Position numbers and translations under genes: made by a program | Source: Chara braunii | Lineage: Eukaryota; Plantae; Charophyceae | Assembly (NCBI GenBank): GCA_003427395.1 | Contig: BFEA01000016.1 | Location: forward strand, 969,712 to 1,033,711 | Direction of reading: 5' to 3' | Length of the DNA: 64,000 nucleotides | Notes under the pieces: generated by a model | The model's database searches: none | What the model was told of the DNA's origin: nothing | What the model saw: only the letters and a program-made list of their open reading frames with translations | Shown here: piece by piece, positions 1 through 64,000 of the stretch | How positions within the stretch are numbered: position 1 is the first letter of the stretch | Layout of the letters: every line of letters begins with the position of its first letter

Positions 1-600
1 TTGGCAGCGCTTTTCGTAGAAAAAATGCCTTCTCAAAATTTATACTAGCTCAAATATGAAAGCAAAAATAATATTTAACACTCGAAAGTCCAATTTTGTC
101 AAACTCCCTGAATTAACAAACGTTTTGGCTGCACTCCTTTTTGAAAAAGAGACTTTCCATATTTTTACTAAGTCAGATATGAACTCAAACATAAGACTTG
201 AGTTCTTTTTACTAAGTCAGATATGAACTCAAACATAAGACTTGAGCTCTACCAAAACAAAATTTAACTAACTCCTTAGATTTGTAGAAATTTCGGTAGC
301 GTTTACCGTAGAGAAAGTAACTTTCCACAATTTATACAAAGCTAAGTCCAGAATCAAAAAATAACTTTGACTTCTTAAAGTCCAATTTTGTCCAACCCCC
401 CGAATTAGTAAAATTTTGGGCAGCACTCCCTTTAGAAAAGTAAACTTTTCATATTTTTACTAAGCCATATACAAAACTTAGACAACTTGAACTTTGAAAA
501 GTCAAATTGTGACTAACTCCTTGGTTTTGTAAAAATTTTGACAACACTTCCCGTAGGGAAAGTAGCTGACCAAGATTTATACAAGACCAAGTATAAGGAA
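1..600. repeat. ~120-125 bp degenerate tandem array (5 units) in LTR
   Basis: Recurring (T)TTCGGCAGCGCTTCCCGTAG..AAAG...TTTATAC unit near 1, 125, 291, 416, 536; homologous arrays at 13535-14100, 19220-19760, 28420-28975, 61800-61940. Confidence 0.85.
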
Positions 601-713
601 AGATCCCAAAAAATGCGAGAATTAACATAAGGAAAAAATAATTAACTGAAAAAATACAGGAATTGAACTAACTCCTATGACTCTAGCACGTGGCGAGCAA
701 CTAAAACAAGTAC

Positions 714-1888
714 CTGCCAAACAGAAACTTAGAGTAAGTAGTGATCTCACTCTTTCATATGCAAGGCCAAACTACATTGGTAAGTACTCTCACCAGTCCC
801 CACGTCAAATCCTCATAGATTAGTTCATAAAACCCTCAGATGATTTATCCTTTATAACCAACTTACATATGACGTGGTGCTAGACCATTCAACTTAGAAA
901 CAATGTTTAGCATGCTTTAGGATATACACGAACAGATTGCAAACTACTTCTCTCTTCTTAGGACATATTACTAGACCGTTCAGCTTAGAAACAATGTCTA
1001 GTCGCCCTGAACTGTTTAATATCCAAAGTTTAATAATTTATGACTTTGTTCTCAAAATAAATGAAAATATGGGCAAGGGACTGAGCCATTGAACTTAGAA
1101 ATAATGCTCAGGTTGCCCAGATTACTTCCAACTATATTTTGTGGTTTTCCTTCTCTTCTTAGTGATATGGCTTAGCGCTGGACTATTCAACTTAAAAATC
1201 GTATTCAGCTGACAGTTCAAATGCAATTATAAATAAGGTATTTTCTGTTATAGTCAGTTTATACTTATGTACGTGGTTTTCAGGCTAAACCATTAAGCTT
1301 AGAAACAATGCTTAGCCTTACACCAGAGCTCCTCCCTCAGAAATAAAACAAGAGGCTGAACCATTCAGCTTAGAAATAATGTTCAACATATCCTCAAATC
1401 ATTCGAAGCATGAAGTTTGATTCTTCAGCCCAACCTCAGTCAGACCCCCCCCCAAAAAAATAAACAGACCAAGTCATTCACTTAGAAACAATTCTTAGTC
1501 TCAAAGATCAGCCAAGCGAACCCTTAGAAATAAATATAGCAATCAGGTCATTCAACTTAGAAACAATGTCTGGTCCTTCATAAAACAACCAAATAAACAT
1601 AGCCTTGGACCATTCAACTTAGAAACAATGCCCGGTCCTTGGTTAACCTAGTCAACTACATGCAAAAATGTCTTTCTCCCACCTTACCCCAGTTCATCCC
1701 TTAATCTGCTTTCAGTCAAAATAAAGAAGGAACTTAAGCTTCACTCTCACACGTTCTTTCTATTCAGTCTGATTGAGTCATGAAAAGAAAGCAAAAGTCA
1801 TAGGGGAACTCATGCATACAACAGTTAAACTAGAGGAAGATAGTCACACATGGGTATAAAAGGTTCATACACACAGAAGATGGTATAC
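714..1888 (-). other. Predicted intron in the LTR leader enclosing the hairpin array
   Basis: Minus-strand donor CAG|GTATAC at 1888 and acceptor TTTCTGTTTGGCAG| at 714; equivalent sites at 21109/19881 and 30261/29093, donor also at 63616. Confidence 0.5.
878..1636 (-). repeat. Hairpin array, loop type 1 (9 units)
   Basis: Core CATTCAACTTAGAAACAATG in units starting ~878, 970, 1081, 1177, 1282, 1355, 1466, 1542, 1605, each flanked by a different 5-9 bp inverted repeat. Confidence 0.9.
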
Positions 1889-2150
1889 CTGATAGTTCTC
1901 TGCCTCTAGAACTCCTCCTGAGTTCCGGCAGAACTCCCACAATCGGTGGGCAGACTCCCCACAGAGTCTTAATGCGGTCCTACGGGTTGCATCCCGTCTG
2001 CCGCCTTCCTCTCGTAACCACAGACTAGACTTAGAGTAAGAAGGGTAGAGGGAGAAACATTAAGACTCTCATATACAAGAAGGGTGTTCTCAGGCTCACG
2101 CGAGAGGGCCTTGATTCCTTGACTCACGTGAGGGTCCCGCAATGATGGTC
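1889..2150 (-). promoter_or_regulatory. Conserved block, probable core promoter / first exon of the LTR transcript
   Basis: Segment shared by all six LTR copies (also ~15385-15645, 21110-21372, 30262-30513, 51625-51885, 63617-63855); a pyrimidine patch on the minus strand is followed by a splice donor. Confidence 0.45.
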
Positions 2151-5100
2151 AAAGCGTAGCCAGAACTTGGTCAACTGAAGTCAAATCGTCAACCGTTGAC
2201 TCCCTGCCAATCCTTTCAATTGCAACAACTATCCCCCCCCCTTTTTGGAGAGTTTGATCACCACTCCTAATCGTAGTCCCGCCATCTCCGGCCAGACTTA
2301 TAACACATAGCCCAACGACAACAACTTGTAGCAAACCTGCATGCTCAACAAACCGTGCGCAGCTACATGACTCAAAGGTAAATCCCAACAATGAAATTCA
2401 TTAGTGCAACAAAACTCAATAATATATGGCAACGTTCAGCGTAAAACCCATGTGCAGTCATAGCAGGCACTCCATCCCTGCACTATAATGTATTACTACA
2501 GGCTCAGAGACACCATACGTATAACAATTGTGTTTGCACAACGATTTGTATGGCAACCCCCAAAAAACTCCGAGCTCAGCAAGGTGAGGCAAAAGTGCAG
2601 CGAGGTCAAAAATCTTCATTCAGAAATAAGAAGCACAACAAATGTTGCTCGAAGCTCACTGAGAGGGGTTAAGCGTAGTAGTTAACTTCACAGTGGCTAC
2701 GACAGTTCGTACTCCAAAACAACGGTACGCAATGTGCAGTGATACATAAGTCGTTCACCAACGCCTCAGCAAAACACCGAGATGTCGTAAGTCCGGCTCA
2801 GTGGACCGCAAATGAACTTCTCCACTGGAGGTCAATCCTAACGGCAAGGTGTGAACAGGCCCCTCAATCCAGCACAGCTTGCTGTATCCGCTCACTCAAT
2901 TGGTTGTAAACAATATCCGCCCGTTTCTTGCCCAGCAACGGCGGTTCATCCATGTAAGTTCAGTCGTCCTCTTGCTCGTGCTCACTCTGAGCCGTCAGTT
3001 TGACGCTCAGGGAGAGTCTCACATCTGCACTCACTGGCAGCCTTGTAGTTCGACACTGTAACTCGACCTGCGGTCTACCTTACACTGCCAACTCGCCAGG
3101 TAAGTTTTCTCCCCCTTTCTCATTTGCCCACCCGTTCTCCTACTGAACCTGTTCCACTGATGTATGACCGCTCCTATTGCCAACAAGCAACCAAGGACTC
3201 GGGACCGAACGGGCGATCCAGATGACTGGTATGAGCAAAGTGAATACAGACACCACGATGACGGGCAGTGCTCTGACGACTATCTATGCCACACTGCTAT
3301 CCTGCTGGTTTCAAACAACGTAACGAGCATCTCGACTAAAAGCAACTACGCGCTAGAGGAATAGAGAGAGACTTCCGTTCTTGATAAAATAAACAAATTC
3401 AAAATGAATCATTCACCAGAATATGGAAATATACACCACTACTCGTGCATAGGTGTGCGTGTGTGTGTGAGAGAGAGGGTATTCCACCATTTGGCTGCAC
3501 AACACGTCGGCCAACGGGTAAGTATCCAACCTCGTGACCGGCCTTAGGTTACTCTCATCGATAGAATGAGCAAAATCGAATGAATCTTCTGCTAGAGCAC
3601 GACGAAATACGCCACCACTCTAAAATTGTCTCCCCCGAGCACAACCCGTTATTTGCACACCTAAAAAACTAGCCACTAAGCTCTAATCCTAACATCACCA
3701 TTGAATCCGCCAGTCCTCAATCTCCCCAGGACGCACCTCCCCTCATCTGATTTAGTCAAGAGTCTGATGGGTTAATCCCCTACCATATCCGCTCCTTCAC
3801 GCACTCCGCGCACATTTTTTTTCCAGTATTTTTTTCTATACTAATCTTCACACCAATCTGACTCCGGATCCCGGTTCGCAAGCGCCGAAAACCCCCGATC
3901 CACTTGGCCAGTTTGGTCAAGGATCACACGCGTTGCTTACTTCTTACTGTGCCATGGCTCGTTCCTTCACCATCTCTTCTATCGACTGTTTCCGGCGCCA
4001 AATCATACTCGATTCATCTCTCTTGCTGTGTTCGTGCCCGATGTTTTCACCACCTCCGTTGACCTCGTCCCTGCTTCGTTCGACAACGCTTAACGCAGCG
4101 GCCTTCGGGCAGCTCAAGTATTTGAGGAAAACTTCCAAGGGACCTACTACTTGGATGATTCACAAAGGTTTTCCACCTCTACGCCCGGGCGAACGAACTA
4201 TTCGCACATGTCAGTTCCGTCGTAGCCCCTCCCTCCTCTCGCCCTACTCAGGTTGTTGCCGCCTTGAACCTCCAACAGACAGCCCCCACAGAGACAACTA
4301 GTCGCAGTGCGGCCTGCTACAAGGCTAGCGCGGGCCTTGGTGGGTGGGTGCGATGCAATTCTCGGTCGTGGTAACATGCGACCGAGGTGAAGTAAGGTCC
4401 CATGTGAGCAAGACACGCTGCGGCCTCCGCCCTGGTGCCCTCTGCCGCTACCCAGGCATAGTCCAACCCCAATAGGGCCCGGCGAGCATGCTCACACTCA
4501 AACCATCTCGCAACAGATCATGGTTGGCGGACAGTGCATCTGCGGCAATCCCCACCAGTCAAGTTTTTTCCGCTTCGTGGGCTAACCAGCCACGGGCTTG
4601 CACGCACGTCGGCTTCCTCGGCCCACACCCTAGGATGGTGGGACCAAGGACCCTCACCAGCATCCCGAAAGACTTAGGAACCCGTAGGTCAACGAAATGA
4701 AGAGCTCGTGCTCAAAACCCTCGACCATCACGACGACCTCCAAATCCAGCGTCACACCGGAGTCAAAGAACATCGGAGCAGAATAACAATAAATAATAAA
4801 AAATTTATTTAGAAATTTTTAATCGTCAGGAAGCGGCGGATGAAACAAAAAGGGACCCGCTATACCGCCCCGACTGCGCCGACGACAAAACCAAGGATGA
4901 TAGCCCCGTCAGACCCTCAACCCCTCGTTCTCTCTATGCCATTCTGATATCCCCGCGTCGTCACCGCTCGATCTCGATGCCTGAATCTCTTTGATGAAAA
5001 AGTCCGACGCTGTATCCAATAGTGCTAGGCCCAAGGCAAGGTCTCGCTTTGACGGACACCTAAGTAAACAGATATTGTGCGACGCTTAGATCTACCGAAG

Positions 5101-5850
5101 CATTCTCAAAATCACATGGTTGTCGATGTCGTCCTTCAAGTTCGCACAGATCACAGATAAACAACCAATCACGAGACGAAATCTTTTTAATCCTAGTTTA
5201 ATCATAAAATAAAAGTCTGGTCGGTGACCAACGCCGATTTTCACAATCATCAAAGGGAAAAAAAATCATGCGCGCCTTAAGTCTGCGCGTCCACACACTC
5301 TCTATCCTAGTCAAACATCCAGGCAGTGTGGTCAAGACACAGTTGTGAATCGTGCGGCGCACTCAAATCCTAAACCAAACTTATTTTCTGTCACTTGCAA
5401 AAACCAGGGCGGATACCCTTGTAAGGGTATTCGCGCCGACAGCTTACCGGACCATATTAAGCGGCGTCCCTGTCGCATCGCAGAATTGAAAACTATCAAC
5501 TCATCCATAATCCAAAATGTTGACGAGAAAAAAACCAATCCGATTAGCCGACAGACTCCGGTTCGAGGCCTCCATCAATCTATGCCAAACATAACTATAT
5601 GGTGTCAAGATTCCAACCTGGGTCTCCATTGTCTTGACACTAGGACGCCGGGATACTGACATATGTATTACAATATAAGTTTCAGTGACCCTCTCAACCG
5701 TCCTCTCCCCATTGTCATAGACAAACGCTGACTTCTCGTTAAGTGTCCCATTTTGTTTCTACCCTGCAAGCAGGGCCATAACTAAGGACGCGGGCCCTAA
5801 GTGAGGCCTTTGAAGGTATTCTTGCCTTCCTCTCAACAATTCGTACAATC

Positions 5851-5852
<2 letters not shown>

Positions 5853-5912
<60 letters not shown>
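5853..5912. repeat. (AT)n/(ATATAC)n microsatellite
   Basis: Direct reading. Confidence 0.95.
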
Positions 5913-5915
<3 letters not shown>

Positions 5916-7645
5916 CCTATCTCAGACTCTTCCTGCAGTCTAGTACAGGAAGGTCATGTCTCCATCTTGGCCCACCATAGTCTTGGTGATTGAGCCAGAT
6001 CTACGGCCCATCACGTTGTTATTTTAGCGGTGGTGCCCTCGCATGTTGCACCACGATAGGCTTTCTCCTGATAAGCATTCAATCAGGACTCTTAAAAAGA
6101 CTCAATTGAGTCAACTCGTTATCTCGACATCATCCCACAGGAAGTAAAACCCTCCTAGGTGGCCACACCCCTTTACGTCTTTACTCCTTTGGTGAGACGT
6201 GGGCCTGCTGCCAGGTTACACCGATCAGCAGCCAATACCAGGGGTTATGCCCCAGTAATGCTAAACTTTACCGTTATATTCTCGAAAATGCCTTAAATTT
6301 AGCACAAGTGGCTAGACGGTGTATCGCAACAATACAGGCTTATTGCGAGACTACGCAAAGGTCTGTCACACATAAAAGGCATTTACCAGTCCTCAGTGGG
6401 ACAACACAGGGAACATAACATCCTCTCCACATTCACAAAACAAAATCACCGCCAGATTCACAAGGTCGTGGCTTCCCAACTTGATCACAGTAAGAAAACC
6501 ACACATTTCAATGACATCTCACTAATGAGCAATCCTTGCAACCTTGAAAATTTCACCAATGACCAAACAAAAACTTCATCCTTCTCGTCAAGCTTCATCT
6601 TTGAAATCAACTTTCCATGCCATTAAATTTTTTAACCATCTTTCAGTCAAAGGAGACCTCACTCATTAGGTCTCTCAGTCATCCCTCTCTCTAGGATGAA
6701 CTTTCAAACGACATTTTTAAAACATCTTCTTCCTGAAGATGAGTCTCAAAATAAACAAAAGACCACCTTCCCATGTGAAGTCGCCTCAACCATGAAACAA
6801 TTTAACACTGAGAGACCAACTTATGGGTCCTCGTCACAACTCAATAATAAATATTTGGCATGACAAGCATTCGAGTCTCAAAGACTCATACATCTTTTAG
6901 GGTTCTCACATCCTTCTCAAGAACAAACTGCACTTCCTCCCCTTATACCCGACCCTATCATCCGCCCGTGGGCAGACCGCACGAGTATACCGAAGAGTAG
7001 ACAGTTCACACTCATTCACATTCGCTACACACAAAACACACGAGATGTTTCACATACATCTCTCACACACAGTCATCATACATCAGGATAAAACCACACA
7101 TGTGAGAGTGATTGTGATCGTCGTGTACAACGGATAATCTCAAGGAATCTTAACTCAATATACACTCAGAGGTGGGATATCCCACCTAAAGAATGTAGCA
7201 AAAAAGAGTTTTGGGTCACATATACACTTAGAGTTGAACAATCTCAACTCAAAATGACATTAGTATCACACAATTGTCATGACTTCCCTAACAGAACTAA
7301 ACTGAAGCAGTTTTAATTAGGTTGTAATCACGCCTCTTAACTCGAGGGGGATCAACTAAAACCCAAGGCGTGCCCAAGTATTATAAAAGTAACACAAAGC
7401 ACACTAGACAATCACTGCGTTACTAAATGGGTCTCACACAAACGTCACATACTATACTTCCTAGGCTAAAGAGTCCAACCTTCATCCACACTAAAGTCAC
7501 TCCCTAAGCCTCTCATACCTCCTGTCTATAACTCGGGTTATTTTACCGAACCATTATTGCGAAACCCCTTCCCTTCGTCCTCTATGCTATTTACAGTAAC
7601 TACATGACTGGGGTTTCTTACTTATGCTTGTGATCCTCTCAATCT

Positions 7646-8632
7646 TTAGGTCCTCTTCACACAAATCCTCTCTCTCCACAACCACAATTTAGAGGCAGTG
7701 CTTGATGTTTTATCGTGCCGCGAAGTCTCTTTCCTCGTTCCCCCAAGCATGGTCGGGTCGATATATTTCCCAGCTCTGTCAAAAACATTCCCTTCCATAT
7801 TAGTCTTTATTAGGCCACTTGCCTCATCTGCCCTTCGTTCATGACATAATTTTATTATGTGTCTCTCTTTGGCACAATGCCTGCAAGTGGTTTTCTTCCA
7901 ATCGACTTTTCCTCCTCGAAATTCATTGCCAGCGTCTAAATTCACCTGAGCTCGACTGTTTTTCTTTCTCTGGGCTTCGGCTAGATTAGGGCGCTCACGC
8001 CCTTTTTTCCAATTACCCCTCTCCTCATCTCTTCCTCCCTCTCGAGCACTAGACCACTTTCTTTGGATCCTCTTGCGGTGGAGAGGATCTCGTTCATTAC
8101 CTTCTATCATCTCCTCACCTCTGCCTGCCGGCTCACCCAATATCTCTCTTGGAGTCTTCCGCTTGCCTCTTCTGAGTTCCTCCAATTGCGCAATTCTCTC
8201 TCCTAATATCTTTGATTCTCTTTGTTCATCAGCTACCCGTTCTTGTACTGACGCATCTCCAACAACTAGCGCAATCTAAGGGATTCTGCTTGGCTGAATG
8301 AGATCATCTTCTTCTGGAAACCTTTTTCTCAGAAAGTTATCGAGCCCACTCCACATCCTTGACTTCAATACGAAAATGTCTACTTCCTCGCTGACGTTCT
8401 CACAAACGAATAACGGTAGCAGACTCGACATAGTTATCTTGTCCCACATCTTTGCGAGGCTAAAATCATAATAGGCGTGGAGAAAATCAGACAAATTCCT
8501 TCCTTGGAACAACAAAGCTCGGAGATTTGAGGTCATCGAGTCGTGCACCGACTCGCACAATAACACCTTCGTGAGGCAAGAACTCCTTCAAAGCAGGATC
8601 TTGGTGAAACCACTTTCTTCAAGTTGAGCCAT
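7646..8632 (-). pseudogene. gag: gag of E1, one frame with in-frame stops
   Basis: ATG at 8632, stops at 8590 and 8278, same frame through ORFs 8276-8566 and 7646-8185. CRHCAKERHIIKLC is a Cx2Cx4Hx4C knuckle. LLFQGRNLSDFL aligns with LYFNGRYVTGFV of the plus-strand gag. Confidence 0.85.
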
Positions 8633-8969
8633 GATGTCGAGGCTGGCCTGACAAGCATGACAAGCAATGGATCATCAAGCTGTAACGCAAGAAAGCTCTA
8701 AACAAATAAGGGTTAGTAAAACTGCTAATATTCAAATCGCACTAACCCTTTTCTCGCCCACATAACTAAACCTTAACTTTAGTTACCCTTACTCTAACCT
8801 TAAGGGTACTATAAACAATATACACCCCACATAGGTGGGGCTTTCAAAACCAGTTATAGATAGACAGTAGTAGTGGCTACAATAGTGATTGGTCCTCGTA
8901 CTCGCAGTGTAAAAAAAATCATAGACGAGTCTTAAGAAAGATACACTTGGCAGAATATGAGGACACACT

Positions 8970-9524
8970 CTATCGACTCAATGTTGCCCGAATCTCATCC
9001 CAATCTTCACTTCTTTCACCCGGATTGTGAGAGTTAGCATATGCGTCAACCACATTGGCCATGTTCCTAAGTCCTTGACTAGGGGGTAAAAACCTTAGGT
9101 CTAGGTACATGTCATATATCATTTCGTATGTATAGCGTTCATACCCGCATTCTTGCGTCCTCCCAGCGGCTTGTGCTGCGGCCTCTATCCTCGTCTGTCC
9201 CCCAAAACGTTTCTCTACGAGAAATTTGGGCAGGACAATTCGTAGCGGGGTTGAAGGTAAAACAAACTTTCCAACACACTTGACCACTATATGGGTCTCC
9301 ACCTGCTCTTCTCCTTCATCGACCTTGCCTCTCGCCCACTTTGTCATAGCTCCCTCAGCTATTCGCAAAGACCTCGCAAGCAGGCTCCCATGCCCAAACG
9401 CCAATTCGCCCCCATGTTTGACCCAAAATGAGGAAGAGACATATAGTGTTACCCTCATGATCGCACAACCCTGATCATCGTCAAATCCCGACTCGATCCA
9501 GACAAAAATACCCGTATCTATCAA
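8970..9524 (-). CDS. Accessory ORF family B member upstream of gag (unknown function, 5' end decayed)
   Basis: 184-codon open frame; GIFVWIES, TLYVSSSFW, VLPKFL and IYDMYLDLRFLPP align with ORFs 34989-35675 and 35653-36354. Confidence 0.65.
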   Translation of the reverse strand: MIDTGIFVWIESGFDDDQGCAIMRVTLYVSSSFWVKHGGELAFGHGSLLARSLRIAEGAMTKWARGKVDEGEEQVETHIVVKCVGKFVLPSTPLRIVLPKFLVEKRFGGQTRIEAAAQAAGRTQECGYERYTYEMIYDMYLDLRFLPPSQGLRNMANVVDAYANSHNPGERSEDWDEIRATLSR

Positions 9525-10074
9525 TATGCCCCACCATGATGAGATATATTATCCTTGACTTACATTGACAAAGATATCTCAAATCCATCTTCCTTTTTCA
9601 CTGGCAAAACCATATTGAGATCTTCCTTAGCAAAAGGCATCCTGAGCTGCCTTTGCTCTGGTCTGGGTTCTGCCCATCACATAAAAAACGTCCAGCATAC
9701 GCCTTCTGTTACTATGTTGATAATCACCTTCTACAATCTCTACTCTTAAAGTCTTAGCTTCAAATCATCTTTCACTAAAATTCATCCTTTCCAGTGTTTA
9801 CGACCCCCCAGCTTAGAGGGAATAATACCGGTAATATATCATGGTAATAATACATTCACAACTATCAAAATTCATAACAATAATTACGAATGGAAAATGA
9901 TAAATTACCTTAGTAACTGTCATCAACAATACTCATAAAAATCAAATACATTATACACAAGCTTGTCAGCTACCCAGAAGCATAAACAAATACCTCATAA
10001 TGATAAACTTTATACTAACAGACATATTATATGATAGCCACGTCTCCCCAACTTTAACAAAAGTATACTGTGAC

Positions 10075-10400
10075 GATGAGCAGTGTAATCCTTTTTAGGA
10101 TTGATAGCATCTAAAATCCCTGAGCCCTGGTCAAGGATCAAGCCTCACTGCTTCTCCCTTCGATTCTAGCATCTGCACTTGCAGACCCTTGTCAATAAAG
10201 TAAACACCCTCACCATACACGCTTCGGGGTGTGTCGTCCCATCCTGTGCTGACGAACCCACTTGACACAAAAACAGTTGGGGATTCACCCCTTACCTCTT
10301 TGTGACATGTAGTAGCTGCTTCCTTCATAGGCCATGGCCTAACAAGGCTCAAACACTTTCCTCCTATTCAGTAGTGGTGTAGTCATCTTATCACAGAGGA
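10075..10400 (-). pseudogene. Accessory ORF (A-like), decayed
   Basis: WPMKEAATTCHKEVRGESPT..RSVYGEGVYFIDKGLQ versus WPLGEAATTCHREVGGESPT..RSMYGEVVYFIGKGLQ at 58783-59040, with synonymous changes (GCA/GCG, ACA/ACC, TGT/TGC). Confidence 0.6.
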
Positions 10401-11099
10401 TACAACAACAATACCCCACTATGGACCAGGAACATAGTTCCGGCGTGGGTCTCACTACTACCTACAAGACAAAGTTATAATTTCCTCAAAGCCATTTCTC
10501 AAGGGAACAATAACATAGGATTGCACACTTCCTTAGGGTAGACTTTACACGTTGACCATTCTATGAGAAAAAACGTTTCTCAAGGAAATGGTTACTCGAT
10601 TCTCCTCTGAATCCGCACCAGACGTGGATTCTGCACAATGCTTCTACCCCTCTCTGAAGAGCAATCCGAATACACAGGCTTAATAGACAACCATAAGCCG
10701 ATAATTGAACTTGAGATGCTCATATAAATCCTTGCAGACTGATAAGTTCAAGTACATACCTTAGATAAATAGCCCATACGAAATATTTCTGAAAGGGATA
10801 AATTTAAAATAACATCAAACACACAATCATATATAAATAGTCACTAAAAAAGACTTACTCAGATAAAAAATTGACATATATGGATAAGTTCAATATATAA
10901 CTCAAAGAGAAAATGCCCTCAGAAAGTTAGTCTCAAGTGCTTAGCTTCAACCCATAGATTCAAGTGGATGGTCCAAACCTGGAAAGGTTCAAGCGAAGGT
11001 CAAACATCACCTACATCTCGTTGCTCTATCAAATGTAAGCAAAAATGATTCAAGTGTTAGCCCCTTCACTATTATCCCGACTGCCCCTAGGATCTGATA

Positions 11100-11356
11100 T
11101 CTCTCTCGCAGAGAAGGTACTATGTAGACATACTACATCTCGTAATCTCTTCTATTGAGGTCATAACACGGTGTTCCCTGCACCTATCTGCTGCGTTATG
11201 TGCCTAGTTCACAACACATCACACGAGGCAGACCTCACTCTTCCTTGACGAATAACTGCTTAGAACCCAGACTTAAGGATCCCAATCCACGCTCACGAAA
11301 AACGTTCAGCGCCTTTAGCCTAACTCTCCTCGAAGTCCCTCGACGACTTCTAACAT
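11100..11356 (-). pseudogene. Second, more decayed family B paralog in E1
   Basis: MLEVVEG/RRVRLKALNVFRERG resembles MVRIVEAAEGGRVKIERVDLLRERE of ORF 34241; downstream YVYIVPSL matches the IFVKPEAW-type motif; frameshifted. Confidence 0.4.
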
Positions 11357-11817
11357 AATAGGCTCCCTTACTCATCCTCGACCTTACTCTAAGGTAAAAG
11401 TTCCAAGTTGCTCTTATGACCACTCAGATAACATATGCGACCATAATAGGTATCTTATCGGGCCAACTTCCACAATGGACATGCTGAACCATGTTGACAC
11501 CACCTCATCTTACCCTAGCCATATCAGATATACAAAGCATCATCTAAATCCATCAACTATCAAGGTCAGAGGGGGTGACAACTCCAACTACTATCACGCT
11601 AATCAGAGTACGTGAGCGTGTACTCCTAACGTCTATATCTCGCGCCACCCTTACTACACTAGCCAAAACCATCTCACATAATCAACTCTCACTCGCTCTC
11701 TATCCAATACCATCAATCGATTAACCATAAAAACTCAAAGAAACTTCTCATTTTGCCAAGTTCTCACATTCCCATCCCGGATGTCGTTCCACGAGGGACA
11801 ACGGTAAGCAACCGTTA

Positions 11818-11835
11818 TCCCCAGCAATAACAGCA
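11818..11835 (-). promoter_or_regulatory. Degenerate tRNA-Asp primer-binding site of E1
   Basis: Minus strand TGCTGTTATTGCTGGGGA versus TGGCGCCGTTGCCGGGGA in E2, same 2-nt offset from the LTR end; differences are mostly transitions. Confidence 0.75.
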
Positions 11836-11837
11836 CC

Positions 11838-14800
11838 TGTCGAGCGCATCGGTCCCATGCAGGGCGGGAACCTCCCGGTCTCGTCATGCAAGAGTTGGTC
11901 TAAACTCGCGATACACACGGAGCTTCCGCAAACCGCTCCGGCTGAGTGCGCCAACCATACCTCTCGTGAACCCCTACGACAGGATAGGGCCAACGCGAGG
12001 TACAACTTACCTCCACCTTACGGGAGTTGTCACCTCCTTTCGGTGGGCATATCCCCGCCGAACTATCTGTCCACAGTACGAAAGCTAATCAGTTGCAATC
12101 GCAGAGGTGGACCAGACGAGGGCGTTTCTCGTACGCTGTAGCGTAGGGGGTATGCGCGGCCCCACACCTCTATCGGATTCGCATGCGAACCTATGCACTG
12201 AGGATCTGAAGTCCCAAGCGTGGCTCGTTGTCAGTCGACTAGGACGCATCCCAGTCACCACGCATCACACCACACTTAGAACATAAAAAATAAACACACA
12301 CACACACACATACGAAACGACACAAAACAAAACAACACAACAACACTCCTACTTCTTTTTGTATCCAACCCATAACCTTCCGACGCGGAAATCGGATAGA
12401 CGACACGCGTGAGACTTAGTATAAAACCGCGCGAACACATGGTATTCCCACATCGACCACCAATGCATGCTTACTCAAGCGGTCGAAATCATGGCGTACT
12501 ATGTAGTACCCATAATCATTCGCTCCTCGATAATCTCGATGGTCGTGTTCGACACTCAAGTGTCCGTTGACACCCGCCATGAGGGGTTAATCTCTCGACG
12601 CTAAACAACTGCCCAGTGCGGTTGAGAACCACACCCTCTTCTGCACCCTGCGAAGAGTCGGTGGTACACAAGTTCACACATGTGGTGGCAATCATCTCTT
12701 ATCGCCCTGGAGACCAGCTCCATCATCCAGGGCCTTGAGATAACTCAAGCAGTTTGATTTTGGTGGCTTCCATTTACTACAACGTCCAACTATAAATATT
12801 CTAAAAAGTAAAGGGGTAAAAGGGGATCTCCCTTATCTCTTAACACATAATCTGTTTAACCCTTGCGCAAGGTCACAATAGGCCCCGCGAACACTCAAGG
12901 CATATGTATGTACATGTATATAAAGGGTTGTAAATATGTGACGATCACTCCTCATGATCACAGTGAGACTCCTCTCAGCCATATAGATATATGTGATCAC
13001 AGACAGTCAAATTCAAAGTCCGAACAACAAACATATATCGCTTTAACCATACAAGTCTCACTCTTTGTGCAACTCTCAAAATAAAATACTCAGTATCTTT
13101 GTTAAATGACAATTCAATAAAGTCCATGTGAAAAATCAGCAAAAAAAACAAATCACAGGGCTAAAGCCTTTAGGTTGAGTGGCAAGAGTGTATTGGAGTT
13201 GAGTCGTAAACTGACGAATCGACAACCGACCTGTCATCAGTGATAACAAAAGATGATCCTTGTAGGATCAAGCTGAATTTAACCAAAATCATGAATCAAA
13301 CAATCAAGAGGACCTGTAACATAAGACGGACCAATCCCCAAGCTAGATCTATAAGTCTAATAGAGAATAGTCTCCATATCATGATTTCACTCAAAATCGT
13401 CATAATTAACTAAGCCTAAATCTACCCCTAAACAAGTGTCCAAAGACATGTAGACCCTGACAAAATCTCCTTTATGCAGAGTGGATCGCCAGAATCGTCA
13501 CCTGTCAAAATATAATCTATCTCCTCTAAACTAAGAAAATTTCGGCAGCGCTTCCCGTAGGAAAAATGTTTTCTCAAAATTTATACTAGCTCAAATATGA
13601 AAACATAAATAATTTTTAACACTAGAAAGTCAAATGTTGTCTAACTCCCTGAATTACTAAACATTTTGGCAGCACTCTCTCATTAGAAAATGAGACTTCT
13701 CATATTTATTCTAAGTCAGATATGAACTCAAACATAAGACTTGAGTTCTATTAAGATAAAATTTAACTAACTCCTTAGATTTGTAGAAATTTCGGTAGCG
13801 CTCCCCATAGAGAAAGTAGCTTTCCAAAATTTATACAAAGCTAAGTTCAAAATCTAAAAATAATTTTGACTTTTCAAGGTCCAATTTTGTCTAACCCCCC
13901 GAATTAGCAAAACTTTGGGCAGCACTCCCCTTAAAAAATTAGACTTTCCATATTTTTACTAAGTCATATACAAAACTTAGACAAGTTGAACTTTAAAAAG
14001 TTAAATCGTGACTAACTCATTGGTTTTGTAAAAATTTCGACAGCGCTCCCCGTAGAGAAAGTAACTTACCAAGATTTATACAAGACCAAGTATAAGAAAA
14101 GATCCCTGAAAATGTTAGAATGAATATAAGTAGAAAAAACTTCGCTCAGAAAATGCAAGAATTGAACTAACTCTTACGACTCTAGCACGTAGCGAGCAAC
14201 TAAAGCAACTACCCGCCAAACAGAAACTTAGACTAAGTAGTGATTTCACTCAGCCATATACAAAGCCAGACCACATTGGTAAGTACTCTCACCAGTCCCT
14301 ACGTCAAATCCTCATAGATTAGTTCATGAAACCCTCAGATGATTTATCCTTTATACCCAACTTACATATTGCATGGTGCTAGACCATTCAACTTAGAAAC
14401 AATGTAGCATGCCTTAGGATATACACAAACAGATTCCACAACTACTTCTCTCTTCTTTGAGCATATAATTAGACCATTCAACTTAGAAACAATGTTTAGT
14501 CAGCCTGAACTGTTTAATATCAAAAGTTCAATAAAATCTGACTTTGTTTTCAAAAGAAATGAAAATATGGGTAGGAGACTGAGCCATTCAACTTAGAAAT
14601 ATTGCTCAGCTTGCCCAGATTACTTGCAATTATATTTTGTGGCTTTCCTTTTCTTCTCGGTGATATGACTTAGCGCTGGACCATTCAGCTTAAGAACAAT
14701 GTCCAACTGGCAGTTCACATGCAAATATAAATAAAATATTTTTTGTTATACTCAATTTATACTTATGTACGTGGTTTTCAGGCTAAACCATTAAGCTTAG

Positions 14801-17386
14801 AAACAATGCTTAACCTTACACTAAAGATCCTCCCTCAGAAATAAATAAGAGGCTGAACCATTCAACTTAGAAACAATGTTCAACCTATCATCGAATCATT
14901 CAAAGCATGAAGTTTGATTCTTCAACCCAACCTCAATCAGAAACCCCAAAAGAAATAGACAGACCAAACCATTCACGTAGAAACAATTCTTGGTCTCAAA
15001 GATCAGCCTAACGAACCTTTAAAAATAAATATAGCAACCAAGTCATTCAACTTAGAAACAATGTCTGGTCCGTCATAAAACAACCAAATAAACATAGCTC
15101 TTGCCATTCAGCTTAGAAACAATACCCAGTCCTTGGTTGACCCAGTCAACTACAAGCAAAACTGCTTTCCTCCCACCTTTCCCCAGTTCATCTCTTAATC
15201 TGTTTTCAGTCAAAGTAAAGAAGGAACTTAAGCTTTACTCTCACATATTCTTTCCATTCAGTCTGATTGAGTCATGAAAATAATGCAGAAGTCATAGGGG
15301 AACTCATGCATACAACAATCAAACTAGAGGGAGATAGTCACACATGGGTATACTGGGGTCATACAGACAGTAGATGGTATAACTGATAGTTCTCTGCATC
15401 CATGACTCCTCACGAGTTCCAGCAGAGCTCCCGCAATCGGTGGAAAGACTCCCCACAGAGTCTTGATGTGGTCCTACGGGTTGCATCCCACTTGCCGCCT
15501 TCCTCTCGTAACCACAGACTAGACTTAGAGTAAGAAGGGTAGAGGGAGAAACATTAAGACTCTCAGATACAAGAAGGGTGCTTTCAGGCTCGCGAGAGAG
15601 GACCTTGATTCCTTGACTCAGCCGAGAGCCCCGTAATGATGACCAAAGCGTAGCCAGAACTCGGTCAACTGAAGTCAAATTGTCAACCGTTGACTCCCTG
15701 CCAATCCTTTCAATTGCAGTAACGATCCCCCCTTCCTTTTTGGAGAGTTTGATCACCACACCTAGTCGTAGTCCCGCCACCTCCAACCAGACTTCTGCCA
15801 CGTAGCCCAATGGCAACAACTTGTAGCAAACCTTCATGCTCAACAAACCGTGCGCGACTACATTGCTCAAATGTAAATCCCAGCAGCGAAATCCATTAGC
15901 GCAAGAAAACTCAATAATATATGCCAACGTGCAGCGCAAAACCCAGGTGCAGTTATAGCAGGCACTCCATTGGTGCACTATAATGTACTACTACAGGCTC
16001 AGAAACACTATACATATAGCAATTGTGTATGCACTGCGTGCACAACGATTTGTATGGCAACCCCAGAAAAAGCTCCGAGCTCAGCAAGGTGAGGCAAAAG
16101 TGCAACGAGTTCAAAAATCTTGATTCAGAAATAAGAAGCACAACATCTGTTGCTCGAAGCTCACTAGGAGGGGTTAATAGTAGTTGTTAACTTCACAGTG
16201 ACCACGACAGTTCGGACTCCAAAACAGCGGGTACGCAATGTGCAATGATACATAGTCCGTTCACCAACGCCTCAGCAAAACACCGAGATGTCATAAGTCC
16301 GGCTCCTTGGACCGCAGGTGAACTTCTCCACTGGAGGCCAATCCTAACGGGAAGGTGTGAACCCCTCAATCCAGCACAACATGCTGTATCCGCTCACTCA
16401 ATTGACTGTAAACAATATTCGCCTGATTCTTACCCAGCAACGGTGGCTCATGCATGTAAGTCCAATCCTCCCTCTTGCTCGTTCTCACTTTGAGCCGTCA
16501 GTTTGACGCTTAGGGAGAGTCTCACATCTGCACTCGCCGGCAGCCTTGTAGTTCGACACCGTAACTCGACCTTCGGTCTACATCACACTGCTAGCTCGCC
16601 AGGTAAGTTTTCTCCCACTTTTTCATTCGCCCTCCCGTTCTCCCACTGAACCCGTTCCACTGGTGTATGACCGCTCCTATTACCAACAACCAACCGAGGA
16701 ATCAGGACTGAATGGGCGATCCAGATGAATGGTATGAGCAAAGCAAATACAACCACCACGATGAAGGGCGGCGCTCGGACGACTATCTCTGCCACACCAC
16801 TATCCTGTTGGCTTCAAACAAAGCAACGAGCGTCGCGACTAAAAGCAACTACACGCGAGAGGAATAGAGAGAGACTTCCTTTCTCGATAGAATAAACAAA
16901 TTCGAAATGAATCATCCCCCAGAATATGGAATTCAAGTTATACACCACTACTCGTGCGTAGGTGTGCGTAGGTGTGCGTGTGTGTGTGTGTGAGAGAGAG
17001 AGAGGGTATTCCACCATTAGGTTGCACAACGCGTCTGCCAACGGGTAAGTATCCAACCTCGTGTCCGGCCTTAGGTTACTCTTATCGATAGAATGAGCAA
17101 AATCGAATGAATCTTCTGCTAGAGCACGACAAAATACTCCACCACTCTGAAACTGTCTCCCCGCTCAAAGCCCGTTATTCGCACACCTAAAAAACTAGCC
17201 ACTAAGCTCTAATCCTAGCATCACCATTGAATCCACCAGTCCTCAATCCCCCCAGGACACACCTCCCCTCATCCGATTCTGTCAAGAGTTGGATGGGCTA
17301 ATCTCCTACCATATCCGCTCCTTCACACACTCCACGCATACTTCTTTTTCACCGACTCTTTCACCGACTCAGGATTCCGGTTCGCA
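11838..17386 (-). repeat. E1 5' LTR (~5.5 kb)
   Basis: TG at 11838 adjacent to the PBS; CA at 17385-17386 where homology to 1-3880 stops; right boundary less certain than left. Confidence 0.7.
14377..15130 (-). repeat. Hairpin array, loop type 1 (9 units)
   Basis: Unit-for-unit homologous to 878-1636. Confidence 0.9.
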
Positions 17387-17680
17387 ATCTGGCGTACCAT
17401 ATGGTACTCATACTCGAGCAACCCTCAATGATTTTGGGGGTCATCTTCGACACCCAAGTGTCGACTAACATGCGTCTTGAGGGGTTAATCTGATGACGCT
17501 AGACAACCGCAAAAGTGGTTGCGAGTTCTACCCTCTTTTGCACCCTGCCCAGATGAGCAGTCGACTGGCTTCGGCCCTTTGTAGCGGTTGAACACCCCTT
17601 ACCCTGAAAGTGGGGTTCCATCATTTGAGGCTTGGAAACAGGTCAAGGGGTTTAACTTTGACAAGCGCTAAGGACCTTAA

Positions 17681-18465
17681 AGCACCACTCCCCCCGCCAA
17701 CCTAAATTCGACCTTTCTTAGGGGGGCGGTGACCAGCAAGTGCAGGCGGGCCCAATCCCGCTGTTGAGCGCATCAGCCCTTGCGCGAGCGAGGGCCCTCC
17801 CGGCCGCATCACGCAGGAGAAACTTAGGTTTTCAACTTTTTAGAGACAGCTCGGAGACAACACGGGTTACCACAATTTTCAATCACAAACTTTGACGATT
17901 TTTCACCCTCAAAAGAATTAACGAAAAAATCTGAAAAATTGAGATCTTGTAGACTGAATTGTGATATTTCACGAAAAAATATCACGAAAAAAAAAGAAAC
18001 AAACTGGAAAATGAAATAAATGCCGCAACGATTCCTCACATTTTCCATTTTTGCCACTCTAACACGTGAGGACCAATAAGAAAAGTATCCCAATATGTGG
18101 GCCAAAGTGCTGCACGATTTTTTGCGCTATGAAAAATGGCTCATAAAATCCGAGTGTGGGCCAACGGGAAAAGTACCTCAACTTCAACGATTTTTCGTGA
18201 TCAAAATAATGTGTCAAAAAATATGAAAATTAAAAGGTCAGTATATTTGACCGCATTCTTTCCCAAAAAAAATTAAAAAATATAAAAACTTATTTAAGTT
18301 ATGAGGTAAATCCCAACAACAATTCTACGCATTTTCCATTTGTGTCATTCCCCTGGTTCTCCTCATTGTGCTACCAGTAGGCCTCTTGCACATGTGTTAT
18401 CAGTAGGCCTCTTGCACATGTGTTACCAGTCCCCCCGAATTTAGGCTGACAGAAGGAGTGGTGGT
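17681..18465. mobile_element. Non-autonomous DNA transposon with ~30 bp imperfect TIRs flanked by TTAA
   Basis: Left TTAA|AGCACCACTCC..CCTAAATTCG, right CGAATTTAGG..GGAGTGGTGGT|TTAA; removal restores the LTR motif GGAC..TAACGTCCAAC; internal ~300-bp-period duplication. Confidence 0.7.
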
Positions 18466-20059
18466 TTAACGTCCAACCATAAAATGTTATTAAAAAAATC
18501 CCTCTTTTCTCTCGCTATAAGTCTGTCTGATCAAAACGCGCACGATCTTAAATCGATCGAGCGAATATACCACATACACATACCGGAGTTACAAAACATG
18601 AGGCGATCACTCTCACAATTACGATGTGACTCAAGATATACTTATGATCGCAGACAAAGTCAAATTTGAACATTCATTCACAAAACATACTTATAATCAT
18701 ATGAAGAATTCACCATTATCACACCACGCGCTACATAGGGTCAACTTCAACCGACCTCTCTGCACGCATACCCATTCCCTTATCCGCATAAGCCCCAACC
18801 TTTGTCAAACCTTCCAAAATAAAACACTCAGTACTTTTTAAATGGTCATTTAACAGAAATCCGGATAAAACCCCAAAGAAACAAATCAACCCACATGGGC
18901 TAAGGCCTTTAGATTGAGAAGCGAGAGTGAGTTAGAGTTGAGTCGGAAACCGACTTATTATCCAAAGATAACAAAAAATGATATTCGTAGGATCAACTTG
19001 AAGCTAGTCAAACCTCGAATCGATCTAATAAGAGTGACCTGCAACACAGCGCAGACCAGTGCCCAAACTATGCTTGAGTGATTACGAGATAATCCTACCT
19101 TCCTACCTCACCTCTGATACTTATTTGAAAATGCCAGAAATTTCAACGGTATCGCCTCTATGTGAGGGCAGGTTGCCAAACTCTCAAGGTTCTAAAATAT
19201 TTGAAGGCCTCTATATTTTATAAAATTTCGGCAGTGTTTTCCGTAGGGAAAGTACCTTTGAAAAATTTATGTACGACTGAATATAAAATCTGAAAGCGAT
19301 CTTCTAACTTTAGAAGTCAAATTTTGTCCAACTCCTTTATTTAGTAAAAAATTGGGCAGCTTCTCCTCTAGACACGTGGATCTATACTAAGTCAAATATA
19401 AACTCAAGATAAAAATTGAATTATGTCAGGGAAAAATTGAACGAACTCTTTTAGATTTGTAGAAATTTCAGCAACGCTTCCAGTAGGAAAAGTGTCTTTC
19501 CAAAATTTATACAAAGCTAAATATGAAATTTAAAAGTAACTCTGACTTCAAAAAGCTAATTTTTGAATTAGTAAAAATTTGGGCAACATCTCCTTTAGAG
19601 AAGTAGGCTTCCCATATTTTTACTAAGTCATGTACGAACTCAAACAAAAGTTGTACTTTGTAAAAAACAAATATTTGACTAACTCTTTGGATTTGCAAAA
19701 ATTTGGGCAACAATTCCCTTAGCGAACATGCTTCTCCAAGATTTATAAAAAGCCAAGAATAAGAAAACTTATCTAAAAAAATGTTGAAATTGAACTAAGT
19801 AAAATAAACTTAGTTAAAAAATGCAAGAATTGAACTAACTCCGATAATTCCAGCACATGGCGAGCATCTAAAGTAACTACCTATCAAAGTTAAGACTCAG
19901 AGCAAGTAGAGCCCATACTCAACCTTATGCAATTTCATATGACAATGGGTACTAAGTACTCTCACCAAAGAAGTCCCAAGTTGTTTTTCACAAAAGAAAT
20001 TTATTTACCCTCAGTTAAGTGAACCCCAATACCCCAACTTACATATGACATAAGAGAGA

Positions 20060-20852
20060 CTACAACATTCTACTTAGAAACAATATCAAGTTTTTGTCTT
20101 TATTTATAAACAAAACACGTGGCACGATAAAATTTATCTCTTCATTGGGCATATGGCTAAGCCATTCAACTTACAAACCCTGCTTAATCTCCCTGAACCA
20201 TTTAATATCCAAGTTATATATAGCTTTATGCATTTAGTGATCAAAGGTGAACGTATGACTAAACCATTCAACTTAGAAACAAACGTTCAGTCTGCCTGAA
20301 TCGGACCTTTTGATTATACTTTTAATTAAGTACTCTCTTCTTTTAGTGATAGGCTATAGTCAGACCATTCAACTTAGAAACTTTGTCTGACTTGCTGGTT
20401 CATATAAAATATATAACATACAATATAGGAAGAACTATTTTCATATTTTTCTATTTGCGTGCGTGACCTCTCAAACTAAGTCATTCAACTTAGAAACAAT
20501 ACTTAGTCCTAACCTCAATTCCTTTAGAAAGAAACACATAAAGAGTTGAGTCATTCAACTTAGAAACAAATACTTAACCCGTTCCTTCAAAATTCAAAGA
20601 AAAGCAGGGGTCCTATACCATTAAACTTAAAAACAAATGTCAGGGCCTGTTCAGAAACCTCCCCAAAAAGCAGGTAGACCAAGTCATTCAACTTAGAAAC
20701 AATCTTTGGTCGAGAAAAACAATCCATTCATGTCCTCAAATCAAAGCCACAACGACCAGACTATTTAACTTAGAGGAATTGTCTAACCTATCAGAAGACA
20801 GAACAAAGAAACATAGCAGTTCGACCATTCAACTTAAGAACAATGCCTAACC
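20060..20852 (-). repeat. Hairpin array, loop type 1 (10 units)
   Basis: Same loop with changed but paired stems, e.g. GTCAGAC..GTCTGAC, ACTAAGT..ACTTAGT, GACCAAG..TTTGGTC. Confidence 0.9.
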
Positions 20853-21590
20853 GTTTGTACAATCCACAATCTAAACCACCTTCCCCCCACCTTCCCTTCA
20901 ATTCATCCCTCTTCCACTCCGAGTTTCAAACAAAATAAGAAAGTAAAACTGAATTTTTGTGCACGTGTTCTTTTACTTTACTTTGAATTCAGTTCAGAAA
21001 GTCAAACAGTAAAACTTGGCAGGGACGCATGCATTCATATTGAGACAATCATAAAAGGATGTAAACATAAGGGCTTTATGTGAGTTTATCAAAAGTAAGG
21101 GTGATGTACCTCTCATTTCTCTGCCTATATCTCCTTTTGAGTTTTGACAGAGCTCCCTCAATCAATGGGTAGACCTTCTAAAAGGTTTTGTTGCGGTCTT
21201 GTGGGTTGCAATCCCACTTGCCGCCTTCCTTTCGTAACCGCATATTAGACATAGAGTAAGAAGGGCAGAAAGGAGGAGTCTCAGACACTCGAGATACAAG
21301 AAGGGGACAACTCAACTCGCGCGAGAGAGCCTTGAAGCCTTCAGTCACCTGAGGGCCCCGCAATGGTGGTCAAAACGCTTAGAAGCCGACAAAAACACGA
21401 CTGACTCACAGCAACAGTCTCCTTTGAAAATACAATAGTTGCACAAGATCAGGAGGAAGCGTCGACACCTTGAGACCACAATTGTTGTTGTCAAGACTAG
21501 TGGTGCTTAGTAAAGGCAAAATGTCGCAATTGTCCATTGTTACCTCGACAGGCTAAGCTTGAAGTAGCAATATTTGTCTTTGTAACAAAC

Positions 21591-21924
21591 CTACATTACC
21601 GAACGTACACGTACGGGGCCTTTCCGTATGAAACGTACAGATAATATCTGTACTAGAACCTGTACGCCCCCGTATGACCCGTACGAAAAAAAAAAAAAAA
21701 AAAAGGTCATCAAAAAAATCCGAAAAAAATATATGTGATGTAAAATCCCAAGACAAGTAACATTTGCCTGAGCACCATCTGCAGATTCTTATTAGAATTG
21801 GAGAAAAAAAATAAAAACAGTAAATTTGTTTTTTTTTAAGTCGTACGGGCCTTGAGTACGAGTAGCGTACAAGAAATGAGTACAACTTGTACTCGTACGA
21901 GGGTGAGTACGAATCGCAACGTAG
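21591..21924. mobile_element. MITE-like element with imperfect TIRs and 8-bp TSD (hAT-like)
   Basis: Ends CTACATTACCGAACGTAC / GTACGAATCGCAACGTAG; flanks TAACAAAC and CAACAAAC; many CGTAC subterminal motifs. Confidence 0.65.
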
Positions 21925-24374
21925 CAACAAACAACATTGTTTGTATTGACCGAAATGGTACAGCCCCTTCGGTGCTTAATCAGTAGTCCACCCATGTTAC
22001 CATATCAACAACATGCACCTTTCAACAACTACCTCCCGTCTTGCTCAACACTCTGCCTAGACTGCAGCAATTGTAGCTGCGGAGCAAAAAACATAGCAAC
22101 TCAAAGTCCCGTCCACAAGGCAAAATCGAACGGGCAAGTCACTCCACCAATTGAGAACGGCCATGCACTGCCCCCCATAACAGTCAGGTAAGCCGTTGTT
22201 GTGTCCGCTATTGGGCAAGGCGAAGCCGATTCCCTTGCTCCAATTTTGAAGGGAAACACAACGAATACTATGAGGGTGAAGAGTAGGTCGAAAACAAAGG
22301 CTTGGGTTGGGTATGCTCACCACAACCCAGATAACGACCATGAACTAATACTTGAAGCTGCTAGATGTCTCCGGTCCGCTACTCACTAAACATAAAAGTT
22401 GAGAACAACCTCATATTAGATCATGGAAAGATATCGCCTGAAAGACACAACCACTACGACGGTAAACTGCAGCCCAGATGACCTCAATAACGATGATCAT
22501 CTCAGTGCCTTCAAATATCATAATGAAGACAAACACTGGATCAGTAAAGCGATCATCGCCGACCAAAGCGGGCATGACGAGCGCAGCTAGCACCCTTTTG
22601 AAGACAATCACCTCGACAATGGGCACTATGACCAAGCGTGATGGCGGCGCAGACGCAGACAAGCACAAAAGCCGTTACGAACTGGAGGAGTGGTCACGTG
22701 GTGATAAAAGTTATCGAAACGATACACATCACGACCGACCTCGATCACAATCTCAACGAAAGAGGTGGGATAGGATGGTTAACACACCGGGACGGGCTTC
22801 CCTCACTACTTCGCAAGATATATGATCCGATAGAGGATCTACCGCCAAGACTGGGTTACATTGGGCAAGGAAAAAAAATCACGGTCTGATGTAGAGGGAA
22901 ACCATTGCTCGAATCAAGACAACAACATTAGCGTCGAGGTCACACTCTTCGAACGAGGATTTGGGCAAACCTATGGTCACTTTCAGGGCTCGGACTGCGA
23001 TCAGCACGATCATTGGGTTAGGACGTGTGGCGCGACCATGCTTCGTTAATCACTATTTTGTGCCAAGTGAGAATTTCAATATGCCGTTGAGGCCACAAGA
23101 AGATATGTCGTTTGTCTTCCACCTCCGCACAACGCAATCCTTGACTATTTGAGACGACAAACCTATTAAGTCTATGCTAAAACCAACCACACCATCGCAC
23201 TCGTAACATCAGAAACCCCTCATCCAATGCCTTATTCCGCTTGATTCTATCGGGAATCAAGTGAAAACTATGTTTCCTACTTTCACCATATCCCCCTTCA
23301 CGACACCTCCGTGCACTCCCTTCTTTTTTTAACTTTCACCCTGCACTCCCATCCACCATTCTGACCCCACCACCGAAATCGCCTGACCTTAAAACCTCCA
23401 GATAACATTTTCCCTTACCTATTTTTGCTAACTCCTCACTCCACCTTCTTTCACAATCATTGTGGTCTCCTTTACCTCACCTTTATCATCTTCCTGAGTC
23501 GCTTGTTCCTTCAATCCATATGGCTCGAGACCCCGGCCAGTTCCATTCCATTTCCATCACTTCCAATATGAAGAGAACGCATGAGGTCCATGAAGATGAA
23601 AAATGACCGTCAGGATGTACAATGCGATCTTGGAAATGACAACAACGATCCGGATAAACTGCGATCTCTTGAAGCGAAAAACACCCCGGCGTAGCCCACC
23701 TCACTACTGACTGAATCCGCAAAAACAATAATGAATCTCTCACTAGAACATGGAGAGATACATTGTTGTACTCATGCCTTCCTCCTCCCTAGCATAACCC
23801 ATAGTTGGTGTAGCACCACAACCGCAATACTAACGTGGAGTCTGACTTCGCAGATCGATTTGCGATGTTAAAAAATCTCAGAATCGAATCTTAGTTCGTC
23901 TGTTGTCATTGAGGATCAACTAGTTGTTCATTTTTCCACGGCGCTGTCGAGCACATCGGTCCCCCGCCGCGCGGGGTGGGACCCTCCTGGCCTCGTCACG
24001 CAGGAGTTGGTTTAATCCTCGTTGCGAATACACATGGAGCTTCCACAAGCCGCTCTGGCCCAGTGCACCAGCCATACCTCTCGCGAGCCCCTACGACAGG
24101 ATAGGGCCAATGCGAGGCACGACTTACCTCCACCTTGTGGGAATTGTCACCTCCTTTCTGTGGGCGTATCCCCGCCGAGCTACAAGTCCACAATACGAAA
24201 GCTAATTAGTTGCAATCGCAGAGGTGGACCAGCCGAGAGCGTTTCTCGATCGCTGTAGCATAGGGGGTACTCGCGGTATTTACGCCTCTATCGGACCCAC
24301 ACGTGAACCGACGCACTGGCGGGCTGAAGTCCCGTACGCGACTCGTCGTCGGTCGACTAGGACGCATCCCACCA

Positions 24375-25598
24375 TTTTTTTTATTTTTTTTTTGAAAACG
24401 CCCCCTTCAGTGATAGTGGTGCTGGTAAGAGCAGGCACTACTAGCACCTTGGGAGAGACTCCATCTATTGGTGGGGAGCATCACATGCTGGAAAACGGGT
24501 CCAGCGTCCCATATCCGGTATAGATTTGGAATATAACAGGAAAAGAGTAAGAGACTCCTACCTGCATTGATTACCCTGGAATCCAGAGGATCGAACGAGC
24601 AAGATATTGAAAAAAGGGGAGAGAACCTCTTCGCCTTGAAACAGGCGCTAGATACCTACTACTACAAACTAGTTCCTCCCTCCCCCCCCCCAACCCTTTA
24701 TCTAGCCACCGCACCTCTTCACCACCCATTATGGTGTCAGATCTTATTTGTCAAACTAGTGTTGAGCTTTCTATGTTCTGGGTGCAGGATCTTAATATAT
24801 CATCCATCCATTCCGTACCACTGCATTTCCACTAGACAGTTTGATGGGGGGCGAAAAAAGTCCGGGAATTCTTCAGGGGGTTTCAATGGAATCGCTGCAT
24901 CCACTTGGGTTCATTCATGGAATCTCAGTCCGTAGTCTCTTACTCTCTCCGTTCCTCGTTGGTCCTCCCCTGGTTCTTTGTATTCTCCATTCCATTTCAC
25001 CATTCCTATCCTCCCTCCATCTACACCCCCAAGCCAGTTTGAGTTGAATTCCTGGATTTTTTGTTTGATGTCTTTCCGCTTGTCGAGGAGTTGGATTTGT
25101 GTTTTGGCGCCATTCCATTTTGCAGTTATTTCTGTCTAGATCTGTTGCTAAACACTTTATGTAAATTTTGGTCCTTCCAATCTCCCCCCCTCCATCTCGA
25201 AGGTGCATCCTCGTCTCCAGAGTGCCCAAAGTATCCCCCTTCGTCCCATCCTAAACATATTACCGGTGAATTCGTCTATCTGGTCTAACTGGTCCTTAGG
25301 CCAGGCTTCGCACAACAAGGCTTTCCAGTCCCACGGCCACTGGGCCTTTGTTCCTAGTTGTTCCCACACTCTATCCCACCATCTCCACAACCAGAGTGCC
25401 CCCGGACATTGGAGGAATATATGTTCGATTGTTTCTGGTCGTTTTCGGGAGGAGAACGCATTTGTGCACAACTTGAACCATGGGAGAGCTCGCCCTCTTT
25501 GTTCCAGGGATGTTCTATCTATCAACCAGTTATTTGTTGGAAGACAATGGTGCTCTAGATGCCATTGAAGTGAGGTCAGTTTGGCCGGCTTTGCCTTT
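24375..25598 (-). mobile_element. 5'-truncated L1-like LINE (~1.2 kb)
   Basis: Poly(A) tail (T run 24375-24393), ACCA on both sides, ORF2 C-terminus. Confidence 0.85.
25157..25598 (-). pseudogene. LINE ORF2 C-terminal fragment with zf-RVT-type motif
   Basis: W..HHCLPT...ETIEHIFLQCPGALWLW matches the zf-RVT pattern of L1-clade ORF2. Confidence 0.8.
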
Positions 25599-26248
25599 AC
25601 CACGTGTTACCCCACAATATTCACAGATACAAAACGACACAGAACAAACATCGCGACAACATTCCTAACCCCTTTTGTATCCATCCCATAACCTTCCGAC
25701 TCGGTAATCGGATTGGGGACGCGCGCGAGACTTAGTATAAAAACCCGCGCGGACGCAGGGCCTTCCCATATCGACTAGCAACGCATGAATGCGCAAGCAG
25801 TCGCAATGATGGCGTACTATGTAGTGTCCATAATCAAGTGGCCCCTCGTGGATCCGAGTACCGCTCATGACACTCAAGTGTCAAACTCGAAGTATCATGA
25901 AGGTCAACCCCTTTACGATATTGCACGGCTGAAGGAACAGTCGTGCGGCCTCCGTGGCACCTCCGACCTTTAGGCTGAGTGTCCCGATGGGCAGGGTAAA
26001 TAGGCTCTGCGCGGGGGGTGATCCCTTCCATGTAGAGTCTAGGACCTGGGATATCCTGGACAAGGACTTGGAATCCAGGCCCAGGACCAAGGTCCGACTA
26101 AAATTTTTTTAAGAAGCACACAAGAGTAAAAAGGGGAGGAATTTTTCTTCCTTTCTCAATTTCGACCCCATTTGAACCCTTAAGCATGGACCCCTTTGGC
26201 TACGCAAACACCCAAACTTAGGTATGTACGTATATATATATATATACA

Positions 26249-26989
26249 CAGGGTCACCAGCCCATACGTACGGAGGTCCCCAGGCAGACCTCCGTACGTA
26301 CGGGCGTTCGGGGTCCCGTACGGGGTCCGAACTTGACGACGTTCGGCCCCCGCCAAAAATTATTTCGGGGCCTAAAAATAACTTTTTTTTTTCTGAATGT
26401 TTTTTTGTGAGTTCTCTATGAGATGAGGTACATGCTTATAAAGTTTCAAGTCATTTGGATTAGCCAAATAAGAATTAAAAATCGCCAAAGATGGCAGTCT
26501 CAGAACGTGCTCGCCCACGTTTTTCATTACTTTTTATTTTTTGTTTTCACTTTAGTTCAGGGTCTACACACTTTTATTATTTTTTGAAACTTTTTTAGTG
26601 GGTTTTGCATTATGTGAAGTACACATCTGTAATTTTTCAGGGCATTTATCTTTTCCAAAAAAAAATGAAAAATCTCCAAAGATGGCGGTGTCGAAAACGT
26701 GCTCGCGCACTATCTAAATTTAATTCTTTTTTATTTTTTATTATTTTTATTATTAGTATATGTTTTTAGTATTTTATTTTTATTTCAAATTTGATAAGGA
26801 ATTTGGATATAATGCTTAGGCAAATCTTGCTTAATTTATTTTTCTTCATAACATATATTTTGTTAATATTTTTTTGATTTTTTTGATTTTTTTTGATTTT
26901 TTTTTTGGGTCCGCGTTCGGCCCGAACGGCCGAACGCATTCCCAAAGGGTCCCATACGTTCGGGCGTTCGGCCCGTCCCAAACGTCGGT
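26249..26989. mobile_element. Non-autonomous DNA element embedded in a (TA)n tract
   Basis: (TA)n on both sides; GC-rich ends rich in CGTACG/CGTTCGG motifs; AT-rich core with duplicated CCAAAGATGGC..AACGTGCTCGC; absent from other LTR copies. Confidence 0.65.
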
Positions 26990-27179
26990 TATATATATAT
27001 ATATATATTTATATATATGTCTTTTTGTATCCCTCGGCTGTAGGTTTTCATTCATTAGGTATTTCAGCTTTTATAAAGACTTTACTCTTTATACTCATAT
27101 TAGTGGTTGGTTTAGTTGATGCTTGGCGAAAAGGAGCTTTACAATGGTCTTAGTCTATTTAAATTCCCATTTCTATTTT

Positions 27180-27741
27180 ACGTATTCGAAAGAAACAAAT
27201 ATTGATTTTGTTATAAATTCGACAGAATGATTGGCTATGAATCAGATACTCCAATTAACACTAATTATGGACAAAACCCATATTACCCATGCGTCGAAAG
27301 GAGTATCTTTCCTTGGCCACAACATCTTTCGAAGTATGCGGTGACAACCTTACAGCTCGAAGCGCAGACGCTTCGCGTCTGAATCCCACGAAGATGCGAA
27401 AGAGCGTAAACAAATTTTACTGTCTTTGTGGATACCGCTAAATACATCAAAAGACTTCAAACCCAATGTTTCCTCAAAGGGAATGAGCCACAACCATATT
27501 TTGGATATACGCACTTTCCTTAAAGTGAAACTAACTTTATGATTAATGCTATTCTAAGAGGATTGAACGAGTGGTTCCGACACGCACAGAACAAACGCCG
27601 TATCATGTGGTCTTTTTCCACTATTTTACGTTACTCTCTGACCAAAATGTACGCAATAAAATCCAAGCTTGGAACTAGAACTCAAGTATTCAAGATTGTG
27701 AAAAGGGATCTGGGTAAACGTTTAAGTGCGAAACCAGACAA
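27180..27741 (+). pseudogene. Group II intron RT/maturase fragment (RT6-7 plus domain X), probably organelle-derived
   Basis: LQLTLIMDKTHITHASKGVSFLGHNIF (~27249-27329) fits the RT6/7 consensus; INAILRGLNEWFRHAQN..ILRYSLTKMYAIKSKLGTRTQVFK fits maturase domain X; frameshifts between the two. Confidence 0.8.
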
Positions 27742-29253
27742 AATGTGATGATCACTTCTCACAATCACAGTGTGATTCTTCTCATCCATACATATGTATG
27801 AGATCACAAACAGTCAAATCCAGAATCCGAACCATAAAACATACTTGCAATCACATCAAGGATTCAACCAAAAGTCCACGCACAACATGGGGTCAACTTC
27901 AACCAATCTCTGCACTCATACCCCTTGCTATAGCCATGCAAGCCCCAACCTTTATCCAACCTTCCATAATTAAATACTGAGTACCTTTGTTAAATGACCA
28001 TTCAATAAAACCCTGGGTGAATAAAACAAATCAAAACCACCGTGCCAAATCCTTTAGGTTGAGTGGCGAGAGTGAAATGAAGTTGAGTCATAAACCGACG
28101 AATCGGCAACCGGCTTGTTATCAGTGATAACGGAAGATGATCCTCGTGGGATCAAGCTGAATCTAGCTCAAATCCCGAATCAAGCGATCAAGAGGACCTG
28201 AAACACAAGACAAACCAATCCCCAGACTAAATCTATAAGTCTATGGAGAATAATTTTCATATCACGATCTCACTCAAACATCGTTCTTAATTAACTAAGT
28301 CAAAATCTATCCCTAAGCAGATACCTAAAGAAAAGGTAGATCCTGGTCGGATCTCCTCTATACAGAGTAAATCTCCAGAATCGCCACCTGTCAAAATATA
28401 ACCTATCTCCTTGAAACTAGGAAAATTTTGGCAGCACTTCCTGTACGAAAAGTGCCTTTTCAGAATTAATACTAGCTTGAATATAAAACTAAAATGTTCC
28501 ATGACTCTGGAAAGTTCAATTTTGTCTACCTCTCTGAATTAATAAAAAATTAGACAGCACTCCTTTCAGAAACGGAAACTTCCCAGATTTATACTAAGTC
28601 GGATATGAAACTCAAAAGCAGAACTTGAGTTCAACTAAGATAAAATTTAACTAGCCTCTAGATATGTAAAATTTGGTCAGCACTCCTTTTAGAAAATGAG
28701 ACTTTCCATATTCATACGAAGCTAAGTTCAGAACCTTAAATAACTTTGATTTCTCAAGGTCCAATTTTGTTTAACTCCTTGATTTAAGAAACATTTGAGC
28801 AGCACTCCCTTTAGAAAATGTGACTTTCCATATTTTTACTAAGCCATTTATAAAAGTTAGATAAGCTGAACTTTGAAGAGACAAAATCTAACTAACTACT
28901 TGGTTTTGTAGAATTTTCGGCAACGCTTCCCGTAGAGAAAGTAACTTACCAATATTTATACAAGACCAAGTATAACAAATGATCCTAGAAACTGCAGGAA
29001 TTGACCTTCGTAAAATAAACCTAGCTAAGAAAATACGAAAATTGAACGAACTTCTATTGCTCTAGCACATGACAAGCAACTAAAGCAACTACCTATCAAC
29101 TGAAACTCAGACTAAGTAATAGTCTCACTCAACCACATGCAAGACCAAATGACAAAGGGTAAGTACTCTCACCATTCCCAAGTCGAAGTCCTAATAGATA
29201 GTTCATTAACTTTCAGATGATTTAACCCTTATACCAAAATTACATATGACATG

Positions 29254-30011
29254 ATGCTAGACCATTCAACTTAGAAACAATGTCTAGCATGCCTTTAGAA
29301 TATACACGAACAGGTTGCACAACTACTTTTCTCTTCTTTGGACATATGACTAGACCATTTAACTTAGAAACAATGTCTAGTCGCCCTGAACTGTTTAATA
29401 ACCAAAGTTCAATAATTTCTGACTTTGTTTTCAAAAGGAATGAAAATATGGGAGGGGACTGAGCCATTAAGCTTAGAAACAATGCTCAACTTGCCCAAAC
29501 TACTTCCAATTATACTTCGTAATTTACCTTCTCTTCTTAATGATATGGCTTAGCGCTGGACCATTAAGCTTAGAAACAATGTCCAACTGCCAGTTCTCAT
29601 GCAAGTATAAATAAAGTACTTCCTGTTATACTCAGTTTATACTTATGTGCGTGGTTTTCAGGCTAAACCATTAAGCTTAGAAACAATGCTTAGCCTTAGA
29701 CCAGAAATCCTCCCTTAAAAATAAAACAAAAGGTTGAACCATTCAACTTAGAAACAATATTAATTCTATCCTCAAACCATTCAAAGCATGAAGTTGGATT
29801 TTTCCACCCAACTTCAGCCAGAAACCCCAAAAGAAATAGACAGACCAAGCCATTCACTTAGAAATAATGCTTGGTCCCGAAAATCAGCCAGACAAACCCT
29901 CAAAAATAAACATAGCAACCAGACTATTCAACTTAGAAACAATGCGTAGTTCTTCAAAAAACAGTCAAATAAACATAGCCCTGGGCCATTCATCTTAGAA
30001 ACAATGCCCCG
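29254..30011 (-). repeat. Hairpin array, loop type 1 (9 units)
   Basis: e.g. ATGCTAGAC-CATTCAACTTAGAAACAAT-GTCTAGCAT and GACTAGAC..GTCTAGTC. Confidence 0.9.
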
Positions 30012-30513
30012 TCCTTGGTTGACCCGGTCGAACGCATACAAACCGCCTTCCTCCCACATTCCCTCACTTCATCCCTAAGTCTGCTTTCAGTTAAAACAAA
30101 GAAAAACTTAAGCTTTCCACACATATTCCTTCCATTTAGTCCAATTAACTCCTAAAAAGAAAGCAAGAATCATAGCGGAACACATACATACAACAGTCAA
30201 AGCTAGAGGAAGATAGTCAAACATGGGTATAGTGGGTTCACACAGTCAGAAGGTGGTATACCTGTCAGTTCCCTGCCTCTAAAACCTCGCCTCGGTTCCG
30301 ACATAGCTCCCGCAATCGGTGGGTTGATTCCCTACAGAGTCTTGCTACGGTCCTACGGGTCACAACCCCGCCTGCCGCCTTCCTCTCAGAACAAGACTAG
30401 ACTTAGAGTAAGAAGGACAAAAAAAGAAGTTTCAAACGCTCGAGATACAAGAGAGGGACGAACTCAACTCCCAGGAGACGGCCTCAAAATCTTCGTGCAC
30501 CTGAGGGTCCCGC

Positions 30514-32240
30514 TGTGGGGCGGCTGCCTACCAGCCGAGTGCACCCCTTTGACAAAACATGACCTTTTGGAATGTTTTCCTTGTTTTTGCATGTTTTGGT
30601 ACCTGGATGCATGAGGCTTGAGGGGTTTCTTTTGAGGGAGGTGGGTTTTCTTTTATTTTTACTAACGGTTGCGCGAGCAAGGAAAAGGACAGCAGACGCA
30701 AGGTCTCAAAAAGGGCCTAGAGCGGACTAAGAGTTCAAGATTTCGGCACGACGCGTGAGAAGCGAAAAGAAGGCGGCAGTCGTTGGGACTAAGGGTGGAA
30801 GGCTGGGAAGAACCAGGTACAAAGTTGAGTCGGGTGCCTTGGCTACGAGACAACTGGTACAGAGGGGGGGCCTCAATTAGGCTGGCCCAAGGGGACTACG
30901 GGATACCGCCCTGGCCGTCGCGCCGAGGATGAACTTGGTGTGATGCGGCTGGCCCGATTGGTGCGGCATGGCCAATTCCGGCCCGAGCATCACGACACAA
31001 TCCGACGAGATGGGAAGGGCGGATGATCCCTGGTCTAGTCGATGTGACCAAGGGGGATGGGATGATCGGCAGGTGTAGGGATCGAGCTGCAAACCGAACC
31101 ATGCAAAAGGTGATCGGGCGAATCTTACGGATTGCTGACCAATCGAAGCAAAGGGGGAAGGAGGAAGAGGCCTAGAGAAAGAGGGAGGCAATCCAAAGGA
31201 ACGAGCGGAGCGAATGAGAAACTATGGCGCAGAAAACCGACTAGCATCGAGAATGTCGAGCGACCGAAGCTAAAGGCAAGTGAAGGCTACTGCCGGGTCA
31301 CGACAACCTAGATCACTCTTGACGGACGACGGCCGAGCAGTAGCGTGGGGCCATCCGTGAGAGCACGAAGTAAGCCAAAATGATAATTTGAGAAAATTTG
31401 AGCAATCCCTCAAAGGGGGTGGCCCCTCCTAAGCTAAGAGGCCCCGTACTTTTTGCTTGTTTTACAAAAAAAAAAAAAAAAAAAAAAGGGGAGTGAAACT
31501 GAGGGGAAAAGTCGGTGAGGTGATGAAGACTGCCAAGCAAGAGAACGGAGGAGGTGCGTGAGAAGATCGGATACCCCCGGGGCGAATTTAGTGGGGCAGA
31601 TGCGAAAAGGACGAGAGGAGCCACGGGCGCATTCCCGGAATGACTCGGGCGGAGAAAAGGGCTGCGACCGCGAGAGCTAGAAGGAGCAAAGGAGGGAAAC
31701 AGGGGAGTAAGAGAGGGTAGTGCCGCCGAAATCAAGAAGATGTGGACGAGCTGGAATGGTTGAAGAAAGGAGCACGTGCACACCCTTCTTGATAACCGAA
31801 CGGGAAGTTGGTGGCTCAGGGACAAGGAATGGGGTGGGCACAACCTAAGAGAGGGTGAGAGAGCTATGAACATCTGAAGGTAGAATGTGAGGGAAGCTTG
31901 GTGGATTGGGCGGGAAATTGAAATTTTCATAATAGTTTGAAATTGGCGCCGGAAGAACTCTGCAACCAGCTGAAGGAGGAGCCGAAGGGCAGTAATTCGC
32001 CGGGACTGAGGAAGGGAGGATCGGCGAGAGAGGGCTCTTGTCCGAACAAAGAGTACATGAAGGGAGACAAGGAGGAGTACAGGGGGAGAGTACGGAGGCG
32101 TCCGGAGCGACTGTGCGTACGTCGCCGAACTAGTGCACCGTGAGCGGAGTAGAGAGGGGAGGGAGTCAGGGTGTACGAGGATGCGAGCGCCAGTAGCGCC
32201 CGACAGTTCTCACTAACGCTCGAGGTCGAGCTAACGACCC

Positions 32241-32324
<84 letters not shown>

Positions 32325-32406
32325 NNNNNNNNNNNNNNNNNNNNNNNNNNNNNNNNNNNNNNNNNNNNNNNNNNNNNNNNNNNNNNNNNNNNNNNNNNNN
32401 NNNNNN

Positions 32407-32475
<69 letters not shown>

Positions 32476-32521
32476 GGGGACAGGGTGCGTCCGGCGGCTG
32501 AGAGATGGGAGGGTTGTGACA
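30514..32521 (+). repeat. 5' LTR of the plus-strand Gypsy
   Basis: Matches 46364-48187; contains a long (GA)n and a gap. Confidence 0.9.
32245..32471. repeat. (GA)n microsatellite spanning assembly gap 32325-32406
   Basis: Direct reading. Confidence 0.95.
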
Positions 32522-33467
32522 AGGGGCATCGGTTCTCGACCCACGCGGGTTGTGTACGGGGCCCGCTAGAGAGACGCCTCCCGCGAGGGAGCGAAGTTCT
32601 CAAGCGGGGGCCGTTCGGGACGTGGGGGTAAGGAGAGTGGTGCTTCGGGTTCCGGGGCAAGGGGGCGAGGAAACCTCAACCACCATTATTAACGAAAGGG
32701 ATAGGGGGCTACCTCGGGAAGAAGAGGCTAGAGACACGTGGGGTACCTTGGAAGAGGGATCGGAGGACGGGTCTTGGGTGCATCGGTGCCTTGCCGATTT
32801 CTCGGACTCGGACCTAGGGGATTACTGGGACTACGAGAACGAATATTGAAGGATTCAAGGACCACAAGGTACGTATAAGCGGCTGCTTAACCTGGGAGAC
32901 TCTTCCTAGAACTCTACTATCCCATCCTTTTTCTCTCCTAACACCCTGATTGAATTCTTTTGATTCCAAGAGAGAAAAGAGTCAGCCGGTGGCGAAAAGG
33001 GAAGAAGGGAACGAAGTGAGAAGGGTTCACGATGCGAGAAGGAGAATGGGAGGGAATAGACAGGCTAGTGATATCGGATCGATAGGCGGATAAAGTCCGG
33101 GGACCCGGGTAATTCCACGCTCGAGGTGGGCCGAGCAGGGGCGTGGTTTCGGATAGGCTAACTTAGGACTAGGGGTCGGTTCAGTGGGGGACATAGGGCA
33201 CGGGTGTGAGACTGCGGTCCGACTCCGGAGGAGGGGTTGCCACCCTTCTTCGAGGATAAACTGTGTTCGCGGCTAGTCCTTATAGCTGGAAGTGGGAGGA
33301 CCTCTCAGCGGGGGAGGACAGGAAGGTAGCCGAGTGAGACGGCGTTCCTTCTCTGGTCCATTTGATCCTGCTGGGCTCACAGGCACCTTTTTCTTGCAGG
33401 GTAGGGGTGGTCTCTCGAATGGCCAAATAGTAAAGAGGACAAAATTATCTTTCTTTGATTAGTGTGA

Positions 33468-33821
33468 ATGAGCCTAGCGGCGGTCCCGGAAGGGATTAGT
33501 GTGAGAAGTCACAGTGGGATCGACGTGTGGTGCTATACCATCTGTCTGTGGACGGGGGATTTCGACGTGGCCATCTATGTAGAAGAAGGGCGAGATCGGG
33601 GGGAGAATTTCCTCCGCGGATGGGAGGAGGCAGTACGCAACTCTCGGGCGGAAAAAAGGGAGCTGCGAGGGTACGGGTTTAGATACTTTTATTCACTAGG
33701 GTACCGGATTTATCCTTGGGGGGGGCAACCCGCGCCGGTGATTCCGGACGCCTATCTCGACGGGTCGGACGGGTGGAGAATACTAATCACGATCATAGAG
33801 GAGATAGTGGGGCGCACATAA
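33468..33821 (+). CDS. Accessory ORF A1 (117 aa, unknown function)
   Basis: Intact ATG-to-stop ORF; clear tandem paralog immediately downstream. Confidence 0.75.
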   Translation: MSLAAVPEGISVRSHSGIDVWCYTICLWTGDFDVAIYVEEGRDRGENFLRGWEEAVRNSRAEKRELRGYGFRYFYSLGYRIYPWGGQPAPVIPDAYLDGSDGWRILITIIEEIVGRT

Positions 33822-34183
33822 GCTTAGGGGTTCTGGAGTTTGAACCGGTAGGCATTAGCGTGGGAAGCCATGGGGGTGTAGACGTGTGGTGCTACAACTT
33901 TTACCTGTGGACTGGGGATTTCGATATAGCACTTTACGTGGAAGAAGGGACTGACAAAAGGGAAACCTTCCTAAATAGTTGGGAAGAGGCGGCTGACCAT
34001 TCTCAGCTAGAAAGGGAGCTGTTAGGGCACTACGGGATTAAATATTTCTATAGTTTGGGGTGTCGAACCTTCCGGCGAGGGGAGCAACCTGCCCCAGTGC
34101 TACCGGAGGCATATCTGGATGGGTTAGACGGGTGGAAAGTGATAGTGGCTATTATAGAGGAGATTGTAGGTCTAGGGATTTGA
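33818..34183 (+). CDS. Accessory ORF A2 (paralog of A1; start codon appears as ATA)
   Basis: DVWCY..LWTGDFD.A.YVEEG..WEEA..YFYSLG..QPAPV.P.AYLDG.DGW..IIEEIVG shared with A1 despite many third-position differences. Confidence 0.75.
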   Translation: MSLGVLEFEPVGISVGSHGGVDVWCYNFYLWTGDFDIALYVEEGTDKRETFLNSWEEAADHSQLERELLGHYGIKYFYSLGCRTFRRGEQPAPVLPEAYLDGLDGWKVIVAIIEEIVGLGI

Positions 34184-34240
34184 ACCGGCAAGCGTGTTTC
34201 GTGGGGATCATTAGGGAGGTAGTGCAGGGCCAGGAGGGGC

Positions 34241-34983
34241 ATGGTTAGGATTGTGGAAGCAGCAGAAGGCGGCAGGGTAAAAATCGAGAGGGTTGACCTT
34301 CTTAGAGAACGAGAATGCTTTAGTGTCCTCTTGGATCATCGTACGGAGAGGTACCTAGCTGGGCGTGAGAGAGGGGTGAAGCTTGAGAAGGGTGTCTTTC
34401 TTTGGGCACGATTCGCCGTAGGCATTTGGGAAGGAGATCGGTGGACCAGGAATAGACCTAGGAACGGGCGGAAGGCCCGGCGAGCGGCAGTTCGTGCCGA
34501 GGCACGGTCTATCTAAGTCGAGAGGCGTGGGTTGAGTACGTCACCCACTGGGCCTTAGGGTGGTATCGGCCGGACCACTGGGAGTTACGCGCGGGCCCTA
34601 TCCTGAGGCGGATCTTCGAGGAGGTGCCCCTTCAGCATAGCCTGCCGTTTCGCTTGCGGGTGACTTGCGCTCGGGACGAGGAATACCCTCGTGCCGCGGG
34701 TTGCGTCCAGGTTATATTTCCTTCTTACGTCTTTAGGAGGGTCTGTGGAGAGGGGACCGCGTACGAGAAGGTAGTGAGGTCCATTAGGCGTGAGAGAAGA
34801 AGAGGCCTGCCCTTTCGTTCGCTCCATTGGTTCTGTTCCTATTGTATGGACAACCCGGTTCCGTACGGGGTTAGAGCGGATCGGATCCGGAAAAGGATCT
34901 CTCTGGAGTTGGGAAGAGACCGTGAGGGCGGGCGAGACTACCGTTACCAAAGGGTATTTTGGGTACATCAAAAGGTAGGATAG
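34241..34983 (+). pseudogene. Accessory ORF B1 (one frameshift near 34440-34500)
   Basis: GVFLWAR, RGTVYLSREAW and GLPFRSLHWFCSYCMD align with B2/B3. Confidence 0.65.
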
Positions 34984-34988
34984 AATGA

Positions 34989-35675
34989 ATGGTTCTATTT
35001 GACCGGAGTGTCGGTAGGTTCATTGAGTCCCCTCTAGGCGAGCGAGGGGTGTGCAGCTTGGTTCCGAGCAACGGAAGAATCCCCGATTGGAGAAGATTAG
35101 AGGGAGGAGAGATTACGGCCGAAGGAAATTTCGTGTGGGTAGAATCGGAGGAAGAGGAAGAGAGAACGGTTGAGGTGCGTCTTAACGTCACCTCGATAAT
35201 CTTCGTCAAGCCGGAGGCTTGGTCGAAGATTATTGTACCCCTGGTCTTGGGCCAAGGGGGTGGGCTGGACTTGTTAATCAGGGAGACTAGCGAGGTCAGA
35301 AGGAGGTGGATAGATAGGTTCCGAAAGGAGTTTGAGTTTGTGGCAGTAGAGGCGGAGAGGTTCGCTAGGGCAGGCGAGCTCCCAAGGGCAAGTTAACTCG
35401 TGACCATATGGGTCCTGGAATTTGTGTTCCCGAGTGAGAGCGAGGGCAGAGTGGTGAGCCTCCTAGAAAGAGGAAGGAGTTTGGGATTACCCTTTGGGGC
35501 CCTGTGGACACTGTACACGCATTGTATCGATCAGGGAATCCCGCCACGCAGGAAACTTTGGGGTATTTTTAGGAGATTAGGGTCCCTGGAAAAACCCTTT
35601 ACCCTCTCACCAGAAAGATACCGCCGGTGGGTTTTGAAAACGGCGTCGGTAGATGGTGAGATTTGTGCTCAGTGA
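34989..35675 (+). pseudogene. Accessory ORF B2 (in-frame TAA at 35394)
   Basis: ORFs 34989-35396 and 35400-35675 are in frame; GNFVWV, IIFVKPEAW, FARAGELPRAS, LWTLYTHCIDQGIPPR. Confidence 0.7.
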
Positions 35676-36354
35676 GAACGGGGCGGTAGAGGCAATAGAG
35701 GCCAGTGACGCGGGCAAAGTCTTGATCCCAGGGGACCCTCACGTGACGCCCTACTGGATGAGCGTTGAGAAAGGCGGAGTCATCCTAGGAGGCGCCTACG
35801 TGTGGGTTCGACCTCGCAGGCTTACCTGGAAAGAAGGAGTGCAAAGAGGAGGTCCGCCTGACCTCGGTCGGTTCTTAGAGATTCGAGCTACGATCTTCCT
35901 CAACGAGGACACATGGACTGAAGTGTGGAGGGGCTTAATAATCGGTCGAGAGACCCATACGGAGTACCGTGAGTCCGCGAGGCTGATAGTAAACAACCTA
36001 GTACTGAGTGATTACGAAGAGGGGACCTTCGAGTCGTGGACGCAGGTGTCCTTCGCCAAACCATGCGAGGTCCCTCGCACGTCCGGAGACCTCCACGCGG
36101 AGCTGCCCCAATTCCTGACACGCTCATTCTTGAGAGACCCGGAGGAAAGAGTGATGGCGGTACTTAGAGTCGCTCGAGGATCCGGAGTGCAGACAAGAGG
36201 GTTGTTCTGGATCTACACGCGGTGTGTAGACGCTGGGGTTCCCCCTAGGGGAGAACTATCCTCTATATTCGAGAGATTGAGAGAGTTTGAGGGAGTCCGA
36301 GCTCACGTCGCGAACGTCCCGTACACGCCTCTTTGGGGAAGAGCAGGTGGCTAA
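35653..36354 (+). CDS. Accessory ORF B3 (233 aa, intact)
   Basis: GAYVWV, TIFLNEDTW, FAKPCEVPRTS and LFWIYTRCVDAGVPPR parallel B2. Confidence 0.75.
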   Translation: MVRFVLSENGAVEAIEASDAGKVLIPGDPHVTPYWMSVEKGGVILGGAYVWVRPRRLTWKEGVQRGGPPDLGRFLEIRATIFLNEDTWTEVWRGLIIGRETHTEYRESARLIVNNLVLSDYEEGTFESWTQVSFAKPCEVPRTSGDLHAELPQFLTRSFLRDPEERVMAVLRVARGSGVQTRGLFWIYTRCVDAGVPPRGELSSIFERLREFEGVRAHVANVPYTPLWGRAGG

Positions 36355-36569
36355 CCGGCGGGGGTACGAAGCTCGATGATAAGAGGGATTTCAGGGACTC
36401 TTTGGGCCTCAATAGAGCCTGTGAGCGGGGAAGGAGAGGTTGTCCACGTCTCATTGCCCAAGGAAAGTCAAAGGGATCCTACAAGGGTCATTCGAAGGGA
36501 AGTAGCCGAGATCCGCCAAGGGAGAGCATTCATTCGGTTGACAGTGAGCAGCGGAGAGGGGTTGGTGGT

Positions 36570-37529
36570 NNNNNNNNNNNNNNNNNNNNNNNNNNNNNNN
36601 NNNNNNNNNNNNNNNNNNNNNNNNNNNNNNNNNNNNNNNNNNNNNNNNNNNNNNNNNNNNNNNNNNNNNNNNNNNNNNNNNNNNNNNNNNNNNNNNNNNN
36701 NNNNNNNNNNNNNNNNNNNNNNNNNNNNNNNNNNNNNNNNNNNNNNNNNNNNNNNNNNNNNNNNNNNNNNNNNNNNNNNNNNNNNNNNNNNNNNNNNNNN
36801 NNNNNNNNNNNNNNNNNNNNNNNNNNNNNNNNNNNNNNNNNNNNNNNNNNNNNNNNNNNNNNNNNNNNNNNNNNNNNNNNNNNNNNNNNNNNNNNNNNNN
36901 NNNNNNNNNNNNNNNNNNNNNNNNNNNNNNNNNNNNNNNNNNNNNNNNNNNNNNNNNNNNNNNNNNNNNNNNNNNNNNNNNNNNNNNNNNNNNNNNNNNN
37001 NNNNNNNNNNNNNNNNNNNNNNNNNNNNNNNNNNNNNNNNNNNNNNNNNNNNNNNNNNNNNNNNNNNNNNNNNNNNNNNNNNNNNNNNNNNNNNNNNNNN
37101 NNNNNNNNNNNNNNNNNNNNNNNNNNNNNNNNNNNNNNNNNNNNNNNNNNNNNNNNNNNNNNNNNNNNNNNNNNNNNNNNNNNNNNNNNNNNNNNNNNNN
37201 NNNNNNNNNNNNNNNNNNNNNNNNNNNNNNNNNNNNNNNNNNNNNNNNNNNNNNNNNNNNNNNNNNNNNNNNNNNNNNNNNNNNNNNNNNNNNNNNNNNN
37301 NNNNNNNNNNNNNNNNNNNNNNNNNNNNNNNNNNNNNNNNNNNNNNNNNNNNNNNNNNNNNNNNNNNNNNNNNNNNNNNNNNNNNNNNNNNNNNNNNNNN
37401 NNNNNNNNNNNNNNNNNNNNNNNNNNNNNNNNNNNNNNNNNNNNNNNNNNNNNNNNNNNNNNNNNNNNNNNNNNNNNNNNNNNNNNNNNNNNNNNNNNNN
37501 NNNNNNNNNNNNNNNNNNNNNNNNNNNNN
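36570..37529. other. Assembly gap
   Basis: N run. Confidence 1.
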
Positions 37530-38504
37530 TTCCCTATTGACTTAGTGCCTTCAGAGTCCATACGAGGACATTTGGTCGTCACTAGAGGGTCTGGGCTACG
37601 CCTTTGAGGGTTGGGGCCAACACGTAAAAGTCTCGACCATCACCTGAAGATACTTGGGCAAAATCTGTGAGGCGGGATTAGAAGGGTTAGACCCTTCGGA
37701 TCTCATACGGATAGCTATAGCATGCCGACGGAGGAATTTGAGGCATGAGTGAGCCCGACATCGGTGAACTGGTGGGTTTATAAAGGGTTAGGGCAGAGTT
37801 ATACCGAATATTGGCCCTTTGCTGAGAAGAGGAAAGGAGGGCGAGGCCAGGAGCCTTACGAAGGATCAAGTTGTTAGAGACTACCACGATAAAAGTACTA
37901 GATGACTTAAAAGAGGAACTACTCTCCGAGAGAGGTGAGGCACGAGAGCTACCTACACCTCAAACTCGATAAATTGGGAGTTGGAGACAAGGGACGACGG
38001 CCCCGAGGTCGAGATAGTAGGAGGAGCGAATCTTGGGCCAGGCCTTGGAGAGGACCAAGTGGTTAGAGCCAAGAAGAGCTTCCTCGTCGAGGTCCTGCGA
38101 CTGACCTTGTAGAAAAGGAGGTCCTGGACTACCTTAGCGAGGTTTTTGATCGCTATTAGGGGGGCGAGAGGGGTACGGTTCTCTAGGACGTGGAAAGAAC
38201 CCCTGTTGGAGGTCGAGAGGAGGTTCGAGGAGGACTCTAGGTGGCTTGGAAACCCACTCGAGGCCAGGGTGCACCTAGTAGAGGCGCGTTTTTGGGACAG
38301 GTCGGTTGAGTACGAGCAAACGTTGCATCGGGCAATACTCGAGCAGGGCGAACTTGAAGGCTCTCGAGAGAGGTGTGAGGACTCGCTAGTCGAGGCAGCA
38401 GAGAGGTTAGCTCGGGTGAGGTGAGTCGGCCACTGATTAGGTTCGACTGGGGAAACCCTGTCGGAATCTTGGAAAGAGCCTAGAAGTCCAGGTCCAGGTA
38501 TGGA

Positions 38505-39290
38505 GTGACCCTCCCCAAGGTTGAGAAAGAAGGGGAGATCACCACAGAGTTCTTTGAAATATACGGGCAAGAAACACAAGTCCGTTTCTCAATAATCTCA
38601 AGGGACGGTACACACACGCGAAGAGCAGAGATCTTTTTGTCTCGCGACGACAGACAATTCTTTGCTACCGAGTTGGCGGAAGGAAAGGACCCTCTGGGCA
38701 TCGCGGAGAAAACCCGGGACCGACTTAGAAGGTTGAGAGGAGGAGTAGCAGGAAGGCGTGAAATAGAAAGGGTTGAATACCGAGGACGGTTAGAAATTCC
38801 GCGAGCAGCCCACTGCCGGAACTGAGAAGTTCCTGCTTGGGTCTACCGTTTGCTCTACCCTGACGACGCGAGCGTGAGGAGGGTTCAAATTAGGGGACCG
38901 ATAATCGAAAAATTCCCCCTAGGTGAAGCGAAGGGGCACGAGCTGTTTACCCTGTGTTGGGAATCCCTAGAGCTCACAAACTTTGAATGGTGGGCTTTGG
39001 TCGGTAATTTCATCAAGCCCCTGTTCTCAGGACAGGCCGGAGAAGTAGATAGAGGCCTGATTAGGCGGTGCTCGCTGGAAGGGATTAGGGGTGTCTCGGA
39101 TCTAGAAATTGCCAACCTTGCGCTAGCAGCTTGCGAAGAGAAGAAAGTGCGAGACTCCTGGTGGACTGTGACTAGCGATGAGTCCGAAGGAGATAGTGGG
39201 ACACAAGGATCGAGTGAAGGAGAAAGAGGCTCGGAGGAGAGTAGTGGGACGACAAGCCAAGAAAGTGACTCTAGCGGAGAGAGAGACTAA
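38505..39290 (+). pseudogene. Additional accessory ORF before gag (~260 codons, in-frame TGA at 38823) with Ser/Glu-rich tail
   Basis: ORFs 38505-38825 and 38850-39290 share a frame and end 10 nt before the gag ATG; no recognised domain. Confidence 0.45.
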
Positions 39291-39300
39291 GGACTGGTGC

Positions 39301-41451
39301 ATGGAAAGTGTGGTGGAGCATGGGGTCGCCTAATCACCTAAGACCACCACTAAGGGGCGAGCTGAGGAAGGCGCCGAATTGGAGGCGAGATTGAGCAAGC
39401 CAGCCGAAGGAGTGACCGAAGGGGTAGAGGCTATGGACAGGGCCATAAGGAGCCAGGAAGAACCCCTCAGGGAGAAAGCTACGGAACCACGTGCGAGCTC
39501 GGACGAGCGTTTGCACCGAGAAATGGAGCCACGTGTACCTATGAGAGAGAGGACAACCGAAGCCACGAGGGGCTTCCCGGTCGAAACCCGATGGGCGGAC
39601 CACGGGGACACGGAAGAAAGAGTCGGCGAAGGGCAGGAGTGTCCCCGTAACAGGGCTGGATGCTGGGCACCAAGGAGAAGCGAGGAAGTAGACCCAAGAA
39701 GGAGGGAACTTGGGGACGGATGGCCAAACGAGATTGGGGGAGGACCGCGAAGATGGGCAGGCAGGGAAATCGGCCCCGCTTGGGCGCGAGAAGAGGTGGT
39801 AGGAAGGAATATGGAAGGACCCGGAGATATCTGGAGAGGAGCTAGGGCCCCGGAATCCATGTACTAGGAACGCGAAGATCTGGGTTATAGCGGTCGCAGG
39901 GAGGAGGAATCATGGGGATCTCCGAGACCTCGACCCCGGATAGAGGATTTGGACCCTTCCTGGTACAAACCTTACGATCCAGCGATAGATGGGCCGGCCG
40001 ATGGACCTTACTTCCGTCGGTATGACGATCGCCGAGTCCCTTATTACGATGTAAACCTAGGGCTCGATTCGCTCTATTTTAACGGAAGGTACGTGACCGG
40101 GTTCGTGAAAAAATGAGAGAGTTACGCCTACCGGAAAAAGTTTTCGGAAAAAGAGTGGATCGACGACTTCATACAGCATTTAGACCCGGAGCTGGACCAG
40201 GCCATCAGGGCCGTGTACCCGTCTGATGGAAGGTGGAAGACCTTCAAAAACAGCCTACTGAGGATCTTTGCGTGTGACGACATGATCCCCACGATAGAAG
40301 GGCTCCGTCGCGTGACGAGAGGAGAGCAAGAAAGCCTGGTGGCCTTTACTCGGAGGTTCAAACGCTTGTCCCAGACCTTAGTGGATAGAGGGATGCTTTC
40401 GGAAGTCGATAGGTGCGTGATGTTCATGTTGCACCTGCCTAAGGAGAAAAGGAGGGAGGTCCTCGAAAAGGCCCCTAGGAACTCCGCAAATTTCGAAAGG
40501 GTCGTCGAAGTAGTCTTCACTGGAGGAGGTGTGGATGTACGGGAATATATGAAGGAGAGTTTAGACATGACACTCCGGAGTATACGCTCCCAAGAGGGCG
40601 ATGGTCCACGTGGAAATGAAAGGCAGCCTCCGGGGCCTCCCGCCCAACGCTGGGGAGGAGGACCCCCGGGTTGGCGGAACGAACCCGACAATCAAGTGAA
40701 CTGGAGGACCGATCGAGAGGCCGGGGGGAATCGAGCCTCAAAATGGGGAAATTCCCGATGGAAGGATGCAAGGGATGGAAGATGGGGAAACCCTCCTCAA
40801 CCTAGGGCCATGGGGGATCGACCAGAGGAAAATCAGGCTAGAACGCCACCGCCTCCCGGGCCTTCCGGGACAGCGGAAGCGCCCCCTTAAGTCGCTCCCC
40901 GCGCTAACAACCCGCCGCCTCGAAGCGGGTGTGTCTATTGCAATGAGAAGGGTCACATCAAACGAGAATGCCCTTACCGTACGGAAACCCTAAGGTTGGG
41001 AGTAGTAAAATTAAATGAGAATAAGTGGGTAGTTTGGGGGGACGATGGGGAAGCAGTCTCCTTCTATCCCTCCATGAAGGTGAATGTGGACAAGAGGATA
41101 GCCCTCCAAGAGGCAAGGCTGGGAAAGAAGCCCGAGATTGGGGGTACCTCCAACTCATCCCATGTCCAAATGACAGAATCGCCAGGAGGCGTGTCCATAA
41201 GGGAACCCCAGGTGTCGAGCATCAAGTTCGTTGAGACCCAGCCTGAAGAGGAAGGGCCTTGCCTAAGAGTAAGAACCCAAGTTGGGGCCGGGCCGTCCAA
41301 AGGCAAAGAAAGCGCGACGGAGGGTAGAGGAAGAAGGAGCGGTGACGACGACCAACCGATGGTCGACGCCAAAGGCACGGAAGAAAGAAAGGGGAAGAAC
41401 CCACTTCACCTAAATCCCCTAGGAAGAGGGGGGCGAAAAAGTTCGAGATGA
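39301..41451 (+). pseudogene. gag: gag with in-frame stops
   Basis: One frame from ATG 39301 with stops including 39331, 39865, 40114 and 40888; capsid-like GEQESLVAFTRRF; knuckle CVYCNEKGHIKREC at 40930. Confidence 0.85.
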
Positions 41452-44400
41452 AATGTACCTTAGACGAAATAGACACGGTAGCTCCCCTACGGAGGACCCT
41501 AATGCAGCCTATGCAGTGCACCCTTCTGGAGTACTTGGCGGCCAGCAAGAGCGCTAGGGAAGAGCTCCTAAGCATCACAAGGAAAGTGAGAATCCCGTTC
41601 ACGGGAGGACCCACGGTTACGGGGGATGGACCTGCCAAAGAAAAATTGCAGTACTCTAGGATCACTATGGAGGAATTGCCGGCGAATTTCTTATCGGGAG
41701 AAGAGGCCAAAAGGTTCTATGTATTAGGGAGCGGCCAACTCCAGGCAGTGGTGAGTGGAAAAAAGATGAGGGCTCTGGTGGATAACAGGTTCGAATCCAC
41801 GGTATGTAGAGACTCCATTGCCCGGGAGTTAGGTTTGGAAGTAGATAGAGGGGTGTCGATGTCGATGGTCGTAGCGGATAAGAAGCTACAGCCGGCAGAG
41901 GGGGTGTGTCACAACCCCATGATTGAGGTCGCCGACGTCGAAGCCACAGTCCCAATATTCTCGGTAAAAGAGTGTTTCTCCGAGTTGATCCTCGGAAGAA
42001 CCTGGCTGAGCGCGGTCCACGCTACCACGGTTGACCTACCAGATGGGAGTCAGACTCTCTCGATCCAAGGTCCGGATGGAATCCGAGTCGTCCTAAAGAC
42101 CGTGGACGCTCAAGATGAGCGAAACCGGACCAGCATTCCAAGGCGGAAGAAGGCCCAGTCAAGGGTGTGCCAATTCTGTCTAGAAGAATCACCCTTTGCT
42201 GATAAGGAACCCCCGGGGGACCGATTGGATGTCGAGGATGTCGGGGGCAGGGTCGTGATCAATGGGGTAGGGTACGAGAAAGAGGACGAGGAAGAGGAGT
42301 TCGGTGGGTGCGTAAGGCTGTCTTTTTTGGAGGAATCCCCCTAGCCGGCGGAGTCAAGAAGCATAAAACCGTGGCGGAGAAAGTAAAACCCGCTGCGGTC
42401 AGCCGGAATAGAACGGGGGAAACTTCGATATCGGAGGAGGAAATCGCCGATATCATCCGAAAAAGGAAGGAGACCGAGGGACAAAGAATTACGGCCGATA
42501 GGTTGGCAAAGATGGATATAGGGGATGGGAACCTCACGAAGGAGGAGAAGGAGTACGCAACAATGACCCTGAGAGACTGCGATAAGGCTATAGCCTTCGA
42601 TGACTCGGAGAGAGGGAGGATCGACCCGAGGTACGCTAAGCCCGCCCGGATCCACACGATCCCTCATGTATCTTGGAAAGATAGACCCCAATGGAAGTAC
42701 ACTCAAAAGGAGAAGGAGGAGATAGTGACCTTTATCAAAGAAAAGATAAGGACGTTCGTCACGGAGCCTTGTGAAAGTGCCTACTCCAATAAATGGTTCT
42801 TTCTGAGGAAAGGGGGTAGCAACAAGGTGAGGTGGATTCAGAACCTCCAAAGGACCAACGCGGTCACTATAAGGGACGTGGAGTCCAGACCTGAGGTTGA
42901 TCTACTTGCGGAAGGGTCGGCAGGTCGCTCGATCTACTCGATCTGCGATTTCTTCTCGGGCTATGATGAAATCCCCTTGGACCATCGTGATAGATACATG
43001 ACCGCTATGCATACGCCTCTAGGGCTGGTCCAAATGATGGTGGTACCGATGGGGTGGACGAACGGCGTCGCAGTATTCCAAAGGACCATGATCGCGGTCC
43101 TCAAAGAATTCATACCAGAGAATGTGGAAGTCTTCCTTGATGACTTCCCGATGAAAGGGCCGGTCGAAAAGGATGAGACGGAGGTCTTCCCCGGGGTGAG
43201 GAAGTTGGTGGTGGACCATATGAAGGATGTCGGGGAGGTCCTTGCGAAATTAGATGACGCCAACCTTACAGTGAGTGGGACGAAGAGCCGCTGGGGAGTG
43301 TCGTCGATCAAAATATTAGGCTTCATCTGTGACAAGGATGGGCGGAGGCCCGACCCCGCGAAGTCAGAAAAAATGATGGTCTGGCCTTCGCCATTAAAAT
43401 CAATAACGGAGGTTAGGCAGTTTTTAGGGGTGGTGGGCTACTGGAGGATCTTTATAAAAACCTACAGTGAGAAGGCGGAACCGCTTAGACGACTGCTTAG
43501 AAAAACGGAAGGGTGGACCTAAGGAGAAGAACAGACCTCGACCATGAAAACCCTTAAAGAAGAATTCTGCGAAGGAGGGCAGGTCGTAGGCGTCCCTTTC
43601 TTCGAGGACGAAGAGAACCGCCCGTTTATAGTTGCTACGGACGCTGGACCGTGCTCCGTAGGTGGGCTTCTGTCCCAAAGAGATCAAAACGGGAAAGAAA
43701 GGCCGCTTCGGTTCGAGAGTCGGGCCTTAAACCCCGCCGAGAGGAACTATAGCCAATTCAAAAAAGAAGTGCTGAGGGTGTTGCACTGCCTAAAGACCTT
43801 CCGCCACTACATCTACAGGAGGCGTTTCCTCCTGAGAGTGGACCCGACCGTGGTAGCGGTTGTCCTTCAAAAGAACTTCTCGCTAACCGACCCGACTATC
43901 GCTAGATGGATGATCCATATTAGACTCTACGATTATAGGGTCGAGAGGATCTCCGGGGCCAAAAATCAGGTCGCCGACGAACTATCCCGACTCCCGATCC
44001 GGGAGGAGGGTTATCCGAAGTTGGAGGAAGCAAGGGCAGCGATGTCCGAAGAGGAGGTGATCCGAATGGCTGCTAACAACGCACAAGTGGGGGTGACCAT
44101 CCGGGAGAAAGATAGAAGCCCTGGGACGTTCTTCGCTAACTTCTATGACGGGAAGTACCGTGACATAGGGTTGTACCTAGCAGGCAAGGGGGAAGGTACC
44201 GAGGTGATTAAGAAAGAGGCGCTGGGGTATTGCCTATGAGAAGGGCACCTCTTTAAGAGGCCTACCAAGTTTGCAATTCCCATGAGGGTGCTTTGCGATC
44301 CGGAGGAAAGGAAGACAGTTATAGAACTACACGACGAGGTCGTCGGAGGGCATAGAAGGGTAAGAGGGACCTTTGATAAGGTCTGTAGACTTTATTGGTG

Positions 44401-45959
44401 GGATGGACAGTACGGAGAAGTAGATAAGTATTGTCTGACCTGTGAGGTGTGCCAAAAGAGGGCGACAATTCACTACAAGGAACCCCTAGTTCCGTCGCTC
44501 CTCACTGTGCCCGGCGAAAAAGTCCATGTTGACCTAGTAACCATGCCTAAAGGAGTCAGCGGGCTTCGGTACATAATCAATGCCCGCGATGACCTAACCA
44601 GATCCGTAGAAGCTAAGGCTATTAAGAAGAAGACGGCCGAGGAGGTGAGTGATTTTCTCTTGGGGTACATTGCCCGGTACGGTTGTGTCGGAAAGATAGT
44701 TATGGATAGGGGGTCAGAATTCCTTAGTCGAAGGGTCAAGGAGATATTAGAGAAGGGAGGGATTAAGGCGGCCTATACGACCGCCTATCACCCCCAAAGC
44801 AACATTCCGGTCGAAAGAGGTCACCAAACCCTTGTAGAGGCCTTGGCAAAATTGTGCAAAGGACGTGCGGAACAATGACCAAAGTATTTGCGCTATGCAG
44901 TTTGGGCGGATAACATGACAGTCAAATCAAGTACTGGGTATCCCCCCTACACCCTTTGGTTCGGTAGACACGGCCCACTACCCATCCAGTTCCACGTCGA
45001 CACCTGGACGAGTGTCTCGTGGGAAACCAACATAATAAGGTGCGAACTGTTGGAGGCAAGGATCCAACAAATAGTCGAGAATTTGGACGTCGGACTTGCC
45101 GAGGCAAGAAAAAACATCGAGAAGGAGAGGGTGAAAGGGAAAGAAAGGTGGGACAAGAATTTGCGGGTCCAGCAAAAGCCAATAGGGACCAGTGACCTAG
45201 TCCTAATGAACGACTCATCGCTAGAAAAGACATAGAGCAGAAAACTGGCCAACCNNNNNNNNNNNNNNNNNNNNNNNNNNNNNNNNNNNNNNNNNNNNNN
45301 NNNNNNNNNNNNNNNNNNNNNNNNNNNNNNNNNNNNNNNNNNNNNNNNNNNNNNNNNNNNNNNNNNNNNNNNNNNNNNNNNNNNNNNNNNNNNNNNNNNN
45401 NNNNNNNNNNNNNNNNNNNAACGACTCATCGCTAGAAAAGACATAGAGCAGAAAACTGGCCAACCGATGGATGGGGCCGTACCGAGTCCTAAAGAGGTTG
45501 GATGGGACTAGATTACGAGACCCTGTCGCAGGGGCTCGTCTCAAACTCTTTCGATGGCGAAGGACACTTAGGGAAGAAACGAAAAGGAAGGACAAGGAAG
45601 CAGTCGACGCGGAAGTGACCCCTGAGAAAGGAGAGACTTCGAAACAGGGAGCCTCTTCTCGGCCGCCTAGGAGGGGGTATAAGGTTCGGAAACCTCCCTT
45701 GCCAAAGACCCCCAAAAGAAAGAAGCGGCCAAGGGAGAACGACAGTGATGTCGACCAACTAGGAAAACGCAGGATAAGGGAGAGAAGGGACGCTTCAAGG
45801 AAAGCCTTGAGGGTCAAGCGTGAGAGAGAAGAGAGGAAGAGAAGGAGAGAGAGGCTCGCGAAAAATACGAGGAGACGGAAAACAGGAATAGAACCGCCTG
45901 GGAGAAAAAGGGGGGGGCAATGTGCCATAACTAGAGAGAGCATGTGTAGTAATACCTAA
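41448..45959 (+). pseudogene. pol: pol: aspartic protease, RT, RNase H, integrase with GPY motif and basic tail
   Basis: PR ALVDNRFE..LILGRTWL; RT DFFSGY, PMGWTN, VFLDDF; RNase H TDAG..ERNYS; IN HHCC, VHVDL, MDRGSEF, VERGH; WMGPYRV; stops at 43520, 44237, 44876, 45233; frame change near 42310-42340. Confidence 0.95.
45255..45419. other. Assembly gap with overlapping contig ends
   Basis: The same ~46 nt appear on both sides of the N run. Confidence 0.9.
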
Positions 45960-46363
45960 AAGGGCGAGGTGCTATGGTTAACGAAAATATACTGTACCAT
46001 AGTTAGAGAAAACATGTGTCATAATGTCAAAAGGGAGCTGTGCCTTAGGGGTGCTGTACCATAGTTAGAGGGGACGTATATCATAGTTTCGGAAGTTAAG
46101 AAGAGCATGTGTTGTAGTTCCAACGGTAGGGAAAAAGGGGGACTGTGCCAAGATGAAGCAATATGGTTTACGAACCAAAAAGTTAAGTCCGGTAGGAAGG
46201 GGAAAACGAGGGATGAACGTAGTCTAACAAGGCAAGGGCTAATGCGAACCATGGGAACGCGAAAAGTACGTTAAAGGGATAACCACTGGGAATGGGGAAA
46301 AGGTTAAGAAAAGGGTCATGGGGAAGCTCGCCGGGGACGGTGAGAATTGAGGTGTGGGCTGGT

Positions 46364-48187
46364 TGTGGGGCGGCTGCCTACCAGCCGAGTGCACCCCTTT
46401 GACGAAACATGACCTTCTTTTGGAATGTTTTTCTTGTTTTTGCATGTTTTGGTACCTGGATGCATGAGGCTTGAGGGGTTTCTTTTGAGGGAGGTGGGTT
46501 TTCTTTTATTTTTACTAACGGTTGCGCGGGCATGGAAAAGGACAGCAGACGCAAGGTCTCAAGAGGGGCCTAGAGCGGACTAAGAGTTCAAGATTTCGGC
46601 ACGACGCGTGAGAAGCGAAAAGAAGGCGGCAGGCTTTGGGACTAAGGGTGGAAGGCTGGGAAGAACCAGGTACAAAGTTGAGTCGGGTGCCTTGGCTACG
46701 AGACAACTGGTACAGGGGGGAGGGCTCAATTAGGCTGGCCCAAGGGGACTACGGGATGCCGCCCTGGCCGTCGCGCCGAGGACGGACTTGGTGTGATGCG
46801 GCTGGCCCGATCGGTGCGGCATGGCCAATTCCGACCCGAGCATCATGACACAATCCGACGAGCTGGGAAGGGCGGATGATCCCTGGCCTGGTCGATGTGA
46901 CCAAGGGGGATGGGATGATCGGCAGGTGTAGGGATCGAGCTGCAAACCGAACCACGCAAAAGGTGATCGGGCGAATCTTACGGATTGCTGACCAATCGAA
47001 GCAAAGGGGGAAGGAGGAAGAGGCCTAGAGAAAGGGGGAGGTGATCCAAAGGAACGAGCGGAGCGAATGAGAAACTATGGCGCAGAAAACCGACTGGCAT
47101 CGAGAATGTCGAGCGGCCGAAGCTAGAGGCAGGTGAAGGCTACTGCCGGGTCACGACAACCAAGATCACTCTCGATGGATGACGACCGAGCAGTAGCGTG
47201 GGGACATCCGCGAGACCACGAAGTAAGCCAAAATGATAATTTGAGAAGATTCGAGCAATCCCTCAAAGGGGGTGGCCCCTCCTGAGCTAAGAGGCCCCGT
47301 ACTTTTTGTTTGTTTTACAAAAAAAAAAAAAAAAAAAAAAGGGGAAGTGAAACTGAGGGGAAAAGTCGGTCAGGTGATGGCGACCGCCAAGCAAGAGAAC
47401 GGAGGAGGTGCGTGAGAAGATCGGATACCCCCGGGGCGAATTCATTGGAGCAGATGCGAAAAGGACGAGAGGAGCCGCGCGCGCATTCCTGGAATGACTC
47501 GGGCGGAGAAAAGGGTTGCGACCGCGAGAGCTAGAAGGAGCAAAGGAGGGAAACAGGGCAGTAAGACAGGGTGAGTGCCGCCAGGATCAAGAAGATGCGA
47601 ACGAGCTGGAACGGTTGAAGAAAGGAGCGTGTGCGCACCCTTCTTGATAACCGAATGGGAAGTTGGTGGCTCAGGGACAAGGAACGGGGCGGGCACAGCC
47701 TAAGTGAGGGAGAGAGAACCACGAACACCTGAAGGTAGAATGTGAGGGAAGCTAGGTGGATTGGGCGGGAAATTGAAATTTTCGTAAAAGTTTGAAATTG
47801 GCGCTGGAAGCACTTTGCAACCAGCTGAAGGAGGAGCAGAAGGGCAGTAATTCGCCGGGATTGAGGAAGGGAGGATCGACGAGAGAGGGCTCTAGTCCGA
47901 ACAAAGAGTATAAGAAGGGAGACAAGAAGGAGTACAGGGGAAGAGTAAGGAGGCGTCCGGAGCGACCGTGCGTGCGTCTCCGAACTAGTGCACCGCGAGC
48001 GGAGTAGAGAGAGGGGAGGGAGTCAGGGTGTATGAGGATGGGAGCGCCAGTAGCGCCCGACAGTTCTCACTAGCGCTCGAGGTCGAGCTAACGACCCTCC
48101 AAGAGGTAGTGAGAGATAGAGAGAGAGGGAGAGCGAGAGGAGGGGGATAGAGTGCGTCCAACGGCTGAGAGATGGGAGGGTCGTGAC
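46364..48187 (+). repeat. 3' LTR of the plus-strand Gypsy
   Basis: Matches 30514-32521. Confidence 0.9.
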
Positions 48188-49314
48188 AAGGGGTGTTGGA
48201 ACAAAGCTCGAGGCGCCTACAACGGTGGCGCTTGGGGCGGATGAAGGTGAGGACCTGCGCGCACCTTGAGGAACGCTTAGCGTGCATAGACGAGAAGACG
48301 ATCCGGAGAGGAGACCTTATGAGTGGAACGACGACACCAAGAGCACCGGAGTGGGGGGGAAGACTCATGAGGAAGGAAGAAGTTTATGTAGAAGCGGGCG
48401 CCCTCAAAGATAAGGTGATTTGTCGGGTAGTCTCCGACGGCTAAGGCCTTTTGGGAGCCTTCACACACCTGGGCGACACTCGAGCTCGCGGGAAGATCTC
48501 GCCATGTAGGTGGGAGGAGGCGGTGAAGCGAGGGAAGAGAAGCGGAAGTTGGCAAGCTAGGGGAGGGGTGAGGAGCTAATAGTCGGTCGGAGAGGAAGAG
48601 GGAGAGAGGAGGGCCAGCCACCTTCGTCCTTCCAGTCGCTCGTGCTTCACGGGATCGACTCAAATGTGAAAAGGCGCGAGCTAGGAGCACCATTGCAGAC
48701 ACGCGGAGGGGAACTATTTGGGCTCGCACGTCGAAGGAGACAGTCTGTAGAGAGCATCCGCACGACGATCGATTCCGTTCGCCTCGGAGGCTGGCAAGTG
48801 GCTGCTATCAACAACATCTGAACTCCGTCGTCTTTTAGCTGGCTGGTTTCTGCGAACATCCGAGGATCAGCTATTGTTGACGACTGGTCCACGGTTCAAA
48901 CTTAGCCGTCTCTGCTTGTCCCGCTTGTGCCAGGCGATCTTTCTGCCAAATAAGAACGGGGAGGGTCACGCTCCGTTCGCTGTGAAATGTGGTTGGGTCC
49001 CCGTGGGTATCCTGCGCCCCGAGGTCTCGGGCTCCTCGATCGGTAAGCATCTTGTCATCGCTCTATAGGATCGAAACATCCCTCTCTTTTCCTGCGCCAC
49101 GATCTTATGGGACTTGCCCACCTATGCAAAGCACAGAGACAAAAGAGAGCGAAAAAGAGTGAAAGAGAGAGAGAGAACGAGAGAGAAAGAGATGAAGAGA
49201 GAGAGAGAGAGAGGGTGAGAAAGAGAGAAGGAGGGAAAGAGAGAGGCGTAGCGAGGAAGAGACAGAGGCCGCATCGACGAGGGAACCGACTAAGCTCGGG
49301 TCTCCGCAGAAGAC

Positions 49315-49780
49315 CTGGACTGCCTTTTCGACTTCGTTTCGGTACTTGTTTTCTGAGTCGTAAGTACCTGGTTCGGTCTTTGGAGAAAGTGCATCTTAAT
49401 GTGTGGCTCGATCTAGACTGCCTTTCGACTTCGTTTCGGTACTTGTTTTCTGAGTCGTAAGTACCTGGTTGGGTCTTTGGAAAAAGTGCATCTTAATCTG
49501 TGGCTCGATCTAGGCTGTCCTATCGACTTCGTTTCGATACTTGTTTTCTGAGTCGTAAGTATCTGGTTGGGTCTTTGGAGACGGTGCATCTTAATCTGTG
49601 GCTCGATCTGGACTGCGTTTTCGACTTTGTTTCGGTTCTTGTTTTTCTGAGTCGTAAGTACCTGGTTCGGTTTTTGGAGAAAGCGCATCTTGATCTGTGG
49701 CTCGACCTGCACTGCCTTTTCGACATCGTTTTTCCCTTGAGTCGTAAGTACCAAGTGGAGTCTTCGCAGAAGGTGCATCC
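49315..49780. repeat. ~98-bp minisatellite (~4.7 units) between GA-rich tracts
   Basis: Units start at 49315, 49413, 49510, 49608, 49707 with constant TGAGTCGTAAGTA. Confidence 0.9.
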
Positions 49781-50159
49781 CTATCAGACGAGTTTCTCGT
49801 GGGGGGGGGAGGGGGACACAGAAAAAAAAGAGAGGGAGAGTGAGAGAGAGAGAGAGAGGAAACGAGGAGGCGAGGAAAGATAAGGCGCGTGGTTGTTGAG
49901 GCTCCGTCGCACATATGAGAAAAACGTTGGGCGGGGTCTGAAGCGTTTCCGTACCAGTGACGGAGCTCGCGAACGAGTACCGACGGGGGCGGTCCGAGGG
50001 CCCAACAAGCGAGTAGAGAAAAGCGAGTTCGGTAACAGGGCAGGCTGCACGAGGAGCGTCGTTCGTCGAGCTGAGAACGTGTCCCGTGTCGGTCAAAATA
50101 GCGGTTGAAGACGGACAGTCGCAACAAACCCCGGAGGGAACGCCCCTGGCCGACACCGC

Positions 50160-51990
50160 TGTCGAGCACATCGGTCCCGCACGGGGACCCTCCCAGCCGC
50201 GTAACGCAGAACTTGGCACGACTTGTCGTGGAGAGCGTTTGCCGCTCTGGCCGAGTGTGCCAGCCGTACCTCTCGCGAACCCCTATGACAGGACAGGGTC
50301 ACGCGAGACCGCTTACCTCCACCTGCGGGAGCTGTCACCATCCCTTAGGTGGGCGTATCCCCGCCGAGCTACTGAACTATATGCGAAGGCTCGTCGTATG
50401 CAATTTTAGAGGTGGCCCAACCAAGGGCATTTCTCGTTTGTTGAAGCATAGGGGGTACGTGCGGTCAACGCCCAAAATCAAACCCGTACGCGAATCGACG
50501 CACTGGGGGTTGAGGTCCTAAACGCGACTCGACGTCGGTCGATTAGGACACATCCTACCTACCACGCGTTACACCATAACACTCACACACATGGAAGGAC
50601 ACAAAACAAATAACACAACCACACAACAACACAACAATACAACAACTCTCATAGTCCCTTCAGTATCCGACCCATAACCTTCTGAAGCGAGAGTCAAATA
50701 GGCATCGCGGACTGAACTTAGTGTAAAAAGTTGGGCGGACTCATGGCCTTCTCATATTGACCAGCCATGTGTGAATATGCGAGCATTCGTACTGATGGGG
50801 TACTATGTAGTACTCGTAAGCGCGCGACCCTTGATAATCTCGAGGGTCATGTTCGACACTCAAGTGTCGGCTGACAAGCGCTTTGAGGGGTTAATCTCTC
50901 GACGCTAGACAACAGCCCTAACCCTAGGGTACGTTCAGCCTGCCCAGTTACCTTCATTTTATTCTTTATCTATTTCATTTTCTTCCTTAGTTATACCTGA
51001 CTTAGTGGCTTTCCCTACCGAGGGTGCCTGGTCTGTCAGGACTCAGAAGTATAAGTTCAGTAACATATGTATCAGATTTTATACTCTGGTTAACCAGTCA
51101 ATTCATGGCTTATGGCTAAGTCGCCCTAACCCTAGGGTACACTTAGTCTTATGCCTTTGTTCCCTCGGAAGAAACATACACCTCAACTCATTCAAATAAA
51201 CATCAGGATTCTGAGCCTTCCCTACCCAGATTGCCCGTCCTCCTGTCCAGAAACTCTCAAAAGAAACAACGACTGATCCATCCTACCCGGGTAGGACCAG
51301 CCATAAAAGCCATCAACGCAGCCCAACAAACATCAATAAACATAGCGTTGGGCCCACATCCACCCGGAGGAGCCCAACCTTGGGTTGACCCGGTCAAACA
51401 CATGCAAAACACCTTTCTCCCACCTTCCCCCCATTCCTTTATCTGGATTCACTCAAGGATTATCTGAACTCTCATATATATTCGTTTATTTAACCTTTCA
51501 CAAAGCATGTTCTGACATACGTAACAAAAATAAAGAATAATAACCTGTCATAGTTATATTCAGATACTTAAAAGGAATAATGCAGTTAGGGGAAGGGAGC
51601 ATACGCGTAAGACGAGAGTTATATCTGAAGTTCCCTGCCTCCAGAACCTCGCCTGGGCTCCGGCAGAGTTCCCGCAATCGGTGGGTGGACCTCGCACAAG
51701 GTCTTGTTGCGGTCCTACGGGTTGCAATCCCGCCTGCCGCCTTCCTCTCGTAACCTCAGACTAGACTTGGAGTAAGAAGAATAGAAGGAGATAAGTCAGA
51801 CGCTCGAGATACAAGGGAGGGACAAACTCAACTCGCAGGAGAGGGCCTTGAAATCTTAATACGCCAGGGGACCCCGCAATGATAGCCAATTACGCGGTGA
51901 AGATGATCGGATCACGGTCTGAACGCGAAGTACCATCCCCCAGACGATCCTCCAAGTTGCAACAATAACCCCCTCTGCCGATCCTGACCA
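50160..51990 (-). repeat. E2 3' LTR with ~2.1 kb internal deletion (true right end may be further right)
   Basis: 50160-50911 matches 60090-60828; 50912-51990 matches ~62915-63940. Confidence 0.8.
50912..51378 (-). repeat. Hairpin array, loop type 2, remainder after deletion
   Basis: e.g. GGCTAAGT-CGCCCTAACCCTAGGGTAC-ACTTAGTC at 51114. Confidence 0.8.
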
Positions 51991-53758
51991 CCCACTTCAG
52001 CTGTGATGTTGTTCTTTCTGTCCAATCCACTACTACACAGCCTAGAAGGACCGTGTCTGAATAGAGCTTACCCCCTATGTTCTATTCGAATGCAATGCTA
52101 ACGCACCAATGTGCAACAGCAGCGTGTAGCAGCGATGCCCGATGCAACTCTTGGCAAAATACATCGTGATCAGTGAAGTACAACAGTAATTTGCAGCAAG
52201 ACTTTAGTAAGTGCCCACTAAGTGCATAGTCAAAGCACAGTGAAAAGTTGTGTTATACATCAATGCACGGTGATGCACAACAGAAACACAATACTTCCCG
52301 AGTTCGCTGGATCACTTCACTTTTGAACAAAGGCGTGCAAGAGGTGAATACATATCCTGAACAGCAAGGTGGTAAGACCCTCAATCGTGAGTTCCCCAAC
52401 AAAAGTCAGATAGTTGTCAATGTCGTCCAAAAAATAGAAAAAGTGCTAAAATTACCGATGAAAAACCGAAGCAGCGAACTCAACTGTTCATAAAGGAAAA
52501 CACTCGTCACCTACCATAGCTTCAAAGAAGGTCTTTCCCCTCAGCGACGCTCATCACCTTGACTTCAATCCCACAATCTTTCAAACTAACAGCGTTCAGC
52601 AGCCTGAGGTCCCATTTGTCAACGGAATTACCCAGATAAATCACTCCCCCACTAAGAAAGAGCTCTCAATCTGTCGGTCAAATCAGATTTCTTTATTAAC
52701 TCAGAACGGTTGTCACTATACTCCTTACCACTAGAGTCCTTCAGGGAAAGGTAACTAGCAGAGGTTTACCCCTGACTTATGTGTACCATCCTTGCGTAGG
52801 GACCATCATAATCTCCTCTACGTCGTTCCAATTCAACGGTAATCCCAAAGAACAATACTGTGGGCAACAACCCGTGATGCCATCGTGAAACTGACGGTCC
52901 CAGGTAATCTGGGATCGAAGTATTTCACTCATCTGTTCCCAGCGAAGATCGCACTCAGGTATGTGTTTCAGCAGTTTAAGGGAGTACCAACTGAGTTAGG
53001 CCCATTGGCTTCAACACCGGTCTCACTGCTGCCGAAAAATAATGGCTGGCAGCATCCCACCTACCGGTGAAAGTAAAAAATGAAGACTTAAAACTTCGTA
53101 CTGCCGTTCACTCCAGCGTGGAACACCAATCTCTCGTCATGTGAGGGACCTTGCTTTGGCAAGGAGCAACAACACCAGAAAGGAAAACAATAATATCGAA
53201 TATGGTAGCAATGCAATTGAACCCATCAAGCATCCGTATTTCGACAGGCTCAAAAACACCGAAACACATCAGCAACCAAAGCTCCAAACTTAGACAACGG
53301 CAGTCTGTGTTGTGAGCACAGCAGAGTTCATNGGCAGTAACCTGCCAAAGGAAAGACAACCATACTTGAATATACGACAGCAACATGTTCATCAACAATA
53401 GTTTGCCGCAACATACCTTCGAAACATACAGCAGTATGTTGTTCCTAGGTAGCGGCATCATCAACCATGTGAGGGATGGAGACGACGGTGCCTGNAGGCC
53501 AGGGCAATTACATGATGATCATCGCCAGGAACTCAATAACGGCGTCAACCTCCATCACAAGCACTATCCTCTTCTCGTACGAGGATGATCACGTCGGGAC
53601 GAGGGAAGATCGTTGACAATAAGGAACATGATCAAGGGCTTCACCCCGTTACTCACCAATTGAGCCAAATGATGAAAAGATGCATGGCAACTGGTACTCT
53701 GTTGCCTTCTTGCTCCATAGAAGCCTTTAGGTACATGTATGCCCTACCTTCCTCTTAT

Positions 53759-53762
<4 letters not shown>

Positions 53763-53842
<80 letters not shown>
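53763..53842. repeat. (CT)n microsatellite
   Basis: Direct reading. Confidence 0.95.
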
Positions 53843-53845
<3 letters not shown>

Positions 53846-56800
53846 ATGCATCCGGCCAACAGCGGGGTCAGGTTCATGGATCTTCGTTCCCCTACCTCGA
53901 CCAAATGCTTCTGGCCAGATTCGCTGGCCTAGTTCTTGCAGTGTTTCCCACGTACTTGGTCGTGATCACGACCGAGTTGAACTCGCAAGGACAAATATGA
54001 TACTTATGAAGAACACGCGATTGGGACGAACAAGGCTACCATGCTGAACATAACAACAACGTGCCGATGCCCTTCAAAGGAAACAATCGAAACAACGAAG
54101 ATGTGCTCCACGAAGGCACTGTAAGTAGCACAATCATGATAGCTTCATGACGGTTGGTTGGGCAACGAAGGAGAAGACCGTATAAACAGGGGAGGGGGAG
54201 CCACGGCCCCGAATACCATGAAGGCCGGTGCAAGTTATCCTACACTACTCATAATGGATCTTGAGCTAGAACGTGGCTGAATGCATTAGCACTTTGATGA
54301 ACTCCGCCTCAGGGCCTCAGGGCGCAGCTCCCACTGCTTATACCTCCCAAACCACACACCTATCGTCAATTCCGACGCTGTTATTCAATTCCCAGTGTAT
54401 CAAAACCCCTACTTCGCACCCTTCCTCGCCCGAATCCGCCAAGAAACGAGCGAGATTCACAACCTCTGTTTTCAACTTCCCTCTTTTCTCTCTTCCTCGA
54501 CACCTCCATGCCCAGTCTCCTTCCTTCTAACTCATCTCCTACACAACTAACACCAAAACTAACACTACTACTACACTCGTCCGGTCCAAGAACCCTTATC
54601 TACCACTTTCCCCCACTTGTTTTCGTTAAGAAACGAGCACGGTATAGCATTTTATTCCCGCCATAGCCCCTCATCTTTTTGTTTTCTCCTACCTTGCCTG
54701 CAATTGTATCTAGCGCGAGATCGCGCCCAGGTGCATCTCTCTTTATACCAGCCTGTCGAACGAAGCACAGGTTGCACACTGCTGTCCCTGCACGCTTCCA
54801 CGAGCGCCACCTCCTTTGGCCCATTACCCTGCTTCGGACAGTGGCTCACCATCCTCCTACTCCCACCGACATAGTCGCACTCAAAACTCACACATCTAGA
54901 CGAACGACACATACCCAGGCCATGCCCCCCCCTTCCTCGTTTCTTCTGCTGCTAGCGCAACTCCTCAGTAGCGGCCTATCCCACCGCTGTCGAATGGAGT
55001 TCAAGGCAACCATGACTACCTCAAGGGAAGCTTCAGAGGGAACCATCTACTAGAGACTTTATTAGTCTTTCGCCCCTATACCAAATCCGAGCCAGTGTCG
55101 CCTGCAGCCTCTGCTGACATCCCCTCTGGCCACGCCCTGCTCAACCACAACTCACCATCTTTCTAGTCCTAGCGGGAATGCTCACTTTGTGACCTGAAAT
55201 CTGCAATATGTGCAGATTTTGGGACAGCCAGTTGGAGGTTTTGGGCATGGTTCAGGTCACACTGCTGTGCCTCTTTTCAGGTGGGACAAAGCCCTGGTCG
55301 TCCGGAGCAATGACATTTTGGTACTCTGCTGGTCATACGGCGCCATCCACAGATGGTGCAAAAAACTTCAGGTCTTGAAGAAAATGCTAAAAAAAATGTA
55401 AAAATAAATAAATAAATAAAAATAAATAAATAAATAAAAATAAATAGGGCATTTCCCTTGCCCTGCGACTCCACAGGCTGCTGGCAAATGAGCACACAAA
55501 CGGTGCATCCGGGACCTCAACAAAATCTGTGCGACCTGTCCCGTGTCTCACAGGCCCCGACGACATGCTCCCACTCAATTCCTGCATCAGATTGCGGTTG
55601 GCAGGTGGAGGACCCGCAGGTGGTTCCCGTCACTCGGTTTCTTCTGCCTCGTTGGCTACGCACCACCAGTTGGCACATACGTTGCCTCCTCGACCCGCGT
55701 CGTGGGCCAGGTAGAAATAGAGAGACTTTGCCATCCCCCGAAGTCAGTGGTCAAGCTAGTCTGCCCTGTATCACTCAAATTTTTAACGAACGTCCCATAG
55801 GACCCAGGCCTGTATTTTTCAACAGTTTCTGTTCCAGCAGCTGTGCTAAGCCCGCTGGTCCCCGCACACAACCCCGGTACCAATACTGGCGCCGTGCCCC
55901 AGAAACGGGACCGACAAAAAAAATAATTAAAGAAAAAAAAATAAAACAAAAAAATACGAACATCGGGAACCAATGCTTCGGGGAGGGAGGCCGTCGGTGC
56001 CATTCTCAGTTCCGTCGACCGGGCCTACGGATGGGCCGACAACAAAACCAAGGGGGATAGCCCCGCCGAGCCCTCAACCCCTCGGCATCTTCAACCGCTG
56101 CAATGCTCCGTTGTCGCCGGTTGCCGCCCTCGATCCCTGTACCGTCGCTTTGAAAGTCCAATGTCATTACCAATAGTGCTAGTACCTAAGGCCGAGATGG
56201 ACCACTGCAAAATCCAATATAAATTGTTGCCGCACGACACGCGGGCCTACCAAAATACCCCAGGGCTACACCTTTGCGTACGGAGCAAGCTCACGACTGT
56301 CGACCTATGACGCCCGCCGCTCATAGGGCCTGGCTCCGTTTACAACTGTCAACCTCCCACATCTCCTGCGCGGAGGCCACCGCTTGCATTCTGTTTTCTC
56401 TTGCACGCCTCAATTACTGCCCAAAGCAACACCACTCCCGATGACGCATGTCGTATGAAGGTAAGTGTACCATGGTCACTTCAATAAAAGAAACATTTTC
56501 CTAGTTTTAATCAAAGCCAAAAATTTTGTTGGCGGGAACGCTAACTTTATAACATCAAAATAAAAATCATCACGCTCGCTTCAAAATTGCGCGCCCACAC
56601 ACACTTTGCTCTTCGTCAACCATTCAGTCAACGTGAACAAAACACAACCGCAACTCGTGCAGTGTACTCAAATTTCAAACCAAACCTATTTTCTGTCACT
56701 TGCAAAAAAACAGGGCGGATACCCTTGTAAGGGTATTCGCGCCGACAGTTTACCGGACCTTATTAAGTGACATTCTCGTCGCTTCGAATAATCAAGAGCT

Positions 56801-58719
56801 ACCAAAACATTCATAACTCCAAATGCTGACGAGAAAAGATCCAATCCGTTTGGTCAACTTGACTCCGTTTAAGGATCTTATCGAATGACCCTCGGTCACT
56901 ACTAATTACTGTCAAGGCTTCAACCTGGGTCTCCTGTGACCAGGCCTTGGACACCGGGATACTCGATCCGTACTACAGTGTCAATCTTGTTCCAAGTAGT
57001 CATTGACAATCCCCTTCCTTTGTCCTAGACATAATCTGGCTAATCGTTGGGTGTCATGTTTAGGCATCGTCCTGTATGCAGGGTCATAATTTAGGACGCG
57101 GATCCTAACCGAGACCTTTTGAAGGCACTATCGCCTTCCTCACAAAATATTCACAAAAATATATAACTTTTATCACAGATCTCTCCTGCAGTCTAGTACA
57201 GGAAGTCCAAGTCTCCATCTTGGCCCACCATAGTCTGGTTGATCGAGCCAGATCTATGGCCCACCTCGTTGTTATATTAGCGGCAGTGCCCTCGTTGGTT
57301 GCGCAACGATAAGCAAATTTCCTGATAAACACTTTATTAGGACTCTAAAAAAAACACGACAGACTCGACTCTTATCCCTCCGACATCCCGCGGGAATAAG
57401 ACTCTCTAAGGCGGTCACACCCCTCAAGCCTTATCCTTTGGTGAGTCGTGGTCTCGTTGCCAGGTTGCGCCGACCAGCGGCCCTCGCTGGGAGTTAGGTT
57501 CTACAGTTCCAGCGATGCTAAGTATAGCCCCCTAACTTGGCCTTACAAAATATGTCTCTTAGATTGACTCTATTGTGGTCGGACACTTTCTTTCAAAAAG
57601 TCATTAGAACAATCAAAGGATCATATACCGACTGCCCACGGGATTACGTGGAGGGGTAGTGCCTTTCTCAACCATTCCAACAAATTTCTCAATAATTCCA
57701 CAAGGTCGTGCCTCCCTTACTTTGATCAGAGTAGGTAAGGTCATACGTCTTTAGAGACATCTTTCAAAATGTCTTCCAGAATTCCATCATAATTGCCAGA
57801 AGTTTTCATCCATAATTCTCACAAAATTTTTGGTCTTTCCTCGTCAGGCTTTATCATTCAAACCGTTGTCCATGCCATTTCAAATCATTTAACCACCTTC
57901 CACATTTGAAGGGGACTCTCTTATAAAATCTCACAACCACCTCCCATATGGAGGGAAGTCAACCATAAAATACTCATTACTGATAGACCAACTTATGGGG
58001 TCCTCATCTCAGCTCAACAATTAATATTCGGCATGGACAAGCATCTAAGTCTCAAAAGACTCATAAATCCCTTGGGATTCTCACACATTTTCACCATACG
58101 AACTGCACTCCTTCTTCTTATACTCAGGCTATTGCCTGTCTGTAGGCAGATTGCGTGAGTATACCGAAGAGTAGACAATTTACACATTTCACATTTACAA
58201 AATACACGAGATGCATCCTGTACATCTCTCAGACAAAAAATCATCATACATCAGGATAAATCCACACACGTGAGAGTGATAATGATCGTCAGACAAAGGG
58301 GTAGTCTCAAGTCTTTATTATGTATAAAGTTGTGATATCTCACTAAAAAAAAAACAAAATAGCCCCAAAGCCACACACGTACTCAGAGTTGAACAACCTC
58401 AACTCACAGATGAGCAGGATAATCCCTACCTCAGAGTCATTTTGTCTTATCAGTTCCTTATCGGAACCTTACTGCCAAACTCTCATTCGCTCTCTAAAAT
58501 TTTATCTCTTCCAATGATCCTGATCATACAAAAAAAATAATAATAATAATATATATATTGTAATGCTATGTATTGTAATGGAGAATGAATAATTATGATA
58601 AATAATAATGATGTCATGATCAAATAATTTTTTTTTTCCAACCATGAAGGGTTTCAAATGCAACAATAATAAAAGTATTATATTATACTTCCTGAGGCTT
58701 TGACAAAAATATATTGTGT

Positions 58720-59040
58720 CGAGGAGCAGTGTAAACCTTTCTCAAAGGTATAACATCTTATTCCTTGAGCCCCGCTCATGAATCAAGCCTCAGTGCATCT
58801 GCCTCCGATTACAACACTTGCACCTTGTAGACCCTTGCCGATAAAATATACAACCTCACCATACATACTCCGGGATGATCTGTCCCTTCGAATGCAGATG
58901 AACCTACTTGACGCAAAAGTAGTTGGGGATTCACCCCCTACCTCTCTGTGGCAGGTAGTAGCCGCCTCCCCCAAAGGCCATGATCTGACACAGTTCAAAC
59001 ACTTTCCTCCTATTCGGTAGTAATATAGTCCTTTTACCAC
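58720..59040 (-). pseudogene. Accessory ORF (A-like) of E2
   Basis: Protein-level match to 10075-10400. Confidence 0.6.
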
Positions 59041-60067
59041 AAGGGATTAAATGACAACACCCCACTATGGACCAGGAACGTAGTTCTGGCGTAGGTCTCA
59101 CTACTACCTACAAGACTAGATTATGACTTCTTCAAAGCCACCTTTCAGAGAACAACAACATAGGGTTGCAACTTTCTTCAAGTTTCTTGGGGTAGATGTC
59201 ACACATTGACCATTTTCTCGTGGAATTTACTTTCCCAAGAAACTGGTCACTCCATTCACCTCCGAATCCGCATCAGACGTAGATCCTATGTAACATTTCT
59301 GACCCCTTTTCAAAGATCAACCCATGCATAAAGATTAAAAAACAAAATAGATATGAATGAATAATTCAGATAGACACAAATCCAGGGAGTTATACATAGC
59401 CTGAATGAAATCAGATAGATAGCTCATGTAGTTAGTTATAAATGAATAAGACTCAGATAAATAGCATCAAGCACATAGTCCTTATATGAGTCAACATTTA
59501 AATATGCTTACCTAAAAGAAAAAATTTGATGCAGATAGATGAATTTCATAGATACACTGAAACGTATAATCTCAAAATGATAAACTCAAATGCTTAAATA
59601 GATAGAATGTTTATGACTTTTCCTCATGAGAGTCCTTAGATAAGAAGAAAATACCTCTTTTCAAACTATTTTCTATCGCTAGCGTACTGTAATACTGCTA
59701 TGACAACTTAGGCAACTCATTGACTATGTTAAAGTACCAAAACTCCTTGCTTGGGTAACTGAATATGCAGAGTCGCGTCAAATGAACGGCGATCAGTCTA
59801 TGACATTAGATACGCATAGTATCGTCCGTATTACTTTATGGTACCTTGATCCGCAAATGTATAACTGCAGTTGCTACTACTGGGTGTCATAGTACAGAAA
59901 CGCCCCTATCTCACACCGCCTTTCAATAATGTAATCCTACCAGAACCATCAACAAACTATTCATGATTCACTTACCTAATGCCATTAACAAAATTTGTCG
60001 TCTTGCCTCAATCATCAGCCTGCACTTAACCTGGGTTCGTTCACTAAGGACCCCGATAGGCAGCCGA

Positions 60068-60087
60068 GATCCCCGGCAACGGCGCCA
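60068..60087 (-). promoter_or_regulatory. Primer-binding site complementary to the 3' end of plant tRNA-Asp(GUC)
   Basis: Minus strand TGGCGCCGTTGCCGGGGATC, 2 nt after the LTR end ..CGACA; same PBS type as Athila elements. Confidence 0.9.
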
Positions 60088-60089
60088 CC

Positions 60090-63000
60090 TGTCGAGCGCA
60101 TCGGTCCCGCACGGGGACCCTCCCGAGCGCGTCATGCAGGATTTGGCAGAACTTGTCGCGCAGAGCGTTTGCCACTCCGGCCGAGTGTGGCAGTTGTACC
60201 TCTCGCGAGCCCCTACGACAGGACAAGGTCACGCGAGGCACCGCTTACCTCCATCTGCGGGAGTTGTCACCATCCCTTAGGTGGGCGTATCCCCGCCGAG
60301 CTACTGAACCACATGCGAAGGCTCGTCGTATGCAATTGCAGAGGTGGCCCAGGCGAGAACGTTTCTCGTTCGCTGTAGCATAGGGGGTACGCGCGGTCAA
60401 CGCCCAAAATCGAACCGATACGCGAATTGACGCACTGGGGGGTTGAGGTCCCAAACGCGACTCGGCGTCGGTCGACTAGGACGCATCCTACATACCGCGT
60501 GTTACACCATAACACTCACACGCATGGAAGGACACAAAACAAATAACACAACAATACAACAACACACCTACTCCCTTCAGTATTCGACCCATAACCTTCT
60601 GAAGCGAGAGTCAGATAGGCATCGCGGACTGAACGTAGTGTAAAAAGTTGGGCGGACGCATAGCCTTCTCATATTGACCAGCCATGCGTGAATATGCGAG
60701 CATTCGCACTGATGGGGTACTATGTGGTACTCGTAATCGCGCGACCCTTGATAATCTCGAGGGTCATGTTCGACACTCAAGTGTCGGCTGACAAGCACTT
60801 TGAGGGGTTAATCTCTCGACGCTAGACAACCGCTGCGGCGGTTGGTCACCACACCCTCTTCTGCACCCTGTGGAGAGTGGGTGGTACACAGGTTCCAACC
60901 CGTGATGGCAATCGTCTCTTATGGCCCTGGAGACCAGCTCCATCATCTGGGGTCTGGAGAGAAATCAAGGGGTTTGACTTTGACGGCTGCCACGGACTAT
61001 AACGTCCAACTATAAAATTCTAAAAGCAAAAAGGATGAAAGGGGAATCTCCCTTTTCCCTCGAAGTATAATCTTTTTAACCCTTGCACACGGTCACAATA
61101 GGCCTTGCGAACACCCAACGCGTATGTATGTACATATATATATAGAAGGTTATGAATATGTGACGATCACTTCTCACAATCACAGTGAAATTCCTCTCAG
61201 CCTTATATACTTAAATGATTGTAGGCAATCAAATCCAAAGTCTGAATCACCAAACATACCTGCAATCACATCAAAGATTCAACCAAAAATCCATGCACTA
61301 CACGGGATCAACTTCAACCATTCTTTGCGCTCACACCCCTCGCTTTAGCCATACAAGCCTCACTCTTTGTGCAACTCTCAAAATAAAATACTCAACATCT
61401 TTATTAAATGACCATTCAATCAAAGTCCGGGTAAAAACACAACAAAACAAATCAAACTACATGGCCAAATCCTTTAGGTTGAGTGACAAGAGTGGATTAA
61501 AGTTGAGCCGAAAACTGACCTGTTATCAAAAGATAACAGAATAGCGATCCTTTGAAGGATCAGACTGAACGAATCGAACCTTCAAGTGAAATACAAAAAC
61601 CTGTATTACAGTACAGGCCAAAGAGAATCACTACTATGTTCATGTCAAAAGGAGAGTACTTCCCACTTCGTAACCTAGCTCCTCTACTAATCTCACTGTC
61701 AGCTCCCCTTATCAGTACCAAGTCACTGAGCATCTCTCCTACTCAGGGTGGATTTGCCAAGTTTCGCCTAACTAAAAATATTATAACTCCTCAAATTCAA
61801 CGAAATTTCGGCAGCGCTTTCCGTAGGAAAAGTGCCTTTCCAGAATTCCACGAGTCCAAAAATAACTGACTCTTTCAGATTTGTAGAAATTTCGGCAGCG
61901 CTTCCCGTAGGAACAGGAGGCTGCCAAGATTTATATAAAGCCGAAAACAGAAAGACAAAGCAAAGCTATACTTGGGACTAGCTTCTGGCACTTGCCTGAT
62001 AGTTAGGATTGAAGATAGTTTACACGATCCCCTTTCAGAAGATGGTATCGTAAGCTATCGTCAACTCTAACTTCAAGTAAGACCAGTCTTACCTTTATCC
62101 CAAACTCTCCCTCCCATCATCCATCTCATCTACCTATGGCTCCAGCACTTGACGAGCATCTAAGCAACTAACGTATCGAAAAAACGCCCCAAAGTGAGAG
62201 CGCACAAGCATGCATAAACAAACACCTCTCACAATCCCACATCAGTTTGGTCCAAGTAGTTCGTTACATCGCTCAGTTATTTTCCGTTTTAAGTCCTTCT
62301 TTCCTATGGCATACGATCAGACTCACCCTAATTAATGGGTATGCTTGACCTGCCTAAATAACAGATAGGGTACACACATCTGGACTGCCCTAACCCTAGG
62401 GTATGCGCAGCATAACACGAACTGTATACGTAATGCATATGACCAGACCGCCCTAACCCTAGGGTACGTCTGACTTCTGCCTAACTAACGACATGAAGCA
62501 TAGGACTGGGCTGCCCTTACCCTAGGGTGTGCCCAGTTTGCCTTAAACAAGGTTACATATGGCATAACATTAGACCATCCCTACCCAGGGGTAGACCTAA
62601 CTTGCCTGAACATAAGTACAAACGACAAAAAGTTGGACCACCTTAACCCTTGGGTACGTCCAACTTACACCACACTAACGACAAAAGCATATCACTAGGC
62701 CGCCCTAACCCTAGGGTACGCCTAGTCAGCCATACAACAGTTAATATGACACAAATACTTACACAAACTTTATGTTTTTCCTTCTCTTGTTAGGCAGCCG
62801 ATCGGACCTTTCCAACTAATAGAACTTTCGATCCGCCCTCATGTTTAGAAGGGAAAATAAAAACAGGTTTATACTAACTCTCTGCTCCTTGATGTTATCA
62901 TGAGCATACAACTAAACCGCCCTAACCCTAGGGTAGGTTCAACGTGCCCAGTTACCTTCATTTTATTCTTCATCTATTTCCTTTTCTTCCTTACTTTTAC

Positions 63001-63940
63001 CTGACTTACTGACTGGCTTTCCTTACCCAGGTGCCTGGTCTGTCAGAAGTATAAGTTCAATAATATATGTATGAATTTTTATACTCTGGTTGACCAGTTA
63101 ATTCATGGCTTATGGCTAAGCCGCCCTAACCCTAGGGTACGCTTAGTCTTATGCCTTTGTTCCCTCAGAGGAAACATACACCTCAACTCATTCAAATAAA
63201 CATCAGGATTCTGAGCCTTCCCTACCTAGGGTGCCCGTCCTCCTGTCCAGAAACCCTCCAAAGAAACAGCGACTGATCCATCCTACCCGGGTAGGACCAG
63301 CCATAATACGCAGCCCAACAAACATCAATAAACATAGCGTTGGGCCCACATCCACCCGGAGGAGCCCAACCTTGGGTTGACCCGGTCAAACACATGCAAA
63401 ACACCTTTCTCCCACCTTCCCCCCATTCCTTTATCTGGATTCATTCAAGGATTATCTGAACTCTCATATATATTCGTTTATTTAACCTTTCACAAAGCAT
63501 GTTCTGACATACGTAACAAAAATAAAGAATAATAACCTGTCATAGTTATATTCAGATACTTAAAAGGAATAATGCAGTTAGGGGAAGGGAGCATACGCGT
63601 AAGACGAGAGTTATACCTGAAGTTCCCTGCCTCCAGAACCCCGCCTAGGCTCCGGCAGAGTTTCCGCAATCGGTGGGTGGACCTACCACAAGGTCTTGTT
63701 GCGGTCCTACGGGTTGCAATCCCGCCTGCCACCTTCCTTTCGTAACCTCAGACAAGACTTAGAGTAAGAAGGATAGAAGGAGATAAGTTAAACGCTCGAG
63801 ATACAAGGGAGGGCCTTGAAATCTTAATACGCAAGGGGACCCCGCAATGATGGCCAATTACGCGGTGAAGATGATCAGATCACGGTCTGAACGCGAAGTA
63901 CCATCCCCCAGACGATCCTCCAAGTTGCCGATCCTGACCA
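60090..63940 (-). repeat. E2 5' LTR (right end interrupted or outside window)
   Basis: Begins TGTCGAGCG next to the PBS; colinear with 11838-15760. Confidence 0.8.
62316..63370 (-). repeat. Hairpin array, loop type 2 (~12-13 units)
   Basis: Core CGCCCTAACCCTAGGGTAC with unit-specific stems at 62380, 62443, 62505, 62570, 62632, 62694 (62-65 bp period), 62911, 63114, plus degenerate units. Confidence 0.9.
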
Positions 63941-64000
63941 GGGTTGTCAGGCGGGGGCCCCCGGGGGCAAAGCCGGGGTAGGGGTTCGACCCCCGGACCC

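What the first reader, a model, noticed from the sequence alone, without database searches (positions are those of the whole stretch)
714..1888. The hairpin array lies inside a predicted intron of the LTR leader
Seen: a minus-strand AG|GTA donor right after the conserved LTR block (1888, 21109, 30261, 63616) and a pyrimidine-rich YAG| acceptor just past the array (714, 19881, 29093). Single substitutions spoil one or both sites in the other copies. Inference: spliced mRNA would lose the array and unspliced genomic RNA would keep it. This is the logic retroviruses use to mark genomes for export and packaging. Alternatively the excised intron is the precursor of the unit RNAs.
Basis: inference. 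Interest (0 to 1): 0.7.

Follow-up and report, generated by a model that had tools for sequence, protein, structure and literature searches.

The report
Likely intron inside a giant LTR
In a stonewort alga (Chara), a jumping gene's 5.5-kb end repeat has a transcribed first block that ends in a conserved GT, so the row of hairpins behind it likely lies in an intron, but where that intron ends is not established and any role of the hairpins in packaging is untested.

Summary
The listed GT and AG sites are at the stated coordinates. The element is a pol-less Ty3/gypsy-type retrotransposon of Chara with an LTR of at least 5.5 kb.

The donor (1888) is well supported. Similarity between subfamilies falls from 77% to 43% three bases after it. 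GT stands in 5 of 7 copies; both exceptions have an intact sister LTR. Sense poly(A) RNA depth drops from 32 and 71 to 0.1 and 1.5 across it. One public gene model appears to end an exon there.

The acceptor (714) is not supported. It is present in 3 of 5 copies, shows no conservation step, RNA does not rise after it, and no junction was listed in four runs. A better candidate, CAG|GT in 4 of 4 copies, lies about 0.9 kb further on (28198 in copy D) and would still enclose the array; its RNA support is weak.

Most laid reads come from other subfamilies, so the negative is not decisive. No spliced read was seen directly. All 7 copies keep the sequence after the donor. Packaging or small-RNA roles are untested.

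The parts
1889..2152 (-). Conserved LTR block, copy A (3' LTR); transcribed in relatives, likely first exon / start of R
   Evidence: Alignment of six copies; sense poly(A) reads on the homologous blocks of B and D
1883..1891 (-). Predicted 5' splice donor CAG|GTA; intron would start at 1888
875..1645 (-). Hairpin array of copy A, about 9 units: 8-bp outer stem, asymmetric inner loop, short inner stem, 6-base loop
714..716 (-).
   Evidence: 3 of 5 copies; no conservation step; no junction or depth rise
701..703 (-). AG 13 bases further on, aligned in 5 of 5 copies, at the start of a 30-base conserved island
1..3880 (-). LTR copy A (runs off the window start), 86.9% identical to copy B over 3864 columns
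11838..17385 (-). LTR copy B (5' LTR, at least 5.5 kb; true 5' end not fixed); donor changed at 15382, claimed acceptor changed at 14213, second donor deleted near 13020
13314..13316 (-). Best-ranked acceptor candidate CAG|GT, copy B; its equivalent in copy A lies outside the window
   Evidence: 4 of 4 copies, top context score; weak RNA step
19039..21109 (-). Alternative predicted intron in copy C (2071 bases), holding the array and the roughly 250-bp repeats
28198..30261 (-).
61601..63616 (-). Alternative predicted intron in copy F (2016 bases), with a hairpin array of another loop sequence (8 units found at about 62380-63150)
27839..27844 (-). Possible second donor GTATGT (also 18690 and 61259; 3 of 3 copies that keep the region)
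   Evidence: prediction only
60070..60087 (-). Primer-binding-site-like 18-mer after the LTR end of copy F (60090); degenerate in B at 11818-11835; tRNA-Asp identity recalled, not tested
   Evidence: no tRNA gene in the window
7646..8620 (-). Broken gag-like gene with CX2CX4HX4C knuckle; no pol found in the element
8680..8725 (-). Acceptor-like sites (8698, 8680) with branch-like TACTAAC and a pyrimidine run, about 160 bases before a candidate gag ATG near 8536
   Evidence: single copy, prediction only
50160..51960 (-). LTR copy E (3' LTR of the F-E element); donor changed at 51624; about 2.1-kb deletion at a 6-base microhomology near 50912, not at a splice site

Best explanation
The conserved LTR block is transcribed in the sense direction and likely acts as a first exon whose GT at 1888 is a working splice donor, so the hairpin array likely lies in an intron inside the LTR that is predicted to end further downstream than 714, and only unspliced RNA would be copied into new elements. 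The best single candidate for the intron's end is the CAG|GT about 2.07 kb from the donor (13314, 19039, 28198, 61601); further or direct splicing to an acceptor just before gag is predicted. Splicing would turn a 7.1-kb leader with 168 upstream ATGs into a translatable gag mRNA. Shown: sites, conservation step, sense RNA on the block and its drop, retention of post-donor sequence in all copies. Inferred: splicing itself, the acceptor, the start site, and any sorting role of the hairpins (about 0.25 on its own).
For: Change point of identity in 8 cross-subfamily pairs at +3 after the donor, 77% before and 43% after (the five rows used were those with intact GT). GT in 5 of 7 copies including metagenome locus L001; the two losses (B, E) have intact sister LTRs. 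Sense depth on copy D: 32 and 71 in the bin holding the donor, 0.13 and 1.46 in the next bin (X1, X3); relative to the X2 background 0.87 on the block and 0.037 in the array. Loose-end groups at 30259 (8 reads X1, 11 reads X3) keep GTA and then diverge, so other subfamilies keep the GT too; another group (10 reads, X3, 30265) goes on without GT. Gene model CBR_g36417 (P0073) matches the block up to the donor codon and then continues in unrelated gag-like sequence. The downstream CAG|GT ranks first among all YAG columns listed for the aligned LTR part. 168 ATGs lie between block and gag in copy B. No precise loss of the post-donor sequence in 7 of 7 copies.
Against: No junction read or contig joins the donor to any acceptor or 26 (15 of 20 joints shown, all 11). 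The two largest displayed groups passing the donor in copy D read through it unspliced. The donor matches the U1 consensus at only about 6 of 9 places and did not pass the 6.0 mean filter. Most laid reads are under 90% alike (111 of 136 in X1, 218 of 246 in X3), so part of the depth drop can come from divergence alone. Sense depth after the alternative acceptor (0.051 of background) is barely above the array (0.037) and about 17-fold below the block. The point tests for a step there used rows picked after viewing (p 3e-4, 7e-4, 0.11). The gene model is automatic and chimeric. Sense-strand preference of the hairpins is seen in L001 only; A-D show none and F the opposite.
Confidence: 0.5

Rival explanations
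1. The first reader's exact intron (1888 to 714; 30261 to 29093) is the main splice and removes just the array.
For: CAG|GT or TAG|GT context in 3 of 5 copies, with B explained by a change against its sister A; joint-best context score among the 3-of-5 columns; one mixed loose-end group (26 reads, agreement 0.53, X3) resembles, by eye, the bases just after this site in copy F; expressed reads look like the L001/L004 subfamily, whose downstream part is only 67-74% alike to C and D and could be missed at the 80% floor.
Against: No joint at 29092/30262 in four runs; sense depth after the site 0.026 of background against 0.037 in the array; X2 loose ends near the site continue in unspliced upstream sequence (56 reads); no conservation step; 132 ATGs would still precede gag.
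Confidence: 0.15
2. The donor works mostly as in MaLR/MT LTRs: the block is a promoter-plus-exon unit spliced to whatever lies downstream of each insertion, and the array's position behind it is incidental.
For: Block RNA exceeds every downstream part of the element, gag included, by 10-fold or more in X1 and X3; loose ends at the donor are mixed (agreement 0.53-0.71); the one gene model found is a chimera; precedent in PMC13408016 passages.
Against: A conserved downstream acceptor and a possible second donor in diverged subfamilies point to use inside the element; low downstream depth may reflect divergence.
Confidence: 0.2
3. There is no splicing: the block is a conserved core promoter and R region, the GT is part of that motif, and RNA falls off because subfamilies diverge or transcripts end there.
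For: No junction seen; read-through groups at the donor; moderate donor strength; motif counts at chance level.
Against: Conservation ends exactly after G|GTA; no poly(A)-like loose ends among the 6 rows shown per run and no pile of molecule ends; sense enrichment of the block over the array is about 24-fold after scaling to background; the 7.1-kb leader with 168 ATGs needs splicing or an internal promoter.
Confidence: 0.12
4. The excised intron is a precursor from which the hairpin units are cut as small RNAs.
For: Repeated stem-loops with compensating stems and a kept loop.
Against: Stems are about 11-15 bp with an inner loop, shorter than the roughly 21-bp duplex that Dicer-like enzymes need (established knowledge); no Rfam family at gathering score in the window. 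No small-RNA library was laid.
Confidence: 0.05

Closest known systems
Simple retroviruses and Cer1 of C. elegans (spliced mRNA versus unspliced genomic RNA)
   Same: Unspliced RNA must be kept for export and copying while a spliced form serves translation (PMC10309623 passages).
   Different: Here the predicted intron lies inside the LTR, upstream of the primer site, and would be needed to make gag mRNA itself; in those systems gag comes from unspliced RNA.
Ogre, EVADE, BARE1 (plant LTR elements with introns)
   Same: Plant LTR retrotransposons with functional introns; BARE copies only unspliced RNA (PMC12786077 passages; PMC3735527 abstract and first part of Discussion).
   Different: BARE1's intron is in gag and Ogre's lies between ORFs; none of the passages read places an intron in the LTR or around a hairpin array.
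MaLR / MTA LTRs of mouse
   Same: Start site and splice donor both inside the LTR (PMC13408016 passages citing Franke 2017).
   Different: Described as splicing to host sequence; the passages read mention no LTR-internal acceptor or hairpin array.
RTE of IAP and MTE of MusD (structured RNA export elements)
   Same: Structured cis-elements that export full-length retrotransposon RNA; a possible model for the array.
   Different: Described as single elements that act through NXF1, which the same review says plants do not use; here 8-10 repeated short hairpins with no function shown.
Non-chromovirus OTA (Athila/Tat/Ogre) elements
   Same: Large non-coding regions (PMC6317226 passages); the primer-site-like 18-mer resembles the Athila tRNA-Asp site as recalled.
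   Different: No pol to place it by RT phylogeny; membership not shown.

Membership tests
Ty3/gypsy LTR retrotransposon (non-autonomous) | Two long direct terminal repeats flanking an internal region | tested here: met
   A/B 86.9% over 3864 columns; E/F 89-91%
Ty3/gypsy LTR retrotransposon (non-autonomous) | LTR ending in CA followed by a TGG primer-binding site at the 5' LTR only | tested here: met
   Common end ...CGACA in B, D, E, F; TGG 18-mer after F, degenerate after B, other DNA after D and E. The priming tRNA was not identified.
Ty3/gypsy LTR retrotransposon (non-autonomous) | gag with CCHC knuckle, relatives with PR-RT-RH-INT order | tested here: met
   55 relatives; 8 of 9 scanned carry protease, RT, RNase H or integrase downstream, RT before integrase where both were seen (2 proteins). 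No Pfam hit on the window ORF itself; Atlas gag hits under 0.9 are a lead only.
Ty3/gypsy LTR retrotransposon (non-autonomous) | TG start, polypurine tract and target-site duplication | tested here: inconclusive
   5' ends are cut by other insertions or the window edge
Athila clade (OTA) | RT-RH-INT phylogeny | not testable with these tools
   The element has no pol
U2-type spliceosomal intron 1888-714 | GT donor conserved beyond neighbouring sequence | tested here: met
U2-type spliceosomal intron 1888-714 | AG acceptor at 714 conserved, with a step in conservation or RNA depth | tested here: not met
   3 of 5 copies; no step
U2-type spliceosomal intron 1888-714 | Junction reads | tested here: inconclusive
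   None listed in four runs, but reads come mostly from diverged subfamilies and only 6-13% of each raw run was read
Retroviral-type packaging/export signal | Enrichment of element-bearing RNA in particles; loss on deletion | not testable with these tools
   No particle or mutant data
Known RNA family / miRNA cluster | Rfam match at gathering score | tested here: not met
   0 matches in 64 kb

The most novel reading that the evidence does not exclude
A Chara retrotransposon family carries an intron inside its LTR that holds 8-10 repeated protein-binding hairpins; splicing makes the gag mRNA, retention marks the genome for export or packaging, and each subfamily's loop sequence acts as a barcode read by its helper Gag.
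Probability: 0.15. Interest if true: 0.8.

Novelty: new variant of a known kind. Interest (0 to 1): 0.5.

Why it matters
A 2025 review (PMC12786077, passages read) says plant LTR retrotransposons generally lack introns, that direct studies of their RNA export have not been done, and that export motifs are unclear. An intron inside the LTR, holding a modular hairpin array whose loop differs by subfamily, would give a compact and testable candidate for how such elements separate mRNA from genome. It would also show this in a charophyte alga. If the donor mainly splices into flanking DNA, the family would be a large source of promoter-plus-exon units in Chara. A five-phrase search for an intron within an LTR returned two gene-vector papers only; two searches on Chara elements and one on LTR hairpin arrays listed nothing on this family. 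The Chara genome paper was not held and may bear on this.

Tried and rejected
No whole genome was held, so family-wide GT/AG counts rest on 6 window copies plus L001.

Run search: no RNA holder listed; same-species runs were laid instead.

Collection scans with block motifs: 0 in viral contigs, 0 in prokaryote genomes, 6 loci in metagenomes, of which 2 (L001, L004) are true relatives and 4 are chance matches that were dropped. L001 ends before the acceptor region and L004 before the donor.

Pfam on 98 stop-to-stop frames of the element copies: no hit at a curated cut-off. A near-length protein search with the knuckle ORF found nothing.

First idea that the LTR was only 2 kb and ended near 13500: rejected when the shared end and primer-site-like motif were found 1.7 kb further on.

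Copy E as a retrocopy of spliced RNA: rejected; its deletion starts inside the array at a microhomology.

Contig joints in X4 such as 14241-15388: marked 'between: not known' and not at GT-AG ends; not counted as splicing.

G-U versus A-C test for RNA-level selection: 34 versus 24, p 0.24; fold asymmetry significant only in L001.

Earlier findings: three look-ups, nothing listed. No structure or complex prediction was run.

Full report
What the element is. Self-comparison shows six related copies on the minus strand, here A (1-3880), B (11838-17385), C (about 17385-21380), D (23945-30513, with insertions), E (50160-52000) and F (60090-63940). B, D, E and F share one 3' end. F is followed by a TGG 18-mer and B by a degenerate form of it, while D and E are followed by other DNA. 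So B and F are 5' LTRs, B-A and F-E are elements, and the LTR is at least 5.5 kb. The tRNA-Asp identity of the 18-mer is recalled, not tested; the window has no tRNA gene. Between B and A lies a broken gag-like gene, 68-71% identical over the knuckle region to three Chara braunii proteins. Of 55 relatives, 9 were scanned and 8 carry protease, RT, RNase H or integrase downstream. No pol was found in the element. A neighbouring element's RT is 86% identical to a C. braunii protein, so the host is Chara.

The observation. All listed sites are at the stated positions. As bare motifs they occur at chance frequency. The claimed acceptors are only moderately pyrimidine-rich and also read AG|GTA. The array is real: 28 matches to the unit motif against 0.49 expected. 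In 34 units from A-D, 178 of 272 outer-stem positions are Watson-Crick and 34 G-U, against 31-95 Watson-Crick in slid controls. F and L001 carry hairpins of the same shape with other inner stems, and in F another loop. Strand preference is unsettled: G-U versus A-C 34 to 24, p 0.24; only the 9 L001 units fold clearly better on the sense strand, and the 8 F units go the other way.

The donor. In 8 cross-subfamily pairs among A, C, D, F and L001, the best change point of identity is 3 bases after the donor, 77% before and 43% after. These five rows were chosen for having GT, so the invariance of GT among them is partly by selection. Over all seven copies GT stands in 5; B and E lack it, and each has a sister LTR that keeps it, which points to decay after insertion. 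The donor is of moderate strength, about 6 of 9 matches to the recalled U1 consensus. An automatic C. braunii gene model, CBR_g36417, matches the block up to the codon that ends at the donor and then continues in other gag-like sequence. It comes from another locus but is a prediction.

RNA. Three oligo-dT raw runs and one contig run of the same species label were laid at 80% likeness on copy B with its internal region and on copy D; 6-13% of each raw run was read. On D, X1 and X3 show 32 and 71 sense depth in the bin holding the donor, under 1 antisense, and 0.13 and 1.46 in the next bin. X2 covers the element on both strands, more on the antisense side; I used its antisense depth as a rough measure of how many copies align. 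Scaled this way, the block is 0.87, the array 0.037, the stretch after the claimed acceptor 0.026, and the stretch after the alternative acceptor 0.051. No joint links the donor to any acceptor (all 11 joints shown; 15 of 20). Among loose ends shown (6 rows per run), 8 reads in X1 and 11 in X3 keep GTA and then diverge, which means unspliced RNA from other subfamilies. Ten X3 reads go on without GT to sequence I could not place. A mixed group of 26 reads resembles by eye the bases after the claimed acceptor in F (agreement 0.53); this is a hint only.

The acceptor. Around 714 there is no conservation step; the AG stands in 3 of 5 copies, and an AG 13 bases on stands in 5 of 5. Ranking YAG columns over the aligned LTR part puts CAG|GT at 13314, 19039, 28198 and 61601 first, 4 of 4 copies, with more conserved sequence after it. 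That intron would be 2.0-2.1 kb and would hold the array and the roughly 250-bp repeats. For copy A it ends outside the window. Read counts at displayed positions suggest a step there (17 of 120 against 0 of 85 in B; 20 of 182 against 0 of 88 in D; a nearer pair 3 of 78 against 0 of 88, p 0.11), but the rows were picked after viewing and the two lays may share reads. A possible second donor lies about 345 bases later in C, D and F, and acceptor-like sites lie at 8698 and 8680 before gag. Splicing to those would also remove the primer site, which would keep spliced RNA from being copied without any help from the array.

Mechanism. From the block start to the candidate gag ATG in B there are 7108 bases and 168 ATGs; 132 remain after the claimed acceptor and 118 after the alternative one. 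Gag therefore needs further splicing or an internal promoter (inference from scanning translation). If transcription starts in the block, the array lies in R or U5 and each new LTR copies it from the genomic RNA. All 7 copies keep the sequence after the donor, and E's deletion is at a microhomology inside the array. So unspliced RNA was the template. Whether the hairpins cause that choice is untested.

Comparison. Spliced mRNA beside unspliced genomic RNA is known from retroviruses and Cer1 (PMC10309623, passages) and from BARE1, whose spliced RNA is not copied (PMC3735527, abstract and first of two parts of the Discussion). Plant LTR elements generally lack introns, Ogre and EVADE excepted (PMC12786077, passages). 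A donor inside the LTR is known from mouse MaLR elements (PMC13408016, passages). PMC6317226 and PMC3601003 were seen as passages; the latter has no occurrence of 'splice'. Nine searches listed no description of an LTR-internal intron with a hairpin array or of this Chara family; I saw those listings and abstract starts only. The Chara genome paper was not held.

Verdict. Donor probably functional (about 0.7); array inside an intron about 0.6; exact acceptor at 714 about 0.15-0.2; packaging or export role about 0.25. A new variant of a known kind, worth a genome-wide split-read check.

Noticed in passing
window 30514-48152 (+): Ty3/gypsy element with gag, protease, RT, RNase H and integrase matches and 1.8-kb LTRs at 93.7%, inserted into the conserved block of copy D; it holds an AT-rich stretch at about 36300-38000.
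   Followed up: partly
window 26887-27745: Organelle-like DNA inside LTR copy D, with Pfam hits to NADH dehydrogenase chain 3 and type II intron maturase.
   Followed up: no
window 24375-25600 (-): LINE-like fragment with an A-rich tail inserted in LTR copy D; judged by eye, no Pfam hit.
   Followed up: no
window 13536-14083 and equivalents in A, C, D: Tandem repeats of about 250 bp inside the LTR, downstream of the hairpin array.
   Followed up: no
window 62380-63150 and L001 110-850: Hairpin units keep their shape between subfamilies while the inner stem changes in compensating fashion and the loop differs (TAAGTT type versus TAGGGT type).
   Followed up: partly
window 56000-60090 versus 4870-11840: The F-E element matches the B-A internal region on both sides of gag but lacks gag itself, so it is non-coding throughout as far as tested.
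   Followed up: partly
window 17385: Copy C's LTR stops at the point where copy B's upstream region begins, which suggests the B-A element inserted into or recombined with C.
   Followed up: partly
window 16491-16525: A 35-base stretch draws about 31,000 stranded reads in X2; it looks like a short match to ribosomal RNA (identity recalled) and is not expression of the element.
   Followed up: partly
protein P0073 (CBR_g36417), residues 249-302: A public gene model includes the non-coding LTR block as a coding exon inside a chimeric protein; such models are probably annotation artefacts.
   Followed up: yes
protein P0038: A 1434-residue relative with 26 stretches matching the knuckle region; unexplained.
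   Followed up: no
window 49318-49731: Tandem repeat of 98 bp, 4.2 copies, unrelated to the array.
   Followed up: no
window 27944-28219, 13050-13300: A well conserved 340-350-base stretch of the LTR between the best acceptor candidate and a possible second donor, with 7-8 ATGs.
   Followed up: partly

Follow-up and report, generated by a model that had tools for sequence, protein, structure and literature searches.

Hairpin arrays with covarying stems in the long terminal repeats of a non-autonomous Athila-like retrotransposon of Chara braunii

The window, a 64,000-nt stretch of the Chara braunii genome, carries long terminal repeats (LTRs) of a non-autonomous, gag-only, pol-less, Athila-like Ty3/gypsy retrotransposon with a 3.9-kb LTR, all oriented on the minus strand. 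LTR copy 1 (1 to 2224) is cut by the window start and has its sense 5' end, TGCAATTG, at 2224. Copy 2 (11838 to 15718) is complete at 3,881 bp and runs on the plus strand from TGTCGAGC to CAATTGCA, while copy 3 (18678 to 21443) is partial and ~75% identical to copies 1, 2, and 4. Copy 4 (23945 to 30513) contains internal insertions and stops at 30513, where a nested Ty3/gypsy element interrupts it. A second subfamily is represented by c5 (50160 to 51961; 1.8 kb, without the middle of the LTR) and c6 (60090 to 63928; 3.8 kb).

The LTR termini are of the TG...CA type, reading TGTCGAGC...(C/A/T)(A/G)(T/G)TTGCA on the plus strand, with left ends at 11838, 23945, 50160, and 60090 and right ends at 2224, 15718, 21443, and 51961. 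A primer binding site of the tRNA-Asp/Asn type, TGGCGCCGTTGCC, lies 2 nt from the LTR end at 60075 to 60087 (minus strand), with a decayed copy at approximately 11817 to 11835 and exact copies at loci L010 (8917; a young element on BFEA01000160.1) and L006 (8594); this 13-mer is the ATHILA primer binding site (bioRxiv 10.64898/2026.03.20.713144). The polypurine tract, CTCCAAAAAGGGGGGGGG on the sense strand, sits directly upstream of the LTR at 2233 to 2250 (minus strand) and a second one occupies 15719 to 15745; both sites have the sense sequence AAAAAGGGGGGGGG, and GAGGGGG adjoins c5 at the polypurine tract position. The TG...CA ends, together with polypurine tracts at the right and primer binding sites at the left, confirmed both the LTR identity and the minus-sense orientation, and thereby the claim of the original prediction that the array is LTR-borne and lies on the gag-sense strand.

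Every LTR that we saw continues into a polypurine tract and internal sequence in an LTR-I-LTR-I layout, LTR-internal-LTR-internal tandems occur at three places, and the outer ends lie beyond the window. The internal region holds a decayed gag-like ORF (7691 to 9640, minus strand) with a CX2CX4HX4C knuckle, whose homologues are Chara braunii hypothetical proteins, one of them named as a CCHC-type protein; GBG80086.1 and GBG70201.1 are examples of the gag-like protein. A homologue search with the CCHC piece alone gave no match; a full HMMER search with the neighboring piece did. No Pfam domain was identified in 20 pieces of the internal region or in ten gag-like homologues, and tblastn with the PR, RT, RH, and INT of a neighboring gypsy element detected no pol in the array-bearing elements. 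An ORF across the LTR edge (15319 to 15978), used as a query, returned no homologous proteins and no further LTR copies.

Within the LTRs lie arrays of short hairpins. As had been proposed from the sequence, nine copies of a ~20-nt core occur at 878 to 1636 and the array recurs in four LTR copies: a window scan for the core CATTCAACTTAGAAACAATG gave 31 matches at three or fewer mismatches, all on the plus strand, with none expected (0 in 100 shuffles). Unit coordinates were then assigned by indel-tolerant matching of the core, and all four arrays read as hairpins on the minus strand. Array A1 (878 to 1636, LTR copy 1) comprises nine units with plus-strand core starts at 886, 977, 1087, 1184, 1291, 1362, 1475, 1549, and 1611, and a covariance model, R1, recovered 9/9 of them on the minus strand. 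A2 (14377 to 15130, LTR copy 2) also has nine units and spans 582 to 1,345 nt from the LTR 5' end in sense orientation. A3 (20058 to 20852) contains ten, the additional unit being 6b at 20619, and belongs to LTR copy 3, the most diverged and a truncated one. A4 (29255 to 30012, LTR copy 4) has nine. Alignment showed A1 to A4 to be colinear, unit for unit. There are 9 to 15 units per LTR at a spacing of 60 to 110 nt, and the array begins ~580 nt from the LTR 5' end and stops ~2.5 kb before the primer binding site.

The arrays do not have the form of a conventional satellite. TRF called no tandem repeat at 878 to 1636 or at the other arrays, and head-to-tail monomers in at least three copies, as in satellite-like OTA arrays, were not found; the hairpins alone are conserved, as stretches of ~35 to 45 nt set between diverged spacers. 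This bore out the view that ordinary tandem-repeat decay does not explain the units, since TRF is silent and the outer stems diverge at close to the spacer rate yet still pair. The spacers had been called unique, which does not hold throughout: direct reading of the sequence showed that spacers 1->2 and 3->4 have sequence in common, a residual ~200-bp dimer homology, so that the array probably grew by duplication of such dimers. Nor is the layout CRISPR-like: the host is eukaryotic and the spacers, rather than being acquired, are orthologous between LTR copies and subfamilies.

In the second subfamily the design is the same and the core is different. The c6 array (62300 to 63375, minus strand) has ~14 units orthologous to A1 to A4, with heads that are mostly CGCCCTAACCCTAGGGTACG on the plus strand and complementary, unit-specific outer stems. 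The c5 array (50905 to 51385, minus strand) is shortened to ~6 units, c5 being a deletion derivative of c6. The c5/c6 head holds a perfect palindrome, ACCCTAGGGT, with a telobox-like AACCCTA, and this subfamily is without the gag-like ORF. The predicted invariant loop therefore stood within a subfamily and failed between subfamilies, where the shared part is a TAAGWT hexaloop on a covarying inner stem.

Each unit consists of a hexaloop, UAAG(U/A)U, with a closure of ~3 bp, a bulge or short internal loop, and an outer stem of 6 to 9 bp, and in both stem tiers the sequence is free and the pairing constrained. The 20-nt core thus breaks down into three parts (bulged base, inner stem, and loop), and what is constant across families is the hexaloop on its covarying 3-bp inner stem rather than a 20-nt loop. 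Around the fixed hexaloop, the closing pair is AU in 23, CG in 17, and GC in 3 cases, the second pair UA in 40 and CG in 13, and the third UA in 28 and CG in 23. All five stems originally quoted were present (CTAGAC/GTCTAG, CTGAGC/GCTCAG, GGCTAAAC/GCTTAGCC, GCTGAAC/GTTCAAC, and GACCAAG/CTTAGTC), the last three with one A.C or C.A mismatch each. The cited change in unit 4, CTGGAC/GTCCAA at 14677 versus GTCAGAC/GTCTGAC at 20359, was also correct and amounts to two double compensatory changes plus one repaired mismatch.

Pairing was retained through compensatory changes above both shuffled and slid controls. Among the window units read on the plus strand, 79.4% of cells were paired versus 72.4% after shuffling and 30 to 44% in slid controls, with 59 double-change cells against 28 ± 6 in shuffles (0/500); on the minus strand 81.8% of cells were paired. 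Arms formed 4.8 to 5.6 Watson-Crick pairs of 7 with their own partner and 3.2 to 3.8 with the arms of other units, a difference that was significant inside every single array (permutation p 5e-5 to 4e-3). Between orthologues, both-sided changes numbered 14 to 16 of 63 versus 9 to 10 expected (Fisher p 0.002 to 0.02), a count that might be inflated by gene conversion of whole blocks among units. In their majority state, the three young copies had 54/63 Watson-Crick pairs. Identity to the diverged copy was 0.53 to 0.55 in spacers, 0.60 to 0.63 in outer stems, 0.85 to 0.87 in the inner stem, and 0.84 to 0.85 in the loop.

The units folded more stably than their shuffles. Mean z-scores ran from -1.2 to -1.4 in 37 A-type units and from -1.6 to -2.2 in 20 c5/c6 units; single A-type hairpins were weak, at a mean of -6 to -8 kcal/mol. 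The RNAalifold consensus energy was just -1.2 kcal/mol; the outer stem was recovered on the sense strand only, with no pairs predicted from the plus-strand alignment. Consistent with its not having been recognized as a described LTR feature, Rfam, which includes miRNA and retroviral elements, gave 0 matches at gathering score in the window and five loci, and only chance-level matches (E 0.17 to 1.7) below it.

The same design was present at 6/8 Chara braunii loci found via the gag-like protein, always on the gag-sense strand, in families whose gag-like proteins are just 53 to 70% identical and which share the hexaloop and the position in the LTR. Pair counts here used registers fixed per head type, as a strand-neutral "zipper" alignment of the arms was too noisy owing to bulges, and left out the L5-type heads, whose linkers vary. 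At these loci, L7-type units were 88.9% paired versus 78.1% when shuffled, with double changes in 10/12 pairs (0/500), and A-type units were 84.5% paired versus 74.2%, with 44 double-change cells versus 19.8. Stem sequence thus changes while pairing stays among paralogous units, among LTR copies, and among independent loci, as originally claimed. Arrays were absent from L003, which is another gypsy family, and from L011, an autonomous distant relative with a gag-like ORF plus RT, RH, and INT; at L006, the LTR in the stretch examined was without the array region. Scans for the exact 20-mer in metagenome and prokaryote genome collections returned one match each, which we ascribe to chance in collections this large. 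Taken together, the conserved loop and the compensating stem tiers indicate, from comparison of sequences, a selected folded nucleic-acid element.

Two kinds of observation bear on the strand on which it folds, namely, orientation and wobble pairs. R1 gave 69 matches in 272 kb (32/69 outside its training set), every one on the gag-sense strand and within an LTR array. A tendency toward G-U on the minus strand had been read from plus-strand mismatches. Within the window the excess was not significant: mismatch cells, which are not independent, numbered 27 A.C versus 17 G.T (27:17 toward sense-strand G-U), and the three young copies showed no bias in their majority state (4 versus 3). It emerged with other loci added, where a grouped count gave 36:18 for G-U versus A-C (p 0.02), about 2:1. 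L7-type units had 41:13 on the sense strand, or 23:4 without two fixed columns, and A-type units at other loci had 21:21, that is, no bias, with all columns counted.

We tentatively read the arrays as multivalent RNA hairpins that serve as targets of a protein, for instance the CCHC Gag, and assign this interpretation a probability of roughly 0.45; that the hairpins are protein-binding sites on the element RNA is, judged from these patterns, the most likely role. The array would belong to the genomic RNA of the element. With a transcription start near the LTR 3' end, the usual arrangement in LTR elements, it would lie in a U3-derived 3' UTR, and with an early start it would lie in a long leader instead. 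In either case a protein that binds RNA sequence-specifically would meet a single loop motif many times over. The CCHC Gag-like protein of the element itself, or of its autonomous partner, is the obvious candidate, with a host export or stability factor as an alternative. Many weak sites in a row could give high avidity and so favor the RNA for packaging, export, or stabilization. In retroviruses, the zinc knuckles of NC bind G residues exposed in loops, and RNA elements of LTRs or 3' UTRs are exemplified by RxRE, RcRE, and CTE. Because a gag-like CCHC protein is kept and pol is absent, cis signals for use in trans are a possible target of selection. Two observations complicate the Gag part of this reading: L005 and L007 have gags that are 86% identical and head stems that differ, and, since c5/c6 differ in head and are without a gag-like ORF, one protein-loop pair cannot cover all arrays.

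Several other features were inspected and set aside. TATA-like sequences at 12906 to 12927 (sense) and 1850 to 1870 (antisense), considered as anchors for a transcription start, were not conserved in other copies. For a kissing or long-range loop partner, the sole reverse-complement 10-mer match (9063 to 9072, one mismatch) was at chance level. A CCAAT box, a heat-shock element, and pol III boxes were rejected by inspection, as was self-complementarity of the loop, which is palindromic only in a minority AAGCTT loop variant.

Arrays acting at the DNA level, as U3 enhancer or insulator protein-binding sites or as cruciforms, with the head as recognition sequence and multiplicity tuning transcription or chromatin, are in our view unlikely. 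Their probable location within U3, far upstream of the primer binding site, would suit such a role, as would the palindromic, telobox-like head of c5/c6 and the near equality of G.T and A.C in the inferred ancestral state of the window (4:3), as if neither strand were privileged. Double-stranded recognition, however, has no need of covarying flanking arms, and here outer stems without conserved sequence still pair, in two tiers, with all units in a single orientation and a 2:1 sense-strand G-U excess once loci are added. Extrusion of cruciforms from imperfect palindromes of 10 to 14 bp with 6- to 12-nt centers is also energetically unfavorable. That near equality of mismatches, with no strand bias in the majority state, would also fit a functionless by-product, in which templated switching in quasi-palindromes during replication or reverse transcription copies arms and short-tract conversion homogenizes heads. 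There are reports of hairpins created and maintained by template switching, nearly all changes are transitions, and several "compensatory" pairs fall at CpG or CHG-like mirrored sites. Moreover, in A3 the stems of unit 4 resemble those of unit 8, and those of unit 5 resemble unit 7, as block conversion predicts, and heads that are uniform within a subfamily and different between subfamilies follow the pattern of concerted evolution. We nevertheless consider this origin quite improbable, as conversion can move complementary stems between units but cannot generate >15 complementary stem pairs that all differ, each array shows significant unit-specific pairing, loops are far more conserved than spacers, and the design, with like hexaloop and LTR position, is kept across families at 53 to 70% gag-like identity.

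We hold two remaining readings to be less probable still. As single-stranded DNA, the hairpins might be pause, strand-transfer, or priming aids on U3 plus-strand DNA during reverse transcription; it is the sense (plus-DNA) strand that carries the structure, G.T is tolerated best among DNA mismatches and would fit the observed bias, and the LTR-internal-LTR-internal tandems at three places are of a kind that has been attributed to template switching by reverse transcriptase. This is very unlikely: the conserved hexaloop sequence suggests protein recognition rather than pausing, plus-strand DNA, being synthesized on a template, does not stay single-stranded for long, and we know of no case of U3 hairpin arrays serving reverse transcription. 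The least credible proposal is one raised originally, namely, that the hairpins serve in processing, where cleavage would free the spacers or, if they are precursors, small RNAs. The repeat-spacer layout with spacers of 60 to 110 nt recalls it, but bulged stems of 10 to 14 bp are too short for Dicer-like processing, the spacers are inherited, have orthologues across copies and subfamilies, and decay in a neutral-like manner, and no miRNA or other Rfam family matched at gathering score.

Structured, multi-site elements with some of these properties are familiar from other systems. Retroviral cis elements lie in U3/R or beside the 3' LTR and are protein-bound, often at multiple sites, for export, stability, or packaging. 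HTLV RxRE, HERV-K RcRE, MPMV CTE, RSV direct repeats, and packaging signals are thus comparable as structured LTR-borne RNA; they are, however, single complex folds, whereas the Chara arrays are 9 to 15 near-identical small hairpins without sequence or Rfam similarity to them and with a putative binding function. Alike in design are the iron-responsive elements (IREs) of the transferrin receptor, five in one 3' UTR, where repeats give multivalent binding, and the MS2/PP7 operators, which likewise combine a loop and a bulged base, both conserved, with a stem that need only pair. Unlike these, the Chara loop has an unrelated sequence, a transposon LTR as carrier instead of a cellular mRNA or phage, and a putative partner. 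The 12 Su(Hw) binding sites of the Drosophila gypsy insulator and the U3 enhancers Tnt1 BII and Tto1 (13-bp repeats) resemble the Chara arrays in having a short conserved motif that recurs between variable spacers within an element of the Ty3/gypsy or copia type, but those motifs are read as double-stranded DNA and are without the covarying inverted-repeat arms of the Chara units.

The host element belongs with the non-chromovirus plant Ty3/gypsy elements of the Ogre/Tat/Athila type, with a 3.9-kb LTR, an ATHILA-identical tRNA-Asp/Asn primer binding site, large non-coding regions, and family-specific internal repeats. Elements of this type have LTRs up to ~5 kb and tandem-repeat arrays (PMC6317226), and according to a 2025 survey (PMC11963269) how such arrays arose and what they do is still unknown; in neither paper did we find a conserved secondary structure reported for them. 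The Chara units differ in that they are not head-to-tail monomers, are TRF-silent, and have stems that covary in two tiers.

A bolder reading of these patterns, which we regard as doubtful, would cast the arrays as operators in a recognition pair that the retroelement itself encodes. UAAG(U/A)U would be read on many hairpins at once by a CCHC Gag-like protein that is specific to Chara and devoid of known domains, such that the RNA of pol-less elements would be packaged by borrowed machinery, and the gag-less c5/c6 type, with its CCCUAGGG head, would have switched to another partner. If true, this would be a natural multivalent hairpin-tethering system and provide a first function for the enigmatic Athila/Tat-type LTR repeat arrays. 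Should the arrays prove to be a mutational by-product, they would instead be a clear case, found in nature, of hairpin-templated mutation within a retroelement. Plant retrotransposons of the Ogre, Tat, and Athila types commonly carry repeat arrays in their long LTRs and untranslated regions, and the Chara array is one with a clear signature of selection on its fold, in several families of one streptophyte alga. A descriptive feature thereby becomes a testable cis-element, with the element's CCHC Gag-like protein as candidate partner, and may shed light on how mobility is maintained in non-autonomous LTR elements.

Four colinear hairpin arrays were identified in the LTRs of the first subfamily: A1 (878-1636), A2 (14377-15130) and A4 (29255-30010), with nine units each, and A3 (20060-20850), belonging to the most diverged copy, with ten (degenerate units included). 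Their core, CATTCAACTTAGAAACAATG, had 31 matches at ≤3 mismatches, all on the plus strand, and none in shuffled sequence. In each unit, an outer stem of 6-8 bp is followed by a single bulged base (C on the plus strand, G on the minus), ATT/AAT, and a 12-nt centre; every stem quoted in the original prediction, as well as the compensatory change described for unit 4, is present in the sequence. TRF, run on the window, did not detect the arrays. A ~250-bp tandem repeat adjoins them in the LTRs (1-540, 13536-14083, 19222-19881, and 28588-29040; 2.2 copies, 76% match in copy 2), with the motif TTTCGGCAGCGCT(C/T)CCCGTAG(A/G)GAAA in each repeat unit and a related 84-bp pair at 61791-61916 in c6, an LTR of the second subfamily.

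Alignment of 37 units gave 79.4% (plus strand) and 81.8% (minus strand) paired cells, compared with 72-74% in shuffles and 21-49% when partners were slid by 1-3 columns. Double-change cells numbered 59 and 57, versus 28-29 ± 6 in shuffles (0/500). Between A3 and the other copies, both sides had changed in 14-16 of 63 pairs (9-10 expected; Fisher p 0.002-0.02), about 10 of these being Watson-Crick to Watson-Crick. A3 matched the other three copies with an identity of 0.53-0.55 in spacers and 0.60-0.63 in outer stems; values for the inner stem (0.85-0.87) and the loop (0.84-0.85) were higher. Among themselves, the young copies (1, 2, and 4) diverged to a similar degree in every class, as post-insertion decay would predict, and in their majority state 54 of 63 pairs were Watson-Crick.

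Two further LTRs, c6 (60090-63928) and c5 (50160-51961), carry an array at the same LTR position (62300-63375 and 50905-51385), which aligns unit by unit with that of the first subfamily. Most of their heads read CGCCCTAACCCTAGGGTACG on the plus strand and fold into a tetraloop on an inner stem of 5-6 bp. Their outer stems, too, differ from unit to unit and are complementary (ACTAGGC/GCCTAGT, ACTGGGC/GCCCAGT, GTTGGGC/GCCCAAC, AGTTGGAC/GTCCAACT, and GGCTAAGC/GCTTAGTC). Folding energies were -8 to -23 kcal/mol, with a mean z of -2.2 on the plus and -1.6 on the minus strand. The loop, originally described as invariant, is therefore specific to each subfamily, and it is the outer stem that has the wider distribution. 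This c5/c6 head contains a perfect palindrome, ACCCTAGGGT, and also, read on its sense strand, the telomere- or telobox-like GGGTTAGGG. The gag-like ORF has been lost from the element with this head.

Eight Chara braunii loci (GCA_003427395.1) were fetched via gag-like homologues, and six (L004, L005, L007, L008, L009, and L010) contained arrays built in the same way. All of these were on the gag-sense strand, and in L005, L009, and L010, where the fetched stretch spans both repeat copies, they were spaced ~13-15 kb apart. Heads were of the types CATTGTTTCTAAGATGAATG (L010), CTCTATAAGTTTAGG (L007-L009), and GTCCATAAGATTGGAC (L005, L004). Grouped by head, L7-type units (n = 24) were 88.9% paired versus 78.1% when shuffled (slid controls, 24-45%), with double changes in 10 of 12 pairs (0/500 shuffles), and A-type units of other loci (n = 26) were 84.5% paired versus 74.2%, with 44 double-change cells versus 19.8. 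When all 119 TAAG[ACT]T sites within arrays were aligned on this hexamer, the three flanking pairs covaried (AU 23/CG 17/GC 3; UA 40/CG 13; UA 28/CG 23). Because the control slid by -1 had a similar paired share (64.9% against 61.4%), the evidence for an inner stem here is the covariation score, which was 0.44, compared with 0.37 at -1, 0.32 at +3, and 0.07-0.21 at other slides. What the units share is a UAAG(U/A)U hexaloop whose inner stem covaries (UUC/GAA, CUA/UAG, CUG/CAG, CAA/UUG, or UCCA/UGGA); a bulge or linker comes next, and then an outer stem that likewise covaries. In 272 kb, a covariance model of the window units found 69 matches, 32 of them beyond the training set, exclusively on the sense strand and in LTR arrays. 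In all families, the 3' side of the array (sense) is closed by a conserved motif, C(T/A)TATGTAAGTTGG(G/T)TAT (window 854-871, minus strand; L004 20334, L005 6354, L007 19280, L008 20153, L009 5107 and 19998), which includes the same TAAGTT hexamer and has no obvious hairpin.

The window is a eukaryotic transposon nest of 46% GC. LTR copy 2 (11838-15718, 3,881 bp) reads TGTCGAGC...TTGCA on the plus strand. On the minus strand, polypurine tracts directly precede the LTR start (2233-2250, 15719-15745) and an exact primer binding site, TGGCGCCGTTGCC, lies 2 nt past the LTR end (60075-60087), so the sense strand is the minus strand, in agreement with what had been assumed. The same 13-mer has been given as the tRNA-Asp/Asn site of ATHILA (bioRxiv 10.64898/2026.03.20.713144), and the non-chromovirus Ogre/Tat/Athila elements are characterised by tRNA-Asp priming, very long LTRs, and arrays of tandem repeats (PMC6317226). 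A Pfam search of the internal region had no match. The sense-strand piece 8973-9548 had 12 homologues (28-65% identity) among 1.84 billion representative proteins; all eight looked up were Chara braunii hypothetical proteins, one named as a CCHC-type protein, and the family (P0075-P0086) had no Pfam domain. By tblastn, the decayed gag-like ORF extends over 9640-7691 (minus strand). Its sense strand contains ACTTAGGAAC (9063-9072, minus), complementary to the A-type loop with one G-U; as a loop partner this was rejected, since 5.6 such matches of a 10-mer with one mismatch are expected by chance. Protease, RT, RNase H, and integrase were not found in array-bearing elements, which suggests that the carrier is a gag-only, non-autonomous LTR element. 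L011, a distant relative, has the gag-like ORF plus RT, RH, and INT, and lacks the array. With polypurine tract and internal sequence following each LTR, the elements form LTR-I-LTR-I tandems rather than single elements (period about 13.5 kb, spanning about 13.3-14.9 kb) in three places: window 1-17350, window 50160-64000, and L010 856-21546.

LTR copy 4 is split by a nested Ty3/gypsy element (30514-48152, plus strand) with 1.8-kb LTRs (30514-32296 and 46364-48152) that are 94% identical, and masked N runs at 32325-32406, 36570-37529, and 45255-45419. Its ORFs encode protease, RT, and RNase H domains; the ORF that follows matches the pol segment lying beyond RNase H in related loci and is taken as a putative integrase. 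A neighbouring Ty3/gypsy RT ORF matches Chara braunii proteins at ≤86% identity. Between the 3' LTR of the nested element and c5 lies a 98-bp tandem repeat (49318-49731, 4.2 copies, 88% match) with (AG)n tracts on either side. L003, of the same gypsy family as the nested element, has ~94-bp tandem repeats at 2997-3700 and 20847-21500, ~17.9 kb apart on either side of the pol region, presumably in its two LTRs; in contrast to the hairpin arrays, these are ordinary and homogeneous.

In the window, the excess of A.C cells, which are G-U pairs on the sense strand, over G.T cells was not significant (27:17); the ratio was 36:24 with eight pairs and 4:3 in the majority state of the young copies. For L7-type units it was 41:13 (23:4 once two fixed columns were dropped), and for A-type units of other loci 21:21 (15:6 with the two bulge-adjacent columns dropped); a conservative grouped count gave 36:18 (p 0.02). 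RNAalifold recovered the outer stem on the sense strand only, and weakly, and folding z-scores of window units were no guide to the strand. We read these results as moderate support, short of proof, for a sense-strand structure, which could be RNA or plus-strand DNA. Counted from the LTR 5' end, the array spans nt 582-1345, and it lies ~2.5 kb before the primer binding site. The initial ~330 nt of the LTR (sense; 1896-2224, 15390-15718 and equivalents, L010 4950-5300) are GC-rich, form the most conserved long block across subfamilies and L010, end at a TATA-like GGTATA(C/A)C, and could be a promoter, att, or plus-strand priming region. Neither of two TATA-like candidates was conserved. With the usual transcription start, close to the LTR 3' end, the array would belong to U3 and hence to the genomic RNA's 3' UTR; a start downstream of the conserved 5' block would put it in a long leader.

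DNA-level binding sites or cruciforms are an unlikely explanation. Slightly less likely is a mutational by-product of templated switching and conversion: in every array, the two arms of one unit formed 4.8-5.6 Watson-Crick pairs of 7, and arms taken from different units 3.2-3.8 (p 5e-5 to 4e-3), a test independent of orthology and of conversion between units. A role of single-stranded DNA during reverse transcription, which would also place the structure on one strand, appears improbable, and the use of the hairpins as processing or small-RNA sites very improbable; the remaining probability is assigned to no particular reading.

RNA elements are known from retroviral LTRs and 3' UTRs, and arrays of hairpins with a conserved loop, IREs among them, are known as well; the Chara arrays appear to be of like kind. 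Tandem-repeat arrays in the LTRs or UTRs of Ogre, Tat, and Athila have been described, with function stated as unknown (PMC6317226, PMC11963269). Nothing in Rfam resembles the array, and a description of it was not found in our literature search. Our leading reading, with a probability of roughly 0.45, is that the hairpins are multivalent protein-binding sites on the genomic RNA of the element. The CCHC Gag-like protein would be the obvious candidate binder, and its binding to many such sites may serve the packaging, export, or stability of that RNA.

Follow-up and report, generated by a model that had tools for sequence, protein, structure and literature searches.

In caulimoviruses, several closely abutting ORFs precede capsid and pol on one reverse-transcribed RNA and rely on reinitiation; these upstream ORFs are not known to be paralogs. 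The element from the alga Chara braunii described here differs from them in possessing LTRs and an integrase, and a movement-protein or transactivator match was not found for its family B proteins by Pfam or BFVD Foldseek. Additional ORFs have been described as frequent; most lie 3′ of pol, have no assigned function and have been compared with the accessory genes of retroviruses (PMC7264820). Those of Ty3/gypsy elements (eORFs) fall into 314 groups, counted only if at least 250 codons long (PMC6317226), a cut-off that would miss most ORFs of the Chara cassette; the available main text of that survey mentions neither C. braunii nor charophytes.

Ogre elements (OTA/Tat) resemble the Chara element as large Ty3/gypsy elements with extra sense coding sequence apart from gag-pol and lineage-restricted, fast-diverging extra products (PMC6317226). 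They have one or two extra ORFs (PMC6431247), often carrying a plant mobile domain (PMD), whereas the Chara element has at least eight, five of them paralogs, and no match to a PMD or to an extra RNase H. Retroviral accessory genes and Cer1 CERV likewise encode small, lineage-specific, non-enzymatic products beside gag-pol, for which management of host interactions has been proposed or shown (PMC7264820, PMC10309623); however, no sequence or fold link to family B was found, and family B forms a tandem paralog array wholly upstream of gag. In Arabidopsis, accessory proteins of transposable elements exceed the core enzymes both in predicted host contacts and in dN/dS, and VANC of VANDAL/Mutator elements is an accessory family diversifying between element lineages (PMC13547354), as family B does. 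Unlike family B, which lacks a PMD match, VANC proteins are PMD/MAIN-like and belong to DNA transposons, and the arrayed short target motifs expected in the non-coding DNA for a VANC-type factor did not show up in LTR plus leader of the Chara element in a crude test (top 8-mer count 4).

We analysed a 64,000-nt stretch of C. braunii repeat DNA (the window) and conclude, with a probability of about 0.93, that Ty3/gypsy retrotransposons of Chara encode an accessory protein family, family B, with five selected-for paralogs in a packed cassette upstream of gag.

The host element

The element lies on the forward strand between a 5′ LTR (30514..32521, TGT...ACA) and a 3′ LTR (46364..48188) that form a direct repeat with 94.2% identity across 1737 columns; the 5′ LTR includes a GA tract holding an N gap. 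Pfam identified gag (with CCHC), protease, RT, RNase H and integrase at 39301..45960 (+), and Ty3/gypsy membership is evidenced by the LTR pair in self-comparison together with gag and the PR-RT-RH-IN order. RNase H is followed directly by integrase, with no additional RNase H between them in the Pfam scan of the pol pieces. Several stops and frameshifts in gag-pol indicate that this insertion is decaying. The RT is 85–87% identical to C. braunii gene models, and its closest named relatives outside Chara, among the best 120 of 135 matches, are from Rozella, Riccia and fungi (34–42%).

No target-site duplication was found, the sequences flanking the LTRs do not match, and neither a self-priming complement of at least 8 nt in the LTR nor a TGG-type primer site at either LTR end was detected. 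Both LTR copies end in TGACA followed by AGGGG (32517–32530 and 48184–48197). A G-rich skew runs on beyond the right LTR to about 50000, and this LTR may therefore head another internal region. In the leader (+), ~530 nt just 5′ of the first cassette ORF are bracketed by splice-site-like sequences, donor-like near 32868 and acceptor-like near 33399. Purine-rich AGGAGG/AGGA/GGTAG-like runs precede several ATGs (34241, 34989, 35653 and 39301) on this G-rich strand, possibly by chance. The 3′ untranslated part includes three degenerate repeats of 62–72 nt (45920–46121, +), which are not unusually structured relative to shuffles (z +0.88), and outside the 3′ LTR a 98-bp unit is repeated 4.2 times in tandem (49318–49731); one unit folds no better than shuffles (z +1.07).

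Tandem family B paralogs and the wider cassette

Three family B ORFs follow one another on the forward strand: B1 (34241–34983), with a frameshift near 34500; B2 (34989–35675), with an in-frame stop at 35394–35396; and B3 (35653–36354), under purifying selection and the only one of the three that is open (233 aa). Smith-Waterman scores of 160 (B3–B2), 95 (B3–B1b) and 78 (B2–B1b) each exceed those of all 500 shuffles at pairwise identities of 25–29%; these significant pairwise alignments bear out the original observation of three tandem, highly diverged paralogs, and self-comparison of the window found no DNA similarity among them. All four motifs that had been proposed as shared occur in each of B1–B3, and three of them have just 3–4 occurrences each when all six reading frames of the window are scanned (11 for PR[AT][AS]). 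The motif claim holds for B1–B3 and fails further afield, with one of four motifs matched in the minus-strand copy E1 (8970–9548) and none at 11100–11356; the Cys-x-Asp motif is confined to B1–B3 types and is thus no family hallmark. Orthologous C. braunii gene models exist for B2 (P0001, P0002 and P0004, 56–61% identity) and B3 (P0127, 82%; P0003, 77%). In P0001 (CBR_g40479) a DUF659 (hAT-like) piece is joined to the B2 domain, most likely because annotation merged neighbouring elements into a chimera.

The described triplication upstream of gag proved incomplete, as the same element carries two further paralogs. B4 (36376..37749, +) is split by an assembly gap (36570–37529), both flanks of which align to residues 631–876 of orthologue P0128. 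The B4 domain of P0128 joined the family profile during iteration and scores 103 bits with it; this domain shares 30% identity with B5 (E 1e-9). P0128 bridges the gap with about 110 residues, so that the 960 nt of N probably overstate the missing DNA. B5 (38433..39290, +) has an acidic tail and stops at 38481 and 38823; its orthologues P0006, P0010, P0130 and P0142 are 59–63% identical. Against a profile built without them, B5 and these orthologues score 20–22 bits, compared with 8.3 for the best shuffle. In the window copy, therefore, three of five B paralogs are broken and a fourth is partly inside the N gap.

Two other families accompany these paralogs. A1 (33468..33821, +; 117 aa) and its tandem paralog A2 (33845..34183, +; start not fixed) are 62% identical, with differences by codon position of 28/24/60, the third predominating. 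They form a second family of about 115 aa, acidic and without Pfam match; the A1 orthologue P0008 shows 79–82% identity. ORF C (37969..38424, +), with one stop at 38110–38112, represents a third family and is 60–65% identical to parts of P0002 and P0018. Neither A1/A2 nor ORF C is significantly related to family B by hhalign. Three unrelated families thus make up a cassette of at least eight ORFs, including the five B paralogs, and every ORF upstream of gag has orthologous gene models. With approximate starts for A2 and ORF C, successive neighbours from A1 to gag are separated by 23, 57, 5, −23, 21, 219, 8 and 10 nt; five of the eight junctions are tightly packed (5, −23, 21, 8 and 10 nt), and the layout as read from the DNA is operon-like.

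Family B in a pol-less element

The claim that family B is shared with a minus-strand family also stands. The E1 member (8970..9548, −), with its 5′ end broken, lies upstream of a gag-like CCHC remnant (7646..8275, −) that matches C-x2-C-x4-H-x4-C and has no Pfam match at E 0.1. A profile made from window sequences only leaves E1 marginal (E about 0.1), but once homologues are added E1 reaches E 9e-6 in the window, and it scores 38.6 bits in a leave-out test against 8.6 for the best of 1000 shuffles. A further, decayed copy had been proposed at 11100–11356; its best frame gives at most 0.1 bits with two profiles, and this copy is not confirmed. Long repeats (87% identical) flanking E1, the position of B upstream of a CCHC ORF and the lack of a pol match to 124 proteins make the E1 element look non-autonomous. 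The minus family at 3–17351 is a pol-less element with LTR-like repeats of ~4 kb containing 245–250 bp tandem units; related pieces lie at 19222–21377, 27927–30513 and 56499–61519, and a second internal copy (56499–59287) does not match the gag-like plus B region.

E1 keeps an open frame of 192 codons, which bears on function. The paralogs could be subunits of one element-made structure, such as a hetero-oligomeric shell, matrix or tubule, that would surround Gag particles or sites of replication and might serve in shielding or in passage between cells; tight ORF packing would then set subunit ratios. Such co-assembly would fit both the packing and the retention of B in E1, and we regard it as unlikely. 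E1 also counts against our preferred reading, the engagement of host factors: a pol-less element could drop a trans-acting factor, yet E1 stays open.

Distribution and phylogeny

A three-sequence profile retrieved four proteins among 1.84 billion representatives, namely three C. braunii models and one 90-aa record. With a 12-sequence profile restricted to protein lengths of 421–2000, 38 proteins were retrieved among 7994 scored candidates, all 38 of them C. braunii gene models. Local iteration yielded 58 family B domains in 45 of 159 proteins; 32 of these 45 also match element gag, RT, RH or IN, although in P0130 the pol match derives from another element. Because these automatically predicted gene models splice neighbouring ORFs together, an entry with several domains reflects DNA adjacency rather than true fusion. 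Family B occurs in two RT lineages, the second being a Gypsy lineage with an RT 47–56% identical to the window RT and four other B types before gag, as well as in one pol-less element; on these searches it appears confined so far to Chara, one algal lineage.

In a tree built from the 41 rows that remained of 64 after removal of short and chimeric ones, every paralog type forms a clade and E1 groups with the second lineage. The split between window-lineage types and lineage 2 plus E1 has support of 99/96, or 98/97 without the three longest rows (20 rows), and two cross-lineage pairings are rejected (p-AU 0.012 and 0.0001). Since the groups for these topology tests were named after the first tree was inspected, and long branches meet in the tree, independent paralog expansion in the two lineages is likely but not proven.

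Selection and expression

In DNA run X1, 2742 contigs matched 32600–36560, most of them 85–95% alike, indicating that many related copies exist (depth in X1 does not equal copy number). The 31 variants listed for a 270-nt stretch of B3 comprise 21 synonymous and 10 non-synonymous changes, with neither stops nor indels. The synonymous share (21/31) exceeds the 25–31% expected (p ≤ 3.3e-5), and pN/pS is 0.16–0.22 for this one paralog and one DNA run. A pN/pS of about 0.2, rather than near 1, shows purifying, not positive, selection; it upholds the earlier claim of long-term selection, and its purifying character weighs against a host-interaction role. In three RNA runs, each covered to 6–13%, the reads matching the region numbered 2 among 8.9 million, 199 among 16.7 million and 3 among 16.2 million. 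They map to both strands, just two reach at least 99% identity, and no spliced read was seen.

That three of five paralogs are broken in the window copy and that two of the three runs contain hardly any RNA would be expected if the ORFs were captured, functionless passengers copied along with the element. This is very improbable, as the pN/pS largely refutes neutral baggage, gag-pol of the window copy is broken too, protein similarity lasts at 20–30% among paralogs without DNA similarity, and no host-gene source was found among the 1.84 billion representatives. Family B is a real, selected-for and apparently undescribed accessory family in an unusual paralog cassette.

Conservation, predicted fold and function

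Among 13 representatives, conservation is almost entirely limited to G, P, aromatic and aliphatic columns, with P30, G99 and P143 invariant. None of D, H, C or K reaches the conservation threshold, E, R and S columns remain at 60–70%, and no invariant catalytic or metal-liganding residues were found across these paralogs. The pI ranges from 4.8 to 10.8. An env-like identity was rejected, as the maximum 19-residue hydropathy is 1.38, with no transmembrane helix signature, and the ORFs lie 5′ of gag rather than between pol and the 3′ LTR.

The family had been put forward as unrecognised, and no clear assignment to a described domain was obtained from Pfam, PHROG, PDB sequences or fold comparison. 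Pfam gave no family B match among 26 window ORFs (E 0.1) or 12 family members (E 1), including none to PF10536, PF04195 or PF03078 (plant mobile domain, Transposase_28 and Athila ORF-1, as named in PMC6317226), and PHROG and PDB-sequence searches gave none. The model predicts a two-domain fold, a curved antiparallel sheet with helices followed by a helical bundle. Among the matches listed, structure searches with it showed no clear fold match and none pointing to function; for 30K movement proteins and viral capsid folds, BFVD Foldseek had no match at E 0.001, with TM by query at most 0.25 among the 50 matches listed. The Chimallin N-terminal domain (PDB 7sqt) scores within background at no more than 8% identity and is a lead only. 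No published account of family B was found in the openly searchable literature.

Residues 24–97 of the B3 model run strand-strand-strand-strand-helix, an order that we take to recall PC4/PUR/Whirly domains; the structural matches listed for the model include no such chain. Together with exposed-looking conserved aromatics (W42, F/Y53, W55 and W89), two basic members (B1 and one lineage-2 type, pI 10.0 and 10.8) and the precedent of CERV (PMC10309623), this order would suit nucleic-acid binders acting on the element itself, whether as VANC-like, sequence-specific anti-silencing or as Rev/CERV-like RNA export factors. Yet most paralogs are neutral or acidic, the single shared K/R column is present in 8/13, and the conserved basic residues on the sheet that mark PC4/PUR/Whirly domains are missing. 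No PMD or other Pfam match was obtained, a crude test showed no 8-mer array, the commonest 8-mer of LTR plus leader occurring 4 times against a shuffle mean of 3.5, and both repeat regions folded above are no more structured than shuffles. We therefore consider nucleic-acid binding distinctly unlikely, and the originally suggested role as hairpin partner or anti-silencing factor draws no support from a conserved basic surface, from a motif array or from the two repeat regions folded.

The conserved scaffold, freely varying charge and absence of a catalytic set fit a non-enzymatic interaction module, and repeated duplication with deep divergence fits a widening range of host targets. Our preferred reading, held tentatively and at a little under even odds, is that B proteins are putative protein-binding modules diversified to engage host factors. 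Selection would hold a shared scaffold while surfaces diverge, and tandem duplication repeated in each lineage would bring more host targets within reach, a pattern like that of retroviral accessory genes. For translation of the ORFs, the likely routes would be stop-start reinitiation on LTR-driven RNA or splicing into sub-genomic RNAs. A bolder and rather doubtful reading is that Chara Gypsy elements possess a virus-like, polycistronic accessory operon in which a new fold expanded independently to four or five paralogs per lineage, forming either a co-assembling protective or transport structure or a counter-defence panel.

Significance

Extra ORFs are common in plant LTR elements, and the surveys consulted give one or two unrelated ORFs per element. 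In the Chara element, by comparison, a single fold has given rise to arrays of paralogs, apparently on two occasions, within an operon-like cassette hosted by an alga related to land plants. Spliced pieces of such retroelement cassettes account for at least 45 'hypothetical' gene models of Chara. The B proteins form a defined and soluble set under selection, for which a usable structural model exists, and may help to address the means by which retroelements oppose their hosts and the translation of many ORFs from a single RNA by a eukaryotic element.

What the first reader, a model, noticed from the sequence alone, without database searches (positions are those of the whole stretch)
62316..63370. 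Array-wide loop switch between subfamilies: a possible family-specific recognition code
Seen: E2 has the array at the same LTR position with homologous flanks. Examples are CATATGAC before and GCC-T(G/A)AAC after units, the GGCTAA(A/G)C..GCTTAG(C/T)CTTA stem at 63114 versus 1283, and the final unit after AAACATAGC. The loop, however, is CGCCCTAACCCTAGGGTAC instead of CATTCAACTTAGAAACAATG. The scaffold was inherited while the loop was replaced in nearly all units. Inference: the loop is an identity tag co-evolving with a sequence-specific partner (Gag or an accessory protein), conceptually like subfamily-specific VANC target motifs in VANDAL transposons or retroviral RRE/psi elements, or a guide-like sequence homogenised by conversion.
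Basis: partly seen in the sequence, partly recalled or inferred. Interest (0 to 1): 0.88.

Follow-up and report, generated by a model that had tools for sequence, protein, structure and literature searches.

The report
Same-loop hairpin array in retrotransposon LTR
The terminal repeat of a jumping gene in an alga (probably Chara) carries a row of 9 to 14 small inverted repeats whose arms differ yet still pair around a shared 19-letter core that changes between subfamilies, likely a repeated docking site on the element's RNA, with the binding partner still unknown.

Summary
The array is real. It lies in a ~3.9-kb LTR of a pol-less, high-copy LTR retrotransposon family, probably of Chara braunii. 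Four LTRs in the window carry loop T1 and two carry loop T2; both loops are 19 nt. The arms covary strongly (T1 units: 8 of 8 pairs with double changes, 0 of 500 shuffles). With loops removed, the T1 and T2 arrays align in the same unit order, so the scaffold was inherited.

Corrections: only 7 of 14 E2 units carry canonical T2, and only 2 of the 7 positionally orthologous units do. Seven units come from a 63-bp tandem expansion seen only in the T2 array. One unit is T1-like, and other family copies show a third, intermediate loop. Loops look homogenised within an LTR while arms stay position-specific.

Best reading (0.45): a multivalent protein-docking array on single-stranded element RNA, reshaped by loop-limited conversion. 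Co-evolution with Gag or ORF-A was not testable: E2 encodes neither and no genome was available. Strand, expression and partner are unresolved. It is a new variant of LTR motif arrays, with the conservation pattern of Sirevirus palindromes inverted.

The parts
60090..63928 (-). 5' LTR of element E2 (~3.84 kb); its first bases are lost in a small deletion
   Evidence: LTR end TGTCGAGC on + at 60090; termini compared; homologous to 11838-15721
62315..63371 (-). Hairpin array A6: 14 units, 15-20-nt core between 6-9-bp arms; strand is the element's sense strand, folding strand not resolved
62315..62728 (-). 63-bp-period expansion of 7 units seen only in the T2 array (loops at 62323, 62386, 62449, 62512, 62576, 62639, 62701)
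   Evidence: spacing 63,63,63,64,63,62; best flank match inside the same array for 6 of 7
62800..63371 (-). 7 units positionally orthologous to T1 units: canonical T2 at 62918 and 63122; T2-like short variants at 63018, 63217, 63279; T1-like at 62808; neither type at 63346
63190..63206 (-). Decayed T1-like unit remnant
   Evidence: alignment; edit distance 8 to T1, 14 to T2
61803..61914 (.). Two copies of a second repeated LTR motif that did not switch between T1 and T2 LTRs
   Evidence: 16 copies in five LTRs, 1 mismatch in each E2 copy
61134..61144 (-). Candidate TATA box (inferred; would place the array in U3)
   Evidence: TA run here and at the homologous place in 12890-12950; not seen in the two other LTR stretches printed
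60068..60087 (-). Primer-binding-site-like TGGCGCCG... 2 nt after the LTR end (tRNA-Asp match recalled, from no call)
50160..51964 (-). 3' LTR of E2 with a ~2.1-kb internal deletion; keeps 6 units (array A5, T2)
51965..51976 (-). Polypurine-tract-like run before the 3' LTR
878..1637 (-). Array A1 (T1, 9 units), 3' LTR of E1
14377..15131 (-). Array A2 (T1, 9 units), 5' LTR of E1 (11838-15721)
20058..20852 (-). Array A3 (T1, 10 units) in a distant LTR (66-72% identical to the others)
29255..30013 (-). Array A4 (T1, 9 units); units 3-5 share a linked two-letter loop variant
8970..9548 (-). ORF-A of E1 (stop-to-stop 192 aa), upstream of gag; candidate accessory protein, function unknown; no trace in E2
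   Evidence: 12 relatives at E<=0.001; the 9 named by a call are Chara braunii proteins; tblastn
7646..8620 (-). Broken Gag-like ORF of E1; no trace in E2
   Evidence: 3 Chara braunii hits, 2 labelled CCHC-type; tblastn

Best explanation
The LTR carries 9-14 inverted-repeat units with covarying arms and a subfamily-shared 19-nt core, which likely fold as hairpins on the element's single-stranded RNA and would serve as a multivalent docking array for a sequence-reading protein that is not yet identified. Shown: array, covariation, inherited scaffold, within-LTR loop similarity. Inferred: U3 position, so the array would sit near the 3' end of the genomic RNA. Inferred: arms are held only for pairing and diverge between units, which would limit repeat loss during reverse transcription. 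Inferred: the loop is the only long identity between units, so short double template switches or conversion would spread a new loop through the array, helped by local tandem duplication, in successive and incomplete waves (T1, variants, T2). The partner could be Gag, ORF-A (supplied in trans for E2) or a host protein.
For: Arms: 290 of 399 cells Watson-Crick versus a permutation mean of 201, maximum 235; p=0.0002 in 4 of 5 arrays tested and 0.023 in the fifth. T1 units: 8 of 8 pairs with changes on both sides, 48 cells versus 25 shuffled, 0 of 500; slid controls 14.6-44.6% paired versus 80.8%. Between orthologous units, loops are 85-93% identical and arms 57-82%, below spacers at 64-89%: sequence is kept in the loop, only pairing in the arms. 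Family contigs of one DNA run (40 of 56 differences shown): all 4 differences in canonical-type loops go to the T2 letter at 98-100% of depth; 6 of 9 arm differences restore Watson-Crick pairs; depth peaks on loops. Conversion: C5A with A7G stands at unit 5 in A1, A2 and A4 and also at units 3 and 4 in A4 only, with unit-specific arms kept; a 20-nt loop occurs in 3 units of A3 only. Other copies show unit gains and losses and a third loop, the T2 frame with the T1 hexamer AACTTA, at two unit positions. Repeats are deleted in retroviral transduction, and non-identical stems with random linkers cured this (PMC4403262, passages).
Against: The folding strand is not resolved: sense-strand G.U-type cells number 46 versus 25, but spacer composition predicts about 2:1, and z-scores are similar on both strands. 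In whole-array folds only 2-8 of 9-14 units form their own hairpin on either strand. T1 units fold weakly (mean z -1.0 to -1.8). The inner T1 mini-stem shows no covariation. RNA reads over the array are few, fall on both strands and follow DNA depth. Palindrome self-correction during replication can mimic covariation (recalled). T1 and T2 are no closer than random (edit distance 12), so the stepwise path rests on one loose-end line and the variants. No partner was found, and the transcription start is not mapped. Units are related, so cell counts are not independent events.
Confidence: 0.45

Rival explanations
1. A DNA-level U3 enhancer array: the 19-bp core is a double-stranded binding site for a host or element factor, as proposed for Sirevirus repeated motifs, Tnt1 BII boxes or VANC motifs, and the subfamily switch changes expression or anti-silencing specificity.
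For: The array lies 0.56-1.6 kb from the LTR 5' end, upstream of a candidate TATA, the place of Sirevirus motifs (PMC2829016 passages). Tandem multiplication of a family-specific motif is the VANC pattern (PMC5735166 passages), and the 63-bp expansion fits it. No strand preference in folding.
Against: A dsDNA site gives no reason for arms that change on both sides while keeping the pair, or for arms that are less conserved than spacers.
Confidence: 0.25
2. A non-adaptive by-product: arms are kept complementary by template-switch palindrome correction, loops are homogenised by conversion, and T2 drifted through the array.
For: Both processes need no selection (recalled). The E2 array is a mosaic with decayed units. 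Unit number varies among copies.
Against: T1 persists across LTRs that are about 30% diverged, with paralogous spacers at random identity. Homogenisation stops at the loop edge. Seven of 19 loop positions are invariant in 31 of 31 units. No loop is inverted. This copy's private changes depart from a better-paired family majority.
Confidence: 0.15
3. An RNA-RNA recognition code: loops act as kissing or dimerisation sites, so that genomes with the same loop type pair and co-package, with no protein reading the loop (like subtype-specific HIV-1 DIS palindromes, recalled).
For: The T2 loop holds a 10-nt palindrome; predicted self-duplex -19 to -20 kcal/mol against -3.6 to -5.1 for T1 with T2; the T1 variant that spread in A4 self-pairs at -8.9.
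Against: Canonical T1, the commonest loop in the window, self-pairs at only -1.0 to -2.2. The T2 palindrome competes with an internal hairpin. Dimerisation signals usually lie in the 5' leader (recalled).
Confidence: 0.1
4. Guide-like or small-RNA source: loops are processed or presented to base-pair with a target elsewhere.
For: A fixed-length 19-nt core in a repeated scaffold. One 11-nt match to the third loop type lies upstream of E1 gag (8799; 6 of 100 shuffles give a match).
Against: Loops are uniform, not diverse. Arms of 6-9 bp are too short for Dicer (established knowledge). Only four 5-mismatch, chance-level matches outside the arrays in 64 kb. No Rfam match.
Confidence: 0.05

Closest known systems
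Sirevirus LTR repeated motifs / palindrome region (PMC2829016, passages; PMC4728375, parts 2-3 of 7)
   Same: Multi-copy motif in the upstream half of the LTR, inverted symmetry, family-specific versions, hairpin potential, copy-number change.
   Different: There the arms are conserved (CGG-CCG core) and the centre varies; here the 19-nt centre is conserved and the arms covary. Sireviruses are Ty1/copia; this family has no pol and looks gypsy-like (inferred).
VANC target motifs of VANDAL transposons (PMC5735166, passages)
   Same: Family-specific short motif multiplied in non-coding sequence, partly by tandem repeat formation.
   Different: VANC binds 8-9-bp double-stranded DNA motifs of DNA transposons, with binding shown. 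Here the motif is 19 nt in covarying arms, replaced at orthologous positions, with no partner known.
HERV-K Rec response element (PMC11379458, passages)
   Same: Structured RNA element in U3 of an LTR; the element family has an extra ORF (ORF-A) that could be an accessory protein.
   Different: The RcRE is one 433-nt fold with a proven partner and export role; this is an array of small units over about 1 kb with no tested function.
Tnt1 U3 BII boxes and subfamilies (PMC3316501, passages)
   Same: Repeated boxes in the LTR promoter; subfamilies are differently regulated.
   Different: BII boxes bind host DNA-binding factors; no covarying hairpins are described in the passages seen.
Synthetic MBSV5 MS2 array (PMC4403262, passages)
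   Same: Same design: fixed protein-read loop, differing stems and linkers, which resists deletion in retroviral transduction.
   Different: Engineered, with a known coat-protein partner; an analogy only.

Membership tests
LTR retrotransposon (non-autonomous) | Direct terminal repeats with TG...CA ends, PBS, PPT | tested here: met
LTR retrotransposon (non-autonomous) | No pol between the LTRs | tested here: met
   The ORF list shows no long ORF in E1 or E2; RT, RH and INT Pfam hits fall only in the unrelated neighbour at 42206-44875 (18 ORFs scanned)
Ty3/gypsy superfamily | pol domain order RT-RH-INT | tested here: inconclusive
   No pol in E1 or E2; only a weak Gag likeness to the neighbouring gypsy element (E=0.01)
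Sirevirus repeated motifs | Palindrome with conserved arms, CGG-CCG core, variable centre | tested here: not met
   Centre conserved, arms variable
Sirevirus repeated motifs | Cluster in the LTR upstream of the TATA box | tested here: inconclusive
   Candidate TATA about 1.2 kb downstream in 2 of 4 LTR stretches printed; start site not mapped
Sirevirus repeated motifs | siRNA hotspot | not testable with these tools
   No small-RNA library among the runs listed with a library description
VANC/VANDAL target motifs | Motif differs between related families and is multiplied by tandem repeats | tested here: met
   T1 versus T2; 63-bp expansion
VANC/VANDAL target motifs | Element-encoded VANC protein in a DNA transposon | tested here: not met
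   LTR element; ORF-A and its relatives have no Pfam match
VANC/VANDAL target motifs | Sequence-specific binding and demethylation | not testable with these tools
   Needs EMSA and a methylome
RcRE/RRE-type response element | Structured RNA in U3 on the sense strand | tested here: inconclusive
   Covariation met; strand and transcript not resolved
RcRE/RRE-type response element | Bound by an element-encoded accessory protein for export | not testable with these tools
   ORF-A model low confidence (pLDDT 53) with no fold match
Retroviral psi signal | Located in the 5' leader after the PBS | tested here: not met
   The array lies 2.2-3.3 kb upstream of the PBS inside the LTR
Described RNA families incl. 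hammerhead retrozymes | Match to an Rfam model | tested here: not met
   0 matches at E<=1 in both LTR types

The most novel reading that the evidence does not exclude
A natural, recombination-resistant RNA tag array in an LTR: a fixed loop read by an element-encoded protein (Gag or the Chara-specific ORF-A), displayed on deliberately non-identical stems and rewritten array-wide by loop-limited template switching when a subfamily changes partner. This would be a self/non-self code that decides which non-autonomous copies get mobilised.
Probability: 0.2. Interest if true: 0.8.

Novelty: new variant of a known kind. Interest (0 to 1): 0.55.

Why it matters
How LTR retrotransposon proteins tell their own RNA from that of relatives, and how non-autonomous copies hijack them, is poorly defined in plants and algae (own knowledge). 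This family offers a natural swap experiment: two or more loop types on one orthologous scaffold, in a family with many copies. It also shows concerted evolution confined to a 19-nt patch, a testable footprint of reverse-transcriptase template switching. If a cognate protein exists, each loop-protein pair would be a candidate orthogonal RNA tag.

Tried and rejected
No whole genome was held, so loop types could not be mapped on family trees.

Exact loop patterns found nothing in viral contigs or metagenome contigs. No RNA holder was listed for the stretch. Two RNA runs laid anyway (122 and 3585 reads on 4.1 kb, mostly under 95% alike) gave opposite or mixed strand bias and do not settle expression.

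The LTR tree did not resolve whether T2 nests within T1 (bootstrap 47 and 78), so that claim was dropped. An inner T1 mini-stem as a conserved structure was rejected: 0 double changes, 8 of 30 rows unpaired at one pair. A strand call from G.U counts was rejected because composition explains the ratio; the 4 of 4 polymorphic arm sites that toggle to sense-strand G.U are too few.

Telomere mimicry by T2 (CCCTAA) was set aside: T1 lacks the motif, and the passages seen of PMC3622300 give no Chara repeat. Rfam and ARAGORN found nothing. ORF-A: no Pfam, no PDB sequence match, low-confidence model with no fold match; the protein atlas gave no answer. Earlier-finding look-ups by sequence and place were empty.

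Paper searches for a description of this array listed none by title or abstract start; the library lacks most subscription papers, and no supplements were read.

Full report
Setting. A Gag-like ORF at 7646-8275 (-) and the ORF upstream of it hit Chara braunii hypothetical proteins. Of 12 ORF-A relatives, the 9 named by a call are C. braunii, so the window is probably C. braunii. Self-comparison and termini define minus-strand elements with ~3.9-kb LTRs, a PBS-like site at 60068-60087 and PPT-like runs. E1 (LTRs ending 2227 and 11838-15721) carries ORF-A and a broken Gag. E2 (LTRs 50160-51964, internally deleted, and 60090-63928) shares non-coding internal blocks with E1, but tblastn with six ORF-A/Gag queries finds nothing in it. 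Neither has pol. Contigs of two DNA runs pile up to summed depths of tens to hundreds of thousands on conserved LTR blocks while the listed single contigs have depths of 4-18. This indicates a large family, though it is not a copy number.

The observation. Six arrays exist: T1 in A1-A4 (9, 9, 10, 9 units) and T2 in A5 and A6 (6 and 14 units). Each unit is a core of usually 19 nt between 6-9-bp inverted arms. T2 matches are far above chance (8 versus 0 in 100 shuffles). With loops removed, the distal part of A6 aligns to all four T1 arrays, and unit order matters (0, 1, 0, 0 of 200 order shuffles). For the seven distal A6 units the best T1 match is the positional counterpart in 20 of 25 unit-array comparisons, and it beats the best within-array match for 6 of 7. 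The scaffold was inherited.

The replacement is less clean than stated. Canonical T2 occupies 7 of 14 units and 2 of the 7 orthologous ones. Three orthologous units carry shortened T2-like cores, one is T1-like, the last resembles neither, and a decayed T1-like remnant lies at 63190. Seven units are a 63-bp tandem expansion found only in the T2 array.

Constraint. Arms pair far more than permuted arms: 290 of 399 cells versus a mean of 201. In the 31 T1 units with a 19-nt core (6 T1 units of 18 or 20 nt left out), all 8 pairs show double changes, 0 of 500 shuffles reach the count, and slid controls are much lower. Related rows inflate such counts. Between orthologous units, loops (85-93%) are more conserved than spacers (64-89%) and arms less (57-82%). 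Between paralogous units of one LTR, loops are 84-91%, arms 46-54% and spacers about 30%. Family contigs laid on 62430-62960 (40 of 56 differences shown) show that this copy's four deviations in canonical-type loops are private and that 6 of 9 arm differences restore Watson-Crick pairs. Of 28 differences with a share under 0.9, 22 lie in spacers, 4 in arms and 2 in the T1-like unit, with none in canonical loops.

How the loop changes. A linked two-letter variant sits at unit 5 in three LTRs and at units 3-4 in A4 alone, with unit-specific arms unchanged; A3 alone has a 20-nt core in three units. This points to loop-limited exchange between units (inference). One search also shows unit gains and losses, and loose ends with a third core, the T2 frame holding T1's AACTTA, at two unit positions. 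T1 and T2 themselves are no closer than random. A3 is as distant from the other T1 LTRs (66-72%) as A6 is (69-73%) in the two best-aligned segments, so T1 was stable while the T2 lineage switched. The tree does not give the order.

What is not shown. Folding energies and G.U counts do not choose a strand. In whole-array folds only about half or fewer of the units form their own hairpin. RNA reads are sparse over the array and fall on both strands. U3 placement rests on position and a candidate TATA seen in two LTRs. ORF-A is conserved in at least two divergent groups (54-65% and 28-36% identity) but has no family, structure or fold match. No Rfam family matches.

Mechanism. Conserved loop sequence with arms kept only for pairing is the signature of a single-stranded docking site repeated for avidity (inference, 0.45). 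Divergent arms and spacers would protect the array from repeat deletion in reverse transcription, the problem that MBSV5 was designed to solve (PMC4403262, passages). They also leave the loop as the only patch available for conversion. Rivals are a DNA enhancer array (0.25), neutral palindrome correction plus conversion (0.15), loop-loop RNA pairing (0.10; T2 self-duplex -19 to -20 kcal/mol but canonical T1 only -1 to -2) and a guide (0.05).

Comparison. It works most like Sirevirus LTR motifs in position and family specificity (PMC2829016 passages; PMC4728375 parts 2-3 of 7) but inverts their conservation pattern. It shares tandem multiplication with VANC motifs (PMC5735166 passages) and inferred U3 location with the RcRE (PMC11379458 passages). 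Tnt1 subfamilies are a regulatory parallel (PMC3316501 passages). It is a member of none. Searches listed no description of it, in a library that lacks most subscription papers. Unchecked notes of this scan report same-loop hairpin arrays in retroelements of other genomes; these are leads that suggest a recurring theme, not support.

Verdict. It is a real, constrained and apparently undescribed LTR array with a subfamily loop switch. The identity-code claim is open (0.2). Interest 0.55.

Noticed in passing
window 15721-17351 and 63929-63940: Both 5' LTRs are followed by sequence homologous to the PPT-side internal region, so the elements seem to lie in LTR-internal-LTR-internal tandems.
   Followed up: partly
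window 288-560, 13537-14060, 19223-19726, 28423-28940, 61803-61914: A second repeated motif in ~125/250-bp repeats is shared by T1 and T2 LTRs (16 copies); it did not switch and may be the actual enhancer.
   Followed up: partly
window 8775-8812: A small hairpin between ORF-A and gag of E1 contains 11 nt identical to the third loop type; 6 of 100 shuffles give such a match.
   Followed up: partly
window 51316-51615 versus 63308-63607: 300 nt are identical between E2's LTRs while other parts are 92-96% alike: recent conversion or an assembly effect.
   Followed up: no
window 30514-48193: A Ty3/gypsy element with gag-PR-RT-RH-INT has several extra ORFs without Pfam match upstream of gag (33468-39290); it interrupts the A4 LTR.
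   Followed up: no
window 5191-7251 and 10052-10632 versus 56499-59287: Non-coding internal blocks are kept at 69-77% identity between E1 and E2 although E2 lost ORF-A and gag; candidates for cis signals.
   Followed up: no
window 49312-49779: A 98-bp tandem repeat of 4.2 copies.
   Followed up: no
window 21689-21816 and 26772-26894: An inverted pair of ~125 nt at 74% identity, possibly ends of a DNA transposon.
   Followed up: no
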